A stretch of 64,000 bases of DNA from a virus (IMGVR_UViG_3300025413_001239), one strand, 5' to 3'; numbered from the stretch's first letter, positions 1 through 64,000 are shown. Notes: a model not told the origin generated them from the letters alone. A program made the numbers and translations.

Positions 1-869
1 CCGTTTAATTTTTTTTCGGTAATTATTGTGTATTTTGGATTAATCTTTATTTCATCGGTAATATTGCTAGAATTTTCGTGGATTAAAATAAAAGGTTGTT
101 CAAAATTAGGGTTATAATATGTTTTAATGTCATCACCAAAATTATCACATTTAACTAATATTACATTTTCTTTAATTGAGTTATCGACTTCAACTAAATA
201 CTTTTCACCAATCATTTTAGTTTTAAAGTTATAAAATTCTAAATCGTTAATTAATTTTAAAAATAAATTAGAGTTTAATATTACTTTATTAGCTTCATGA
301 AAACATGTTTTATGTATTTGGGCTGAAATTTGGTTGATTTTTGTAATTAGAGTTTGATTCCAATCATATTGTGTATACTCTGTAACTTTATCAGTTACAT
401 TATGTCCTAAATAATCCCAACTTGTATTCCACGCTGGCATATATAATTCTTTGATTTTATTATTTTCGGATTCAACATAAAGTTCACAAAATAATTTGAT
501 TAGATTAGCCTCAACATCAACATCTTTATGGAAACTGTGTACATTATATGTGTGTGAATTTATACAATCATCAATTGCATATATAAATTGAAGCATTTTT
601 TCTTCAGTGAATTCAAATCGTTCATTTATAATTAATTCACTATCAATCTTATAAAGTGTGGATATTGCTGAAAAGGTTACAGTATCAGTTAATCTATTAT
701 TAATTCTAACATATTTATTTCTAAATAAATAAACTGCTAATTGCATAGCATTGGCTACTTTTTCTTTAAACGGTTCTTTAACATAATCAAGAAATCCAAT
801 TTTATCCCATCTTGTTAAAACGTCTAGTGATTCATCTATTATGTAATCACTGTTTACTAATATACTCAT
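1..869 (-). CDS. Shortened gp23-like major-capsid paralog (3' end runs off the window; absent from the ORF track)
   Basis: Hand translation from ATG at 869 is open to base 1 (289+ aa). Contains WDKIGFLD, FHKDVDVEANLIKLFCE and TQYDWNQTLITKINQISAQIHK, which I recognise as resembling conserved blocks of T4-like major capsid proteins. Confidence 0.55.
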   Translation of the reverse strand, partial: MSILVNSDYIIDESLDVLTRWDKIGFLDYVKEPFKEKVANAMQLAVYLFRNKYVRINNRLTDTVTFSAISTLYKIDSELIINERFEFTEEKMLQFIYAIDDCINSHTYNVHSFHKDVDVEANLIKLFCELYVESENNKIKELYMPAWNTSWDYLGHNVTDKVTEYTQYDWNQTLITKINQISAQIHKTCFHEANKVILNSNLFLKLINDLEFYNFKTKMIGEKYLVEVDNSIKENVILVKCDNFGDDIKTYYNPNFEQPFILIHENSSNITDEIKINPKYTIITEKKLN

Positions 870-976
870 AATTTTATAGTTTTATAGAAACCATAATAAT
901 TATAAAAAACTATAAAGTCAAGTAATTATTTACTTTTTATGAAAAATTCGGATATTTATTGTTAAACGTTAAAAAT

Positions 977-2164
977 ATGGTACGATTTAATTGGTCATTA
1001 AAAAATGACAAAATACTAACCGAAATTTATTCTAATAATATAAATAAAATAATTGCTGAAAAATTAGGGACTAGTGTAAGCTCTATTGAAAATAGGGCAT
1101 ACCGATTAGGCCTAAAAAAAGACGTTAATTTTATTAAAAATTTTAAAAGTAATCAGCTTATAAAATTGAACAAAATAAATGGTAGGGATTTAAGTGATGA
1201 GGTCTTAAAAGGTATAGCATTAAAATATAAAACTAAGGTTGAGTTTCAGAAAAAAGATTCTTCAGCATACAATACAGCAATTAAACGAGGTATTATAAAT
1301 AATATTTGCTCACACATGTTAAACATTAGTTACAGTATACCACAGCTAATATTAAAAAATTTGATGGATAAACTATTATGTTGTGATGGAATATACAATA
1401 CAAGAAAAATAATAAAACCATATGAAATTGATTTATATTATCCAAAGTTTAATTTGGCTTTTGAATATCAAGGTAAATTATGGCACACAGAAGATTATAA
1501 TAAAAATAGGGATATTGATAAATTGAAAAGTATAAATGAAAAATTGATAAATATAATTTACATTGTTGAAAATAATCGTAAATATGAGGACGACATAAAA
1601 AATCAAATAATTAATAATTTAGATAATATAAACAAAATATGCAATACTAAATTAACTAAAGAGAATGTATTGGAGTGTATAATTGATAATATATTTGACG
1701 AGTTATATAACAAAAATGAATTAATTTTAATAGCAAAAAAATATGAATCATTTAAAGTTTTTATAAAGGAACAGAAAGATGTTTATAATAAATTAAAAAA
1801 ATTAAAATTACATATTGTTGCAACATCACATATGTTAGATAAAAAAAATAAACATAACGAGATTGAAGTGATTAAAAAATTAGAAAAATATTCAAAGATT
1901 TCAGACTTAATTAAAAATGATTATGGATTATATCAATACATTAAAAGAAATAAATTGAATGAATTATTAATAAAGTTAGAAAACAAGAATAAGCAAATTG
2001 ATTTAACTATAACTGAAATAACTGAAATTATATCAAAGTACACATATAAATGTGATTTTATTAATAATAATAAATCAATTTATTCTTATTTAAAAAAACG
2101 AAGATTAACTAATTTATTTTCCAAACTTAAAAATTGTACTGGTTTTAAAAAAATTAAAAATTAA
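977..2164 (+). CDS. Free-standing Vsr/DUF559-like (PD-(D/E)xK) homing endonuclease with N-terminal HTH and helical repeats
   Basis: YEIDLYYPKFNLAFEYQGKLWH nuclease motif; IAEKLGTSVSSIENRAYRLGL HTH; ATG at 977 follows GATATTTATT (951-960). Confidence 0.7.
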   Translation: MVRFNWSLKNDKILTEIYSNNINKIIAEKLGTSVSSIENRAYRLGLKKDVNFIKNFKSNQLIKLNKINGRDLSDEVLKGIALKYKTKVEFQKKDSSAYNTAIKRGIINNICSHMLNISYSIPQLILKNLMDKLLCCDGIYNTRKIIKPYEIDLYYPKFNLAFEYQGKLWHTEDYNKNRDIDKLKSINEKLINIIYIVENNRKYEDDIKNQIINNLDNINKICNTKLTKENVLECIIDNIFDELYNKNELILIAKKYESFKVFIKEQKDVYNKLKKLKLHIVATSHMLDKKNKHNEIEVIKKLEKYSKISDLIKNDYGLYQYIKRNKLNELLIKLENKNKQIDLTITEITEIISKYTYKCDFINNNKSIYSYLKKRRLTNLFSKLKNCTGFKKIKN

Positions 2165-3001
2165 GTCTTTAATTTTAGTTATTTTATTTTTTTTAGGTTC
2201 GATTCTTATAGAGGTTATTTTATTAGTATCTTGTTTTATCTCATCTTTAAAAATATTAATAAAATAACTAGTTAGTCTATGTCTTACAATTTCGTCTTCA
2301 TTAAACTCAATAATTCCTATACCAATCATTGGATTTAATTTAACTTTTTTCGCAAAATATGCTAATGAACTATTTCGTTTGTTTTTAATATCAATTTGTT
2401 CTGGGTCACCTAATAAAACAATTTTAGCGTTTTCTGATAATCTAGTAAGAATTGTTTTTAAATTATCTTTTGATATGTTTTGAACCTCATCAACAATGAC
2501 TATTGTGTTAGATAAGTCTCGGCCTCTTAATGAGCCAATTACACCAAAATTTATATATTTAGAATTAATTAAATCACCAGTATTTTTTTCGCCAATTAAT
2601 TTAACTAATGAATCAATGAAGGACATATTTTGAAAATACATCTTTTCCATGGCATCACCAGGTAATGCTGGTAACATTTCATCGTTAAGCTGGGTAATTG
2701 ACTTCAATAATAAAATACTCTCAAATTTATTATTTGATTTTAATAAATTTAAAGTTGCGGATAAAGATGTTATTGATTTACCAGTACCAGCTGGTCCAAT
2801 GCAAACAGTTACATCATTATTTTCAATTGATTTAACTAAGTCTTTTTGTGTTTTGTTTTTACACTTAAACGGACCGTGAAAGTTTATTAATTGGTTTAGG
2901 TCTGATTTAGGTGTTGTGTTTACTAAAGATTCAGATATTTCAAATGTTGAATCGTCTTTTCTTTTAGGTCTTGGTTTTCTTTCTGATGGCTTTTTATTCA
3001 T
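2114..3001 (-). CDS. phoH: PhoH-family ATPase
   Basis: IGPAGTGKS Walker A, LRGRDL, IVDEVQN, LLGDPEQID, IVRH motifs. Confidence 0.93.
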   Translation of the reverse strand: MNKKPSERKPRPKRKDDSTFEISESLVNTTPKSDLNQLINFHGPFKCKNKTQKDLVKSIENNDVTVCIGPAGTGKSITSLSATLNLLKSNNKFESILLLKSITQLNDEMLPALPGDAMEKMYFQNMSFIDSLVKLIGEKNTGDLINSKYINFGVIGSLRGRDLSNTIVIVDEVQNISKDNLKTILTRLSENAKIVLLGDPEQIDIKNKRNSSLAYFAKKVKLNPMIGIGIIEFNEDEIVRHRLTSYFINIFKDEIKQDTNKITSIRIEPKKNKITKIKDLIFNFFKTSTIFKFGK

Positions 3002-3020
3002 GCAGTTTTATTATAAATAT

Positions 3021-4592
3021 CTATATGTTTATCTTATTAAAATAATCTTTCCAATAATTATAAGTTTTATAATCATTAGGGGTACCCCAGCAAATATAGT
3101 TTTCAACTTCAAATACTTTAACTTTTAAACCAGATTTTATATTTTGATTTAACACATCATCAACGTAAAATTCATTATTTGTTCTAATATTTTCTAAATA
3201 GTTAGCTTTTAAACCATCAATAAAGTATTTTGCCTTTCTAAAAAACATTGTACCTATAATTGCATGCGTTGTTAATGGGTTATCATAGATAAATTTCTTA
3301 CATGAAACATGCTTGATACAATTATTACCATCAACGTCCAACCAAGCGTATGCATTAGGATTTGTTTTACTAGCTTGATTGTTCCTAAACGACCAAACTA
3401 TTATATCAATAGATTCATCATTAATTAACTCTAAATATTTTTTATTATCATAATACACTCCATTATCACAGGCTGAAATTTGAATAGGTGATTCTAAGTC
3501 TATATTATTTTCAATTACACCTATTTCACTCGTACATGCTTGACCTTCAGTTACTTTATCTATTGTCGTGATATTTGTGTTAGGGTAATATTCTTTTAAG
3601 ATATTATCGATACCAAATTCATCAACATGATTTTTTAAACAAACAAAAACATTATTATCACATTTTGGTATTGAATCAACCGCTTGAATAATCATTGGTT
3701 TCCCATCAACATTTATGAGTGGTTTAGGACTTTCATAACCCTCCTCCTGAAATCTTTTACCCATACCAGCCATGGGTAAAATTAAAGTGGTATTTTTTGG
3801 GTTTTTAACGTTTTCTTTTTTGTTTTTTATATTTGAAAAATAACTAGACCAAGATTTATAATTTTCCAAATCATATGGTGTACCCCATTGTAGCATATTT
3901 TCTATTAAAAAAGTTGATACACGCAGGTTATCATTTATCATTAAATTATAGACTAAACTTACATAGAATTCATTATTAACTGAATGGTTTAATTCAACTA
4001 ATTTTTTAAAGTATTTCTTAACGATTTCACCATTTTTAAAATAATATGTCCCATTAGATGCTAACTCTAACATCTTATCATTTGTGAATGGTTTTTTTTC
4101 TTGTATTTTTACAGCTTTATCACCATCCATTTTTACAAAGGCGTAATTATCAGAACCTAACATATGCGGATGAAAACCAGTATAACATGCTATGGCACCA
4201 TCTGAGTTTGAATTTCTTGTATCAGTTAAGAATTTTTCATAATCCCAATAAGTACCATAATCACAGTAACTAACAATAATCTCTTTATTGTTCTTAATAT
4301 GGTCACTTATTGATAACACAGCATCCACTGGACCTCTTCTATTTTCATTTGGTACTTGAATTATCTTACAATTTGGTGAGATTCGTTTTAGTACCAAAGC
4401 CATATTAGTTGATAGAATGTGAATTTCATTACAGATGAATATTACATCATCAGGTTTACCAAAAAGATTTACAACATGTTCAATTATCGGTAACCCATCA
4501 ACTTCAATAAGTGGCTTAGGGTCTTCATAACCAGCATCAATAAAACGTTTACCTATACCAGACATAGGTATGATTAATTGTATATTATTCAT
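3021..4592 (-). CDS. Tandem two-domain sugar nucleotidyltransferase (BcbE-like)
   Basis: Two copies of PM[SA]G.GKRF...GY..PKPLI.VDG.P and two [QC]WGTP.D motifs. Confidence 0.8.
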   Translation of the reverse strand: MNNIQLIIPMSGIGKRFIDAGYEDPKPLIEVDGLPIIEHVVNLFGKPDDVIFICNEIHILSTNMALVLKRISPNCKIIQVPNENRRGPVDAVLSISDHIKNNKEIIVSYCDYGTYWDYEKFLTDTRNSNSDGAIACYTGFHPHMLGSDNYAFVKMDGDKAVKIQEKKPFTNDKMLELASNGTYYFKNGEIVKKYFKKLVELNHSVNNEFYVSLVYNLMINDNLRVSTFLIENMLQWGTPYDLENYKSWSSYFSNIKNKKENVKNPKNTTLILPMAGMGKRFQEEGYESPKPLINVDGKPMIIQAVDSIPKCDNNVFVCLKNHVDEFGIDNILKEYYPNTNITTIDKVTEGQACTSEIGVIENNIDLESPIQISACDNGVYYDNKKYLELINDESIDIIVWSFRNNQASKTNPNAYAWLDVDGNNCIKHVSCKKFIYDNPLTTHAIIGTMFFRKAKYFIDGLKANYLENIRTNNEFYVDDVLNQNIKSGLKVKVFEVENYICWGTPNDYKTYNYWKDYFNKINI

Positions 4593-5445
4593 TTTTATTT
4601 AAATTTTCAATTTTATTTTTTAAATTGTTAATATAATCATCATAGGTATAATGTAAATTTATATTTTTGTTTATATGTTTAAAATTATGCTCTTTGTATT
4701 GATGAAAATGGTTGTCATCTTCGTATTTAACACCTAAAATATTTTCAGAAAAAAATAAACATATCGTTCTAATACCGCTAAAAGATAATAATATATTTAA
4801 ATCACCTTTATTAATAATTTCAAAAGAGTTTAATAATTCAATTAGGTTATTATTTTCTTCACTATTATCAATGGTGTAATCTATTATATTATTTAAAATT
4901 TTTATATCATTATAAATTGAAAATGTGTCTAGCTTGTCATATTCAGCACAATATTTTATTTTTCTCTCACCTAATAAAATTATAGTTCCAGAATATTTTT
5001 TTAAAGTTTCTAAAAAAATATTTGAATATTTTTCATACATACTTTTACCGAAATATTGGTTATCTCTTAATGATAGTACTTTAGTGTGAACGGTTATAAA
5101 ATTCTTAGGCAATTCTAATTTATTAGTTATTAAATCTTCCCTTATTTTAAAAATAATTTCTTTATTGTAATCAACACATAGTTTATTTGATGATATTAAT
5201 GTATAATCTTGGTTGTTTGTTATAATTATTCGTTCATCATTAAAAATATATTTCATTATTATATAATATTTTTCTTTAAATGTGTTAATATCATAAGTGT
5301 CCCTACAATTTTTCAAGGTAATTTCACATATTGAGACATGTATTTCATCAAAAGTTTTATCGTTTAATAATTGCTTGAATATATTATCCAATTTTAATAT
5401 CTCTTCAATTCCAAATAACGTTTTTATTTTTAAAATATTATTCAT
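4585..5445 (-). CDS. Hypothetical protein, possibly glycosyltransferase-like
   Basis: 286-aa ORF overlapping both neighbours in the glycosylation island; FITVHTKV and IILLGER segments. Confidence 0.4.
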   Translation of the reverse strand: MNNILKIKTLFGIEEILKLDNIFKQLLNDKTFDEIHVSICEITLKNCRDTYDINTFKEKYYIIMKYIFNDERIIITNNQDYTLISSNKLCVDYNKEIIFKIREDLITNKLELPKNFITVHTKVLSLRDNQYFGKSMYEKYSNIFLETLKKYSGTIILLGERKIKYCAEYDKLDTFSIYNDIKILNNIIDYTIDNSEENNNLIELLNSFEIINKGDLNILLSFSGIRTICLFFSENILGVKYEDDNHFHQYKEHNFKHINKNINLHYTYDDYINNLKNKIENLNKNE

Positions 5446-5891
5446 TTGATAGAGTTTACAAAATCAGTACACACAGCATATGGTGTCTTATTATTATCGT
5501 ATTTTTCAATATCTTGTTCTGATAAAAGAGGTATAACGCATTTATCATCAATTTTACCACTTAAATCATGAACCCAAAGATACCCATTGTTTGTACATAC
5601 ATAAGAATCATTCGTATGACAAAAGAAGTTATAACCATTTAATTTTGCTAATTCTAAAGCTGAATCAATATCTTTACAATGGAACCAGAGCATTTCTTTT
5701 CTTGGCTCCATCCAAGATAATTCTATTTTATATTGTGCAAAATCATGACCTAACCAGAATTCATTATTTACATATCTTAAATCAACCTCAACATCATACC
5801 CTAATTGTATTGCTGAATCGATATAAGATGGTCTATTTTCTTTTTCTATTACTGGGCCGCATATATTACCCCTATGTGATATTATTTTCAT
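5442..5891 (-). CDS. PLC-like / glycerophosphodiester phosphodiesterase-like protein
   Basis: IISHRGN start, EN..SYI..AI..GYDVEVDL, LGHD, WFHCKD motifs. Confidence 0.75.
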   Translation of the reverse strand: MKIISHRGNICGPVIEKENRPSYIDSAIQLGYDVEVDLRYVNNEFWLGHDFAQYKIELSWMEPRKEMLWFHCKDIDSALELAKLNGYNFFCHTNDSYVCTNNGYLWVHDLSGKIDDKCVIPLLSEQDIEKYDNNKTPYAVCTDFVNSIK

Positions 5892-5895
5892 AAAT

Positions 5896-6795
5896 TTAAA
5901 ATATAAAATTCCAGTTATTTAATCTTGGCTCATCCATCATCTTCCATGCTGAATCTAACATCATGTTAGGTACCGCCCAATGTCTATCTCGTAAATTGAT
6001 ATGGAAATTAATTACACCAGAATAGTTAAAAATACCCTTATACTGTGAATGGTAGAAGAAATTAACATTATTACCTTCGATAAAATGTATTTCTTTTGCA
6101 CCTTCAACTAATAAGGATAATTCACCAATACATGTTGAGAGGTTGCTTACATTTATTATCGGTAGTTGACTGTTTATACGGGCTGAAATATTAGTACCAA
6201 TCGGGTCGTTAATTATAATATAATCACCAGTAATATTACTTCGTGATAATATGGTATTCTTTATTTCTAACTCTTTTTCATAATTTCTAATGTAATTAAA
6301 AAAATCCATTCTAACACTATTATTTAAACCAACTAATTCATAATAAAGTTTATGATTTGTTGTTAATATTGTGTTTGGTAAGTGTTTATTCGGTTTACAT
6401 AAGTATTTTTCATCAATATCTAATTTATTATATAATGGGTTTAAGTCATTAAAATAATATTCTTTATTAACATTTTCTAAATCGTAAAAATTAAACTGGG
6501 CCTTATCCCAACCAGCTGTTAAGGTATTACAAATATCGTATTCACCAAACGTACCATTGTTTATTAATTCTTCTGGTCTATTGGCAATAAAAAGCCTTTT
6601 GTTAAATAGTGGCTCATTCTCAAAGTAAGCGGCATAATATCTTTTTAAATAATCTCGATTATCATTATTATAACCTTTAAAAAGATATAGGTATACATTC
6701 TCATAATGACTTAATAAAAAGTAATATAAACTGATTACAGATAAAGTATCACCATATGTATAACATGGTGGTATTAAAATTATATTTTTTCTCAT
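5896..6795 (-). CDS. Hypothetical protein, possibly glycosyltransferase-like
   Basis: 299-aa ORF; N-terminal GDTLSV and C-terminal LVEGAKEIHFIEG resemble GT-B-type loops; island context. Confidence 0.35.
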   Translation of the reverse strand: MRKNIILIPPCYTYGDTLSVISLYYFLLSHYENVYLYLFKGYNNDNRDYLKRYYAAYFENEPLFNKRLFIANRPEELINNGTFGEYDICNTLTAGWDKAQFNFYDLENVNKEYYFNDLNPLYNKLDIDEKYLCKPNKHLPNTILTTNHKLYYELVGLNNSVRMDFFNYIRNYEKELEIKNTILSRSNITGDYIIINDPIGTNISARINSQLPIINVSNLSTCIGELSLLVEGAKEIHFIEGNNVNFFYHSQYKGIFNYSGVINFHINLRDRHWAVPNMMLDSAWKMMDEPRLNNWNFIF

Positions 6796-7094
6796 TTTAT
6801 TTCTTCAATTCTTAAAGTTTTATCATCAATAAACAAATCATAATATGGCTTATCAACTCTTAATTCGTGGAATTTTGCACCCCACTCATTTAATTGAGCA
6901 AAGGTAACATCGTACCAATTTATTTGTTTCCTACTACCTCTGGATGTCCAATATACAATTGTATTTCCGTCCTCATATAGTTTATTTATTTTTTCTATAT
7001 TTTCAAGAATAGGTATTGCTAATTTATAATCCCTAGTCTTAGGTGATATACAGATTGTTTCATCTATGTCTACGTAAATTACTCTTTTTCTCAT
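6792..7094 (-). CDS. Small HAD-family phosphatase (BcbF/capsule-biosynthesis type)
   Basis: YVDIDETIC (DxD motif I), WTSRG, KP.YDLFIDDK. Confidence 0.82.
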   Translation of the reverse strand: MRKRVIYVDIDETICISPKTRDYKLAIPILENIEKINKLYEDGNTIVYWTSRGSRKQINWYDVTFAQLNEWGAKFHELRVDKPYYDLFIDDKTLRIEEIK

Positions 7095-7807
7095 ATCATG
7101 ATAATATTTTCATTAATCTCACCAAATTGAACATTAAATTCAGAGTTAAATCTGACGAATTCGTTAGGTTGATTTTCTTCGGTTATATTCATATATTTTA
7201 AATAATGTGTCTCATAATTTACACCACCATTTCTTGAGACATCATATAAATGACCAATATTGTTTTGAGTATAATCACAAACACAATGTATTTTAAAATT
7301 TAAATTGGGGTACTTTGCTTTAATTATTTCGGATAATTCTAACGGTACTGAATTATATCTAACTAAGACAAAATTGATGAAATCACAGGACTCTATATAT
7401 TGTCTAAAATTATTAATTCTATTAGTGTATCTTTCTATAAATTTTTCAAAATTATTATCCACAAAGTGATATGGGCTTGACCATCTTTCATTTAAATAAA
7501 GATTACCATGAAAAGGTGCCTCATGATTAAATACAAAATTGTAATATGTGTTATAAATCCACATTTCATTTTCTTTTTGATTTGGGATATATTTTAACAT
7601 ATCTGGTGCTGGTCTTAATTCTAAATAATTAAGGTCACAAAAGTATTTAAAATCATCATCGATACATTTACAAATACCAATATAATTTGTAATCATCAAA
7701 TCAAAGGGGCATGTATTATACCCGTTACTTTTTACATTTCGTAAATTCAACCTTAATGCATCTTGTGCAGCTGAACAATTCCAACCTAAACCTATTCCTT
7801 CAATCAT
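7091..7807 (-). CDS. DUF1796-like putative papain-type cysteine peptidase
   Basis: GLGWNCSAA, CPFDLM, FNHE, RYTNRINNF pattern. Confidence 0.6.
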   Translation of the reverse strand: MIEGIGLGWNCSAAQDALRLNLRNVKSNGYNTCPFDLMITNYIGICKCIDDDFKYFCDLNYLELRPAPDMLKYIPNQKENEMWIYNTYYNFVFNHEAPFHGNLYLNERWSSPYHFVDNNFEKFIERYTNRINNFRQYIESCDFINFVLVRYNSVPLELSEIIKAKYPNLNFKIHCVCDYTQNNIGHLYDVSRNGGVNYETHYLKYMNITEENQPNEFVRFNSEFNVQFGEINENIIMI

Positions 7808-8463
7808 AATAATTGTTTTCTATATTTTTCTTTATTATCAGTAATTAATTCATCGATTTGCTCATCCGTTAAAAATATTGTATTACCTAGTGCTATAGTA
7901 CCTAAAAATATTTCAGCCGCTTTTTCACAAATATCAGAAATTATAATACATTCATCAATTGATTTTCCACATGCAATTATACCATGATTTTTTAATAAAA
8001 TCAAGTTTGGAAAATAATTATTTTCCAACATAAAATTATTAATTGATTGATTGATAGTGTTATTTAAATTGTTACCTGGTTTTGAGTACGGAACTAAGCA
8101 CGATTTTTTATTATTAAATATAACTTGGTCTGGAAATAATCTACAAGTAGAAAACTTTTCAGCATAATCAGTACAAAGAATTTTTAATGTATTCGAAGGG
8201 TGTGTATGTGCAATAAAGTTTATCCCATCTTTTTTAAGTAATGATAAATGGAATCCTAATTCCATACTACCTTTTTTGGTAAAATTGTCTAATTGTTCAC
8301 CATTGAAATTAAAAAATACTAAATCATCTTGAGTTAACCTATTTAATTTGGCACCGCTGGCTTTTATAGCTATTTTAGAATCTTTTTTACCTGAGATATT
8401 ACCTTCCATTCCGACACAATATTTTGAAACACTTTTAGATAATTTTATTAATTCATTAACCAT
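7804..8463 (-). CDS. Class II aldolase/adducin family (fuculose-1-P aldolase / ribulose-5-P 4-epimerase-like)
   Basis: EGNISG, IKASG, SMELGFH, AHTHP and LLKNHGII metal-binding motifs. Confidence 0.85.
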   Translation of the reverse strand: MVNELIKLSKSVSKYCVGMEGNISGKKDSKIAIKASGAKLNRLTQDDLVFFNFNGEQLDNFTKKGSMELGFHLSLLKKDGINFIAHTHPSNTLKILCTDYAEKFSTCRLFPDQVIFNNKKSCLVPYSKPGNNLNNTINQSINNFMLENNYFPNLILLKNHGIIACGKSIDECIIISDICEKAAEIFLGTIALGNTIFLTDEQIDELITDNKEKYRKQLL

Positions 8464-8472
8464 ATTTTTTAT

Positions 8473-9933
8473 TTAATTAATGTTCAATATAACAAATAAT
8501 ATATAATCGTAAAGACTATTTGTTGTTGGGATGCGTTCATTATTTAAGTTATTAACTTTTTGATATTCCGTAAATATTAATTTGTTAAAATTTACAACAT
8601 TACTAATTTGATAATTAATACCACGTTTTGTTAACTCATTTAGAATGTTATTAATATTTATATCAGACCTTATTGACAGTTCCAAATTAATTTTAACATC
8701 TTGCTGTAAATCATTAAAATCAATTTCATCATGAGTAAAAAATCTAATGATTAAGTCAGCATTATTTTTTTGAGGTTCAATAAATTCTTTAAAATCTAAT
8801 TGTCGTTTTTCAATACTAGTTAAAACTTTATCAATTGAATATCCACGTTCTTTAACATCACGTATGATTTTCCATTTCTTTTTTAAATTGTCATCAGTAT
8901 CCATATATATTTTTAAATTATACGGTATATCATTATCTAAATTTGGGTCATGATATAAACTATGTAACCCACAGACTATTAAATTATTTGAAGGGTTAAT
9001 CAATTGTTTTTCAGTAAATTTACCAGTATGATGGTCATAATCAACTTGATAAATATCATTACCAACTTTTAAGTTAAAAATGTCTTCTTTCATCTTGGTG
9101 ATAAAATTAGCATTCGGATTTAAATGAGTAACTTTATCCCAATTTTCATTATTACGTTCCCATTTATGGTATCTATCACACTCCAATTTAAATGAATCTG
9201 TAAACGTATTCATTAGTAAATTGCTAAGCGTTGATTTACCAGAACCAGAATCACCACATATTGCAAAAACATTACATTTTGAAAGAATAAAGCTATAATC
9301 AATATCCACCAGTTTATATTTAATATCATAAGCAGTTAAATATTCGAATAAAATAGTTTCCGACACATAACCATATTTTTCAATTAAACTATTAATATTA
9401 ACATGTATGTCAAAATATTTATCCATGTTTTCAGAATTACCATACGCTATGGCATCACAAATGTAATTATCGTTAATGTTAATTAATTTAGTTTTATCAA
9501 TTTTACTATCACTAGGTATTAAAATAAATTCGTCAGTATTAAGCGTGAAGAAATTTTTACTTTTTATTGAAAGGTCTGGCCGATACCTGATGACTAAATC
9601 ATATTTTTCACCAACTGAATACTCGTTAATCTTTTTAATTTGATTAAGTTTGTAGAGTTTACCCCAATGATTTAATGTATTATTAGTTCGTTTATTATCA
9701 CTATATAAGATATTATTTTCAATCATTACTAAAAATGGGTTTAATTTTTGTGTTATTTCTTCAATATCACAATCATTAATTTGATTGAAGTATTTATCTT
9801 CGGAGCTTTCGTTTTTAGTTATATGTAAATATACATCAACATGTTTAAATTTATTTAAGATTTCAGCCCTAATAAAATCAATATTTTCCTTATAATTTCT
9901 TAAGTATCCAGCAATCAATAAAGCTACTTTCAT
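8473..9933 (-). CDS. Fusion: N-terminal glycosyltransferase-like domain + C-terminal phosphoribulokinase/uridine kinase-family domain
   Basis: MKVALLIAG.LR, YDLVIRYRPD (GT-like); CGDSGSGKST, DRYHKWER, YDHHTGKF, KWKIIRDVKERGYS, EFIEPQKNNAD (PRK-like). Confidence 0.75.
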   Translation of the reverse strand: MKVALLIAGYLRNYKENIDFIRAEILNKFKHVDVYLHITKNESSEDKYFNQINDCDIEEITQKLNPFLVMIENNILYSDNKRTNNTLNHWGKLYKLNQIKKINEYSVGEKYDLVIRYRPDLSIKSKNFFTLNTDEFILIPSDSKIDKTKLININDNYICDAIAYGNSENMDKYFDIHVNINSLIEKYGYVSETILFEYLTAYDIKYKLVDIDYSFILSKCNVFAICGDSGSGKSTLSNLLMNTFTDSFKLECDRYHKWERNNENWDKVTHLNPNANFITKMKEDIFNLKVGNDIYQVDYDHHTGKFTEKQLINPSNNLIVCGLHSLYHDPNLDNDIPYNLKIYMDTDDNLKKKWKIIRDVKERGYSIDKVLTSIEKRQLDFKEFIEPQKNNADLIIRFFTHDEIDFNDLQQDVKINLELSIRSDININNILNELTKRGINYQISNVVNFNKLIFTEYQKVNNLNNERIPTTNSLYDYILFVILNIN

Positions 9934-10823
9934 ATTTTTATATTGTTTAGATTTGTAATGTTATTTTTTATCATATCATTTAATATGTTTTTAAGATTAC
10001 CTTCAACAAAAAATTTATTATAATAGTATTCATAATTATTATATACTTCTAGTGTCTTTTTTGGGATATCATCATAGTCTGACCAGACTATATAATCACT
10101 GTATTGAATTACATTTTTTAATGGTGATTCTTCACTAACAATAACCACACCATTTAATAAAGCTGGTAATACTCTAAGCTCTTCAAATGTATGGTGATGG
10201 TCCGTTTGATGAACGTTAACCATAATCTTTGTTTTATCATATAAAGCTAAAAGACATTCTTTTGTAAAACAAGTTTCAATCGTATTATTTGGTACCTTAA
10301 GTTCATTTAAACACCTTAAGATATTATCACGCCTTATATTACCATTATTCGCAAATAAAGTAATAATATCAGTCTTATTTTCTTTTGCAAAATTTATATC
10401 AAAAATAATAGGGGCGATATAAATAAGCTTATTATAAAAATCATTAAATTTACCACTAGATGAGATATTGAATATATTAGCTAAGCTATAATCAATTACA
10501 ACATCTAACGAATTGAAATAATTATATTTATCGATTCTAACTAGATAATAACCGTCAGTATGTTTAACGTTACCATAAATTAATTCATTCACTGAGCGGC
10601 CACCTTCTTTAACTAATGTATGCTCACATTGAATATCGACTTTGATTGTTTTATTAGTATTGTTAAAATTAATATTATAATTACCAATAACAACATTTAA
10701 ATTTTGTTTATTGGATAACCAAGACTTAAACATGATTACAATATAATCATAATATTCCTTTGTGTGTATAACATGATTGTTGTTATACCCAATAAAATTT
10801 GAATTAATTTGTTCAATTATCAT
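9930..10823 (-). CDS. Glycosyltransferase (GT-B C-terminal-like)
   Basis: KIMVNVH...FEELRVLPALLNGVVIVSE motif. Confidence 0.6.
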   Translation of the reverse strand: MIIEQINSNFIGYNNNHVIHTKEYYDYIVIMFKSWLSNKQNLNVVIGNYNINFNNTNKTIKVDIQCEHTLVKEGGRSVNELIYGNVKHTDGYYLVRIDKYNYFNSLDVVIDYSLANIFNISSSGKFNDFYNKLIYIAPIIFDINFAKENKTDIITLFANNGNIRRDNILRCLNELKVPNNTIETCFTKECLLALYDKTKIMVNVHQTDHHHTFEELRVLPALLNGVVIVSEESPLKNVIQYSDYIVWSDYDDIPKKTLEVYNNYEYYYNKFFVEGNLKNILNDMIKNNITNLNNIKI

Positions 10824-11611
10824 CTATCTTGAGTTGTTTCAGTTTTATGTTGAGTTCTTTTAACAAAAAACGTTGTTATACTATTATCGTAAGGATTTAC
10901 AGAATGACAATCATATTTAGGTGTTAAATTTAAAAATGAATTCCATCCAGGCCACAAACTTCTTTTATCACCGTCAATATCATTATTTTTATAATTATTT
11001 AACTCCCATAAAATTCTAGCTAAATATCTTTCACCAGCACAACTTTCTATTCTAACAGTAATTATAATATCTTTGATATATTCATATAGTTGTACACATT
11101 TTTCAGTGGCAATGATAAAACTTGAACACCAACAGAATGTTATTTTATCTAAATTATTTAATAACCCAATACTAGTTAAAATATTATTTGAAATGTCTTG
11201 AAAATCACCATCTTGATGATATGAGTTTATAGGGCATGCGGTGATTTCTTGTTCGTGTAAGGTATTAAAATCAATTCTATTTTTTATAATAAAATTATCT
11301 TGTGATAAAACAATATAATTATAGTTATTAACTAAATTATTATCCATTAGATATTTTATACCTATCTGATAAGCACCTATTTCAAATTTAGACGGCCCAT
11401 TATTGTCAAGTAAAATAACGTTAGTGTATTTTTTTAAATTATTAAAAATTTCATCCTTATATACTGAATTATTATCAACTACTAGTACTAATGAATCTTG
11501 GTAGAAACGTTGTATGTTTTGTATATAATATTCCACATAAGATTCGTAACCTCTAAAGTATTTATGAGCAATTATAAATATTACCTTATTTTTATCATTT
11601 ATCCTATCCAT
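10820..11611 (-). CDS. GT-A-like glycosyltransferase
   Basis: VLVVDNNS, FEIGAY, VLSQDNF. Confidence 0.5.
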   Translation of the reverse strand: MDRINDKNKVIFIIAHKYFRGYESYVEYYIQNIQRFYQDSLVLVVDNNSVYKDEIFNNLKKYTNVILLDNNGPSKFEIGAYQIGIKYLMDNNLVNNYNYIVLSQDNFIIKNRIDFNTLHEQEITACPINSYHQDGDFQDISNNILTSIGLLNNLDKITFCWCSSFIIATEKCVQLYEYIKDIIITVRIESCAGERYLARILWELNNYKNNDIDGDKRSLWPGWNSFLNLTPKYDCHSVNPYDNSITTFFVKRTQHKTETTQDR

Positions 11612-12423
11612 TTGTTTGAGTTTTTTAAATTGTATTTATTTATTATTTCAATATACACATCCTGTATATCAGTATATGAACCATTAGGTAAATTATTAAA
11701 CGATAGTAATTTTTGTGAATGTGTAATGTGTAAATATCTAAATGGTTCCAAACAAATAAAATAACCACAACGATAAACTTTTTTTGAAAATAACTTAAAT
11801 ATATCGTAGCGCAAACAAAATTTTTGAACATCTGGATGTTCTATAGTTCTATAATCCCTATAACCATGATTAACTAGAATTTCAATTAATGCTTCTCGTT
11901 TCCATATTGATGGATTAACGTTATATATGTAACCATTAGCTGTTGTGTCCGTATTCGATGATTTGATTAAATATAAATCATCATCATTAATTTTATCTTT
12001 ATGAGCTCTATCAAAATCATAAGCTAATTGAAAATCAATCCTGTCAAAATTGTTATTTTTAAGGAATGACAATAATTCTAATAACCTTTCATTGTCAGCA
12101 TGATAAACTATATCGTTATCATGGACCAGAAGAAAGTAGTCATAATCAATTTGTTTAATACAGCTTAGTAGTTTATTACCATAACTAAGGTTATCATCAT
12201 AAAAGACCACCTTATCATACTTTGAATAGATTTCTGTTAAATCCGAATCATTATCGTTAATAAATAAGGTTAAATGGCCTCTACCAGAAATGTAATCAGT
12301 TTGTATTTGTAATATGTCTAAGAACGAAGAATGACTATAGATTACATAGTTAATCATAGTTTCAGGGTAATCGTTTTTATTAACATGCTTAATGACTTTA
12401 TATTCAATCATATTATTTAACAT
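11599..12423 (-). CDS. GT-A-like protein, paralog of 13334-14140 (true start may be 12411 or 12357)
   Basis: Shares MINYVIY, IQTDY, FDRID, YIYNVNPSIWKR, LHITH/LHISH with the paralog; HDND acidic motif. Confidence 0.55.
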   Translation of the reverse strand: MLNNMIEYKVIKHVNKNDYPETMINYVIYSHSSFLDILQIQTDYISGRGHLTLFINDNDSDLTEIYSKYDKVVFYDDNLSYGNKLLSCIKQIDYDYFLLVHDNDIVYHADNERLLELLSFLKNNNFDRIDFQLAYDFDRAHKDKINDDDLYLIKSSNTDTTANGYIYNVNPSIWKREALIEILVNHGYRDYRTIEHPDVQKFCLRYDIFKLFSKKVYRCGYFICLEPFRYLHITHSQKLLSFNNLPNGSYTDIQDVYIEIINKYNLKNSNKWIG

Positions 12424-13327
12424 TTTTAATTTTATTTACCCAGTAATTTAATGTAATTTTATCATAATTAAAGGTTTTATTTTTAAAATCTTCTATTGTA
12501 TTTAATAATAATTTTTCATTTATTTCGGACCAATCATCGACAATTAACACTGGCAATTCTTCATACAGACTATCCAATTCAGATTTTTTAACAATTACAA
12601 TACAACCTAACATAAGAGCTTCCCAAGTTCTATGACAGTCCATACCATGGCCCATTGGTGACAAAACGAACGCAAATTCGGATTGATTCTTCCAAGTTTC
12701 TATTCTTGGAATAAATGATGGTTCATAAAATACTAAATCAGATTGGATTTTATTTATAGCATCTTTCCTAGGGTTGCCAAATTCGTTATAGGTAACAAAA
12801 TGAAAGTTAGAATAACATTTTGGTTTTCTATCAAAAAATAAAGGAGATGAAGCTTTAATTTCATCAATAATATTTTCTTGTTCAATTGGTGTTTGAGCTG
12901 AATGATGCCAACCGCAAAATTCACCAAAACTTAATGAATGAAAATTAACACCAATTGGAAATAAACTTAATTTAGGGTGAATGCTTTCAATACAATTAAC
13001 AGAATACCAATGTATAATATTCTCGTTATTTATAAACCCATTAAATGCATCAGCATTAAACATGTCGTAAGGCATTGTTTCATCACCGTCTCCAGTAACT
13101 AAAATAAATTTATATTTAATGTGTGGTAGTACGTTATACATGAATTCACTTAAAAAAGCAAACTTAACGTATATTGTACAACCATCATAACCATTTAAAA
13201 TATTATTGAAGTTATGTCTGATTCTATTAGGTTCCTTAGTATAAGTTATAATATTTAACTCATCTAATGACATTAGCATTCCTACGCTGCTGATGTACTT
13301 ACAATTTTTTATTTGTTCTAAACTCAT
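12413..13327 (-). CDS. Exostosin/GT47-like glycosyltransferase
   Basis: FVLSPMGHGMDCHRTWEALMLGCIVIV. Confidence 0.78.
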   Translation of the reverse strand: MSLEQIKNCKYISSVGMLMSLDELNIITYTKEPNRIRHNFNNILNGYDGCTIYVKFAFLSEFMYNVLPHIKYKFILVTGDGDETMPYDMFNADAFNGFINNENIIHWYSVNCIESIHPKLSLFPIGVNFHSLSFGEFCGWHHSAQTPIEQENIIDEIKASSPLFFDRKPKCYSNFHFVTYNEFGNPRKDAINKIQSDLVFYEPSFIPRIETWKNQSEFAFVLSPMGHGMDCHRTWEALMLGCIVIVKKSELDSLYEELPVLIVDDWSEINEKLLLNTIEDFKNKTFNYDKITLNYWVNKIKNVK

Positions 13328-13333
13328 ATTTTT

Positions 13334-14140
13334 TTAATTTATCCATTTGTTTGATTTTTTTAAATCATACTTATTAACAATCTTTATATACTCCTCACTT
13401 ATATCAGAATAGGATTGACCATATACTGATTTGAAGTTATTATTTAAAGGTAAAAATTTACCATTATGACTTATGTGTAAAAAAGTAAAAATATCTAAAC
13501 AATTAAAATACCCACACTCTAATTTAGATTTTGAATACAACTTAAACACATTAAATTGTGCTGCAAATATTTGAACATCGAGGTCTTCAATATTTCGATA
13601 ATTTTTATAATTAAAGGTATTTAGTAATTCTAAAAATGCTTTACGTTTCCATATAGATGGATTAACATTATAGATGTAATCCTTAGGGTCATCCTGTTTA
13701 ACTAAATAAACACTTTCATTAAGTGTATTTTTATTAATCTTGACCCATTCATTAACTTCAAGATTTATATCAGCGGAAATTAATGAAGAGTATTCAATAT
13801 TATCTGTATATTTTAAGTCAATTCTATCAAAATTGTTTTGAATTAAAAAATCAAAAAACTTTTGAATGTGTTTATCATTAACATTTAATAATATGTCGAT
13901 GTCGTGTATAAATAAAAAATAATCCAGATTTACTTGTTGAAGAGAGGTTAGTAACCTAGTTGCGTATGTGTCATTATTATTGTAAAAGATTACATTATCA
14001 TACTTGGAGTACAATTCACTCAATTCTAAGCTATTTAAGTTGATTAATAGTGTTAAATTGCCACGGTCTTCCATATAATCGGTTTGGATTCTTAATACCT
14101 CTAAATAGTCTGTATTACCATATATTACATAATTAATCAT
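13334..14140 (-). CDS. GT-A-like protein, paralog of 11599-12423
   Basis: HDIDILL (DxD), YIYNVNPSIWKR; paralogy as above. Confidence 0.55.
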   Translation of the reverse strand: MINYVIYGNTDYLEVLRIQTDYMEDRGNLTLLINLNSLELSELYSKYDNVIFYNNNDTYATRLLTSLQQVNLDYFLFIHDIDILLNVNDKHIQKFFDFLIQNNFDRIDLKYTDNIEYSSLISADINLEVNEWVKINKNTLNESVYLVKQDDPKDYIYNVNPSIWKRKAFLELLNTFNYKNYRNIEDLDVQIFAAQFNVFKLYSKSKLECGYFNCLDIFTFLHISHNGKFLPLNNNFKSVYGQSYSDISEEYIKIVNKYDLKKSNKWIN

Positions 14141-15354
14141 AAATGATTTTTTAATTTATTCAAATCTATTTCCCAAGATGAATTTAACCCATCATCTAGT
14201 TTAATACACTCATTATTCTTTATTGTTTTCGTATTATAAGTTACATCATTATTCCACCCAGCAACTTTAGTATTGCTATAAGCGACAATAATATCATCAT
14301 TTATAACATCAATAATTTCGCCAACAAAATTATCAAATTTAACTCGCATATATTTTTTAAAATCCGTGGTTTCAGTGTGTTTAGTATCGTTAAAATATAA
14401 CGTATTAACATTTTTAAATGAATACTTAAAACGTTCATTAATTTTTAAAAAATATGGTGAAACTAACGCAATTAAATTAGTTTCTTTTGGTGAAAATAAA
14501 ACATTACATAAACCACCACCAATTGCTCCAATTACTTTTTCAGCATTAGCAAATAACAAGATTTTTTCAACGGTTGACATTGTTTCAGTGAATACCTCAA
14601 CATAACCCATATCATTTAAAATATTGACCAACTCATCTTCGTTTACTAATTTACGTCTGCTAGTGTAATTGGTCCCGATATTCGCTAAATTACCATGTAT
14701 CCAGCTTCGTCTTGAAATGTATATCTTTTTTGGTGTGTTAATATTCTGATATTGAGATTTAACCAAATTTACAATGTTATTATAAAATTCATAAATTTCA
14801 TTTCTTGGTGGCAAATTTGAATCAAAATCATGAGTATATGAGGTTGAAATATACACATCTTTATAACAAGCTGTATTATCAATTATTTCAATATCATTAA
14901 GTGTAATACCAAGTATCGATAAAAACTCAAGAACAAATGTATAATGGTTAAATTTATTTGGATTTGGGTAATTCATTAACAACTTAAGATTCGGTATTGT
15001 TTTTCTTTGTTCAATATATGAAATAAGATAAGGTAACGAATCATATATAAAATGATAGTAATTATCAGTATTATAAATAAAAAAGAACATCGGAGTTTCG
15101 ATTTCTTTACTATGTGTTAACCTGTTAAAATTAATTGATACTTCATCACTTATTTTTTTAAGTGACATTGTATTTTCTTTAATTGGTTTTATAACACTTG
15201 AACCAAAAACCTCGTAAAATAATACATTTGGATAATATAACGTTTCACCTGTTGGTATTACATTAGATATTTTGTAGATACTAATTTCTCTTTTATTAAT
15301 ATCTTCGTTAAACAGTTGTTTAACTTTAATTAAATTGTCAAAATTAATAACCAT
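14137..15354 (-). CDS. GT61 (DUF563) glycosyltransferase
   Basis: NYYHF, KKIYISRR, RRKLVNE, EKILLFANAEKVIGAIGGGLCN. Confidence 0.82.
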   Translation of the reverse strand: MVINFDNLIKVKQLFNEDINKREISIYKISNVIPTGETLYYPNVLFYEVFGSSVIKPIKENTMSLKKISDEVSINFNRLTHSKEIETPMFFFIYNTDNYYHFIYDSLPYLISYIEQRKTIPNLKLLMNYPNPNKFNHYTFVLEFLSILGITLNDIEIIDNTACYKDVYISTSYTHDFDSNLPPRNEIYEFYNNIVNLVKSQYQNINTPKKIYISRRSWIHGNLANIGTNYTSRRKLVNEDELVNILNDMGYVEVFTETMSTVEKILLFANAEKVIGAIGGGLCNVLFSPKETNLIALVSPYFLKINERFKYSFKNVNTLYFNDTKHTETTDFKKYMRVKFDNFVGEIIDVINDDIIVAYSNTKVAGWNNDVTYNTKTIKNNECIKLDDGLNSSWEIDLNKLKNHL

Positions 15355-15355
15355 G

Positions 15356-16102
15356 CTAAAGTTTATTTTTATTAACCCTAAAAAATATTTCATTAGGGTA
15401 TTGATTTAAATCAAGCAATATTTGTTCCATTGGGGTATCAAACATACCCTTATAGTTGGAGTCTTTATTCTTTTTATATTTTTCACTATAAATAAATTCA
15501 CGATTAAAGCTAGAATATTTACCTATACCTGATTTAATATGGTCGTGTCTAGTATCAGATACTATGTTAATAATACCATTAGTAAATAAGTCATTAACGT
15601 AAATATTTTCTTTAAGTAATCTAAAAGTAATATCACCATCTTCCTCACCAAAACCTAATAATCTTTCATCAAAATAACCAATTTTATCAATAATTATTTT
15701 ATTAACTATGAAATGTGAGAACGACCCATTAAATTTTGTTAAACCAGTAAATTTATTTGTATTTATATGTGCATACGTTTTATCAAAAATTTCTGAAGTG
15801 TGGATTTCTATATCATCATTAAGAATTAATAAATTATCTTTATCAGAGTTAACAATTATTGTATTCCATAGTTTAGATAAGCCTCGTGTTTCTATGAAAA
15901 ATATCGGATAAACGTTAGTATACTTAGAACATAGATTCAAAATTTTTAACCTATATTCATCATCAAATAATCCATCTTTTTCACCATTGATAATTAGTAG
16001 GATTTTACTATTATCGTGTACCCTAATTTGTGGGATTAATTTTTCAATATAACCATACCTTTTTGAAAAGGTTGTTATACCAATAACAAATTTATTTATC
16101 AT
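15356..16102 (-). CDS. GT2-family glycosyltransferase
   Basis: IGITTF, LLILNDDI, GYFDERLLGFGEEDGD. Confidence 0.8.
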   Translation of the reverse strand: MINKFVIGITTFSKRYGYIEKLIPQIRVHDNSKILLIINGEKDGLFDDEYRLKILNLCSKYTNVYPIFFIETRGLSKLWNTIIVNSDKDNLLILNDDIEIHTSEIFDKTYAHINTNKFTGLTKFNGSFSHFIVNKIIIDKIGYFDERLLGFGEEDGDITFRLLKENIYVNDLFTNGIINIVSDTRHDHIKSGIGKYSSFNREFIYSEKYKKNKDSNYKGMFDTPMEQILLDLNQYPNEIFFRVNKNKL

Positions 16103-16926
16103 AAGTAATTTTTTCCAAATGTTATTAGTTTTTCATTATAATTTTGATGTATAAAATCTAAATACCCCTTTTCTATTTCTAGTCCATCGAAAATGCTTGC
16201 ATCTATATTTATACCTCTTATTAAAGATTCATCAATTTTTTGTGGGTTAAAATTCAAATTATTAACGACACCATCATATCGATTATTAATCATCTCAACA
16301 CTATGGTTATAATTAACGAATTCGTAGTGTTTATACCACAACTGTTTTATAACATAGTATTTAGTATTTATCGATTGTAAATGAATAACACCATATTTTT
16401 TACTAAAATCTTTTGGTAGAAAAACATTTGGTGTTCTAGGGGTATGATATTTAAATTCTTTCGTATTTAGTCTGCCGATATTATTAGTTGGTAATACAAA
16501 ACTCCTATAATTATTTACGTAGGATGGGTCATTTCTATAAAATTCTATAGAATAATTTACACTATTATACCAAAACAGTTGAGTATCTTTTACTTTGTAA
16601 GACATTAAAAATTCATCCCAATCATCAATAATGGATGATGTTAGAAGTTCATCAGCATCCATTGAAAATATTATATCAACATCATTCATAATACTAACAT
16701 CTATCATTTTTTGTCTTTGATAACCTTCATTAAAACTTGGTAATAAATCATTTATTATCATATACCTTTCAGGTGGTAATAATGATTTAATAACCTCAAG
16801 TGAGTTATCTGTAGAGTTATCATCATAAAAAACAAATAGGTCAACTTTATATGTTGACCATATTGGTAAAATTGCCGACAATAATTTAGATTCATTTTTT
16901 AACATTGTGTTAAAGGCTACTTTCAT
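16099..16926 (-). CDS. GT2-family glycosyltransferase
   Basis: MLKNES, YDDNSTDNS, FSMDADE. Confidence 0.78.
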   Translation of the reverse strand: MKVAFNTMLKNESKLLSAILPIWSTYKVDLFVFYDDNSTDNSLEVIKSLLPPERYMIINDLLPSFNEGYQRQKMIDVSIMNDVDIIFSMDADELLTSSIIDDWDEFLMSYKVKDTQLFWYNSVNYSIEFYRNDPSYVNNYRSFVLPTNNIGRLNTKEFKYHTPRTPNVFLPKDFSKKYGVIHLQSINTKYYVIKQLWYKHYEFVNYNHSVEMINNRYDGVVNNLNFNPQKIDESLIRGINIDASIFDGLEIEKGYLDFIHQNYNEKLITFGKNYL

Positions 16927-17582
16927 ATATTAAAATTTATTAACTTTCTTTTATTATATACACTGAAATCGTGTTGTAAATTTAATTGATTCGTTTGATG
17001 AATAATATCGTTAGTACCATAGCCCCAGTCTGGGTGTTCGTGCTTTATTATCACATCTGAAAAGTATGTTTGCTTTTTCAGAAAATTACCAACCTCCATA
17101 AATTCATTATCACAATATACCGATTTATATTCTGGGTAATAAATGTACCCAAATCTATCATAATATTTTTTACCAATTATTGATAGTGTATTTAATTTTT
17201 CACCAGAGAATCCATCATTAAACCATAAAATCCCATCGGTATCTGGATAAACCTCACGCATCTTATTTTTAATTATTGTATCAAAACCTTTAACTGATGG
17301 TATCATATCATCCGAAGCTAGTAATAATATATCAAATTCAACATTACTTAAATCAGCATTTACAGCCTCAATTTTTGTTTTATTATCACCATAAAAAACT
17401 TTAACGTTACTATATTGTGATATAAATTCTCGCATATCATCGTTATTCATAGATGTATCGTTTAAATCACATGTTACAATTATCTCATTTGATTTATCAT
17501 CCATAAACCTAACATATTTGTCCAGAGTTTTTGCAAATTTCTGTGGTCGGTTTCTAGTTGGAAATTTGATTATTAATTTCAT
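16923..17582 (-). CDS. GT2-family glycosyltransferase
   Basis: FPTRNRP, LLASDDMIP, YCDNEF, HEHP. Confidence 0.78.
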   Translation of the reverse strand: MKLIIKFPTRNRPQKFAKTLDKYVRFMDDKSNEIIVTCDLNDTSMNNDDMREFISQYSNVKVFYGDNKTKIEAVNADLSNVEFDILLLASDDMIPSVKGFDTIIKNKMREVYPDTDGILWFNDGFSGEKLNTLSIIGKKYYDRFGYIYYPEYKSVYCDNEFMEVGNFLKKQTYFSDVIIKHEHPDWGYGTNDIIHQTNQLNLQHDFSVYNKRKLINFNI

Positions 17583-17588
17583 ATTAGT

Positions 17589-18545
17589 TTAATTTTTAAC
17601 TTTTTTATTTTTATATTTTTCATCTAAATCTTCTTCGATAAAATCAGATAAAATATCAATACCATTACTAACCACTTTAGCTTTGAATTTAATAACGTAA
17701 TTTCCATCAAATTCAATAATTTTATCAACTTTTAAAATTTCATAGTAATAGTATAAAAAATCTTCGCTACCTAGAGTATTATGTGTAATAAATTCAACAC
17801 CTTTAATATCAAACATATCCATTCCAACAAACCCAGAACCAAGAGCTGTACTCATTTTTTTTACAAAGACTCTTGATGTTGGCTTAAGTTCTTCAGGATA
17901 CTTACTAACATAAAATTCAAGAAGTCGTTCTTCATCATTTATTTTCCTAATATTTAATTTCTTCGTAAAGTTTTCAATAAAGAATCTAGGAAAAAAATCA
18001 CGATTAATTTTTATAGGTCTTTCACCCTTTATTGTTGCAAAGTATTCATTAGCATTTATTTCACCATGCGTAGCAACATGGTCACCATCTTCGTTAATAC
18101 TCTTCTTAACATCGTCATAAACGACTAAATTTTTACTACTCATTGCGTCAGCACTATCCATAGCTACTTCTGAATTATCAAGAACCATTTCTAATTCATA
18201 ATCATCAAACGTATCTAATTTAACTTTATTTAATAGTACCCTATCTTCAGTATTCTTAGTTGCGTTATAATGTGAATCACCATCTGAATCAACAGTTTTA
18301 AGGGTTAATCGTAGATTTTGACTGGCCTTTAAGACCTTGTATGTACGCCAGCGTAAATCACGAACTTCACTATTTATAACCCCTTTGTTTAAGCCGTCTA
18401 ACAAAGTTCCAGTATTTTTATCTTGTTCAATCGAATTGTTAGCTTTTAATAAATTAGAATTTTGGGTTAGTAAATTTTTAGAAACATTACTAATAGCAAT
18501 AGAAAATGCAACAATTTGTCTTTTAAACCATTTTTTAAATTTCAT
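17589..18545 (-). CDS. Hypothetical protein whose N-terminus is duplicated at 19324-19542
   Basis: 318-aa ORF; first ~64 aa align with the upstream 72-aa remnant (KKWFKRQ.VA.SIA.SNVS.NL, GTLL, EV.DL). Confidence 0.7.
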   Translation of the reverse strand: MKFKKWFKRQIVAFSIAISNVSKNLLTQNSNLLKANNSIEQDKNTGTLLDGLNKGVINSEVRDLRWRTYKVLKASQNLRLTLKTVDSDGDSHYNATKNTEDRVLLNKVKLDTFDDYELEMVLDNSEVAMDSADAMSSKNLVVYDDVKKSINEDGDHVATHGEINANEYFATIKGERPIKINRDFFPRFFIENFTKKLNIRKINDEERLLEFYVSKYPEELKPTSRVFVKKMSTALGSGFVGMDMFDIKGVEFITHNTLGSEDFLYYYYEILKVDKIIEFDGNYVIKFKAKVVSNGIDILSDFIEEDLDEKYKNKKVKN

Positions 18546-18547
18546 AA

Positions 18548-19315
18548 TTAATTTTTATCTTTTTCATAAACCCATTTAAACCCACCAGCTGTTTTTCTAT
18601 TTTTTTTACAAACAGCCGAAATAGCTCCAGTTCTTATATTTAATTCACGTTCAGCTTCACCAGCATAATCCCATAATTTTATTATATTATCATCTAAATC
18701 TAATTGATAAACTTTAAGTCTTTTTTTTGACGGTAAACCAATTTTAGCTTTAGACATTTTATTTTTAGATTCATCTGAATGATTTCTACCAGTTTGTATT
18801 ATACGCATTTTTTCTTTAAAACTATTATTTCGTTTAATACCTGTTAATCTTTCTGAAATTTTCTTTTTTGTTGTTTCACTAATTATTCTATTTTTACAAT
18901 ATATTTTCATTCTTTCAGATATTGCCTTAGAATGTAATTTAGCTGATTCTGACATTTTTAACTTACTAGCTTCTGTATGTTTATACCCTAAAATACTACC
19001 AGCTATTTTAGCTTTATTATAACCAATTTTAGGGTTTGTTGCATCTAATACATCAATATAATATTGTTCACGTTCTAAGATTTTTAATTTACCAGTTAAT
19101 TCTTCTAATATTTCAAATTTAAACATTTGTGAACCATATTTAACCCAAGCGGACTGTAAATGTTTATTATAATGCTCACCTCTGTCTAATAATCTAATAT
19201 GTGTTTTTATTCTATCTTTAAAACCATCCTTTGTACTGGTTGAACTACCAATATAAATTTTATTATTTTTTAAATTTGTAATTTTATAAACACCAGTTTT
19301 TTTACTATTTATCAT
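18548..19315 (-). CDS. GIY-YIG homing endonuclease with NUMOD3 and NUMOD1 motifs
   Basis: GVYKITN...IYIGSS, EREQYYI, GYN; HTEASKLKMS and HSDESKNKMS; C-terminal CKKNRKTAGGFKW. Confidence 0.92.
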   Translation of the reverse strand: MINSKKTGVYKITNLKNNKIYIGSSTSTKDGFKDRIKTHIRLLDRGEHYNKHLQSAWVKYGSQMFKFEILEELTGKLKILEREQYYIDVLDATNPKIGYNKAKIAGSILGYKHTEASKLKMSESAKLHSKAISERMKIYCKNRIISETTKKKISERLTGIKRNNSFKEKMRIIQTGRNHSDESKNKMSKAKIGLPSKKRLKVYQLDLDDNIIKLWDYAGEAERELNIRTGAISAVCKKNRKTAGGFKWVYEKDKN

Positions 19316-19323
19316 AAATTATT

Positions 19324-19542
19324 TTATAATAAATATAACAAAAAATTGGAAAGGTCCTTAACTTCTTGGTTGATTTCTTTGTGTTTTAAAGCGTATAATA
19401 ACGTACCGTAATCTTTTTCTGTTACTTTGTCGTGTGACTTTTCAAGCGTTTCACCTTTCTGAGAAACAAGATTATTACTAACATTAGATGTAGCTATCGA
19501 TATGGCAACTAATTGTCGCTTAAACCATTTTTTTAATGACAT
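19324..19542 (-). pseudogene. Truncated 5' remnant of the 17589-18545 gene
   Basis: Homology ends at EVKDL, then the frame runs into the HEG leader and stops. Confidence 0.8.
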
Positions 19543-21194
19543 TATTCAAGAATATTTTTATAGATTTCTATTATTTGATTAACAACATTAGTGTTGTTAA
19601 ATTTATCAATATCCGCTGGAATATCATGTAATTTTTTAGATAGAATATTACCTGAAGAATCAACCTCATAAATCCAACCTTTTTTACCACATAACCAACC
19701 TTCAATTGTAGTTCTACCCAACAAAATACCAGCGGTTTCATCACATTCATGAATGTATTTCTCAATTGAGAATGAAGGTTCGAAATACTTTACATGTTCT
19801 TGCCCGTCAATCATTGAGTTTAAATACACGTCATTCTTTTTACCAACAATCCATAATTCTTCATTATTCTCTTTAGTAGTATTAATTAAATCTTGGATTG
19901 TATTTTTACGCAAATAATCTATGGTTCCAACGAACAATACTCGTTTTTTATCACGCTTTTTAGTACTTTGAACAGGCTTAAATCTTGACACATCAAATGG
20001 GTTATAAATAACACTTATATCACTATCAGTAACATTAAAATTTTTAACAATATAGTCTTTAATCTCAGGTCTAATTGCAATGTATTTTTTAATTTGTTCT
20101 GAAATTACGGGTTCTTCTAAACTAATAACTTCAGAATGAATTCCACATATTACTGGTGTATCTGGGTATAATCGCAAAAGGTGTTCAACAACTGGTTTAT
20201 GACTTAAGTGAATAACATCAAATTTAGTTTCGGATAATTTATAGAGAGTATTTGGTTGTGAAAGAATCGAACCTTGTGGACTATTTAAAGTCCATTTTCC
20301 ATCACCAAGTTTAAAACCTGGTGGTTCTTTTAAATCGTAGAGTTTAACACCATATTTTTTAACCATACTAGCAAGAGGCTCACCAATATTTGAACAGATG
20401 GTAACATCACAATTTAATTTAGTAAGAGTTTTAGCTAGTTCAAAAGTATATAATTCAGAACCCGTAAAATGATTAAAATTAAGACATCCTAATAGGATAT
20501 TTAATCGCTCATTTTTTCTTAGTTGTCTTTTGATAGTAATAGGTAGTTTATCTTTAAACATTTCAGAAAATTGTATTCGATTCTTTTCCCATTCTTCATT
20601 AGTTATACCGATTGACCTATGATTAACTAATATTAGGGTTGTAACCCCAACTTTAACACCTTTCAAGTAATTTTCGAAACAAAAATTTACATCGTAAAAG
20701 TGAAACCCATTAACATCTTCATTGAATGTTGTTTTAATTCTTGTTTTATCGATAGCAAAAAATAAACCGTCAACGATAACAACTTCTTCTAAGACATTAT
20801 CTAACTTGTCACTATATTTTGAAACCCAAGATTTACCTTCATGTGTATGCATAACTTGACCATACATCTTTTTAGGTTTTTCCCACCATTTACCACTATC
20901 AGCTAAGTGTTTTGTACCAGCAACACCAATAATTCCAAACTCAGGATTTTCATTGAAAAGTTTAATTAACTTATTACCCCAGTTACCATTATCAAATTCA
21001 ATATCGTGATGAATAAAAACAACGATGTCATTTTTAGCCTCTTTTAAACCCCTATTATAAATTTCAGTTAATGAAAATTCACCTTTATTCTCATAACCTA
21101 AAAATTCTATTTTTTTATGTAAACCAGATGTTTTTATAACATGTTGTTTAAAATTATCTAACGAATGTTGTGATGAACACACTACAGTTACCAT
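19542..21194 (-). CDS. Two-domain glycosyltransferase (GT2-like N-terminal + GT4/GT-B C-terminal)
   Basis: VFIHHDIEF, VDGLF, FHFYD; then FTGSELYTFELAK, VIYNPFD, VLFVGTID. Confidence 0.82.
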   Translation of the reverse strand: MVTVVCSSQHSLDNFKQHVIKTSGLHKKIEFLGYENKGEFSLTEIYNRGLKEAKNDIVVFIHHDIEFDNGNWGNKLIKLFNENPEFGIIGVAGTKHLADSGKWWEKPKKMYGQVMHTHEGKSWVSKYSDKLDNVLEEVVIVDGLFFAIDKTRIKTTFNEDVNGFHFYDVNFCFENYLKGVKVGVTTLILVNHRSIGITNEEWEKNRIQFSEMFKDKLPITIKRQLRKNERLNILLGCLNFNHFTGSELYTFELAKTLTKLNCDVTICSNIGEPLASMVKKYGVKLYDLKEPPGFKLGDGKWTLNSPQGSILSQPNTLYKLSETKFDVIHLSHKPVVEHLLRLYPDTPVICGIHSEVISLEEPVISEQIKKYIAIRPEIKDYIVKNFNVTDSDISVIYNPFDVSRFKPVQSTKKRDKKRVLFVGTIDYLRKNTIQDLINTTKENNEELWIVGKKNDVYLNSMIDGQEHVKYFEPSFSIEKYIHECDETAGILLGRTTIEGWLCGKKGWIYEVDSSGNILSKKLHDIPADIDKFNNTNVVNQIIEIYKNILE

Positions 21195-21454
21195 ATTTTC
21201 TTTTTTTGTTTTAAATATTTAATTTTATTATATATTGAAGTTAAAGTTTTATTTAATATTAAAGCACATTTTTCACCACCTATCTTATCATAATTTTTAA
21301 CTAAAAATTCAATATCTTCTTCACGCCAAAATAGTTTTTCTTTATTTTTAATATAAGAAACAACATCCAAATATTTCTCATATTTTCTACTAAAACCTAT
21401 GTGTTCGGTGTGTTTAGGGTTTGATTCCCTTGTACAATATACTACTGTTATCAT
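21188..21454 (-). pseudogene. Probable 5' remnant of the downstream GT fused to a relic endonuclease-type HTH
   Basis: MITVVYCTRESNPKHTEHI parallels MVTVVCSSQHSLDNFKQHV; FWREEDIEFL...ALILNKTLTSIYNK resembles the HTH of the 977 HEG. Confidence 0.5.
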
Positions 21455-22110
21455 TTATTAAAACGTTTATATGAATTTTCACTTATATCTATAAAATTAG
21501 CTTGACCAATAAAATCCTTAAGGGTTAAGGCACCAGAATAACTCATGGCTGAACGAAGATAATCTTCAAAATTTTCAACCCATTTATCTAAACGGTATTC
21601 AACCTTTCTAAATCTAACAACACCTTCAGATGTCTTAAATTTTTTAGCACCCCATTTCTTTTGAACTTCCTTAGTTGACATACCTCTAAATTTCTTATAT
21701 ACTGGAATACCTATCTTATAAGCCATTTCAGCGATGTCAGTATCGACTTTTATCTTTTTCCAAAGATACATATCACCAGCCGATTCAAAGGCCTTATTCA
21801 GGATGCTACCTAGCATTACGTAGTCAGCACCTAATCCTAAAGCTTTGATGATATCACTATAATCCTTCATACCACCATCAGCAACGATTTTAGCAGGTTT
21901 TTTTAGCTTCAGTGACTCTTTATAACATTCGTCAATTAGAGAGGCCATAGGGTATCCTACACCTGTATTTTGAGTGGTTAGACAACCACAATTATGAACT
22001 ATTACATCATTAACACAATACGAATTATCGGTATCAATAGATAAATCATTTATATAACCATCAAAATTTATTTTACATATGGTATTTATTTCTTTAAATT
22101 TATATTTCAT
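21451..22110 (-). CDS. guaC: Split-intein C-part (40 aa, 21991-22110) + C-terminal half of IMPDH/GMP reductase
   Basis: MKYKFKEI...DLSIDTDNSYCVNDVIVHN then CGCLTT, IVADGG, GADYVMLGS, YKKFRGMS, SEG. Confidence 0.85.
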   Translation of the reverse strand: MKYKFKEINTICKINFDGYINDLSIDTDNSYCVNDVIVHNCGCLTTQNTGVGYPMASLIDECYKESLKLKKPAKIVADGGMKDYSDIIKALGLGADYVMLGSILNKAFESAGDMYLWKKIKVDTDIAEMAYKIGIPVYKKFRGMSTKEVQKKWGAKKFKTSEGVVRFRKVEYRLDKWVENFEDYLRSAMSYSGALTLKDFIGQANFIDISENSYKRFNK

Positions 22111-23189
22111 TATATAATATTTTTTAAAAATTCATCTTCAAAACCTTCTTTTATTATTTTAAAATCACAATTTAAATGTAATTTTATTTCATTTTCACGT
22201 ATTAAATCTCGCTCTATTTTTTTATTATGTTCATGTTCATAGTATTCATAAACAACATTATTTTTTTCATCATAACCATCAACCCAATAACCTAAATCTT
22301 TAATATAGAATTCACCACCATTCAAAGCATGTTGAATATTAACATTTTTAAGTTCAGATATTTTATCAAAAAGTCCACAAGCATAAATATTAAAATGAGG
22401 AACCATTTTATTACCATTTAATGTTAGTTTTTTAGATATATAATTAAGTTGACTTATTCTAAGATTTTTACGATGTTCATCAGTAACTAACCTATTTTTT
22501 AATGATTTAGAAATTTTTTCTTTTATTATATTACCGTTTTCACCTTGATAAAGACTATTTAATGAACTTTTAATATTCAAAATCCATTTATCATATAAAT
22601 TATTAGCCTCTTCAATACCGTATTTCTCAACCCAAATATCTAAAACAGATTTACCATACATGGAATTCTTTTCACCAGAAGACATTAATTTTTGTTTTTC
22701 AACCATCTTTTCAAATCTTTTTAAAGCGTCATCAATACCATATTTTTTAATCCAAATATCTAAAACAGATTTACCGTACATTGGGTTATTTTTACCACTA
22801 TACATACCAACTTTAGATTGTGATTGTTTATATTTACTTAAATCAGAATGTTTTTTACCATAAAAATGATTATTTTCACCTGAATTTATTTTAATTAATT
22901 TTAAAATCGTTTCTGGTTTATGTTTTTTATTATACATTCCATTATTTACACCGAATGAGCGACAAGAACGACATAAATATGGTTTATTCAAAGAAATTAA
23001 TTGTTGTAAATTTTTAAGCTTAGTTTCACAGTTACATTTTTCACATCCAATAACCATTAAACAATTTTTTGAAATAAATCTCATATTTCTATCTACACCA
23101 TTAATTGAAAATAAAAAACCAGATTTAGTCTTTTCATATTTTTTTATTATATTATTATCAATTTTTAATTTAAAATTAATCATTTTCAT
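22110..23189 (-). CDS. Vsr-like homing endonuclease with NUMOD3 repeats, between the two halves of the fractured gene
   Basis: NGMYNKKHK, NHFYGKKHS, twice MYGKSVLDIW..KYGI; C-terminal NGGEFYIKDLGYWVDGYD..NNVVYEY. Confidence 0.8.
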   Translation of the reverse strand: MKMINFKLKIDNNIIKKYEKTKSGFLFSINGVDRNMRFISKNCLMVIGCEKCNCETKLKNLQQLISLNKPYLCRSCRSFGVNNGMYNKKHKPETILKLIKINSGENNHFYGKKHSDLSKYKQSQSKVGMYSGKNNPMYGKSVLDIWIKKYGIDDALKRFEKMVEKQKLMSSGEKNSMYGKSVLDIWVEKYGIEEANNLYDKWILNIKSSLNSLYQGENGNIIKEKISKSLKNRLVTDEHRKNLRISQLNYISKKLTLNGNKMVPHFNIYACGLFDKISELKNVNIQHALNGGEFYIKDLGYWVDGYDEKNNVVYEYYEHEHNKKIERDLIRENEIKLHLNCDFKIIKEGFEDEFLKNII

Positions 23190-23970
23190 TAGTTTTATCA
23201 ATAAAGTTATTATGCTCTATTAATAAATATTCTGGATTTTCTAGAAGTTCCAATGCCGATACCCATTCACAAAAAATATCTATGTTTTCATCATTAATAA
23301 TGTCTAAATATTTTTTATTTAACACATAAAATTCATGGTCTGGTGTACAAGTGATATCATCATTAATCACAATTAATTTACCACTATACGGTATTTTTTT
23401 TGTTTCTAAAACATCCCGATACTCACCAGTATGTGTTAATACTTTTTCACCAATTGTTATATTCTCAATTGATTTTTTTGTTGTTATAGTTGTAACTAAA
23501 GTACCATCAATAAAACAGCCGTTACCAATACCAACCCTGATATAATCAGCACCAGCTTCTGAAAGTAGAGTATATGTTTTAGGGTTAGCAATATTACCAA
23601 CCATAAGAGACATATAAGGATACTTTAATTTAAGTTGTGTTGTAATATTAAGAATATTATCCATATGACCATTAGCAACATCTATTAGATACTTACCATA
23701 TGGTTCAATCGCATCATTATCAAATAATGTTTTAATGTCAGTATATGAATATGAATTAAAACCTAATTCACAATATTCATATCTTGGGGTGCAGATGTGT
23801 ATTTTATTATAGTAATAATTGATTAGATTATATTTATTAATAACGGTATCCATTGGAGCCGTAATTAACGGTAAAAAACCTTCATTATCTAATGGGTTTA
23901 TTGCCGTTCTAGAATTTACCTTAGTTATTTCTTTTGGGACTATTAATAAGTCGTTGAAGTCTAATTTCAT
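23176..23970 (-). CDS. guaC: N-terminal half of IMPDH/GMP reductase + split-intein N-part (113 aa, from 23517)
   Basis: LDFNDLLIVP, PLITAPMD, IDVANGH, MVGNIA, GADYIRVGIGNG then CFIDGTLV...CTPDHEFYV and a stop with no intein C-terminus. Confidence 0.87.
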   Translation of the reverse strand: MKLDFNDLLIVPKEITKVNSRTAINPLDNEGFLPLITAPMDTVINKYNLINYYYNKIHICTPRYEYCELGFNSYSYTDIKTLFDNDAIEPYGKYLIDVANGHMDNILNITTQLKLKYPYMSLMVGNIANPKTYTLLSEAGADYIRVGIGNGCFIDGTLVTTITTKKSIENITIGEKVLTHTGEYRDVLETKKIPYSGKLIVINDDITCTPDHEFYVLNKKYLDIINDENIDIFCEWVSALELLENPEYLLIEHNNFIDKTNEND

Positions 23971-23981
23971 AATTATTTTAT

Positions 23982-24218
23982 TTATAGATAAAATTGTTTG
24001 CTGCACATGATATTACCCTCATAATATGAGGTCCAAGGGCCAATTTGTTGGTTATTTAAACATAAACCAATTAAACATAAATCACCATTACCATGATAAA
24101 ATTTCCATAAACCATCTTGTGAGTTGTTTATATAATTACCTTCAGCTCTTAATTTATCAGAATTACTCCAATAATGTTGGAAAAACCCATGTTTTTTACC
24201 ATTAATAAATTTATTCAT
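23982..24218 (-). CDS. Small MORN-variant repeat protein (YwqK-like)
   Basis: GKKHGFFQHYW, EGNYINNSQDGLWKFYH repeats. Confidence 0.65.
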   Translation of the reverse strand: MNKFINGKKHGFFQHYWSNSDKLRAEGNYINNSQDGLWKFYHGNGDLCLIGLCLNNQQIGPWTSYYEGNIMCSKQFYL

Positions 24219-24237
24219 TTTTTAATTTATTCATTTT

Positions 24238-24807
24238 TTAATTTATTCCAGTTGAACCAAAACCATTAGAATTTCTTTCAGTTTTAGTTAAGATTTTATC
24301 AACTTGTAATAAATTAATCACCGATTTACTTATTACTTGTGTTAATACAGCTTGAGCTATTCTATCACCATTATTAATGGTAAAGGGTTCATCACCATGA
24401 TTTATTAAAATCACTTTAATTTCACCAGTATAATCTGCATCAATGGTTCCTGGACTATTTAATACAACAACACCATTCTTTGCTGCAAGTCCACTTCTTG
24501 ACCTAATAGTAATTTCAAAATTATCTGGAATTTGGAAAAATAAGCCCGTAGGGACGATAGTTCGTTGTCCAGCTGGTAATGTTATTACTTCCGTTAAAGA
24601 AGCCCTTAAATCGAACCCTGAGGCCCCAGCAGTAGCATATTCAGGATTAGGGTTTGTAGAAGTATTCACAAAATTAACACCGAGCTTAAAATTCTCAGTG
24701 TTAATATTTGTGTTACTAAATTCTTTATTGAAATCTTCTTGAGTATAATCAACATCAGGATTGATAATATCCATTACCCTTTCTTTCATTTTATCAATTA
24801 GACTCAT
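24238..24807 (-). CDS. dut: Trimeric dUTPase
   Basis: GASGFDLRA, RSRSGLA, GTIDADYTGEI, GDRIAQ, RNSNGFGSTG. Confidence 0.96.
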   Translation of the reverse strand: MSLIDKMKERVMDIINPDVDYTQEDFNKEFSNTNINTENFKLGVNFVNTSTNPNPEYATAGASGFDLRASLTEVITLPAGQRTIVPTGLFFQIPDNFEITIRSRSGLAAKNGVVVLNSPGTIDADYTGEIKVILINHGDEPFTINNGDRIAQAVLTQVISKSVINLLQVDKILTKTERNSNGFGSTGIN

Positions 24808-25054
24808 TTGTTAACATTTTTTCTTCAATTATTTCAAAACTATCTCTTCTAGCTGGTCTAGGAACGTCAACAGTGTTAATTTTTATAAAATATAAAGGTT
24901 CTGCTTCTGTCAATGTAAACGGGTCGATTAAACCAGACATTACCGATACAATTTCACCAATAGCATTATTCCACGGTGAAATTTTAATAATTGGTTCTTC
25001 AGTTAAAATTTTAACTTTATCACCAACTTTAGGAATTTTTTTCATTTTTTTCAT
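24794..25054 (-). CDS. Small hypothetical protein (KOW/SH3-like start)
   Basis: KVGDKVKIL...GEIVSV. Confidence 0.4.
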   Translation of the reverse strand: MKKMKKIPKVGDKVKILTEEPIIKISPWNNAIGEIVSVMSGLIDPFTLTEAEPLYFIKINTVDVPRPARRDSFEIIEEKMLTNESN

Positions 25055-25075
25055 TTTTTTTTTTTATTTTTTTTT

Positions 25076-26187
25076 TTAATTATTATACCAACTCCATTCA
25101 TACCCACCAGCAGATTTTCTTTCTTTATTGCATACTTTTGTTATATTTCCAATTTGAATTCCTAAATGTTTATAAATATAGTTATTGAATTCCACGTATT
25201 GATAATAATACCGTTTTTAGATTGAATAACTTTTTTACCTTTACTAGCTTTATATGTGGTATCTATTAGATTTTTTTTATTTTCAGTTGTTAATTTAACC
25301 TTTAAATTATATTTATCAAGTAATATATTCAATAATTTTTCATCATAATTTTCAAGATAAAACCAAAATTTATTAAGACAAACACTATTTTTAATTATTG
25401 ATTGACTTATAGCGGAAGTTGAAACACCATAAAATTTATTAGCCTCTGACAATGAGTGCCACTCTTTAGTAGTTTTTTTATTTATATCATATTCAATAAT
25501 TTTTTTATTATTTGTTTTACCATTTATGCTACGAATATTATAAGTTCTTTCATGATATTTAGAAATAAAATCTTGAAGATTGGATATGTTTTCAATATCA
25601 TCCGAGTATCGCCAAATAAAATTATTTAAAGAAAATCTTTTTAATCTACAAACATCAGTTATTGAACCATAACCGAATTCTTTTTTCACCAAATCAATAG
25701 ATTCCCATTCTTTAATAAACTCACCATTTAGTGAAAATTGTTTAACCTTTACTTTTTTAGTATCTAAAAAATCATCACTAAATTTATACCCAGATATACC
25801 ATCACCACCATTTGTTAAATTAGTTAAAGGACCTAAACCTAAATCATTTCTACCAATTAATCTAATTAATTCAACCTCTAAATTAAACGCATCATTTTCG
25901 AGCAAGTTTTTTTTAACTCTAATAATGATAGGTGATAAATTTTCAGATAGAATTTTTTTAATTTTATTGTTTTTATAACTAGATATAAAATTTAAATTAT
26001 ATTCGTTTAAATGACATTTATCTCTAAATCCAGAACCTTTACCAACATAAAAAGGTTCAAAATCAAATTCAAATTCACCATATTTATAATTTGATTTTTT
26101 TCTAGGGTCTAAGTAAACGTAAACATAAAATTTATTTTTCTTTTTGTTGTATTTCTTAGAATATTCAACTTGTTTTTTATTACTCAT
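25076..26187 (-). CDS. GIY-YIG-like homing endonuclease with NUMOD1 repeats; last repeat frameshifted
   Basis: YVYVYLDPRK...EPFYVGKG, GPLTNLTNGGDG; main frame stops at 25162, while YKHLGIQIGNITKVCNKERKSAGGYEW continues in the -1 frame to 25076. Confidence 0.75.
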
Positions 26188-26233
26188 AATTTGTATTTAA
26201 TAATAAATATAACAAAAAGAAAAATAAATTAAA

Positions 26234-26797
26234 CTATGACAAAAATAATTCTTTTTCTTCTTTGATAGCCATTATATTAGCAAATTTAAGTAATTCACCT
26301 AATACAGAATTATGATATTTTGATTGCTTATCAGAGTCATCTTTATCATGATTAATAATTGCCGCATATTCCACGTCAGTTAGAATAACACCATTTGAAA
26401 GTGCATAAAAAGCTGAACGTTCACCAACACGCATAGAAACTTCTTCATTTCTAAATTCGTACATCTTGCCTTGGTTTTTAATATGCCATTCAGATGTGCA
26501 AGGTGTATAAAGATGCGCTTTACCAATTTGGTACAAAAAACAAACCTTTATAATTTCTTCCTTAGGTAATCTAAGCTTCTCTGGTAACGCAGCATTAAAA
26601 GAAACAGCAAATTTTGTTGTTCTTAATAAATGGTCAATTAAACCACCCTCAAACGCATTGTTAAGGTCTTTGTTTGTTGACGCTGGTGCGGCCATGAAAT
26701 CTTGACCTAAAAAAGCTGTAAGACTTTCAGTCATGAAAGGTTCAGCTGTTTCAAAATACTTTTTAGTATTCTTAATAATTTTGTCTTTATCTAACAT
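26234..26797 (-). CDS. HD-domain-like protein (YhaM-like) with degenerate HD motif
   Basis: AFEGGLIDH, LYQIGK in place of LHDIGK, AAIINHD. Confidence 0.55.
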   Translation of the reverse strand: MLDKDKIIKNTKKYFETAEPFMTESLTAFLGQDFMAAPASTNKDLNNAFEGGLIDHLLRTTKFAVSFNAALPEKLRLPKEEIIKVCFLYQIGKAHLYTPCTSEWHIKNQGKMYEFRNEEVSMRVGERSAFYALSNGVILTDVEYAAIINHDKDDSDKQSKYHNSVLGELLKFANIMAIKEEKELFLS

Positions 26798-26812
26798 ATT
26801 TTTTAATTTACG

Positions 26813-26845
26813 CAAATATACAAAAAATATTTTAATAAAGCAAAT
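26813..26845 (-). promoter_or_regulatory. Bacteroidota-type sigma-A promoter
   Basis: TTTG (26845-26842), 21-nt spacer, TATATTTG (26820-26813), upstream of ATG 26797. Confidence 0.72.
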
Positions 26846-27051
26846 TAACGATTCATAATTTTTATTGCTGATACACCATTTTCATAATCACCTAAATCAT
26901 CCCATAACCCATTACTACTGTTAGGTATAAATTTACCATATTTTTTGTCAATAATATTTAATATCCCATTAAAGGTATCTTCAGTTATTAACTTCTCAAC
27001 ATTTTCTTTGGTTACAGGAATAGGTTCATTTTGATTTTCAATATTATCCAT
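26845..27051 (-). CDS. Hypothetical protein
   Basis: Short ORF whose start overlaps the upstream stop. Confidence 0.45.
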   Translation of the reverse strand: MDNIENQNEPIPVTKENVEKLITEDTFNGILNIIDKKYGKFIPNSSNGLWDDLGDYENGVSAIKIMNR

Positions 27052-27721
27052 GATTATCATCAATTGAATTAATTCTTTCTTCTTCACTTTTCATTCTACC
27101 AAAAAAACTTTCATGTGTTTCATTTTTATCAACCTTAATCATAACTTCTTTTGCTTTTTCTAATTTAGGTTTTAACCTATTAACATCAAGTGTTGATGGT
27201 TTTTTTATTTGTAAAGCATCTAATTTAACTTTTTGTCTTTTTAATGAATTATAAGCAAAATCGTTCTCTTGTTTTATTAAAATATTTAATTCTGGACCTT
27301 TAATATCCTCTAACGATTCATTATGAATATCAACAATTTCTGGCACATAAAATATTGGTGAAGAGTTACCGTCATAACCATGTAATGTTGCTTCAACGTG
27401 TGGTTTGCGCAACTCATCCATGTAGTTAAGTATTTCCTTAACCCTTTCAGTTTTTATATTCCATTCATTTTTTAATATTAATTCATCTGTATTGGGCTTA
27501 AAAATTTTTACTTGTTCAAAATAAGATGGTAAAGGCTTATTAATCATAACCTTTTTTATAGAATACTGTAAATTCGACTTACGAATTCTTGTAAGTCTTT
27601 CATATTCTTTCATAGTACCTCTTTTACTCTTGATACTAAGATAAACTATCAAGACTTTTAATTTTAAATCTTGAATAAATTCGTTAAATTGTCTTTTAAT
27701 TTTTTGAAATTTCTTTTTCAT
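27044..27721 (-). CDS. Hypothetical protein
   Basis: ORF starting 1 nt after the GT stop (TAA-A-ATG). Confidence 0.55.
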   Translation of the reverse strand: MKKKFQKIKRQFNEFIQDLKLKVLIVYLSIKSKRGTMKEYERLTRIRKSNLQYSIKKVMINKPLPSYFEQVKIFKPNTDELILKNEWNIKTERVKEILNYMDELRKPHVEATLHGYDGNSSPIFYVPEIVDIHNESLEDIKGPELNILIKQENDFAYNSLKRQKVKLDALQIKKPSTLDVNRLKPKLEKAKEVMIKVDKNETHESFFGRMKSEEERINSIDDNHG

Positions 27722-27722
27722 T

Positions 27723-30133
27723 TTATTTCTTTTTTTCATTTACCAGTTTAAGGTATAGGTTTTTTCTATCTTCAGTTACCTTATCCATAGAATACGTATC
27801 CTTAACTGTGTTATATAAGTTTTCACTAAGTTGTGTTACTAATTCTGGTTGTTGAATTAATTTCTTAATTGCTTTAACCCAATCTTTGGTTTGATGTTTA
27901 CTTGGTTTAATCAAAATACCATTCGCATTAGTATCCCAATTACCACCAAATTGTATAGCGTTAGTCACATCAATTTGATATGGACCAAAATCCTGAGCTA
28001 TAATAGCCTTTTTATGGAATCCAGCTTCGATGACTTTTAATTGACTCTTAACCTCATTAAAAATATTATCTTCAATTGGTGCCAATGATACATCAAATAA
28101 ATTATAATTTGATGCGTATGTACTAATTGGCTTAGTCCAAACTCTTCTATAAGGTTCGTTAGCTACATTAGGATATTCTTCGTTCTTAAACTTCAATAAG
28201 AAATCCTTATACTCTGGACTTACAGTTGAATAGTTATCGGTAAATATTTTTTCATACTGATACCAAACGCTTTCAGTTGGCTTGATGGGTCTTTGAGTTT
28301 GTTGTTTAGTTTGCTCATCAATAATTGTCATAGTACCTCTAAGGTCATATCCACATAGTACAAATTGTACTTTATCTATAAGACCTTCACGATTAATGGT
28401 TCCAACCACATCGTTAATAAGTTCTAAGTCTTTAAGGTGACTATTGCCAATCCACATTGCTTTGCCGTTTCTTCTGACATAGATAATATGATTTTTAACT
28501 TCAACACAATAAACATTACCTTTATAATATCTATTATATTGATTTTCTGTTTTAATTAGAGGGGTATTTTTATTATGCTTACTAGTACTATGATGTTTGG
28601 TAAAATTAACCACCAATGAATCATATTGTGACTTTATTCCTCTTCCTTTAATTTCACTAGTTCGTTTACCTCGATTTGTTATTGTCGCTGAAATACCTAT
28701 TTTTAAAGCAATTTCTTGTAAATTATTTGCTAACGAAGGTGAGCAAGTAAATGCTCTGGTTCTTGTATATTTATTATTTTCAATATGGCCGTCACCTTTA
28801 ATAAACCAATCTAAAAATATTGTTAATTGTCTTGGTGATAAATTTAATATTTCTTCAGGTACAAATTTATCATATGCATTACCAAAATTTGATAAGTATT
28901 CCCATAACATTTTATCAAAAACCCTAACTTGTTTTTTGTCTTTAGTATACGTTGGTTTGAAACCCATTTTAATTAATAATTCATACATATATGATAAATA
29001 CCCATTATCTTTTGTTTGTGCTATACCTACTTGATGTAACCCATTTGTTTTAGTAGTCCACCCTTCAGCCATCCAAAAACCAAAAAATTGTAACCAATTA
29101 TCCATATCGATATTTTTATCATAACCATATTTTTCGGATAATCCATTATAACGTTTTTTTGATATTAATTTATCAATATAGTTTTCGTTTTCTTCAAATT
29201 CAGCGTATTCATTTAGCATTGGTAAAACAAAATATTTTTCTTTTTTACCAACCCATACTGCATCTTTTTTAACATGGAAATTTTTACCATGTATTTTTTC
29301 AGATTGGATTAATTCTAAATCAAGTTTTTTATGTGTTAATGATTTGGCCACAGAGGCATACATATTGTGGTTTGGTGTAACTTCGTATTCAACTAAACCA
29401 TTTTTACAACAATTTAATTCACCTTCAAATGGTTCACATATGTAACCTGTTGGTTTGTGGTACTCTAATTCATTTGTATTTGGATTTAATGTTGCAACCA
29501 TTTCGGTTTGATTTAAAGCGTCAAATCTTTTCCAACCTTCATCAGTCAGAATTTCGGTATCTGGTGTCATACAACTACCACCTAACCAACCAATTCTAAG
29601 TCTCTCAGATGGTTCTACATTTGGTGTAAATTGTTTTTCGGTTGGGTCTACAGCATTTGGAAGTACGAATACGTTTTTATTAAATTTTTTAATTTCATCA
29701 GCAAATATGGGTGTTGTTGTTGTAACATTTCTTGAAATCTTAATGTTATTAAGAATTAACTTATCAAGACCATGATTTTTTATAAGTAAAAAAGCTGGGT
29801 GATGTGGTCCTGGGGACCAATAGTCATCTAAGTCCATTATTGTAACAATACCTAAATTGTCAAGTCTTTCAAGGAGTGCTGGTAATGCGCTATATTCACC
29901 AAGGGTTCTATGATAATGTATAATATCATATTGTTTAAGCCATTCATCATTATCTAATTGTGGTTCATAATCAATATCAATTGAGAACTCATCTGGGTAA
30001 TTTTGTTCTAGGGCAATATGTGGCTTAGAACTTCTAAAGTAGCTTGTCAGCTGACCCCAGTTCTGTCACTAGGTACTACTAATACCTTTACTTTGCGACT
30101 AACTGGGGTCAGATTAATAATGTTTGTTGTCAT
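27723..30133 (-). CDS. GT-B (GT4-like) glycosyltransferase with intein; frame broken by an 8-nt gap at 30049-30042 (proposed ribosomal bypass)
   Basis: MTTNIINLTPVSRKVKVLVVPSDRTGVS-stop, then SYFRSSKPH...MDLDDYW, VLPNAVD, IGWLGGS|SHLKDL, KSQLKVIEAG in a different frame. Joined: 800-aa precursor, 423 aa after intein removal. Confidence 0.75.
28443..29573 (-). mobile_element. Class 1 intein with LAGLIDADG domain (377 aa) in the glycosyltransferase
   Basis: CMTPDTEILTDEG start, VTPNHNM block B, GFWMAEG and FIKGDG motifs, VYCVEV...MWIGN end, +1 Ser. Confidence 0.92.
30042..30112 (-). other. 62-nt RNA hairpin (30112-30051) followed by matched take-off/landing codons AGC-TGA-CA-AGC
   Basis: Perfect 12-bp stem CTGACCCCAGTT/AACTGGGGTCAG plus inner GTCGC/GTGAC and AGGTA/TACCT stems. 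Confidence 0.8.
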
Positions 30134-31041
30134 TTTGTGAAATTAATTCTCTTATTATATTTTTATTTTTTTTGTAATCCGATTCCCAGATTACAATACA
30201 ATTATAATTATATTTTTTAGCTAAGTCAAGCTTATTCTTATCATATTCCCATATTTCTTTAGCTGTTTTACTCTTTTTTTTATTATAATACATTGAATCA
30301 TATTTTTTAGGGTTACAATGCCAGTAATCACCATTATACTCAATAAGTAAATTTAGCTCAGGAATATAAATATCAAAAATTTTTGATTCAATAATAAAAT
30401 TAGGTTCGACTTTTAAATTTATGCTCTCAAGATATTTAATAATTTCAAACTCTGGTTTTGAGCGATTAAAAGATTTTAACTCTCCGTTAGCAATTCTATT
30501 TTTCATAAGAATACTTAACTTGGTTCTAGTCTCTTCCATTTTACCACTTTTCCAACGTTCTTTAGCCATAATACTAAACATGTCTTTGTATTCTTGTTTA
30601 GACATATGGTCACTAGTTTTAACACCAATTTTTTTATCTGAAATTGTTTTTTTTGTAGTATTTGAATGAGTTTTTTTAAAAAACGGATTCCCCCCCCAAC
30701 TTGTTTTTTTAAAGAACATTTTTTACATTCATGTTTATTTTTTAAATTTCTATTTAGTAAAGATTTATTGTTTACTGAAAATTTTATTTTTTTATTACAT
30801 GTAATACAAGTATAATGCCCACACCACATATTACCCTCTTGCCAAAAATTTTTATAGAAAGACTCGCCAAGCAATCTATTTCTAGTTAAATTTTTGTCTT
30901 TTAATATTTTTAAAACTTGATTTTTTGTAATGTTAGGTATTAATTTACATATTTTAGTTGACCCAATACCGCTTAAATATAATTCAATTATTTTTTCTTC
31001 CATATATTATAAATATACAGAAAATAAAAATAAGTCTAAAA
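30045..31041 (-). mobile_element. 997-nt HEG cassette flanked by AGCT direct repeats (31042-31045 and 30041-30044)
   Basis: Deleting the cassette plus one AGCT joins MTKNKKIKVLVVASDRTGVS to YFRSSKPH in frame. Confidence 0.72.
30114..31003 (-). pseudogene. Vsr/DUF559-like homing endonuclease (HTH, Zn finger, NUMOD3, nuclease), frameshifted at a G8 run (30690-30697)
   Basis: ORFs 30515-31003 and 30114-30719 join at GTT-G8-AAT; CITC...CKKC; NPFFKKTHS; FDIYIPELNLLIEYNGDYWH; IVIWESD. Confidence 0.8.
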
Positions 31042-31102
31042 AGCTAACCCCAGTTCTGTCTGATGCTACTACTAAAACTTTAATTTTTTTGTTTTTTGTC
31101 AT
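31007..31102 (-). pseudogene. Original 5' end of the GT gene, truncated (absent from the ORF track)
   Basis: MTKNKKIKVLVVASDRTGVS then FLDLFLFSVYL-stop; 17/18 nt identical to the downstream copy over GACAGAACTGGGGTyAGC. Confidence 0.85.
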
Positions 31103-31161
31103 TATTTTTATTTTTAAAACGTTATTTTGATTAATATACTAAACATAAAATATTAGTCAAT

Positions 31162-31190
31162 AAAAAAGGCCCTATAAGGGCCTTTTTTTT
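31162..31190. terminator. Intrinsic terminator, symmetric
   Basis: A6-GGCCC-TATAA-GGGCC-T8. Confidence 0.8.
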
Positions 31191-31208
31191 ATTATAAATA
31201 ATTTTAAT

Positions 31209-31856
31209 TTAAATAGATTTTCTCTTTGGTGTTACTTTTGGTGTAATTTTACCTTCTTTAATAAGGGTTGTTATTGTAGCCTTTACGGTTTCTTGTGTAA
31301 CCATTTTATTATAGCTTTTAGTAAAGTACTCAAGAAGTTTTTTCTCAACCATACTATTAACCATTTCATTTAATTGAGATTTGCTAACTGTAATTGTGTC
31401 ACCTTGATTAACTGGTCTTTTGATATTTTCACTTAATTGTTGTTTAGAACCCTTTAATGGTATACCAGCAACTTTAGCAATATCTTCAGCTGTAAATTTG
31501 GATGGTGGTGCTGCAAATTTTGGAACTCTTTTTTCCATCATTACTTTTTTAATACTATCTGGTAATTTAGAATTCATAACTTGTTCATCACTATAATTAT
31601 AAACGTTTGATGGTCCAGAAGGTACGTAATTGTCAAAACTCATTTCTCGTTCATCACTTTCGCTATACATTTCAGCTGGTCTTGATGATTGCCTTTTTGG
31701 TGGTGTTTCAACATAATCAAAATTATCTTCGTAACTTTCTTGAATTTGACCGCTTTGTTTTTTAGGGTTTTCTTTTTCTACTTTATTCATTACAGCAGCA
31801 GCTTTACCTAAAATACTACCTAACCTACTAAGGTCTACTGGTGGTGGTGTTGTCAT
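31209..31856 (-). CDS. Hypothetical late protein
   Basis: 215-aa ORF co-oriented with the late cluster, ending just before the terminator. Confidence 0.65.
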   Translation of the reverse strand: MTTPPPVDLSRLGSILGKAAAVMNKVEKENPKKQSGQIQESYEDNFDYVETPPKRQSSRPAEMYSESDEREMSFDNYVPSGPSNVYNYSDEQVMNSKLPDSIKKVMMEKRVPKFAAPPSKFTAEDIAKVAGIPLKGSKQQLSENIKRPVNQGDTITVSKSQLNEMVNSMVEKKLLEYFTKSYNKMVTQETVKATITTLIKEGKITPKVTPKRKSI

Positions 31857-32859
31857 TTGTGTTTGTTTTTAAGTTGTTATTATTTTTTTGTTTCAACTTT
31901 TGTTGTAAACGTTTTTTTAATTCTTTTTCTTTTTCAATCTTAGCACGAAGTTTTTCTTGTCTAGCTTGTTGTTCTTTTTCTTTTTTTGCTAAATAAGCTT
32001 GTTTATCTTCTAGTTCTTTACGTTCAGCATCAAGTTTATCTTGATATTCTTGTTCCTCACCACTATTAAACTCTTCTTCGTTTTCTTCGTCTTCATCATT
32101 CTCATCTTCATCATTTGCAATATAAGATGAGTTTTTATTTAATTTAAAACCTTGTTTTTTTAACCAATTTGTTGCAGCATCTAAATCACCGTCAGAATTA
32201 TTTAACGCTTGTCTAGCATCAAAATTACTAACTCCAGTTGCTTGTGCTAATTTGTATATAGCATCAGCTGAAACTTCGTTATCTTTAGTTTCTTCTGGAT
32301 TTTGTTTAATGTAAGAACTAGTATTTGGTTTATTAACTTTATATTTTTCTCTATTAGCTTGTATTTTTTGATATTGTTTTTTAAATTCTTCAGGTGATAT
32401 GTTTGAAACATCTCTTGAAGTAAAATCAGTACTTTTTCTTTGATACTTACTTGTTTTATACTTATCATCGAATGTAGCAATGTCACGTACTGTTTTCATA
32501 GTTCTATCACCATTTGGATTAAACTTATCCATTGGTCTATAAAACTTCATTTTGGTTGGTTGCCAACTACGGATTCTATCCAACCTAAAAATTTTCCAAG
32601 CACTACGACCTGGTGTTGTTTTAGAACCACCACCAACTTGATAAGCTCTTATGGCTTTATTGTCAGCTATGGTATCTGAAAAGTTATATACTTGAATATA
32701 CCTTTTACTAGGTGGTGCATCTGGATAATCTTCATAAGTTATATTTACAAAGTACTTTCCATTAATAGCATCAATAACAGCCTCATCTGAAACATTTTCA
32801 GTTAAAAGACTAGCGGTCTCTTCTAATATAATATTTTCAAATAATTTGTAAAGTTTCAT
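31828..32859 (-). CDS. WYL-like domain + UBA/EF-Ts-N-like domain + acidic and coiled-coil tail
   Basis: VNITY...KRYIQVY...IRAYQ...WKIFRLDRI; VSADAIYKLAQATGVSNFDARQALNNSDGDLDAATNWLKKQG. Confidence 0.6.
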   Translation of the reverse strand: MKLYKLFENIILEETASLLTENVSDEAVIDAINGKYFVNITYEDYPDAPPSKRYIQVYNFSDTIADNKAIRAYQVGGGSKTTPGRSAWKIFRLDRIRSWQPTKMKFYRPMDKFNPNGDRTMKTVRDIATFDDKYKTSKYQRKSTDFTSRDVSNISPEEFKKQYQKIQANREKYKVNKPNTSSYIKQNPEETKDNEVSADAIYKLAQATGVSNFDARQALNNSDGDLDAATNWLKKQGFKLNKNSSYIANDEDENDEDEENEEEFNSGEEQEYQDKLDAERKELEDKQAYLAKKEKEQQARQEKLRAKIEKEKELKKRLQQKLKQKNNNNLKTNTNDNTTTSRP

Positions 32860-33230
32860 TAATAATAAACTATTACTTGACCACAATTTTTTGTCATATC
32901 TGGTTGCTTATAGCAATGATTTGGGTCAAAGCCCCATGTACCTAAATTTAGGGCAAATGCTGGCTTACGACCAGAACCTTGAGCTACATTTGGATTACCG
33001 TTAATATCCAAATCAGAACCACCATTATAATTTATAATAGCTGCTTGTAAATCATCACCAGTACCCTTTCCGTAATTTGGTGTTGTTTGGTCAGCCAATG
33101 CTCTAGTGTGGGTTACTGTATATTCATTTGATGTAATGCAGTTATATGTATTTTGTGGAATTAAGCAATTTCTTGCTGAAATTGCTGCAATTTCTAGTGG
33201 TGATTGACCACCGTTTACTGGTGCTGGCAT
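32859..33230 (-). CDS. Hypothetical, probable virion protein
   Basis: TAATG overlap with the next gene; G/N/P-rich. Confidence 0.6.
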   Translation of the reverse strand: MPAPVNGGQSPLEIAAISARNCLIPQNTYNCITSNEYTVTHTRALADQTTPNYGKGTGDDLQAAIINYNGGSDLDINGNPNVAQGSGRKPAFALNLGTWGFDPNHCYKQPDMTKNCGQVIVYY

Positions 33231-33233
33231 AAT

Positions 33234-33689
33234 TTAAAGTTTTTCTTTTTTATTGTTATTTAAGTATTCTATAAGATATAGAATTTTTTTTAAATCTTCT
33301 TGAAGAGATTCGTTATAAACCTCTTTATTTGTCATTATTTTTCGAAGGATACTACCTTTATTTAATTTAGGTAAACCACCGACTTTTGTTGGGTTTTTAG
33401 ATGAATCCTTATCGTGAGTTTTAATAAATTGATTTTCACGACCAGTATCCATTCCAATCTTCTTTATACCATAAATACTATCTCTATCTTTTTTTAACGT
33501 TTCTTCAATAAATTTTAACGCTGCATCACCACCTTTTCTATTAAACTCATCCATATTACCATCTTTTTTGGCTTGTGTAAGTCTGGTTTTAGTTGTTTTA
33601 AGGTTTTCGTAAGTAATAGCGGTACCTAAAAAACTTCTAAGGTTTTCTGGTACTGAATACGTCTTACCTTGCATTTGTGAATTAGGCAT
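33234..33689 (-). CDS. Hypothetical protein
   Basis: 151-aa ORF in operon. Confidence 0.6.
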   Translation of the reverse strand: MPNSQMQGKTYSVPENLRSFLGTAITYENLKTTKTRLTQAKKDGNMDEFNRKGGDAALKFIEETLKKDRDSIYGIKKIGMDTGRENQFIKTHDKDSSKNPTKVGGLPKLNKGSILRKIMTNKEVYNESLQEDLKKILYLIEYLNNNKKEKL

Positions 33690-34152
33690 CTTTATTTAAT
33701 TTACTTAATACAGCTTTTTTTATTCTATCTAATTGTTTATCAGTTAAATCAACATCATTTATTATATCAAGAACCTTTTCAGTCTTTTTATCATATTCTT
33801 TATCAAATACTTCACTATTCTTAGACTTCTTAACTAAGTCTTCTTCAAGTTCTTTTTTGGTTATAACTTTCTTTTTAGTTTCGTTAACTGGGAGACCACG
33901 ACCAGATTGGCTACGGTAACTGTAAACTGCGAACCAAGGTATATTTTGCCTATATCTAGAAGCCCTATCTGTGGTTGTTGAGATGCCTTTTTCATAATCA
34001 GAATCGTCATTCCATGGTTTTTGAACAGGTCCAGTTTCAATTTCACTATCATTGGTAGCATTTCTATCACCACTGATAATACCACCATCGGCACCAACAA
34101 GTTCATCCAATTCAAATTTCTCCTTAATATTCTTTACTTTAATTATTGGCAT
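33682..34152 (-). CDS. Hypothetical protein
   Basis: 156-aa ORF preceded by the ATATTTAT motif. Confidence 0.6.
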   Translation of the reverse strand: MPIIKVKNIKEKFELDELVGADGGIISGDRNATNDSEIETGPVQKPWNDDSDYEKGISTTTDRASRYRQNIPWFAVYSYRSQSGRGLPVNETKKKVITKKELEEDLVKKSKNSEVFDKEYDKKTEKVLDIINDVDLTDKQLDRIKKAVLSKLNKDA

Positions 34153-34167
34153 AAATAATTCTTTTAT

Positions 34168-34200
34168 AATAAATATATTGAAAACGCTGAATATTTATTA
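34168..34200. promoter_or_regulatory. Back-to-back putative late promoters (ATATTTAT on each sense strand)
   Basis: Minus-strand ATATTTATT around 34177-34168 before ATG 34152; plus-strand GAATATTTATTA at 34189-34200 before ATG 34216. Confidence 0.6.
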
Positions 34201-34215
34201 AATAAATAAAGAATA

Positions 34216-34893
34216 ATGGCATTTATTACAAAATTAGACTATTCATCAAATAGACAAATATCACAATACCCAGAAACAATAACTTATTTATCTGGTGGAA
34301 CAGTATTTGGATTACCATTTAATCAATTGGTTACAGGACCGAATTTAAATACAAGTGCAATAACACAAACTTACGGTGGTGCTATTAGTACTTTTTCTGG
34401 AAATACTGGTACAACTGTTTATACTTGGTATAATTCTGGTATGCAATTGGCTTATTCTAGACTTTCGGCAATAACACCTTCAAATAGTGCAATAACACAA
34501 AATACTGGTGTGGTATTTACTGGTACGAATACCACTATTATTGATGGGAATACAGTTAATTTATCTTACAGTGGTGTTGGTTTTGATATTACACCAATTG
34601 CTATGATAAGTCTTGGTGGTGGTAATTTTAGTGGTACATCATATAGTCAAACAGTTAATTTTTATAGTGCTGGTACTTTAGATTATACTGGGCGTACTAT
34701 ATGGGTTGATGTTAGTGGTATTACAAGAACAAATACTCTTTTAGCGGATAATATCCAATTAACAGCTTTAAATACCGCACCATCATCATCTGGTGATACT
34801 GGTACAACTGGTCAAATAAAAATAAGTAATGGATTTATATATGTTTGTGTTGCAACAAACACATGGAAAAGAGCAACTCTATCAGGGTTTTAA
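34216..34893 (+). CDS. Virion/fibre-associated protein
   Basis: T/G/S/N-rich; C-terminal PSSSGDTGTTGQI...IYVCVATNTWKR motif typical of phage fibre proteins. Confidence 0.6.
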   Translation: MAFITKLDYSSNRQISQYPETITYLSGGTVFGLPFNQLVTGPNLNTSAITQTYGGAISTFSGNTGTTVYTWYNSGMQLAYSRLSAITPSNSAITQNTGVVFTGTNTTIIDGNTVNLSYSGVGFDITPIAMISLGGGNFSGTSYSQTVNFYSAGTLDYTGRTIWVDVSGITRTNTLLADNIQLTALNTAPSSSGDTGTTGQIKISNGFIYVCVATNTWKRATLSGF

Positions 34894-34902
34894 TATAAAA
34901 TT

Positions 34903-37900
34903 ATGGGTTATAATATCAATGAAAATAAAACAAATATTGTACCATTTCAAAGTGGTAAGGGTATTCCAACACATATATCACCATTAGGTTCAGTCTATAT
35001 TGATAATACAACTGGTGTACAATATATAAATAAGGATGGTTTAGCTGGTTGGGCGTTTTTTTATGATTCGACAATACCGATAAGTGGTGGTACTGGTGGC
35101 GGTGGTGCTTATGTTCCATTATCTGGTGGTACCATGTCTGGTACACTTTATGCCCCAACCTTTTCTGGTGGTACATTTTATGGTGATGGTAGTCATTTAA
35201 CTGGTGTTGGTGGTACATTTAATGGTGGAACGGTTACTGGTTCAACAATATTTACTAGTGGACTTACAGCAAATACAATATCCGCTACAACATATCAGAA
35301 TCTACCAGCAACACCATACTTGAATTTATCTGGTGGTACTGTAACTGGTAATACCGTATTTACTAGTGGACTTACAGCAAATACAATATCTGCAACCACT
35401 TATTTAAATTTACCAGCAACACCATACTTGAATTTATCTGGTGGTACTGTAAGTGGTAATACTGTATTTTTAAGTGGACTTACAGCTAATACAATATCAG
35501 CTACAACATATCAGAATCTACCAGCAACACCATACTTGAATTTATCTGGTGGAACTGTAAGTGGTAATACTGTATTTTTAAGTGGACTTACAGCAAACAC
35601 AATATCCGCTACAACATATCAGAATCTACCAGCAACACCATACTTGAATTTATCTGGTGGAACTGTAAGTGGTAATACTGTATTTTTAAGTGGACTTACA
35701 GCAAACACAATATCAGCAAATACTATAACCGCAAATGCGTTATCACCTGTTGGTTATATTGATTTTAATACAGGTACAACAGTAACACCTAAAGGTGGAA
35801 GATTATTTTATAATAGTCAATTTGATGGTCCATCATATTATCCAACAAATGATACAAATGTTTTAATTAATCTTGGACAACAATTATACATGTCAGTGAT
35901 TAATGTCTCTGGTTCTTTAATACCAAAGGGTAGTGCAGTTTCAGTTTTAGGTAATACAAATGGTGTACCTAATATCACTTTAGCGGTAAATGTTCATACT
36001 GGAAATAGTTATTTAGTTGGTCTTGCCGCTGATGATATACCAAATGGTAATTTTGGTTTTGTATTAAATGAAGGTATATTAAGTGGTTTAACTCTTAATA
36101 ATTTTAAGATTGGTGATACCTTGTATTTATCACCATTTTCAGCTGGTACATATACAAATTCAACATTATCATTTCCATATACTGCTAGGACAAACCAAAT
36201 TGGTTACGTACTTAAAACAGGTTCAACGACTGGTGAAATATATGTTAAAATATATAATGAAGATACAAATTCAACACTTACAACACTTGAAAGAAATATT
36301 GTTGATGGTAACTCTATGGCTACTGGTATCTATCAATTCACTGGTATTACACAGACATCTAGTACTACATTTAATATAGCACCAGCTTTAGGCTGGGTGG
36401 TTAATAATACTTATGAAAAAGCAACGTTACCCGATGTTACAGAAATTAGTTATTCTGGTGGTACTAATTTAACAACGCCATATTTAACCATTGCCGATAA
36501 CACATATGTGTTAATAACTACAGCATCAACCATTACATTTCAACCAACATATCCAACACCACAACAAAGAAGACAAAATTTGTTTTTAGGTAAAATTATT
36601 CACACTAATAGGTCTTCAATTATATCTATAAATCAAACTGTTGATTTTGACGTATCACCAATGGCAGCATTACGTGATTTATGGACACCTTTGGTATTAA
36701 TTAATCAAGGTATTGTACCTTCAGCATATAGTGCTGGTACGTTAAGTATTCAAACAAGCTATGGTACATTATGGGGTAATGGTATCGGTTGGACTACAAA
36801 TCAATTAAATCCAAATAGTGTTACTTTATCTACCACAACACCGACTACATTTCAATATAGAACACAATTAGGTGCGGTAACAGGTAACACTGCACCATAT
36901 ACAGGTAATACAATTTATATCGACCCATTACATTATGATTATAATGGTGTTGTAACAAATATACCATCGTCTCATGGTAACACAATTTATGCAACTAACC
37001 AAAGAATCTATTTATTCCCAACTGGACTTGTAAGAATTCAATATGGGCAACAATATTATACAACATTTGCTAGTGCAATTGCTGGTTATAGTAATGAATC
37101 ATTCCAGGTTTATTCTAATAATGCGACAAATGGTATTTTAATTGGAATATTAACAGTTGTTAGGGAAACAACTGATTTAACAAATACTTCATATGCTTTA
37201 TTTTCTTATGTTTCTAAGTTTGGTGAATTATTAGGTGGAACAGCTGGTATTTCAACAACAACACTTCAACAAGCATATAATAATTCATCAAGTCCTGAAA
37301 TAGTTATTAACTCAACACTTGATGGTTTAACAATACAAAATGGAACAGGTAATCCCGATAATACCACACACTTATTGGAAGGAATGAATGCTTCTGGCCA
37401 AGTTACATCATTTATTAAGGCTGATGGTGGTTTCAGTGGTTCTAGTGTATCCGCAACAACATACTATGGCTTACCTTTAGATATACGTACAACTGGTGCG
37501 ACTTACTTAAATAATACATTTACGTTTACAAATAATACTGGTGGAACTTATAGCGTTTTATTTAATACATTAACTGGTTTAACTGTAAACGGTATTTTAT
37601 CAGCAACAACAATATCTGGTGGTACATTTTATGGTAATGGTAGTGGGTTAACATTAACTAATTCTCAAATTATTAGTGGTTTAACTTATACACCATATAA
37701 TGGTGCTACAAATCCGAATGGTTATATTAGTGGTATAACTAGTGTAATAACTGGTACTGGTGTTAATAATACAGTTGCGTTTTTTAATAATACAAATTCA
37801 TTAAGTGGGACAACTGGTTTAACTTATAATGGTAATTTAGGTTTAGGTACTAATAATCCTTTAGCTTCAACTACAACACGTAAAGCATTTGTTATTAGTG

Positions 37901-40302
37901 ACTTTGTAAATGATACTACTGTTAGATTAGAGGGTTCGAGTAGTATAGTTTCTGAGTATTTTACAAATGGAACTATTTCTGGAATAGGTACAAGAACTGC
38001 TAATCAATTTACTCTTTTTTCTAATAATGCAACTAGATTAATTGTAGATTCTACTGGTCTTATTAGTTTAGGTAGTGTAAACCCAACGCATACCTTAACA
38101 TTTCCTTCAACATCAACAGGTACTGCTTATTATAATACCTCAGACCAAACAACTAACTATGAAAGAACTAGAATGTATTGGTCTGGAAATACTTTTTATA
38201 TAAGTGCAGAACAAGCTGGTACTGGAACAAGTAGAACTATAAATTTTATTCAAAATACTCAAACTAAGCTTTCAATAGGTTCAACACAAGTAATTGGTGC
38301 TTTAAATATTGGGTTTACCTCAGCAATTGCTGGTTCAATATTAGGTTTAACACCATCACTAACTGTTTCTAGTGGTATTCAAAGTTCATTAGCTATTATA
38401 CCAACAGTAAATCAAAGTAGTACTGGTGGTTCTAAGGGTATATGGATATCACCTTATTTACAAACTACTGGTAGTGGTGGTAACTATTTGATAGATGCTG
38501 GTATAAATAGTGCTGCCAGTGGTGGTGGTACACATACCGCTAAATTTACGGTTGATACTTCTGGTAATGGTGTTTTTTCTGGTTCATTAACTGCAACTAC
38601 TATTAATGCAACTACCAAACTTTTAGTAGGAACTAATGTTGATAATGGTTATATATTACAGTCTAATGGAACTAGTTGGTTAAATGGTAACACAGTAATA
38701 AATGGGACCGCTGCAATTAGTAGTACAATAACACAACCAGTATCGGCTGGTACACAAATGTATCATACTACAATAACACCACAATTAAATTATACATCTA
38801 CTGGTCAAACTAATACAGCATTTAGATTATTACCAACATTTTCTGGTGCAACTGGATTAACACCAATAAATATAATTGCAGATATTGGTGCAAGTGGTGT
38901 TGGTTCTCAATTAGTTATAACTGATGCAACAACTGGTTCAACATTCTTAGTGAATGATATATCTGGTTTACCAATAGCTGAAGCAACATCAACTTGGGAT
39001 TTTAATCTGTATAATTATCCAACAAAGGTTTTTCAAAAAACTGGAACGAATATTAATATAAATGGAGCATTAAATACAACTGGTTCAACAAAAACAACAG
39101 CTGGTTTTTATTCTACAAGTGCTTATACTAGTTCGTTTACTCGTAGTATTGTGATGGATTATGTTACTGGTAATGGTAGAATATCCGTTAGTACAGGAGA
39201 TACTATAACATTTTATAATGGTGGTGTTGCAACAACATCATTAATGACTATATCAAGTGGTGGTACTGTTAGTGCAAATGCATTTTCCGCAACAACATCT
39301 TTTTCAAGTGTTGGAACTTATGGTACAGCGACTGTAAATGCTGGTAATACTAATGGTATGATTACTTTTGCTGGGTCAGGTACTATTGGTGGAACTGGTT
39401 ATACCGATTTTATTAAAGTAACAAATACCTCAGCAGGAGCGACAACACCATCTAAAACATTTAGAATTAATAATAATGGTGGTTTTGAAATACTTAATAA
39501 TGCTTACACTGCATCAACATTAACTCTTTCAGATAACGGTATATTATATGTTGGTGGTGGTAATACTTCAACTAGTTCTAATACAGATGGTACATCAAAT
39601 TACTTATCATTTAATCTAAATAATTCACAAATTTATGATGATGGTAACATCCACATACATTCAAGGGGTTCAGGTCAATCCATGTGGATTAATACCAATG
39701 GTGGACAATTAATGTTATTAAATCAAGCACCTTTAAATAATGCTGCTTCTGGTACAGGTGTGATAATTGGTAGTGGTACAACAACATTAACTGGATTTGT
39801 AACTATAAATGGTTCTAAGAATCAAACGGTAACAAATTATGGATATTTATCACAAGGTGGTGCTGGGCAAATTCCAGGTGGTTCTGGTTCAGTTCCGTAT
39901 GGTCTATCAGCTGTTGGTCGTATCCAATGTCCAGAGTTTGATGCAACGTCAGATGAAAGATTAAAAGATATACAAGGTGAGATAAATATACAAGATGCTA
40001 TTAATTTAGTTAAGGATATTAAACCAATTAAATTTACTTGGAAAGATAGTATCGATAAAGGCCTTAAGGCTGGTTATTCAGCTCAACAAGTTGCAAAAGT
40101 TGGATTTGGTCATTTAATAAGTCAAATACCTAATGAAAACTTAACGGAAACAATTGATGATGATGGATTTATGAGCCCAGATAAAGTTCAATTAACAATG
40201 AATTATGACCAAGTTACACCTTATCATGGTACAGTATTGAAGTATCTATTAGAAAAGATAGAATTGTTAGAGAAAGAAATACAAGACCTTAAAAATAAAT
40301 AA
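34903..40302 (+). CDS. Long tail fibre/spike with C-terminal intramolecular chaperone (peptidase S74-like)
   Basis: 1799 aa; 36-aa shaft repeats; SDERLKDI...GYSAQQV...LLEKIELLEKEI terminus. Confidence 0.85.
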   Translation: MGYNINENKTNIVPFQSGKGIPTHISPLGSVYIDNTTGVQYINKDGLAGWAFFYDSTIPISGGTGGGGAYVPLSGGTMSGTLYAPTFSGGTFYGDGSHLTGVGGTFNGGTVTGSTIFTSGLTANTISATTYQNLPATPYLNLSGGTVTGNTVFTSGLTANTISATTYLNLPATPYLNLSGGTVSGNTVFLSGLTANTISATTYQNLPATPYLNLSGGTVSGNTVFLSGLTANTISATTYQNLPATPYLNLSGGTVSGNTVFLSGLTANTISANTITANALSPVGYIDFNTGTTVTPKGGRLFYNSQFDGPSYYPTNDTNVLINLGQQLYMSVINVSGSLIPKGSAVSVLGNTNGVPNITLAVNVHTGNSYLVGLAADDIPNGNFGFVLNEGILSGLTLNNFKIGDTLYLSPFSAGTYTNSTLSFPYTARTNQIGYVLKTGSTTGEIYVKIYNEDTNSTLTTLERNIVDGNSMATGIYQFTGITQTSSTTFNIAPALGWVVNNTYEKATLPDVTEISYSGGTNLTTPYLTIADNTYVLITTASTITFQPTYPTPQQRRQNLFLGKIIHTNRSSIISINQTVDFDVSPMAALRDLWTPLVLINQGIVPSAYSAGTLSIQTSYGTLWGNGIGWTTNQLNPNSVTLSTTTPTTFQYRTQLGAVTGNTAPYTGNTIYIDPLHYDYNGVVTNIPSSHGNTIYATNQRIYLFPTGLVRIQYGQQYYTTFASAIAGYSNESFQVYSNNATNGILIGILTVVRETTDLTNTSYALFSYVSKFGELLGGTAGISTTTLQQAYNNSSSPEIVINSTLDGLTIQNGTGNPDNTTHLLEGMNASGQVTSFIKADGGFSGSSVSATTYYGLPLDIRTTGATYLNNTFTFTNNTGGTYSVLFNTLTGLTVNGILSATTISGGTFYGNGSGLTLTNSQIISGLTYTPYNGATNPNGYISGITSVITGTGVNNTVAFFNNTNSLSGTTGLTYNGNLGLGTNNPLASTTTRKAFVISDFVNDTTVRLEGSSSIVSEYFTNGTISGIGTRTANQFTLFSNNATRLIVDSTGLISLGSVNPTHTLTFPSTSTGTAYYNTSDQTTNYERTRMYWSGNTFYISAEQAGTGTSRTINFIQNTQTKLSIGSTQVIGALNIGFTSAIAGSILGLTPSLTVSSGIQSSLAIIPTVNQSSTGGSKGIWISPYLQTTGSGGNYLIDAGINSAASGGGTHTAKFTVDTSGNGVFSGSLTATTINATTKLLVGTNVDNGYILQSNGTSWLNGNTVINGTAAISSTITQPVSAGTQMYHTTITPQLNYTSTGQTNTAFRLLPTFSGATGLTPINIIADIGASGVGSQLVITDATTGSTFLVNDISGLPIAEATSTWDFNLYNYPTKVFQKTGTNININGALNTTGSTKTTAGFYSTSAYTSSFTRSIVMDYVTGNGRISVSTGDTITFYNGGVATTSLMTISSGGTVSANAFSATTSFSSVGTYGTATVNAGNTNGMITFAGSGTIGGTGYTDFIKVTNTSAGATTPSKTFRINNNGGFEILNNAYTASTLTLSDNGILYVGGGNTSTSSNTDGTSNYLSFNLNNSQIYDDGNIHIHSRGSGQSMWINTNGGQLMLLNQAPLNNAASGTGVIIGSGTTTLTGFVTINGSKNQTVTNYGYLSQGGAGQIPGGSGSVPYGLSAVGRIQCPEFDATSDERLKDIQGEINIQDAINLVKDIKPIKFTWKDSIDKGLKAGYSAQQVAKVGFGHLISQIPNENLTETIDDDGFMSPDKVQLTMNYDQVTPYHGTVLKYLLEKIELLEKEIQDLKNK
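35224..35720 (+). repeat. About 4.6 tandem in-frame 108-bp repeats (GGTV.GNTVF.SGLTANTISATTYQNLPATPYLNLS)
   Basis: Read directly; near-identical copies also at about 46474-46740. Confidence 0.9.
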
Positions 40303-40303
40303 T

Positions 40304-41017
40304 ATGTCAGTAAACATAAGTCAATCATTTTTTGGAACACCACCAATTATAACAAATGGGTTAGCCTTATATTTAGATGCTGGAAATCTTGTATCATACC
40401 CACAAGGTGGTTCAATATGGTCTGATTTGAGTGGAAATGCGAATAACGCTACATTATTTAATTCACCAACATTTACATCAGTTGGTAATATTGGTAACTT
40501 CACCTTTAATGGAACGAGCCAATATTGTACTTCAGTAAGTCAACCAATAACTAATAACTCTTCTTTTACAATAGCTGCTTGGATATACTTACCTACTTTA
40601 CCTAACAATTATTCTGTAATTATAGATGGTGGTAATATTGGGGTTGGTAACATTGGTTATGGACTTGGGTTGGATACTAGTAATCGAGTTTTTATTGCAG
40701 CTAATACGGGTTATTATAACGGCCCAGCAATTTCTAGCTCTAAATGGTATTTTATAACCGCAACAGCTACTTATGGTTCACCTTATGTATTTAATATGTA
40801 TTATAATGGGGTATTGCAAGCTAATGCTGGCGCAGCATCTACTAGTAGTTTAAGTAATATAAGTTCAAGTGTATATATTGCTAAAGGTACCTCAGTATCT
40901 TTTCCGTATTATTTTAAAGGAATATTTAGTCAAGCACTAATTTATAATAGAGCATTAACAGCACAAGAAGTATTACAAAATTATAATGCATTAAAGGGAA
41001 GATTTGGATTAAACTAA
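40304..41017 (+). CDS. LamG/concanavalin-A-like virion protein, paralog 1
   Basis: GL.LYLDAGN..SYP..GS.WSDLSGN, YNRALT.QE..QNYNALKGRFGL. Confidence 0.82.
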   Translation: MSVNISQSFFGTPPIITNGLALYLDAGNLVSYPQGGSIWSDLSGNANNATLFNSPTFTSVGNIGNFTFNGTSQYCTSVSQPITNNSSFTIAAWIYLPTLPNNYSVIIDGGNIGVGNIGYGLGLDTSNRVFIAANTGYYNGPAISSSKWYFITATATYGSPYVFNMYYNGVLQANAGAASTSSLSNISSSVYIAKGTSVSFPYYFKGIFSQALIYNRALTAQEVLQNYNALKGRFGLN

Positions 41018-41022
41018 TATAT

Positions 41023-41733
41023 ATGGGATTACCAATAGTTACAAATGGATTAATATTATGTTTGGATGCTGGAAATATTAAGTCATATTCACAATCGGGT
41101 TCAACATGGTCTGATTTAAGTGGAAATGCTAATAATACCACTCTTCTTAATTCACCAACATTTAGTAGTAATAATAGTGGATATTTTACATTTAATGGTA
41201 CAAACCAATCAGCTAATAGTGTCAGTACAATAAACTTATCATCAACAAACGCAATTAGTATTTCTTTATGGTTTAAAGTTTCTGGAACTTCTTTATATGT
41301 TTTAAGTGAATTTGGTACAAATATAAATACAAATGCAAATTCATTTCTTTTTGACATAAATGAAGTAGCTACTGGTAAAATTTCATTTGCTGATGTTCTT
41401 GGTGTTGGTTCATCATATAATCAAGTTCAAACAGTTAATACATATAATGATAATAAGTGGCATAATGTGTGTCTTGTATCAAATAGAGCTTTAAATACTA
41501 GTAATCACAATTTTATTTATGTTGATGGAATTTTAGATACAGTTCAAGGTTCACTTAATAATGCCAATAATTCAAATTATGGTAATTATACTATGTATTT
41601 TTTTTCTAGGGCTAATACTAGTTATTTTATAAGTGGTAATTCATCTAATTACTTACTATATAATAGAGCATTAACACTACAAGAAATTGAACAGAATTAT
41701 AACTCTTTAAAATCAAGATACGGATTAAATTAA
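41023..41733 (+). CDS. LamG-like virion protein, paralog 2
   Basis: Same N- and C-terminal motifs; WHNVCLV core. Confidence 0.82.
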   Translation: MGLPIVTNGLILCLDAGNIKSYSQSGSTWSDLSGNANNTTLLNSPTFSSNNSGYFTFNGTNQSANSVSTINLSSTNAISISLWFKVSGTSLYVLSEFGTNINTNANSFLFDINEVATGKISFADVLGVGSSYNQVQTVNTYNDNKWHNVCLVSNRALNTSNHNFIYVDGILDTVQGSLNNANNSNYGNYTMYFFSRANTSYFISGNSSNYLLYNRALTLQEIEQNYNSLKSRYGLN

Positions 41734-41740
41734 TTAGAAT

Positions 41741-42424
41741 ATGGCTTCATCAATATTTAACCCATCAATAGTAATAAATGGTTTAGTGTTACTTTTAGAC
41801 TCAGGAAATGTAATATCATATCCACAAACTGGTTCAACTTGGACTGATTTGAGTGGAAATGGTAATAGTGGTACTTTATTTAATTCACCAACTTTTACAT
41901 CTGGTTATTTTACTTTTAATGGGTCAAATCAATATGTTTCTTTTGGTAAGCAATTAATTAGTAATTTAAGTAGTTCAACTGTAAGTATTTGGGTAAAAGT
42001 TTCTAGTGGTGGGGCAATGTATTGTGAGAGAGATTCAAGTGGTAATGACATATTTAAGATTGATAATGGTAGTTCTTTTGATGGTTACACAATAGGTTTT
42101 GTACAGCGTAATGACGCAGGTAATTTAACACAAGTAAAAACTAGCACTTCAATAAGAAGTGGAAATTGGACAAATATATGTGTTACAAACAATTGTAATG
42201 CAATTACAATATATCTCAATGGAGTATTATCTACAACAGGTAGTATTACAAATAGTACGTTAACAAATAGTGGTATTGATGCTAGATTAGGTGCTGATAA
42301 GGGAGATGGTACACAATATTATAGTGGTAATATTTCATCATGTTTATTATATAATAGAGCATTAACAGCACAAGAAACACAACAAAATTATAACGCATTA
42401 AAGGGAAGATTTGGTTTAAGTTAA
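41741..42424 (+). CDS. LamG-like virion protein, paralog 3
   Basis: Same terminal motifs; WTNICVT...IYLNG core. Confidence 0.82.
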   Translation: MASSIFNPSIVINGLVLLLDSGNVISYPQTGSTWTDLSGNGNSGTLFNSPTFTSGYFTFNGSNQYVSFGKQLISNLSSSTVSIWVKVSSGGAMYCERDSSGNDIFKIDNGSSFDGYTIGFVQRNDAGNLTQVKTSTSIRSGNWTNICVTNNCNAITIYLNGVLSTTGSITNSTLTNSGIDARLGADKGDGTQYYSGNISSCLLYNRALTAQETQQNYNALKGRFGLS

Positions 42425-42448
42425 ACCATGATATTTATAAATAAAAAA

Positions 42449-42703
42449 ATGGCACTAACAGCAAATATTGAACCAGTACAAATTATTTCACAAACTGGTG
42501 TGAAATTATCATGTTATGTGATAAATTATGACTTACAATCACAATCTTGTGATTTATATTGGTGGTTGTCTGATGACAATGGAAACAATATATATAGTGG
42601 TAATTATAGTGTTCCACCAGATGTTTTAGCAAATTGGGGGCATGATGATACGATTATTATACATGCATTAGCTAATGATAAAGGTTTTATTATAATTGAA
42701 TAA
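42449..42703 (+). CDS. Small hypothetical late protein (start reassigned to 42449)
   Basis: GATATTTATAA at 42430-42440 overlaps the track start, so MALTANIEP is the likelier start. Confidence 0.6.
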   Translation: MALTANIEPVQIISQTGVKLSCYVINYDLQSQSCDLYWWLSDDNGNNIYSGNYSVPPDVLANWGHDDTIIIHALANDKGFIIIE

Positions 42704-42729
42704 TTATTTGATATTTATAATAAAAAGAT

Positions 42730-44442
42730 ATGGGTAATATTAAAAACTATGATTTTAGAAGGCTTGATTTAAAATTATCCAATAGTGATTATTGGGATTT
42801 TTATTTGGCTGATGATTATACAACGATTGGTCCAAGTGATTATAATAGTTGTTTAATTATTGATTTTGATTTTAATAACCCAAATATATTCACATCTGGT
42901 GCACCAACAACAATTTCTAGTCTCGCTGCATGGACTGGTGCAACAAATACTGGTTATACACTCACAACAATAGGTTTAACTGGTATTGATAATGGCTTAG
43001 TAACTTTTACAAAAGACCCAACAGACCCAACCAATCAAGCATTATTAGCAGCATTAACAGGTTCAACACTTTATATACCTTCTGGTGATAGTCGTTTACA
43101 CCTAAATATGGTTTCTGGTATGACTGGTGAATATATTTATCCAATCGATATTTTAACTGGTACAACGGGTCAATACGCTAAATTATCTGGTGGTTTCTAT
43201 CAAGGTTATTATAAAATTCATGGTACTAATTACAGAGTTTTACCAGATAAATACGATAATGGATTTACAGCTAAATTTACACTTTATAAAGATGATACAA
43301 CCATTTATGATGGTAATACTTTAAATGATAAGTATCCAAATAATAAAGGGTTTTTCTTTTATATGGGTACTAGAGCTGAAAATAAATTCTGGGATTTATT
43401 TACTGGTGCTGATACTGGTTGTACTAGTGGTTGTACGGTTACATCTGGTTGTACAGATATTTTAAGTCCATGGTGTACAATACCAAAGGAAAATCAAATA
43501 TTCATTCAAGGAACTGTTAATACTGGTGATACAATATCCTTATATCCAGACCAAACAAATAAAGAATATATTACAAATCAATTTTTGATTTATGGTCAGG
43601 CTGGTCCAAATAATTCAAATTTTTATCCATGTTCAACAGGGCCTAGTGGTTTAGGTAATCAAACTGCTTGGTCATATGATGGTAAACCAGTTGTTATTGT
43701 TACCCCTAAAACTGTTGTAACCAACACACAAAATCCATTTTTAATTTATGGACAAGCTGGTCCAAATAATTCAAATTTTTATCCATGTTCAACAGGGCCT
43801 AGTGGGTTTGGTAATCAAACTGCTTGGTCATTTAGTGGATTTACAAAATCTATTGAGTTTGATAACATAGACTATAAATTAGATGTGGTTGATAATGCTG
43901 TTGGTTTTAGAATTAAAGATGATGGTAGTATTGGTTATAGGTTATTAACAGTTACTGGACAATGTTCTGGTGGTACTTATGTTAACGGACAATTAACGGG
44001 TGGTACATATATAACTGGTGTAACAGTACAAGAAGCCTATTCAGATGCTGGTTTGATACCATATCAAACGTGGACTGATATTGTTATTAGATTTACAATG
44101 CCAGATTATTATAATCTTAATCAAATTTATAGTAAAAAAAATAAGACTGGTAATCTTATGTTTTATATTAATGGTAAACTTAAATTTGTTGTAAAGAATT
44201 TTCCAGAATATGTTGGTAAACACTTAAATGACCACATGGAAAAACAAATTGGTGTTCCATTTAATATTAGTCTTGGCGGTGGTTCACAGGGTCTTATTGA
44301 AACGATGACCTTTGATGGGATTGATGCAAGTGATTTGGGTTTAGATATTGAAACTAATTTTGCTGGAAGTTTTATTGGTGGAATATCTGATTTTAAATTT
44401 TTTAATTGTGATTTAAGTTATGTTGACATTCAATATTTATAA
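42730..44442 (+). CDS. Virion structural protein with an internal duplication and lectin-like C-terminus
   Basis: 570 aa; WTDIVIRF...FYINGKLKF; late motif at 42710-42720. Confidence 0.6.
   Translation: MGNIKNYDFRRLDLKLSNSDYWDFYLADDYTTIGPSDYNSCLIIDFDFNNPNIFTSGAPTTISSLAAWTGATNTGYTLTTIGLTGIDNGLVTFTKDPTDPTNQALLAALTGSTLYIPSGDSRLHLNMVSGMTGEYIYPIDILTGTTGQYAKLSGGFYQGYYKIHGTNYRVLPDKYDNGFTAKFTLYKDDTTIYDGNTLNDKYPNNKGFFFYMGTRAENKFWDLFTGADTGCTSGCTVTSGCTDILSPWCTIPKENQIFIQGTVNTGDTISLYPDQTNKEYITNQFLIYGQAGPNNSNFYPCSTGPSGLGNQTAWSYDGKPVVIVTPKTVVTNTQNPFLIYGQAGPNNSNFYPCSTGPSGFGNQTAWSFSGFTKSIEFDNIDYKLDVVDNAVGFRIKDDGSIGYRLLTVTGQCSGGTYVNGQLTGGTYITGVTVQEAYSDAGLIPYQTWTDIVIRFTMPDYYNLNQIYSKKNKTGNLMFYINGKLKFVVKNFPEYVGKHLNDHMEKQIGVPFNISLGGGSQGLIETMTFDGIDASDLGLDIETNFAGSFIGGISDFKFFNCDLSYVDIQYL
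43582..43830 (+). repeat. Two 93-bp in-frame copies (43582-43674, 43738-43830), 5 differences
   Basis: FLIYGQAGPNNSNFYPCSTGPSG[LF]GNQTAWS twice. Confidence 0.9.
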
Positions 44443-44494
44443 ATTAAATTAGGATTAAGAGTATATTTATATAAAAAGTATTTAATTTAAAAAT

Positions 44495-46189
44495 ATGTCA
44501 GACAGTTTAATATTAAGGACATCGATAAGTCCATATGGTGATACCACTAAGGGTAGTGTTTTATCTGCACAAGAACTTGATGGAAATTTAATTACGTTAA
44601 AGGGTGGTCAGGTTAGCTCTATGAGTCTTACCAATAATGTTCTAATGCTTAATCAATTAAATGGTAACGTTTTAGATATTAATTTAAGCTCAATTGTTGC
44701 TGATAGTAAATCTGGTATTAATGGAATGGTTTTCGATAATTCCAATTATAATTTATCAATTTATAGGAATGATGGTGTAACTTTTACACAAAGTTTAGCT
44801 ATTTTAGCAACCGATATGACTATTACTGGTGGTACATTTGATAGTGGTACTGGAACAGCAACCTTTACGAATAATAAGGGTGGTTCATTTCAAGTAACTG
44901 GATTTGTTACTGGTTATACTGATACTCATATTACTGGTGTAACATTTGATAATTCAAATTATATACTTACATTAGGTGATAACGCTGGTGAAATATTTAA
45001 CACAAATTTATCTATTTTAGCAACAGATATAACCGTTACTGGTGGTACGTATAATACAACTACTGGGATAGTAACTTTTACAAATAATAAAAATGGTTCA
45101 TTTCAAGTTAGTGGTTTTACCGTTGGGTATACAGATTTATATGTTAGTGGTGGAACATTTTCAAATGATACATTATATTTAAACAGAACAGATGGTGTTA
45201 ATGAACAAGTTACTGGGTTAAGTGAAAATATTCTATATAATACAAAAATTCCTTCAGGTACAACGGTTGGTTATAGTGTTGGTGGGATTAGTGGTGGAAC
45301 ATTAGTTAACAGCTTAACTGGACAAACAATAATTAATATTTTAGATAATATTTTATTCCCAACAATAAATCCTAATGTACAAACAAATCCGTCATCATCT
45401 TTAGGTGTTACTGTAACACCATCGGCTGGTGGTCAATATTTATATTTATTAAGTAATAACACTTATTTATTTTTAGTTTCTGGTGCAACAACATTTAATA
45501 TATATTTAACTGATAGTTATAATGCTGGTTCAGTTTATTTAAATGGAACACTTCAAGGAGCTGCTGGTGGTAATGCTAATGTATATACCTTTTATGTACC
45601 TAACTCAACATCACCAGTTACCATAGGTTCATCCAATTATAATTATATCCTTACACCAACAATAGGTCAATTAACGTCATTTGGTGTCACAACAACTTAT
45701 GACGTTGGTCCATCATATAAAGATAGTCGTGGTAATAATGTTGGTAGTCTTGTTCCAGCTGGTAAAACACCAAAAGCATCAAGTAATGTTGAAGGGGTTT
45801 ATCCATTATATGCTACAGTTTATAATGGTAATATTAGTGCTATTAGTGCTTTTACACAATTACCATTATTATCAATGGTGAACCCACCATCAACTCAACC
45901 TAATGGTACCCAATCTACAAATGGTGCATTTGCAATAAGTTTTGCGTCTGAAGTTAATCCAAATGGCGGTGCTTGGTTAGGATATAAACAAAAAATAATA
46001 ATACCAACTGGTATAACAAAAACATTAAATATTATTAAATACACAAATAATGTTGGAAATAATGAAACTAATTCTTGGCCAAGGACCACAATAACATATA
46101 ATGGGTTAGGTTATTATCAATATGTATATAATGGTAGTAATAGAGGTGCAACTAATGGTGGAAATCAAACGTATATTTACTTTACATAA
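44495..46189 (+). CDS. Virion fibre/baseplate-associated protein
   Basis: KGSVLSAQELDGN N-terminus; repeated ILATD.T.TGGT...TFTNNK.GSFQV.GF modules. Confidence 0.6.
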   Translation: MSDSLILRTSISPYGDTTKGSVLSAQELDGNLITLKGGQVSSMSLTNNVLMLNQLNGNVLDINLSSIVADSKSGINGMVFDNSNYNLSIYRNDGVTFTQSLAILATDMTITGGTFDSGTGTATFTNNKGGSFQVTGFVTGYTDTHITGVTFDNSNYILTLGDNAGEIFNTNLSILATDITVTGGTYNTTTGIVTFTNNKNGSFQVSGFTVGYTDLYVSGGTFSNDTLYLNRTDGVNEQVTGLSENILYNTKIPSGTTVGYSVGGISGGTLVNSLTGQTIINILDNILFPTINPNVQTNPSSSLGVTVTPSAGGQYLYLLSNNTYLFLVSGATTFNIYLTDSYNAGSVYLNGTLQGAAGGNANVYTFYVPNSTSPVTIGSSNYNYILTPTIGQLTSFGVTTTYDVGPSYKDSRGNNVGSLVPAGKTPKASSNVEGVYPLYATVYNGNISAISAFTQLPLLSMVNPPSTQPNGTQSTNGAFAISFASEVNPNGGAWLGYKQKIIIPTGITKTLNIIKYTNNVGNNETNSWPRTTITYNGLGYYQYVYNGSNRGATNGGNQTYIYFT

Positions 46190-46200
46190 AAAAATAAAAA

Positions 46201-48444
46201 ATGAGAATAACTGGAGATACAATACTAGCTTCTTCATACGAAGTACAAAAATCAACACCATTAGATACTAGACAATGGGTTCAAAATTTATCAGATTTAA
46301 CTGGTGTGACATTTGGTTCATATTATAGTGGTATGACCGTTTCAGTTTATGGTGATACAGCATCAACAGCTAATAATGGTGTATATTATTTTAATGGCCA
46401 AAATCAAACTAGTTTAAGTAGTTGGGTTAAATTAATTGATACAACCGTAATTGGAAATTACTTGACACTATCTGGTGGAACTGTAAGTGGTAATACTGTA
46501 TTTTTAAGTGGTCTTACCGCAACAACAATATCCGCTACAACATATCAGAATCTACCAGCAACACCATACTTGAATTTATCTGGTGGAACTGTTACTGGTG
46601 CAACGAAATTTACTAGTGGACTTACAGCAAATACAATATCCGCTACAACATATCAGAATCTACCAGCAACACCATACTTACCTCTATCTGGTGGAACTGT
46701 TACTGGTAATACCGTATTTACTAGTGGACTTACCGCAACTACGTTAAACGTGGGTCAAATATTTAGTGTTAATAGTAATGGTAATGTTGGGTTTGGTACT
46801 AACATTTCAGGTGGTACAACTAATGGAATGTGGTATGATGCTACAAATAAAGCATTAAATATTAATAACCAAACACCTCAAAGTACATATAATTTAGAGG
46901 TTAATGGTACAATTAGAAGTAATAATGGTATTTTTCTTGGTCAATACTCAGCTCCAAGCTTAAGTGCAACAACTGGTACATCGGGTACATTAACAGCTGG
47001 TACTTATTATTATATTGTCACAACTGTAGATAACTATGGTAATTCGACAAATGGTAGTAATGAGGTATCAGCAACATTACCAATTGGTACCACAAATGGT
47101 AGTATTTATTTAACTTGGAATCTTATCTCAGGGGCTTCATCATATAATCTTTATAGGTCTACTGGTGGTACAAAAAATGAAAACCAATACATTAATGTAT
47201 CATCATCAATAGGTGCATCAAGTGTTCCAACAACTGTCTCATATACTGATAAAAACTACACTGGTTATACAAATGGTACTGTTCCAGCATTTAATGCATC
47301 GGCTCAAATAGCCATACAACCAAGTGCTGGTAGAACAATTACATCTGGTGGTGCATTATTTGTTGGTGATGGAAACAATTATTTAAGTGATGTGGTATTA
47401 ACATTAAATCCATCATTTAGTGTTGCTGGTCCTTCGTCATCTGGTTCGACACCTAGTAATAGACTTATAGTTAAGGGTTTAAGTTGGAACTCAACATATG
47501 GTGCTACACCAAGCGTTGGTTTTTTACAAATGAACAATGTTTTAAATAATAACAACCCAACGATTGATAAGCTTTCATTTAGTGTTGGTTCGGCTACTCA
47601 ATCAAATTATAATGGTTCAACACTTAATGGTGTTGAGAGATTCAACATACAGACTGACGGTTCATTTAACCATTATCTTTCAAATAAATTTAATGTATCC
47701 CAATCATTGACTGGAAATGGAAACATAAATTTATATAGTGGTTCAACAACTGTTTATGGGAATGTAACTAACTTTTTAACCCAATTTAATATAGGTGATA
47801 CGTTTACTGCTGGAACTAATGTTTATACTGTAACAGCTATTACCAGTGATTCACAATTAAGTATAAGTCCAGCATTTTCTGGAACTTTGACATCTAACCA
47901 AATAACTATTCTATTATATAGTGGTGCTTCTTCTGGTGTTACATATTATGGGGATGTTAGTAAATGGGCGTTTGCACCTAATACACAAATTACAATAAGT
48001 GGTTCGGTATATACTGTGATATCATCTGCCGCTGGTACATTTTATTTAGGTACAAACTTTACTGGTACAACTAGTGCTTATACATATACAACATATAATA
48101 CTTATAATACACCATATTATTTAAATGGTGGTACTAAATTTAATGTTAACGCTAATGGTCAAACAACTATTAATGGTAAATTAAGTATTCTTTCTGGTGT
48201 TACTGGAAGTAGTGCTTCTGTGGGTACTGCTAAATTTACTTCTGGTGTTGTGACTTTAACTAATACATGTATAACATCAAATTCTAAAGTGTTCTTAACC
48301 GTTACCGCACCTTCTGGTAATATTGGTATACCAACAAGAAGTGGTACAACAACCAATTCTATGCAAATTGTTAGTTTATCAGCTGGTACAACAGCCGTTC
48401 AAACTGGTGATAATAGTACATTTGATTATTGGATTATAAATTAA
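46201..48444 (+). CDS. Tail fibre-like protein sharing the 36-aa repeats of 34903-40302
   Basis: TISATTYQNLPATPYL repeats; FN3-like GTYYYIVTTVD...LTWN...YNLYRS segment. Confidence 0.7.
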   Translation: MRITGDTILASSYEVQKSTPLDTRQWVQNLSDLTGVTFGSYYSGMTVSVYGDTASTANNGVYYFNGQNQTSLSSWVKLIDTTVIGNYLTLSGGTVSGNTVFLSGLTATTISATTYQNLPATPYLNLSGGTVTGATKFTSGLTANTISATTYQNLPATPYLPLSGGTVTGNTVFTSGLTATTLNVGQIFSVNSNGNVGFGTNISGGTTNGMWYDATNKALNINNQTPQSTYNLEVNGTIRSNNGIFLGQYSAPSLSATTGTSGTLTAGTYYYIVTTVDNYGNSTNGSNEVSATLPIGTTNGSIYLTWNLISGASSYNLYRSTGGTKNENQYINVSSSIGASSVPTTVSYTDKNYTGYTNGTVPAFNASAQIAIQPSAGRTITSGGALFVGDGNNYLSDVVLTLNPSFSVAGPSSSGSTPSNRLIVKGLSWNSTYGATPSVGFLQMNNVLNNNNPTIDKLSFSVGSATQSNYNGSTLNGVERFNIQTDGSFNHYLSNKFNVSQSLTGNGNINLYSGSTTVYGNVTNFLTQFNIGDTFTAGTNVYTVTAITSDSQLSISPAFSGTLTSNQITILLYSGASSGVTYYGDVSKWAFAPNTQITISGSVYTVISSAAGTFYLGTNFTGTTSAYTYTTYNTYNTPYYLNGGTKFNVNANGQTTINGKLSILSGVTGSSASVGTAKFTSGVVTLTNTCITSNSKVFLTVTAPSGNIGIPTRSGTTTNSMQIVSLSAGTTAVQTGDNSTFDYWIIN

Positions 48445-48450
48445 AAATAT

Positions 48451-48822
48451 ATGGACTTTTTTATAAATAAAAACTCAACACTTCCTATTCTCAAGCTTGA
48501 GCTAATTCAAGATGGTCGAAACGATTTTGAGAAGTTTTTTGAAAAAATACAAAATGCTAATATATACTTTAGCATGAGTGATATTGTGACAGGTGTTAAG
48601 CGTATTGGTTTTAAACCAGCCACTTTATCATTAGTTACTCCTGAAAGTTGTATGGGTGAAGAATATTACATAACTTATCAATTTTCAGAACAGGAAACAA
48701 GTAAAGCTGGTCGTTATGTTGGTCAATTTACAATTCAATTTCTTGACGGTACTGGAACATTGATAGTTCCTATCAAAGAAGAGTTATATATAAACGTATT
48801 GGATGGTGGAATAAAAAAGTAA
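48451..48822 (+). CDS. BppU-like baseplate/Ig-fold protein
   Basis: FFINKNSTLP.LKLEL, ITYQF...TSKAGRYVGQFTI. Confidence 0.55.
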   Translation: MDFFINKNSTLPILKLELIQDGRNDFEKFFEKIQNANIYFSMSDIVTGVKRIGFKPATLSLVTPESCMGEEYYITYQFSEQETSKAGRYVGQFTIQFLDGTGTLIVPIKEELYINVLDGGIKK

Positions 48823-48825
48823 TAA

Positions 48826-48857
48826 TTTGTTTTTTTAAAAAATAAAACGTATATTTG
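48826..48857 (+). promoter_or_regulatory. Bacteroidota-type sigma-A promoter 1 upstream of the DNA polymerase
   Basis: TTTG (48826-29), 20 nt, TATATTTG (48850-57). Confidence 0.72.
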
Positions 48858-48900
48858 TTAAACTTTAAGTAAAGTTTAAAAATCTTTTTTAGTTAAATCA

Positions 48901-48932
48901 TTTGGTATTTTAATTTTATCAATGTATATTTG
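48901..48932 (+). promoter_or_regulatory. Bacteroidota-type sigma-A promoter 2 upstream of the DNA polymerase
   Basis: TTTG (48901-04), 20 nt, TATATTTG (48925-32). Confidence 0.75.
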
Positions 48933-48949
48933 CATAAAATTATATATAA

Positions 48950-51900
48950 ATGAGTAAAGTAGATGCTACGATTATTGAATCGTTTCTTAATGGTAACAAC
49001 CCTAAAAAGTATGTTGTTGGTATTGAAGCCAATTACGGTGAGCCATTCGTTAATTTAATTGTTAACGACCCAGATACTGGAAAAAAAATAGAACGCTATC
49101 CTTTTAAGCCATTTTTATGGTTTAAAGAAGATGTTGCCAAAATACTCTATGGTGGTAGTAAAGTAAAAGCCATGCAAAAAGCTCAAGATTATGGTATTAA
49201 AAGCCAAAGATTAATGGTGGGTGATGCAAATGGGAATATCCCTAAGAGATTAGAAAATGGGTATAGATATCTAGCAACTTGTAATAAATCCTATAACGAT
49301 TTAATTCGTTACTTTAAAGATGGTGGTGTCGACATCTTTGACAAAGAATTCTCTAAATTATTTTTCTCTTTTACACCAGTTGAACAATTTATGATTCAAA
49401 GTGGTATCCGTATGTTTAAGGGTATGGATGATTATAATGATTTACATAGGTTCCAATTTGACTTGGAGACTGAAGGGTTATCTGGTAATGTTGATGGTAT
49501 ATTTCAAATTGGTATGCGAGACAATAGAGGTTTTGAGCAAGTGCTTGAAACTAAAGGTAATACCTTACAAGAAAAACGTGAATGTGAACGTGAAAATATT
49601 AAAGAATTTTTTAGGATAATTGATAGGTTAAAACCAGATATTATAACTGGTTACAACTCAGAATCATTTGACTGGACTTTTATTGTTGATAGATGCCAAA
49701 GGCTTTCTTTAGATGTATCTAAAATTTCAATATGTTTAGATGCAAATTCTAGTTTAAAGAGAAAACCAGCAATGCTTAAATTGGGTAATGAGATGGAATC
49801 ATATAACCAAACATATATGTATGGTTATAATATTATTGATATTGCACATTCTGTTAGGCGAGCACAAGCGATTAATTCTGATATTAAGGGTTGGGGTTTA
49901 AAGTACATTACACAATATTCTGAAATTAATAAAAAGAATCGTGTTTACATCCCAGGTGATAAAATCCACACAATTTGGTCCGATACAGTAAATGAGTATG
50001 CTTTTAATGATAATAATGGTGATTGGTATAAGATATCCGATAGGATGGAACTAAAAGAAAACTATGTTATAGTTAAGGGTGATTATCTTATTCAAAGATA
50101 CTTATTAGATGACTTATGGGAAACTGAACAAATTGATACAATATTTAATCAAGCAGCTTTTTTGATTGCTAAATTATTACCAACAACATATAGTCGTAGT
50201 TCTACGATGGGTACTGCTAGTCAGTGGAAGCTTATCATGGCCGCTTGGTCTTATGAGAATGGCTTAGCTATTCCAGAAACAGAACCTAAGCGTGAATTTA
50301 CTGGTGGTTTATCAAGACTTTTAGAATTAGGTTATGCTAGAAATGTTGTTAAACTTGACTATGCTGCGTTGTATCCTAAAACTGAGTTAACACATTTAAT
50401 TTTTCCAGATTTGGATATTAGTGGTGTGATGGAAGGCTTGTTGACTTATGTTGTTGATACTCGTGATACATTTAAATTCTTAACTGGTAAGGAAAAGAAA
50501 GTAGCTAAAAAATTAGCTGATGAAATTGAATCAAATAAAGATAATTATACACAAGAAAAACTAGATGAATTAAAAGTAGAACAAAAAAATCATAAGGCTT
50601 TAGCTAGTCTTTATGATAAAAAACAGCTACCACTTAAAATACTTGCAAACTCTTGGTTTGGTGCATATGGTGCTCCTTATATTTTTAATTGGGGTGCCTC
50701 TGATTGTGCTGAAGAAACAACTTGTCGTGGCCGTCAGTACTTAAGACTTATGGTTAGACACTTTAGTGAAAAGTATGGGTTTAAAGCACTTGTTGGTGAT
50801 TCTGTAACATACGATACACCTGTTTATATTAGATATAAATCAAATAAAAATTATATTGATGTATTACCTATATGTGATTTATTTAATGAAAATTCAGAAT
50901 TTTTAGATATTGATAAATTTAGGGATTTTGAAGAAAAACCATTTGAAGTTTTGACACGTAATGGTTGGAAAGATATAAAATACGTATACAGACATGAAAC
51001 AAATAAAAAAATTCATAGGATAACAACTAAAGATAGACTAATAAATGTTACTGAAGACCATTCGTTATTTAAAAATGGTAAAGAGGTTAAACCATCTGAA
51101 CTTAAAAGATTCGATGAAATTGACACATATGAAATTCCGAGAAATAATGTTGATACAACGTTTAATATTAGTAAAGCATATTTGTGTGGTTTTTTCTTAG
51201 GGGATGGTTCTGCCAATTGTTCAACTAGAAAACAAAAATATGTTTCTAAAAAAACTGGTGAAGTACATATAAATAAAGGTAAAAGAAGTGATTGGAAAAT
51301 ATCTAATTCGAGAATTGGGTTATTAGAAAAATTACAGACTATACTTAAAGATGAATATTCCATTGATGCCGTGATTAAGAATCATGTTAAATCAAGCGGT
51401 GTTTATAATTTGGTTGTACATAATGTTGATTTTGCTAATAATTTTTGCGAAAACTTTTATACATCATATAGAGAAAAGAAAATACCATATATGATATTAA
51501 ATGCAACTGAAGATATTAAAAAAGCATTTATTGAGGGTGTTTTTGCTTCGGATGGTTATGGTGATACAATAGAGGATTGCTCTGATATTGGTATGAAGTC
51601 ACAAGTAGCTATGGCTGGTATTAGTTTGTTACTTAAAGAATTAAATATTGAATATAAGATTAAAACAAGGTCTGATAAGCAAAATTTTATTTCATTTTCA
51701 CTAAAAAACAATAATAGAAATAATTCTCCATTTACAGAATTAACAAAAAAGAAAACTAATGAGGTTTGGAAAAACGAAATTATTTTAAATAAAGATAAAA
51801 ATAAATTTGTTTATGATATATCAACAGAAGATGGTACTTTTATTTGTGGTATAAACGGTATAATAGCACATAATACTGATGGTTTCAACTTTTCTTTTCC

Positions 51901-53626
51901 TGATAATATCGATAATATTAAGTATTTAGCTAAGGGTTCACATTGGAAAACAACTGAAGATGCTGGTAAGGAATTATCTGGCTTAGAAGCTGTTTTGGCT
52001 GAGTTTAACGAAACTTATATGATTGGTAGGATGGGTTTGGATATTGATGATATTTGTACTTCAACAATCAATTTCTCACGTAAAAACTACGCTAACGATA
52101 TTAATGGTAAAATTAAATTTGTGGGTAACTCCATCAAATCTAAAAAGATGCCAGTTTATATTGAAGATTTCTTAAGTAAGGCTATTAGGTTATTATTAGA
52201 TGGTAAGGGTTCAGAATTTATAGACTTTTATTATGAATACGTTGATTTGATTTATAATGGAAATATTCCAGTTGTAAAAATAGCATCTAAATCTAAAGTT
52301 AAATCAAGTATTTCAGATTATAAGAAAAAAGCATTTAAGAAAAATAAGGCTGGTAATCCAATGCCTAAACAAGCACATATGGAGTTGGCTATTAGGGCCG
52401 ATTTAGACGTTAATTTAGGTGATACCCTTTACTATGTTAACACTGGTAATTCAAAGTCTCAAGGTGACCTTAAAAGCGTTAAAAAAGATAATGGTGCAAC
52501 TGAGTTGCAATTGAATTGTAAACTGATTGACCCGATGATTGTTGAAAGCAATTTAGAGGTTCTTAAGGAGATTGAAACCATTAAAAAGATTATAGCTACG
52601 GAAACAGATGATGATAAGATAGAAAAGCTTCAAAATCAAATTGTAGAAATGGAATCAACTCTTATTAGAGATGATTATAATGTTGCTAAGTATCTTGAAG
52701 CTTTTAATAAAAAGGTAAAGCCGCTTTTGGTTTGTTTTCATATCGATATTAGGGGTAAAATTCTTTTAAATATCAAAAAAGATAAAAAAACTAAACTTGA
52801 GAAGTTGGAAGAAAAAAATATATTCACTAAGTTGCAATGTGAACTTGTATCTGGAATGCCAAATAAACCAGAAGACCAAGATTCCTATGAAGAATTGATG
52901 ACAATGGAAGATAAGGAAATTAAATTCTGGATTAAGGTGAATAAGATTCCAAATAATATGACCGAAGACGAATTTGATATTATACAAAGAAATTATATTG
53001 AAAGAAAACGTATTGAAAGAGAAGAAGGTATTGCTCACGAAAAACAACTGTTACAAGATATATTTAAACATCTTGAATATCATGAATTATTAGATATTAA
53101 GAATGGTGAAAATATACCAGTTGAGATACTCACAAATAGAGACTTAAACTTTGAAAATGGTGATATAATATCTAAAAAATGGGATGAAGTTGTTGGTAAT
53201 TTTAGGGATATCTTTAAATACGAAAAGGAAATTAAAGAAAGACACGAATGGTATAAATCAACAAATAATACTAAGGATGATAGATACCAAGATTGGATAA
53301 ATTATCGTAACGAATTAGAGGTTACTTCAATTAAAGTTCATTTTGAGGAAGAGCTTGAAGCATTTGATATTAGCGAACCAATTAGAAGGGTAGCTGATAA
53401 AATATCAAAAAATGAAATAATTATACCAGTAGTTGTTGAAACTAAGAAACAAGTTAAAAAAGAAGATGATGACGATGATGAAGAAATTGAAATAGAACCA
53501 ATTGATGATTTTAGTCCAGAACTCCAACAGTTTGAATTTAATGTTGAGGTACCAGAAAGTATATCTGAACCACCTATTCAAAAAGTTGAAGAGGTTGAGG
53601 AAGAGGATGAATGGAATATGTTTTAA
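48950..53626 (+). CDS. polB: Family B DNA polymerase with one intein
   Basis: FDLETEG, TGYNSESFDW, YLLDD exonuclease motifs; LDYAALYP, KILANSWFG, VGD|TDG, KNYA polymerase motifs. Confidence 0.95.
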   Translation: MSKVDATIIESFLNGNNPKKYVVGIEANYGEPFVNLIVNDPDTGKKIERYPFKPFLWFKEDVAKILYGGSKVKAMQKAQDYGIKSQRLMVGDANGNIPKRLENGYRYLATCNKSYNDLIRYFKDGGVDIFDKEFSKLFFSFTPVEQFMIQSGIRMFKGMDDYNDLHRFQFDLETEGLSGNVDGIFQIGMRDNRGFEQVLETKGNTLQEKRECERENIKEFFRIIDRLKPDIITGYNSESFDWTFIVDRCQRLSLDVSKISICLDANSSLKRKPAMLKLGNEMESYNQTYMYGYNIIDIAHSVRRAQAINSDIKGWGLKYITQYSEINKKNRVYIPGDKIHTIWSDTVNEYAFNDNNGDWYKISDRMELKENYVIVKGDYLIQRYLLDDLWETEQIDTIFNQAAFLIAKLLPTTYSRSSTMGTASQWKLIMAAWSYENGLAIPETEPKREFTGGLSRLLELGYARNVVKLDYAALYPKTELTHLIFPDLDISGVMEGLLTYVVDTRDTFKFLTGKEKKVAKKLADEIESNKDNYTQEKLDELKVEQKNHKALASLYDKKQLPLKILANSWFGAYGAPYIFNWGASDCAEETTCRGRQYLRLMVRHFSEKYGFKALVGDSVTYDTPVYIRYKSNKNYIDVLPICDLFNENSEFLDIDKFRDFEEKPFEVLTRNGWKDIKYVYRHETNKKIHRITTKDRLINVTEDHSLFKNGKEVKPSELKRFDEIDTYEIPRNNVDTTFNISKAYLCGFFLGDGSANCSTRKQKYVSKKTGEVHINKGKRSDWKISNSRIGLLEKLQTILKDEYSIDAVIKNHVKSSGVYNLVVHNVDFANNFCENFYTSYREKKIPYMILNATEDIKKAFIEGVFASDGYGDTIEDCSDIGMKSQVAMAGISLLLKELNIEYKIKTRSDKQNFISFSLKNNNRNNSPFTELTKKKTNEVWKNEIILNKDKNKFVYDISTEDGTFICGINGIIAHNTDGFNFSFPDNIDNIKYLAKGSHWKTTEDAGKELSGLEAVLAEFNETYMIGRMGLDIDDICTSTINFSRKNYANDINGKIKFVGNSIKSKKMPVYIEDFLSKAIRLLLDGKGSEFIDFYYEYVDLIYNGNIPVVKIASKSKVKSSISDYKKKAFKKNKAGNPMPKQAHMELAIRADLDVNLGDTLYYVNTGNSKSQGDLKSVKKDNGATELQLNCKLIDPMIVESNLEVLKEIETIKKIIATETDDDKIEKLQNQIVEMESTLIRDDYNVAKYLEAFNKKVKPLLVCFHIDIRGKILLNIKKDKKTKLEKLEEKNIFTKLQCELVSGMPNKPEDQDSYEELMTMEDKEIKFWIKVNKIPNNMTEDEFDIIQRNYIERKRIEREEGIAHEKQLLQDIFKHLEYHELLDIKNGENIPVEILTNRDLNFENGDIISKKWDEVVGNFRDIFKYEKEIKERHEWYKSTNNTKDDRYQDWINYRNELEVTSIKVHFEEELEAFDISEPIRRVADKISKNEIIIPVVVETKKQVKKEDDDDDEEIEIEPIDDFSPELQQFEFNVEVPESISEPPIQKVEEVEEEDEWNMF
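50801..51874 (+). mobile_element. LAGLIDADG intein (358 aa, Ser1) in the GDTDG motif of PolB
   Basis: SVTYDTPVYIR, VTEDHSL, GFFLGDG, VFASDG, VYDISTEDG...IIAHN, +1 Thr. Confidence 0.93.
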
Positions 53627-53628
53627 AA

Positions 53629-53669
53629 AAAATGGGTTCTGTGTTTATAAATAACACAGAACCCATTTT
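53629..53669. terminator. Perfect 17-bp inverted repeat between the convergent polB and neck genes
   Basis: AAAATGGGTTCTGTGTT-TATAAAT-AACACAGAACCCATTTT. Confidence 0.8.
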
Positions 53670-53675
53670 ATATTG

Positions 53676-54824
53676 TTAATAAACCCAGAATCCCATTGGA
53701 CGAAATTTAAGTGTAGTGTTTAAATTAGTGGACTCATCTGCTTGTCGCTGTAATTGTGATGTTGAACTTAATCTAAGAAGTCTTGCATCGAGTCTTTCAA
53801 GTACTGCCTTTTTTTCATCGTTACCTTCGGATATAAGTGTTTCGTAATCCATTGTTCTTTCAGCTTCTGGGGGTCCTACTACACCACCGAATTTACCTCT
53901 TGTTCTACCTAAGGCTCTTTTTGATTCCGCTATAAATAATTGTCTAATAAGGACTTTGGTTGGTTCGTTAAAGTCAGCGAAGTCTAATTTTGCTAATGGT
54001 ACCTCATTTGGCATTCTAATGATGTCTTTATTAGCTTGTCTACATTCATCAACATTTTTTGAATCAGTTTCATAATAATGATACCAAACTTGACAACCAG
54101 CAACAGACATTGAGCTACCAACATTACCGATACCAGCACCGAAGGATAGTTTAGAACCTGGTGTACTTAAAAGATGTAATAATTTTGTACCATCTGGACC
54201 AGCTGTAATTTTATAAACTAAGTCACTTCTTACAATTCTATTCTTTAGATTCATATCAGCGGCTGTTAAAAGAATATCAAATGCTGGTGCAATGTAATAA
54301 CCACTACGACCACCACCTGTACCAGTACCAGCGGTACCATAACCACCACCCATTTGTGCAAATCCACCACCAAAACCATAATCGATACCACCATAGTTAG
54401 CTAAAAGAGCTTGACTTACTGCACCTGGTGTTAACCAAAGAACTTCATTTACTTCTCTACCAGCTGGAATTTGATAAACTTGTCTACCTTCTTCAAGGTT
54501 TATGAAGTCTTTCTTAAGTTCCCACGGACCATTAGTTTGAAGACCGACTTGCTTAGAGTAAGCATAAGTATATTGGGTTGTTAAATCGAATGACCTTACA
54601 CTTAAAGCGAATGCCATATCAGTTGTATCTATATTTTGACCTAAAAGAGATTGCCATTGGTGCTCGATTAGCCATTCTTGAACGTATTGTGAGTAATCTT
54701 CGATGGATATTTCCAAAAGAGTACAAAGAGTTTCATCTTCCAATTCAATTTGACGAATTGGGGCACCCATTGAATGTCTAAATTGCTTAAAAAGTCTATC
54801 TCTTTCTTCGGTACTAACAGCCAT
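53676..54824 (-). CDS. Neck/head-completion protein (T4 gp13-like)
   Basis: RHSMGAPIRQIEL..., A.SK..LG..RGKF.G motifs; late motif at 54838-54848. Confidence 0.65.
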   Translation of the reverse strand: MAVSTEERDRLFKQFRHSMGAPIRQIELEDETLCTLLEISIEDYSQYVQEWLIEHQWQSLLGQNIDTTDMAFALSVRSFDLTTQYTYAYSKQVGLQTNGPWELKKDFINLEEGRQVYQIPAGREVNEVLWLTPGAVSQALLANYGGIDYGFGGGFAQMGGGYGTAGTGTGGGRSGYYIAPAFDILLTAADMNLKNRIVRSDLVYKITAGPDGTKLLHLLSTPGSKLSFGAGIGNVGSSMSVAGCQVWYHYYETDSKNVDECRQANKDIIRMPNEVPLAKLDFADFNEPTKVLIRQLFIAESKRALGRTRGKFGGVVGPPEAERTMDYETLISEGNDEKKAVLERLDARLLRLSSTSQLQRQADESTNLNTTLKFRPMGFWVY

Positions 54825-54861
54825 AATGTTTATTTTCTTATAAATATCGTAAAATGTCGAA

Positions 54862-55116
54862 TTAACCTAAAAATTGTTTAGTTAATTCAAACAGTTCATT
54901 GATACTTCTAAAAGAAACATTTGGTATAAGTACTTGATTTTTCACACGTACCATTGGTACATCATCACATTTGGTGATTTCGTAAAGTTTATTAAACTCT
55001 TCTTCATTTTCTGGTAGATTAACATCTACATCAATAAATTCAATACCTTCATTTGTAAGCATTTCTTTTAATTCCTTACAATATGGGCAATTTTCCACAC
55101 TATATACTCTCGTCAT
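54862..55116 (-). CDS. Glutaredoxin/NrdH-like redoxin
   Basis: VYSVENCPYC, VPMV. Confidence 0.88.
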   Translation of the reverse strand: MTRVYSVENCPYCKELKEMLTNEGIEFIDVDVNLPENEEEFNKLYEITKCDDVPMVRVKNQVLIPNVSFRSINELFELTKQFLG

Positions 55117-58100
55117 TTTCTAAAAGCATTTTATCTATCATAATTTCAAGTATTTCATCATCTGAAAGCTTTGCATCACCCATGATAGTTGAGATGATGT
55201 CTTTTTTATTTTTTAAAACATTCCACATTCTTGTTGATATTGTTTTATCGAACAATTGATAGTAAACATTTACGTCATTCTTTTGGCCAATTCTGTAGCA
55301 GTTGTGTACATTATAGTTTCCAACAACAAAAGAATTATCGTCTTCAACAGATAAATCATAAACTCTTTCTTGACCTCTTTTTGGCTTACTAATGTGTATA
55401 CCAACTATTGGATATGTAATGTATTCACCGATTTTTTTAATTCTATTTAACCCATTTTTATTGTCAATAGAATTTTCAGTTTGATAATATACCATATCAT
55501 TTATTGGTCTAATAGAAAAACTGACATTATTACCTAAGTTGGCTGAACATCTTACCAATTCGGAACCTAGCTGACTTGAAGCTGTAATATTTTGCTGTGT
55601 ATTTTTTCTAAAATACCCATCACCATGATTAAAACCGTTAATTAATGATGATAATTGTTCAAAATTTAACTCATTAATCCAATCAGGCATTTTTTTATTT
55701 TTAACACCACAACCAAATAACTCACTAAATATAATCGCTAAATTTTTTGAATAAATAGTACAAGTTTTTACGTTATTCTTATCAATATATGAAGAATGTT
55801 TGTCAATATTAAAATGTTTTTTAATTATATCAATAATATACTCGGCAGAGTCATACATTTTTTTATTTGTTATTTTTTGACAAACATTTACCGATGAAGA
55901 TTTTGTTTTATTTTCTATTACCGACCAACCTTCTGCAATATAAAATCCAAAAGAATATAATAATTCATTAGTTAATTCTATTTTTTCTGGTAGCTCAATT
56001 AATCGTCCATTTATTTGTTCAGTATTGTGACTATTTATAAATGTTTTATTAACATTATTATTAATAATTAGATATTCTTTCCTTGATTCTGGTAAATTAT
56101 TAGACTTTAAAGTTAAAAAATGTTTTTTAATATCTAAATTTTTAGCTTCAACCCAACTAAAAATTTCTAATTCTGAATCATAAATAAATAGTTTATGGTC
56201 TTCTGTTACTGATAATTCTTTATTGTAACCAAATGCGTTTATATCATATCTTAATTTATTCCTTTCTAAATGGGTGTGCTTATTAACAACCTTTTTAAAA
56301 TTACCCATGTGCGTGTAAACCATATCCCCAATATTAATATCTTCAATTAATTTATAACCATTATTAGTCATGACTAATTGTCCGCCAAATATACATCTAT
56401 CTTCAGCTTGTTCATTATTACCAGTAACCCAATCAAATGAATTAAAAATAACAACTGTAGCTTCAGTAAGTGTTATCCCAACACCAGCTGATTTTATATT
56501 ACCAATAAAGACTTTAACATTTGGATTATTTTGAAATGAATCGACAGAATTTTGCTTATCTCTGTCACTCATAACACCATTATGTGTTACACATAGTTTA
56601 CCAAAGTGTTCAGCGAGCTCATTAAGCTCATCTGTAAAGCTTGTAAATATAATTACTTTTTTACCAATTTCAAGAGCATTCTCAGTCATCTCTATTGTTT
56701 CTGGAATAGCTTCCATAGCAATAAACTTACGCAAAAGAATCAATTCAACAAGGTCTCTTTGTGTTGATGCCTTTTTATTTTCTTTTTCTAATTTTTGAAG
56801 GTACTCATCCCAAAGCATATCATACTCTTTCCAACCCTTATCCGATAATTCATGATAAACTGGTGTTATCACTTTATCTGGCATATCCAAAACATCTGTT
56901 TTAAGTCTTCTAATAATAAGATTTCTTGTTTTAATAGATAATTCTTCAAGGTTTGATGCACCATCAGTTAACCAGATTTGTTTTCTACTACCATTCTTAA
57001 GTGTTCTAAAGAATTTTTTAGCATCACAATATCTACTAGCAAAATAATGCCAATTATCAGCTATTGGTGCTTTGATAATCTTAAGCAAATTAAAGAAATC
57101 CATTGGTCTGTTAGCTATTGGAGTACCAGTTAAAAGCCAAACCTTTTCAATACCGTGGTTTACAGATAGGTCAACCATAATTTCACCACGAATGCTCTTA
57201 TTGTTTTTAAGATTATGTGCTTCATCTACAATTGCAAGGTCAAAACGAGAATTAACTATGTGTCTATTAAGTTCAAGAACTGGGTCAGTGTCTTTTTTCT
57301 TTTTACCATCACCAATTGTGTGAAAATTCTTAAGTATATCAAAATTTATGATTGTAAATTTGGCTCTATCCCATTTTCTACCGTTAACTATTGTTACATC
57401 CTTACAAAATACCTCTATTTCACGTTTCCAATTTATTTTAACAGATGATGGACATACAACAAGTATATTCTTAGCACCACTTTCTAATGCGGCAATAATT
57501 GATTGAGTTGTATTATGTGTAACAACATAGCTATCCATTACATATAAATGGTCTTTTGCCTCAACCATAATACATTGACCAGTTGTAACCCTAGAAAATT
57601 CTACAGATTTAATACCTCTAGTTGGATGATATTTTTTATTTTTATTTAAGTATTTAATTTTTCGATTTAATTTAAATGGTATTATTTCAATTGGTAAATT
57701 AATTGTTAAAATAAAACATAATTTACAATCTTTTATTGTTCCATCTGGTAGTTTATATTTTCCAACTTTTGAAGTCATTTTTACAACACCACCTAATGAT
57801 TGAACCAATTCTCTAACATTGTTTGCAAGTTCTTTAGAAACAGTATAATATTGTACCGTTCCAAGTTTACTACAATAACCATCTGTATCTAATAATCCTT
57901 GAAGTAAATTAATTCTATCATCAATATCACTATATAGATATGGTTTTGGTATAAATTTAAATTCGGATGTTAAACCCATAAGAGAATATTCATTTAATTC
58001 CCTAATTACTAAATTAGTATTATTAACACCACATAAATGATATTGCATATCACTGAACATTTTTAATTTATGCCCAAGTGGTAATCGTTTATTTATTTCG

Positions 58101-59083
58101 CTTATAATTTCAATATCATTTGATGTAAATCTAATATTATGTGAACTAAACCCACCGTCACCTAATAAACACCCCATAATATAAGGGTCTAAATTTAAAC
58201 TAGACTTACAAAATTCAACAGGTTTAACTATTGGTAAATACCATTTAACATTACCATTGGTTCCATAAGTTAAATCGGACATAATAGCTTTTAATTCTTT
58301 AACAATAAAACCTTTGTTTCTTTTTTTATGGTTAGTAGTTTGAACAGCCCATAAGTGTTCATCGCAAGACTCAATCATAGTTCCATCGGTTAACGTTATA
58401 TTAAAAAATTGTTTTTTAGGTTGCGGATAAACACCTAATATTTTAGTTGGTTTACCATTTGAACCTATAACGTAATCACCAACTTTTAAATCACCGTTTT
58501 TAACCCAACCATAAGGTGTTAAAACAGGTGTGTCGTTAGCTAAAACCTTACCAAGTCCCATATCATCTGCGAGGATACATCCGTTACGACTTAATAAAAA
58601 TTTTATACCTTCTTCTTGGTGTTTATAGAGTTGTTTACCATCTTTAGCCAATACATTATTATACTTAGTAAAATCAACTTCAATATTAATTTCTTCATAA
58701 TAAGGGTCATCTAAGACTTGTGTCTTTGGTAGCCAATACATTTTAGATTGTTGTTGGTTTTGTTTTAGTTTACCATAAACGTGATAAGTTTTTTCACTAT
58801 CAGCTAAAATATATTCAATAAGTATTTTTTCTGGAATAAAAGATAATTCATTTTGTTTTTGTAGTTCTTCACCTAAATAAGGTGATATTCTTATCACTTT
58901 ATTAATAAGGATTGGTTCTTTATCGTGATTATCAATTATGTATTTTGTTTGTGTTTCAGTAAGTACAATTTTTTTATTATTTAGATATTCATTTCGTAAT
59001 TTTTTTAAATACGGATTTATACCTGAATAATTTTCAAGAAAGGTTATTGCTGAACGGCCCTTTATGTCATCAAGATTTATCAA
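55100..59083 (-). CDS. SNF2/SWI2-family helicase with two inteins
   Basis: LADDMGLGK|TTQ, VVCPSS, IVDEAH, LLTGTP..NRP.D, QAEDR|CYRIGQ. Confidence 0.92.
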   Translation of the reverse strand: MINLDDIKGRSAITFLENYSGINPYLKKLRNEYLNNKKIVLTETQTKYIIDNHDKEPILINKVIRISPYLGEELQKQNELSFIPEKILIEYILADSEKTYHVYGKLKQNQQQSKMYWLPKTQVLDDPYYEEINIEVDFTKYNNVLAKDGKQLYKHQEEGIKFLLSRNGCILADDMGLGKVLANDTPVLTPYGWVKNGDLKVGDYVIGSNGKPTKILGVYPQPKKQFFNITLTDGTMIESCDEHLWAVQTTNHKKRNKGFIVKELKAIMSDLTYGTNGNVKWYLPIVKPVEFCKSSLNLDPYIMGCLLGDGGFSSHNIRFTSNDIEIISEINKRLPLGHKLKMFSDMQYHLCGVNNTNLVIRELNEYSLMGLTSEFKFIPKPYLYSDIDDRINLLQGLLDTDGYCSKLGTVQYYTVSKELANNVRELVQSLGGVVKMTSKVGKYKLPDGTIKDCKLCFILTINLPIEIIPFKLNRKIKYLNKNKKYHPTRGIKSVEFSRVTTGQCIMVEAKDHLYVMDSYVVTHNTTQSIIAALESGAKNILVVCPSSVKINWKREIEVFCKDVTIVNGRKWDRAKFTIINFDILKNFHTIGDGKKKKDTDPVLELNRHIVNSRFDLAIVDEAHNLKNNKSIRGEIMVDLSVNHGIEKVWLLTGTPIANRPMDFFNLLKIIKAPIADNWHYFASRYCDAKKFFRTLKNGSRKQIWLTDGASNLEELSIKTRNLIIRRLKTDVLDMPDKVITPVYHELSDKGWKEYDMLWDEYLQKLEKENKKASTQRDLVELILLRKFIAMEAIPETIEMTENALEIGKKVIIFTSFTDELNELAEHFGKLCVTHNGVMSDRDKQNSVDSFQNNPNVKVFIGNIKSAGVGITLTEATVVIFNSFDWVTGNNEQAEDRCIFGGQLVMTNNGYKLIEDINIGDMVYTHMGNFKKVVNKHTHLERNKLRYDINAFGYNKELSVTEDHKLFIYDSELEIFSWVEAKNLDIKKHFLTLKSNNLPESRKEYLIINNNVNKTFINSHNTEQINGRLIELPEKIELTNELLYSFGFYIAEGWSVIENKTKSSSVNVCQKITNKKMYDSAEYIIDIIKKHFNIDKHSSYIDKNNVKTCTIYSKNLAIIFSELFGCGVKNKKMPDWINELNFEQLSSLINGFNHGDGYFRKNTQQNITASSQLGSELVRCSANLGNNVSFSIRPINDMVYYQTENSIDNKNGLNRIKKIGEYITYPIVGIHISKPKRGQERVYDLSVEDDNSFVVGNYNVHNCYRIGQKNDVNVYYQLFDKTISTRMWNVLKNKKDIISTIMGDAKLSDDEILEIMIDKMLLENDESI
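55301..56395 (-). mobile_element. Class 1 LAGLIDADG intein (365 aa) in helicase motif VI
   Basis: CIFGGQLV, VTEDHKL, GFYIAEG, FNHGDG, VYDLSV...YNVHN, +1 Cys. Confidence 0.93.
57512..58546 (-). mobile_element. Class 3-type LAGLIDADG intein (345 aa) in the helicase Walker A, first residue Val
   Basis: GK|VLANDTP (codon GTT checked); DEHLW, GQCIMV, VVTHN give the W-C-T triad; +1 Thr. Confidence 0.85.
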
Positions 59084-59194
59084 TTAATTTAAATTTATAA
59101 TAAATAGTTGTTATTGTATAATATACTAATTTTTTAAATAAAATCAATACTTATCGAATATTTAGATTAATGTAAATATTTATAAAAAAAGATT

Positions 59195-59716
59195 ATGCCA
59201 AACGATAAGATAGTCCCAATTACGAGAATTAATAAATGGTTCTCTGAAGAAGATTTTAAATTGGAAGAAAAATTAGGTCGTGAAGCCATTGAGGGTGATG
59301 GAAACTTTACTGTGATACTTTATAGAGTTGACCGTGAAAATAGTGAATATGATGCTGTTTATGGTGAAGCATCTAAAGATGGTATAAGGTACTTTGCACC
59401 AATTGAGTTAAAGGTTGTACCTATCTTGGCCGAACCAGAAAATAAAACTTATAATTCAAATGGTACTGGTAGATACTTACAAGATGGTCAATTAACCTTT
59501 GGTATTTATCAAGCACAATTAGATGAATTAGAAGTTGAGATAGCTTACGGTGATTACATAGGTTATGCGGAGAATGAAACAAATATAAGGTATTATAGTG
59601 TTTCAAATGATGGTAAGAAATTTTACGATAATAAACATACAATAATGGGTTATAAGGGTGCGTTCAGAACTATTTTATGTGCGCCAGTTAGCTCTTCAGA
59701 ATTTACAGCTATATAA
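59195..59716 (+). CDS. Head-closure/neck protein (gp14-like)
   Basis: VILYRVD...D.VYGE, GDYI.Y, YYSV; late motif at 59174-59185. Confidence 0.55.
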   Translation: MPNDKIVPITRINKWFSEEDFKLEEKLGREAIEGDGNFTVILYRVDRENSEYDAVYGEASKDGIRYFAPIELKVVPILAEPENKTYNSNGTGRYLQDGQLTFGIYQAQLDELEVEIAYGDYIGYAENETNIRYYSVSNDGKKFYDNKHTIMGYKGAFRTILCAPVSSSEFTAI

Positions 59717-59718
59717 TT

Positions 59719-60771
59719 ATGTCAGTACCTAAAAACTTTAGAACAAATATCAATATTAACCCACCTAAAATTGGATATGATAGGAGGCAAGAAATTATTC
59801 ATGGAATTGAAGATAATGGTACTTTTTTGCCTAGAGGTGTGAATGAAGAAGATATGGATGCAACATTTATTGATTTTGTTAAGAATCAATTAACTATGAG
59901 TTTTGACGGTAATAAAGTTCCAGTTTATTTCTTTACAATACAAAGATGGTCAGAATATACAAAGACTTGGCAATCAACCGATACGTTTAAGGATATTGAG
60001 ATACCATTTATTAGTATAGTTAGAAGACCAGATATACAAGTTGGTCAAAATCAAGCTGGTATGTGGAACATACCTGGAAATAGAACCTATACATATTTAA
60101 AAGTTCCAACTTGGGATGGAATTAGAAAGGGTGTTGATTTATATAAGATTCCACAACCAACTTCAGTAGATATTACATATGAGGTAAGGTTATTTACTGA
60201 AAGAATGAAAGACTTAAACCAATTAAATTCAAAAATACATAGGACTTTTCAATCTCAACAAGCATATATTAATGTTAAGGGTCATCCAATGCCAATAATT
60301 CTTGAATCAATAAGTGATGAAAGCAATATTGATGATTTTGAAAATAAAAGATTTTATATTCAATTATTTGAGATGAGGCTTATGGGTTATTTATTATCTG
60401 AAGAAGAATTTGAAATAATTCCAACAGTTAATAGAACATTCTTATCATTAGAGATTGATTCAAATAAGATGAATAATATGATAACATTTGAGCCTAATAG
60501 AAAGGGTAATGTTGTTAATTATTTAGTCGTATTTAAACCAAGGTCACCATTACAATTTACATTTACAGCACAATATTCATTAATTTTTAATCAGTTAATT
60601 AATATTGAAAACTTAAAAAATATAAATATGCAAGTTAATGGTGTAACCGTTCTTAATGGTTTAACATTAAGTAAACCAATTACATTAAATTCTGGTGATT
60701 TAGTATTGATTACTGTATCAAAAAATTTAATGTTATCTGGACAATTTCAATTAATAGGTAACACAATATGA
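59719..60771 (+). CDS. Tail completion/sheath stabiliser (gp15-like)
   Basis: IPFISIVR, PQP.SVDITYEVRLFT. Confidence 0.55.
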   Translation: MSVPKNFRTNININPPKIGYDRRQEIIHGIEDNGTFLPRGVNEEDMDATFIDFVKNQLTMSFDGNKVPVYFFTIQRWSEYTKTWQSTDTFKDIEIPFISIVRRPDIQVGQNQAGMWNIPGNRTYTYLKVPTWDGIRKGVDLYKIPQPTSVDITYEVRLFTERMKDLNQLNSKIHRTFQSQQAYINVKGHPMPIILESISDESNIDDFENKRFYIQLFEMRLMGYLLSEEEFEIIPTVNRTFLSLEIDSNKMNNMITFEPNRKGNVVNYLVVFKPRSPLQFTFTAQYSLIFNQLINIENLKNINMQVNGVTVLNGLTLSKPITLNSGDLVLITVSKNLMLSGQFQLIGNTI

Positions 60772-63341
60772 GTCAAAGTATAAACGAAACATTTATTATA
60801 GAACCATCAATTGCAATTGCTTTAACTGGTGGTACGTTTAGTTATGAAACACAAACACTTACACTAGTTAATGGTGATGGTACTATTGTTAATGTAACTG
60901 GTTTTACCGATACCTATGTAACTGGTGGTACTTATTCCAATGGTATAGCAACATTTATTAATAATAGTGGTAATACATTTACTATTGGTGGTTTTTATAC
61001 TGGAACACCAATAACAATATCTGGTGGTACTGGTATATTAACTGGTGGAACATATCCAAATTTTACGATTACTAATACACTTCCAGACCAAATTGTTACT
61101 TTATCAGCTCAAACTGGTATATCAATAGATGGTTCTTATCCTAACTTTACATTAACTAATACACTTCCAGACCAAATTGTTACTTTAACAAGTGGTACAC
61201 AAATAAATATTAGTGGTACATACCCTAATTTTATTATATCAACAATTGGGATTACGGACACTTATGTAACTGGTGGTACTTATTCAAACGGTACAGCTAT
61301 ATTCACAAATAATACTGGTGGTACATTTACTGTTTCTGGGTTTAGTACAAATAATGCTACGCAGTTTACTGGTGGTACAGTTACTGGTGCAACTCAGTTT
61401 ACTAATGGCCTTACAACAAATTCAATATCAGCAACCACTTATCAAAATTTACCCTTAGATATAACGGTTACTGGTGGTACTTACTCTAGTGGTACTGCAA
61501 CATTCACAAATAATACTGGGGGTACGTTTACTGTAAGTGGATTTAGTACGAGTAATGCCACACAATTTACTGGTGGTACTGTAACTGGTGCAACTCAGTT
61601 TACTAATGGGTTAAGTGGTAATACAATCTCTGGTGGTACACTTTATGGTGATGCATCAAATTTAGTTAATTTTACGAGTAATCAAATTACAACAGCATTA
61701 AGTTACACACCTCAACAACCTTTAAGTGGTAGCGGTATTGTTTATGGGAATAATACTAATCCAGTAACATACATTGCTGGTAATGCCAATCAATATGTTA
61801 GAGGTGATGGTGTTCTTGCGGATTTTCCATCATCTGCTGGTGGTGGTGGTGGTTCAATTTATTATTTTAATGGTGGTACGGTTGAGACGACAATAAGTGG
61901 GAATACTTTTTTACAAATGAGTAAGATTCCATCATCAAGTACTGGTGTTAATTTTAGTGCTACAACTACTGGTGATTTTGCTTATTTCTTAACTGATGTC
62001 TTAAGTCCAGACCAAACATCTATACCAGCAGGTATATGGACATTTCAAGCATTTTTCTCAACAAATAGTAATTCCATACCAGCAATTACCGCAAAAATAT
62101 ATAAATATGATGGTGTTAATTTAATACTTGTTGGTCAAAGTCAACCTGAAAATATTGATACTGGTAGTATCATAGATTTACATTACTTTGCCGCATCAGT
62201 TTCTGGTACATCTTTAAATATTACTGATAGGATTGCTGTTGTATTTAATGCTAGTAATATTCAAAGTAATAAAAATGTAACACTATATACACAAGATAAT
62301 ACCTTAAGTTCTGTAAATACTACTTTTCCAGTTGGTATTGGTTCCCTTAATGGATTAACTTTAGGAACGCAGTACTTCACGGTAAGTACAAGTGGTACAT
62401 CATTTAATATTATTTCATCAGCTGATACACATACATTTAATATACCATTAGCCGCAACAAATAGTGTCACAGCTGGTCTTTTAAGTAACACAGATTACAA
62501 CACATTTAATACTAAAGTGAATGGTAGTGGTACATTAAATCAATTAGCGTATTGGTCAGGTGCGACAGGTATAAGTTCAAGTAATAATTTAACATGGAAT
62601 GGTTCTTCACTAAACGTTATTGGTAGTATATCCGCAACAACATATTATAATCTACCACTAGATATAAGGGTTACTGGTGGTACTTATTCTGCTGGTACAA
62701 CTACTTTTACTAATAATACTGGTGGTACATTTACCGTTACTGGTTTTAGTACTAGTAATGCTACTCAGTTTACTGGTGGTACTGTTACTGGTTCAACCCA
62801 ATTTACCAATGGTCTTACAACAAATTCAATATCAGCAACCACTTATCAAAATTTGCCTTTAGATATAAGAGTAACTGGTGGTACCTATTCTACTGGTACA
62901 GCTACTTTCACTAACAATACTGGGGGTACTTTTACTGTAACTGGGTTCAGTACGAGTAATGCTACTCAGTTTACTGGTGGTACTGTTACAGGTTCAACCC
63001 AATTTACTAATGGACTTTCGGCTAATACTATATCGGCTACAACAATAACTGGTGGTTCTTTAACATTAACAAATTTAATTAATTTAACTGGTACAACTAG
63101 TAGAATGGTTGAGGTTAATACTGGTGGTACTGTAACCGCTACTACAAGTATAATTTCGGCATACTTAACATCTGGTGGTACAATAGCTAATTTGTTAGAA
63201 AATACTAGTAATTGGGATATTGATGGTAACTATACTGGAAGCTCTATTACTGGAACATATCAAGGTCAAAAACACTATAATGGTAATTATCTTTTTGAGG
63301 CGGTTGCTGATAACTTATTTATAAGATTAATTAGAGGATAA
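60768..63341 (+). CDS. Fibre-like virion protein built from repeats
   Basis: Repeated VTGGTYS.GT.TFTNNTGGTFTV.GFSTSNATQFTGGTVTG.TQFTNGL modules at about 61258-61620 and 62628-63050. Confidence 0.72.
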   Translation: MSQSINETFIIEPSIAIALTGGTFSYETQTLTLVNGDGTIVNVTGFTDTYVTGGTYSNGIATFINNSGNTFTIGGFYTGTPITISGGTGILTGGTYPNFTITNTLPDQIVTLSAQTGISIDGSYPNFTLTNTLPDQIVTLTSGTQINISGTYPNFIISTIGITDTYVTGGTYSNGTAIFTNNTGGTFTVSGFSTNNATQFTGGTVTGATQFTNGLTTNSISATTYQNLPLDITVTGGTYSSGTATFTNNTGGTFTVSGFSTSNATQFTGGTVTGATQFTNGLSGNTISGGTLYGDASNLVNFTSNQITTALSYTPQQPLSGSGIVYGNNTNPVTYIAGNANQYVRGDGVLADFPSSAGGGGGSIYYFNGGTVETTISGNTFLQMSKIPSSSTGVNFSATTTGDFAYFLTDVLSPDQTSIPAGIWTFQAFFSTNSNSIPAITAKIYKYDGVNLILVGQSQPENIDTGSIIDLHYFAASVSGTSLNITDRIAVVFNASNIQSNKNVTLYTQDNTLSSVNTTFPVGIGSLNGLTLGTQYFTVSTSGTSFNIISSADTHTFNIPLAATNSVTAGLLSNTDYNTFNTKVNGSGTLNQLAYWSGATGISSSNNLTWNGSSLNVIGSISATTYYNLPLDIRVTGGTYSAGTTTFTNNTGGTFTVTGFSTSNATQFTGGTVTGSTQFTNGLTTNSISATTYQNLPLDIRVTGGTYSTGTATFTNNTGGTFTVTGFSTSNATQFTGGTVTGSTQFTNGLSANTISATTITGGSLTLTNLINLTGTTSRMVEVNTGGTVTATTSIISAYLTSGGTIANLLENTSNWDIDGNYTGSSITGTYQGQKHYNGNYLFEAVADNLFIRLIRG

Positions 63342-64000
63342 TGATATTAAAATTTAATACTAGTGTATTATCGTATAATGGTAGAATTTTAAATTTTGTA
63401 ACCCCATCTACAGGTACAACTGGAAATTTGGTTACAACAGCTACGTTATCTAATGCGAGTATTGTATCTCAAAGTCCATTTACTGGTGCATCATCTGGTA
63501 ATTCATATTCAGTTACAGCATCTACAACATCCTATTTAAGTGTTTCTGGTCAAACAGGTTTTGCGATGGGTACTGGTGATTATACAATTGAATGGTTCCA
63601 ATATGAAACCGATTCAAATTCATTCCCAAGGATATATTGGTATGGTAGTTCACCTAGTTTGGGTATGAGTTTAGAGGGTAGTTATTATTCTTGGGTTGGT
63701 GCTTCTGGAACAGCATTAGGTACAAAGGGTGCTATAACAAATGCTTGGCAACACTTTGCTTTAGTTAGAATAAGTAGTAAACTTTACTTTTATAAGAATG
63801 GAACGTTAGTTTCTAGTGCTGGTGGGGTTAGTGATGCAAGTAATATTACTGATACAACATCAAATTTTATAATTGGTGCTAAAATAGGCGGTTTAACTAG
63901 TGAACAATTTGGTGGTTACATAACTAATTTTAGGGTTGTAAAGGGTCTAGGGGTTTATACTGGTAATTTTACAAGACCAACAAGTGTTTTAACAGCTGTA
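63341..64000 (+). CDS. LamG-like protein, partial (runs off the window)
   Basis: TAATG overlap; GTGDYTIEWF, WQHFALVR, LYFYKNG, GYITNFRVVKG...YT.NF. Confidence 0.78.
   Translation, partial: MILKFNTSVLSYNGRILNFVTPSTGTTGNLVTTATLSNASIVSQSPFTGASSGNSYSVTASTTSYLSVSGQTGFAMGTGDYTIEWFQYETDSNSFPRIYWYGSSPSLGMSLEGSYYSWVGASGTALGTKGAITNAWQHFALVRISSKLYFYKNGTLVSSAGGVSDASNITDTTSNFIIGAKIGGLTSEQFGGYITNFRVVKGLGVYTGNFTRPTSVLTAV

Follow-up and report, generated by a model that had tools for sequence, protein, structure and literature searches.

A proposed hairpin-driven ribosome hop in a phage glycosyltransferase gene carrying a homing endonuclease cassette

Known translational bypasses and homing endonuclease cassettes

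Phage T4 gene 60, which encodes part of the topoisomerase II large subunit, features a translational bypass of 50 nt that is associated with the HNH homing endonuclease MobA (Huang 1988; Bonocora 2011; Manning & Atkins 2022, bioRxiv 10.1101/2022.08.31.505936). The gap in gene 60 protects against MobA cleavage (bioRxiv 10.1101/2022.08.31.505936), and pairing of the mRNA that leaves the ribosome has been proposed as the forward driver of the bypass (bioRxiv 10.1101/2024.12.09.627546). Synthetic stop-hops, in which matched codons flank a stop, work in E. coli (Weiss et al. 1987 and later work, as reviewed in PMC5009743), however, these were artificial, low-efficiency events without stimulators and the review states that no natural in-frame stop-hop was known. 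Mitochondrial byp elements of Magnusiomyces capitatus are inserts of 27-55 nt in coding genes that are skipped by ribosomes (Lang 2014; reviewed in PMC5009743), and a candidate short bypass has been proposed from sequence comparison, but is untested, in Streptomyces phage terminase genes of the Hau3 type (PMC10732093, PMC5009743). Homing endonucleases are also known to split phage genes into two polypeptides that work as a complex, as in T4 gp39/gp60 and Aeh1 NrdA (discussed in bioRxiv 10.1101/2022.08.31.505936).

Here, a phage glycosyltransferase (GT) gene is described that is interrupted after codon 28 by a stop codon plus two bases, brought in by a homing endonuclease cassette. The gene lies in a 64,000-nucleotide stretch of viral DNA (IMGVR_UViG_3300025413_001239), referred to as the window. 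Comparison with related wild sequences suggests that ribosomes probably hop over this gap, although there are no protein, RNA or reporter data for any allele. No published description of this arrangement was found.

Organization of the glycosyltransferase locus

Reading of the minus strand confirmed the arrangement in the original prediction, which had proposed that an endonuclease cassette repairs its host gene through an 8-nt ribosomal bypass. The features are as follows.

31162-31188, minus strand, terminator-like hairpin of the upstream gene (31209-31856); only sub-threshold Rfam hits fall here
31133-31160, minus strand, promoter-like site TTGACT-16-TATATT (10 of 12) in front of the old GT start; this is a consensus match only, and such matches are no more frequent here than in shuffles
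31007-31102, minus strand, remnant of the original GT 5' end, which starts MTKNKKIKVLVVASDRTGVS and is then out of register until a stop
30114-31003, minus strand, homing endonuclease gene with an HTH, a Cys4 module, NUMOD3 and a C-terminal Vsr/I-Bth0305I-like nuclease, broken by a frameshift in a run of eight G (30690-30697)
30050-30133, minus strand, replacement N-terminal ORF of 28 codons supplied by the cassette, which gives MTTNIINLTPVSRKVKVLVVPSDRTGVS and overlaps the endonuclease 3' end by 20 nt
30051-30112, minus strand, 62-nt mRNA hairpin with a 12-bp basal stem, a 5-bp middle helix and a 7-bp apical helix, whose 3' end covers the first two bases of the take-off codon
30050-30052, minus strand, take-off codon AGC (Ser)
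30045-30049, minus strand, untranslated gap TGACA, of which TGA (30047-30049) is the zero-frame stop
30042-30044, minus strand, landing codon AGC (Ser); decoding is proposed to resume at TAC (30041-30039), followed by TTT AGA
29574-30041, minus strand, GT N-extein after the landing codon (YFRSS...WLGGS), 54-80% identical to GTs in 80 viral loci
28443-29573, minus strand, LAGLIDADG intein inside the GT (377 aa, Cys1 ... Gly-Asn followed by Ser+1), precisely absent in L235
27723-28442, minus strand, GT C-extein and stop codon

The AGCT sequences at 31045-31042 and at 30044-30041 flank exactly 997 nt. The remnant may extend a few bases past AGCT, since AGCTTTTTAGA resembles AGC TTT TTT AGA of allele L001 with one T missing. 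Equivalent remnants occur in L235, a metagenome contig from a different genome (MSKIKVLVVPSDRTGVSY, then a stop), and in alleles L049/50/54, however, they are absent in most other alleles. Zero-frame readthrough from the 28-codon ORF meets TAG after 12 codons, and the first ATG/GTG/TTG in the GT frame is 69 codons after the landing codon. Two other points of the original prediction require correction. The untranslated gap is 5 nt, and the value of 8 nt is the codon-to-codon shift. An alternative pairing of GTCAG with the adjacent CTGAC was also proposed, however, this pairing has no loop and is not conserved in other alleles.

The perfect 12-bp stem is formed by CTGACCCCAGTT and AACTGGGGTCAG (30112-30101 with 30062-30051). 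With the inner helices the hairpin has an MFE of -32.1 kcal/mol, compared with -12.4 for synonymous-codon shuffles (z -6.3, 0 of 300 reach it). A covariance model of the hairpin gives a single 84-bit hit in the window.

The endonuclease gene gave PHROG homing endonuclease hits as well as NUMOD3 and REase_MTES_1575 hits, the latter below its Pfam cutoff. The intact 296-aa orthologue in L235 was modeled at pLDDT 82.6, and the best PDB match of the predicted structure in a Foldseek search is the I-Bth0305I catalytic domain 3r3p (target TM-score 0.74, E 6.6e-4), followed by Vsr (1cw0/1vsr). The motif I-E-x-N-G-D-Y-W-H-C-N-P is invariant in 25 homologues, consistent with the E...D..H motif of EDxHD/Vsr-like PD-(D/E)xK homing endonucleases.

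The interruption in related alleles

Of 80 viral loci found by GT homology alone, 12 loci (8 distinct alleles) break at exactly this codon, and all have the same layout. A second homology-only sample gave 10 interrupted contexts out of 45, and pattern scans raised the total to 83 distinct gap alleles from viral and metagenome contigs, compared with 84 distinct uninterrupted alleles. The comparative predictions that had been listed came out as predicted, that is, the uninterrupted alleles read ...SDRTGV[S/G]YFR contiguously and the cassette-bearing alleles conserve the hairpin through compensatory changes and keep matched or pairable take-off and landing codons next to a stop. A stop directly follows the take-off codon in all 83 gap alleles (TGA 44, TAA 38, TAG 1). 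About 60 of the 83 alleles were found with a pattern that required the 3' arm, an RGN take-off codon and a stop, and these features are therefore partly selected for, whereas the 5' arm and the landing codon were not. The stop is nevertheless also present in the 8 + 9 alleles found by protein homology alone. The gaps are 2-12 nt and fall in the in-frame class in 41 alleles, the +1 class in 13 and the +2 class in 29, and no single frameshift or readthrough mechanism fits all three.

The take-off and landing codons are identical in 29 alleles and differ only Y/Y in 30, so that the landing codon is identical or same-tRNA in 59 alleles, and it pairs at two or more positions in 82. The matching is imperfect in 24 of 83 alleles. 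In 15 of these the first two bases are shared (GGY to GGA in 12 and AGC to AGA in 3), 8 are AGY to GGC, where G.U is possible, and 1 is GGC to AGC, which is mismatched at position 1. TCN serine codons never occur at either site, although they make up 18 of 28 serine codons at this position in uninterrupted alleles. The Ser/Gly co-switching of the two codons cannot be shown to be phylogenetically independent, as only 2 independent contrasts lie on well-supported branches and the sign test is not significant.

The hairpin is present in 83 of 83 gap alleles and in 0 of 84 uninterrupted ones. The mean MFE of the 75 nt ending at the take-off codon is -30.7 (range -38 to -23) in gap alleles, compared with -8.0 (range -16 to -2) in uninterrupted ones, and the 3' end of the hairpin lies at -1 to +2 of the take-off codon in 83 of 83 alleles. 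It beats all 300 synonymous-codon shuffles in each of 27 alleles, with z from -3.8 to -8. In the alignment, 87-88% of cells are paired, compared with 29-47% when the 3' partner is slid. There are 8-10 pairs with changes on both sides, one pair shows CG/UA/AU/GC with almost no unpaired cells, and 0 of 500 shuffles reach the covariation score. Additionally, the partner of the first base of the take-off codon switches from U to C when that base switches from A to G. G.U outnumbers A.C by 24 to 8, which points to the sense strand. The 5' arm is encoded in a different reading frame in the GKFRS clade (TCG CCC CTG against ACC CCA GTT), so it is conserved as RNA and not as peptide.

All gap alleles keep full-length GT frames of 387-422 aa, or 764-788 aa with an intein. 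For the first 47 codons after landing, pN/pS is 0.12/0.77 and 0.20/0.65 among gap alleles, which shows that the body is under purifying selection.

The cassette is mobile. Gap alleles are scattered over the GT tree, needing 15 changes, of which at least 5 are forced by well-supported branches. An endonuclease gene or remnant lies upstream of 52 of 73 gap alleles and 2 of 82 uninterrupted ones. L014, a gap allele, and L016, an uninterrupted allele, are about 97% identical except for a roughly 130-nt cassette. L235 carries the 89-nt ORF plus gap at 89/89 identity to the window, while the endonuclease 3' half is 94% and the flanks are 59-79% identical, so the arrangement is neither an assembly error nor immobile. 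The identity between the window and L235, in which the landing codon is AGT, ends exactly at the landing codon, and this fits the proposal that the element lands on the host's own codon. In the L014/L016 pair, however, the landing codon came in with the cassette (AGT against TCG), so some of the codon matching is inheritance.

A proposed hop and its alternatives

The explanation that is best supported, and that is considered probable, is that a mobile homing endonuclease cassette has replaced the 5' end of a phage GT-B (GT4-like) glycosyltransferase gene, which stays functional through a programmed short translational hop. The cassette carries a Vsr/I-Bth0305I-type endonuclease gene, a new and longer N-terminal ORF, a hairpin of about 60 nt within that ORF whose 3' end abuts or enters the last sense codon, and a stop codon plus 0-9 further bases, followed by a codon that the same peptidyl-tRNA can pair with. 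The mechanism is inferred. The ribosome would start at 30133, melt the hairpin while translating 28 codons, and pause with AGC in the P site and UGA in the A site, by which time the upper helices have re-formed behind it. Zipping of the 12-bp basal stem would then pull the 3' arm, and with it the take-off codon, out through the mRNA exit. Peptidyl-tRNA-Ser(GCU) would unpair, the mRNA would slide 8 nt, and the tRNA would re-pair with the next AGC, so that the product reads ...SDRTGVS-YFRS..., exactly as in uninterrupted alleles. By analogy with MobA/gene 60, it is inferred that the new N-terminus joined to the body would otherwise recreate the endonuclease target, and that the small insertion breaks this target at the DNA level while the hop cancels it at the protein level. 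The original prediction that the element destroys its own target site remains an inference, based on this precedent and on the position of the remnant junctions, 4-11 nt after the Ser/Gly codon. The endonuclease would then decay, as it has in the window, and eventually be lost, with the hairpin and gap left behind as a functional scar.

A split gene, in which the 28-residue peptide is released at the stop and the GT body is made by re-initiation at or near the landing codon, with the two pieces assembling or the body working alone, is unlikely. Precedents for split phage genes exist, 70S ribosomes can re-initiate close to a stop, and in the window a CTG overlaps the stop. However, there is no conserved start codon. 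In 36 alleles the first ATG/GTG/TTG in the body frame lies from -9 to +166 codons, and in many alleles the landing codon directly follows the stop and is GGY or AGY. Re-initiation does not explain why the codon before the stop is repeated after it, why TCN is never used, or why a 60-nt hairpin must end exactly at that codon. Additionally, in the AlphaFold model of an uninterrupted allele (pLDDT 90.9), residues 4-9 form the first core strand of the Rossmann domain, and the body alone would therefore lack a core strand and the loop that follows it.

Repair at the RNA level, by splicing, cleavage and ligation, or polymerase realignment on the short repeat, is also unlikely, although without read or RNA data the removal of the gap from the transcript is not excluded directly. 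Either the gap or, in the window, the whole 1001 nt from the remnant to the landing codon would be removed. In the window, L235 and L049/50/54, joining of the upstream remnant to the body would restore the gene, and the 5' arm of the hairpin could also pair with the remnant. Most gap alleles have no remnant at all, so excision from a remnant cannot be the general mechanism. None of the five possible AGCT-register boundaries gives a U-ending 5' exon together with a G-ending intron, only about 60 nt lie between the putative guide sequence and the 3' junction, and Rfam finds no intron or ribozyme in 29500-31400. An RNA-level mechanism needs no zero-frame stop, yet every allele has one, and the tolerated mismatches (third-position Y/Y and R/Y, first-position G.U) follow codon-anticodon rules and not nucleic-acid identity.

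Mixed mechanisms, with stop-codon readthrough (for example by a suppressor tRNA) in the in-frame alleles and +1 or -1 frameshifting in the others, are very unlikely. 36 alleles have just an in-frame stop between two like codons, and the upstream GGGG resembles the Shine-Dalgarno-like stimulator that appears to lie 3 nt before the shift site of prfB. Three different mechanisms would, however, have to share one hairpin, one position and one codon-repeat rule. No slippery heptamer is present, a +1 shift from AGC would pair GCU and give the wrong frame in the window, and there are no tRNA genes in the window. GGGG covaries with CCCC and becomes GGGC/GCCC in allele L196, so it is kept as a stem. 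Readthrough would insert two extra residues (the read-through stop plus the repeated Gly/Ser codon) where uninterrupted alleles show exactly one residue.

A broken gene or an assembly error is just as improbable, since, although the neighboring endonuclease is a pseudogene in the window, which shows decay or homopolymer error in this stretch, and selfish insertions can be deleterious and transient, the 83 distinct alleles come from independent assemblies with intact, constrained GT bodies, one clade of 11 gap alleles is monophyletic with long internal branches, which implies vertical persistence, and the gap persists after complete loss of the endonuclease in 21 of 73 alleles.

Comparison with described systems

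It is somewhat more likely than not that these alleles represent a natural family of stop-hop sites in which the stimulator is purely an mRNA hairpin that re-zips behind the ribosome and drags the message forward by 5-15 nt, with no need for a nascent-peptide signal or for structure inside the gap. The family would then be a minimal model, with 83 natural variants, for the idea of exiting-mRNA pairing as forward driver that is still debated for gene 60, and would show that unrelated homing endonucleases have independently recruited bypassing to make their own insertion site immune without harming the host gene.

As in the T4 gene 60/MobA system, the endonuclease decays while the gap persists, insertion is repeated at one conserved spot of one host gene, and the cassette supplies new terminal coding sequence. 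The host gene here is a GT, however, the nuclease is Vsr/I-Bth0305I-like, and no sequence homology is apparent, so the element is independent of gene 60. The gap of 2-12 nt is too short for the take-off stem-loop and the internal Shine-Dalgarno-like element of gene 60, and the site is 28 codons from the start. One allele at the same site, L140, has a 41-nt gap with an internal hairpin, but it is not the window's type. No KKYK... motif is present, and the extension differs between clades (TPVGRK against SPLNGRE), although a role for the conserved GT residues KVLVVPSDRTGV in the exit tunnel remains possible. The 5' hairpin is weak and not conserved in gene 60 homologues, whereas here it is the dominant, covarying element and ends at the take-off codon.

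In the synthetic stop-hops a peptidyl-tRNA leaves a codon next to a stop and re-pairs with a like codon a few bases on, so that nine bases specify one amino acid, which is exactly the layout of the 36 gap-3 alleles. Here the site is natural, conserved, needed for an intact enzyme, and equipped with a large hairpin that is proposed to be stimulatory. The byp elements are likewise short mobile inserts, with take-off and landing codons that are matched or match two out of three, but they have an unused codon in the A site, are largely context-independent, lie in a relaxed mitochondrial system and have no endonuclease, while the GT alleles feature a specific 5' hairpin, a stop codon, one site in one gene, and linkage to an endonuclease. 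The Hau3-type candidate is also a short coding gap in a phage gene, however, it depends on the rare UUA codon and a Shine-Dalgarno-like element, is thought to be regulatory, and involves no homing endonuclease and no 60-nt hairpin. Finally, the locus resembles intronless homing by free-standing phage endonucleases in that the endonuclease sits beside a conserved gene that it presumably cuts and there is a co-conversion signature, and two uninterrupted alleles have a divergent copy lying purely between genes. The predicted catalytic domain fold matches that of I-Bth0305I, which is encoded in an intron, and ordinary free-standing endonucleases gain immunity through substitutions, not through an insertion that has to be recoded.

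Organization of the glycosyltransferase locus

The window has 28.5% G+C and looks like part of a large phage genome that is rich in selfish elements. No tRNA genes are present. A DNA polymerase (48950-53626, plus strand, 1558 aa) and a helicase/primase-like protein (55100-59083, minus strand, 1327 aa) are much longer than their PHROG matches and have patchy coverage, which suggests further inteins or insertions. A protein encoded at 31828-32886 on the minus strand has weak UBA / EF-Ts N-terminal domain hits (E about 0.005), below Pfam cutoffs, next to an acidic coiled-coil tail. On the minus strand the glycosyltransferase (GT) locus features the following elements, in order:

31188-31162, minus strand: the terminator of the upstream gene
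followed, minus strand, by a promoter-like TTGACT-16-TATATT
from 31102, minus strand: a 20-codon start, MTKNKKIKVLVVASDRTGVS, that then runs out of register to a stop (TAA, 31007-31009)
31003-30114, minus strand: an endonuclease ORF, broken by a frameshift in a run of eight G (30697-30690)
30201-30229, minus strand: a promoter-like TTGACT-17-TATAAT inside the endonuclease 3' end
from 30133, minus strand: a second start that overlaps the last 20 nt of the endonuclease ORF, encodes MTTNIINLTPVSRKVKVLVVPSDRTGVS and ends AGC TGA
after that AGC, minus strand: a 5-nt gap, TGACA
from 30044, minus strand: a second AGC that opens a 773-codon frame, the GT (PHROG 7162, weak Pfam Glyco_transf_4)
29573-28443, minus strand: a 377-residue LAGLIDADG intein within the GT (GGS, then C...GN, then SH)

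The AGCT repeats and the 997 nt between them, the TAG 12 codons into the zero frame, the distance to the next start codon and the perfect 12-bp stem are all as described in the original prediction. However, the gap proper is 5 nt, and the 8 nt stated there is the codon-to-codon shift. An alternative pairing of GTCAG with CTGAC across the stop, also put forward in the original prediction, was rejected because the two halves are adjacent with no loop and the pairing is absent in other alleles. The remnant ORF stops 3 nt before the endonuclease ATG, and in the window the nuclease could therefore be translated by coupling to the old GT start, although this spacing is 37 nt in L235, a 6.5-kb metagenome contig from a different phage. 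The L235 orthologue of the endonuclease reads through the region of the frameshift as ...KQIGEGNPFF... and is intact at 296 aa; without read data, the lesion in the window may be either real decay or a homopolymer sequencing error. The promoter-like sequence at 30201-30229 is the best match of the region (11 of 12) and lies about 70 nt before the new GT start. It is encoded by the conserved KLDLAKKYNY motif, is also present in L235, and could drive GT transcription from within the cassette; as a class, however, promoter-like motifs are no more frequent than in shuffles (10 found against 8.9 expected).

Interrupted alleles and the associated RNA hairpin

A search of viral contigs with only the GT N-extein as query returned 80 loci at 54-80% identity. 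In 68 of these loci the frame continues upstream as M..K[IL]KVLVVPSDRTGV[S/G]YFRS, and in 12 loci (8 distinct alleles) it breaks at exactly this codon. All 8 show the layout of the window, which consists of a longer N-terminus containing ...TPVGRK..., the complementary arms ACCCCAGTT / AACTGGGGT, a Ser or Gly codon, TGA or TAA, 0-4 further bases, and then a Ser or Gly codon of the same box. A second homology-only sample, centred on a more distant clade (GKFRS), gave 10 interrupted contexts out of 45, and pattern scans of the viral and metagenome collections added more. GC-rich pattern hits at the loci L103/112, L105/114 and about 20 metagenome loci are chance matches unrelated to the GT and were excluded. 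With a detector that asks only for ...SD..G[VI]-X-stop upstream of the GT body, 83 distinct interrupted alleles and 84 distinct uninterrupted alleles were counted. Megablast of the locus against GenBank phages found nothing and tblastn found only GTs at 35% identity or less, and no cultured phage with the element is known from these collections.

In the 83 interrupted alleles, for which a stop was part of the detector, the codon after take-off is always a stop (TGA 44, TAA 38, TAG 1). Gap lengths are 2 nt (4 alleles), 3 nt (36), 4 nt (12), 5 nt (19), 6 nt (3), 7 nt (1), 8 nt (5), and 9, 11 and 12 nt (1 each). All three frame relations are common, and in the 2-nt class the landing codon overlaps the stop (AGT TG AGC). 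Take-off and landing codons are identical in 29 alleles, differ only by C/T at the third base in 30, and share the first two bases in 15 (GGY to GGA, AGC to AGA). They are AGY to GGC in 8, where tRNA-Ser(GCU) could still form G.U plus two Watson-Crick pairs, and GGC to AGC in 1. Part of this matching is inherited with the cassette, and a conservative test for independent co-switching of Ser and Gly at the two sites has only two usable contrasts on supported branches and is not significant, so that this covariation is not relied upon. No allele uses a TCN serine codon at either position, while TCN accounts for 18 of 28 serine codons at this position in uninterrupted alleles. These tolerances follow codon-anticodon logic rather than nucleic-acid identity, and a zero-frame stop has meaning only to a ribosome.

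Each of the 27 alleles folded adopts a hairpin of about 60 nt with energies of -24 to -38 kcal/mol in a 28% G+C background, and each is more stable than all 300 recodings that keep the protein and the genome's codon usage (z from -3.8 to -8). Over all alleles, the 75 nt ending at the take-off codon fold at -30.7 +/- 3.2 kcal/mol, the corresponding stretch of uninterrupted alleles folds at -8.0 +/- 3.0, and the two ranges do not overlap. The 3' end of the stem lies between -1 and +2 of the first base of the take-off codon in 83 of 83 alleles. The start codon lies 17-25 nt upstream of the stem and is unpaired in all folds. On a 15-sequence alignment, 88% of cells pair, against 29-46% when the partner column is slid, and eight pairs change on both sides. 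One pair, which involves the wobble base of the Val codon, occurs as CG, UA, GC and AU with no unpaired case, and the base opposite the first base of the take-off codon is U with AGY and C with GGY. A covariance-model alignment of 47 distinct sequences gives the same picture, with 87% paired, 10 pairs with double changes, and 0 of 500 shuffles reaching the score. G.U is three times as common as A.C, as expected for sense-strand RNA. In the GKFRS clade the conserved CCCC...GGTCG arm is read in a different frame (S-P-L-N-G-R instead of T-P-V-G-R), and the constraint is therefore on RNA, not on the peptide. Rare variants keep pairing with new sequence, GCCC/GGGC in allele L196 and a different arm pair in allele L199. 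A Shine-Dalgarno-like role for GGGG is unlikely to be the main constraint, because GGGG covaries with CCCC and is GGGC/GCCC in L196, although it is not excluded as a secondary effect. The covariance model finds no second copy of the hairpin in the window, 17589-23970 included; it gives one hit at 84 bits and the next non-overlapping match scores 14 bits or less.

The downstream frame and the endonuclease cassette

All interrupted alleles keep a full-length GT frame. Among interrupted alleles only, the first 47 codons after the landing codon show pN 0.12-0.20 against pS 0.65-0.77. The first canonical start codon in that frame lies anywhere from 9 codons before to 166 codons after the landing site. 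An AlphaFold model of the uninterrupted allele L016 (32-sequence alignment, pLDDT 90.9) is a GT-B fold, and its closest solved structures are GT4 enzymes such as GlgM, PglA, MshA, BshA and PimA. In that model residues 4-9 (KVLVVP) form the first core strand and helix 1 starts at residue 16. The break therefore lies between the strand-loop unit and its helix, which makes a free-standing 28-mer plus a headless body an unattractive alternative. Many gap alleles also carry an intein (bodies of 764-788 aa), so two kinds of selfish element target this one gene, whereas L235 has the precise intein-free junction.

Homologues of the endonuclease, or fragments of it down to 39 residues, lie directly upstream of 52 of 73 interrupted alleles that have enough flank and of only 2 of 82 uninterrupted ones. 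Those two exceptions carry a divergent copy purely between genes, with a short N-terminus and no hairpin. In the uninterrupted GT alleles L169 (500-1500, plus strand) and L142 (1050-1500, plus strand), a divergent (35-39% identical) endonuclease of the same family ends just before a normal short GT start, with no hairpin and no gap, and these alleles may represent the ancestral between-genes state of the element. Twenty-one interrupted alleles have lost the nuclease altogether. The enzyme features an N-terminal HTH, a four-cysteine module, NUMOD3 and a C-terminal domain with invariant E-x-N-G-D-Y-W-H, and the model of the intact L235 protein matches the I-Bth0305I catalytic domain best, and Vsr next.

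Interrupted alleles are scattered over the GT tree, needing 15 changes, of which at least 5 are forced by well-supported branches. The interrupted allele L014 and the uninterrupted L016 are about 97% identical on both sides but differ completely across roughly 130 nt that hold the new 5' region, the hairpin, the gap and the landing codon. Against the window, the upstream gene of L235 is 59% identical and its GT body 73-79% identical, while its endonuclease 3' half is 94% identical and its 89-nt ORF plus gap is identical, TGACA included. Identity drops at the landing codon, which is AGT in L235. This result argues against an assembly artefact and shows recent transfer. Remnants of the recipient's own start survive in the window, in L235 and in the alleles L049/50/54. 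They end 4-11 nt after the Ser/Gly codon, which places the insertion point, and presumably the cleavage site, in the YFR codons next to the gap.

Proposed mechanism and comparison with known bypassing systems

The anatomy, conservation, covariation and mobility of the element are established from the sequences, while the mechanism is inferred. In the favored reading, translation from 30133 reaches AGC-UGA, and termination at that stop is slow enough for the peptidyl-tRNA to unpair. The basal 12 bp of the hairpin cannot form while its 3' arm lies in the E-site and exit channel, and as it zips up it draws the message forward, so that the tRNA re-pairs at the first compatible codon, 5-15 nt on. 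Observed hop distances are of the same order as the length of the basal stem. The likely benefit to the element is immunity. The cassette has to bring a copy of the N-terminus to keep the gene alive, and that copy, joined to the body, would rebuild the target unless a few bases are inserted.

Other readings are considered less likely, and even taken together they are improbable. These are a split gene with re-initiation, RNA-level excision, a dead gene, an assembly error, and a mix of readthrough and frameshifting. An intron is not supported, as no Rfam intron or ribozyme was found, there are no valid splice boundaries, and most alleles have no remnant.

Programmed translational bypassing has rested on one thoroughly studied bacterial-virus case, T4 gene 60 and its homologues, all in one topoisomerase gene, plus yeast mitochondria. 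A 2016 recoding review states that short-distance counterparts were long expected and that no natural in-frame stop-hop was known (PMC5009743), and a 2022 survey still calls the gene 60 cassette unique (bioRxiv 10.1101/2022.08.31.505936). Full-text searches found the gene 60 literature, the mitochondrial byps and the Streptomyces phage candidates, but nothing on a GT, on hops of this size in nature, or on this hairpin. Gene callers will mis-annotate such genes as truncated or split, and the GT start is missed in every one of these contigs.

Bypassing linked to a homing endonuclease is already known from gene 60, but here the system is in a different gene, has a different nuclease, and comes with gaps of 2-12 nt, three stop codons, two tRNA species and many compensatory stem variants. 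One allele, L140 (1270-1360, plus strand), has a second architecture at the same GT codon, in which ...TGV GGT GCT TAA is followed by a 41-nt gap holding its own 7-10 bp hairpin and then GGT AAA TTT. It has an endonuclease remnant upstream and no 5' hairpin, and this resembles the gene 60 take-off stem-loop layout. For MobA, the bypass insert blocked nicking, while the site polymorphisms alone did not (bioRxiv 10.1101/2022.08.31.505936), and the present element would generalize this evolutionary logic, in which a selfish nuclease protects its own site with an insertion that the ribosome is made to ignore. The inferred mechanism corresponds to the pairing of exiting mRNA as a driver that was proposed for gene 60 (bioRxiv 10.1101/2024.12.09.627546), but here in a bare form. 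The signal looks much simpler than in gene 60, a hairpin ending at the P-site codon, which makes the question of what moves the mRNA directly testable with short constructs. In gene 60 homologues the 5' stem-loop is not conserved, whereas here it is the one conserved signal.
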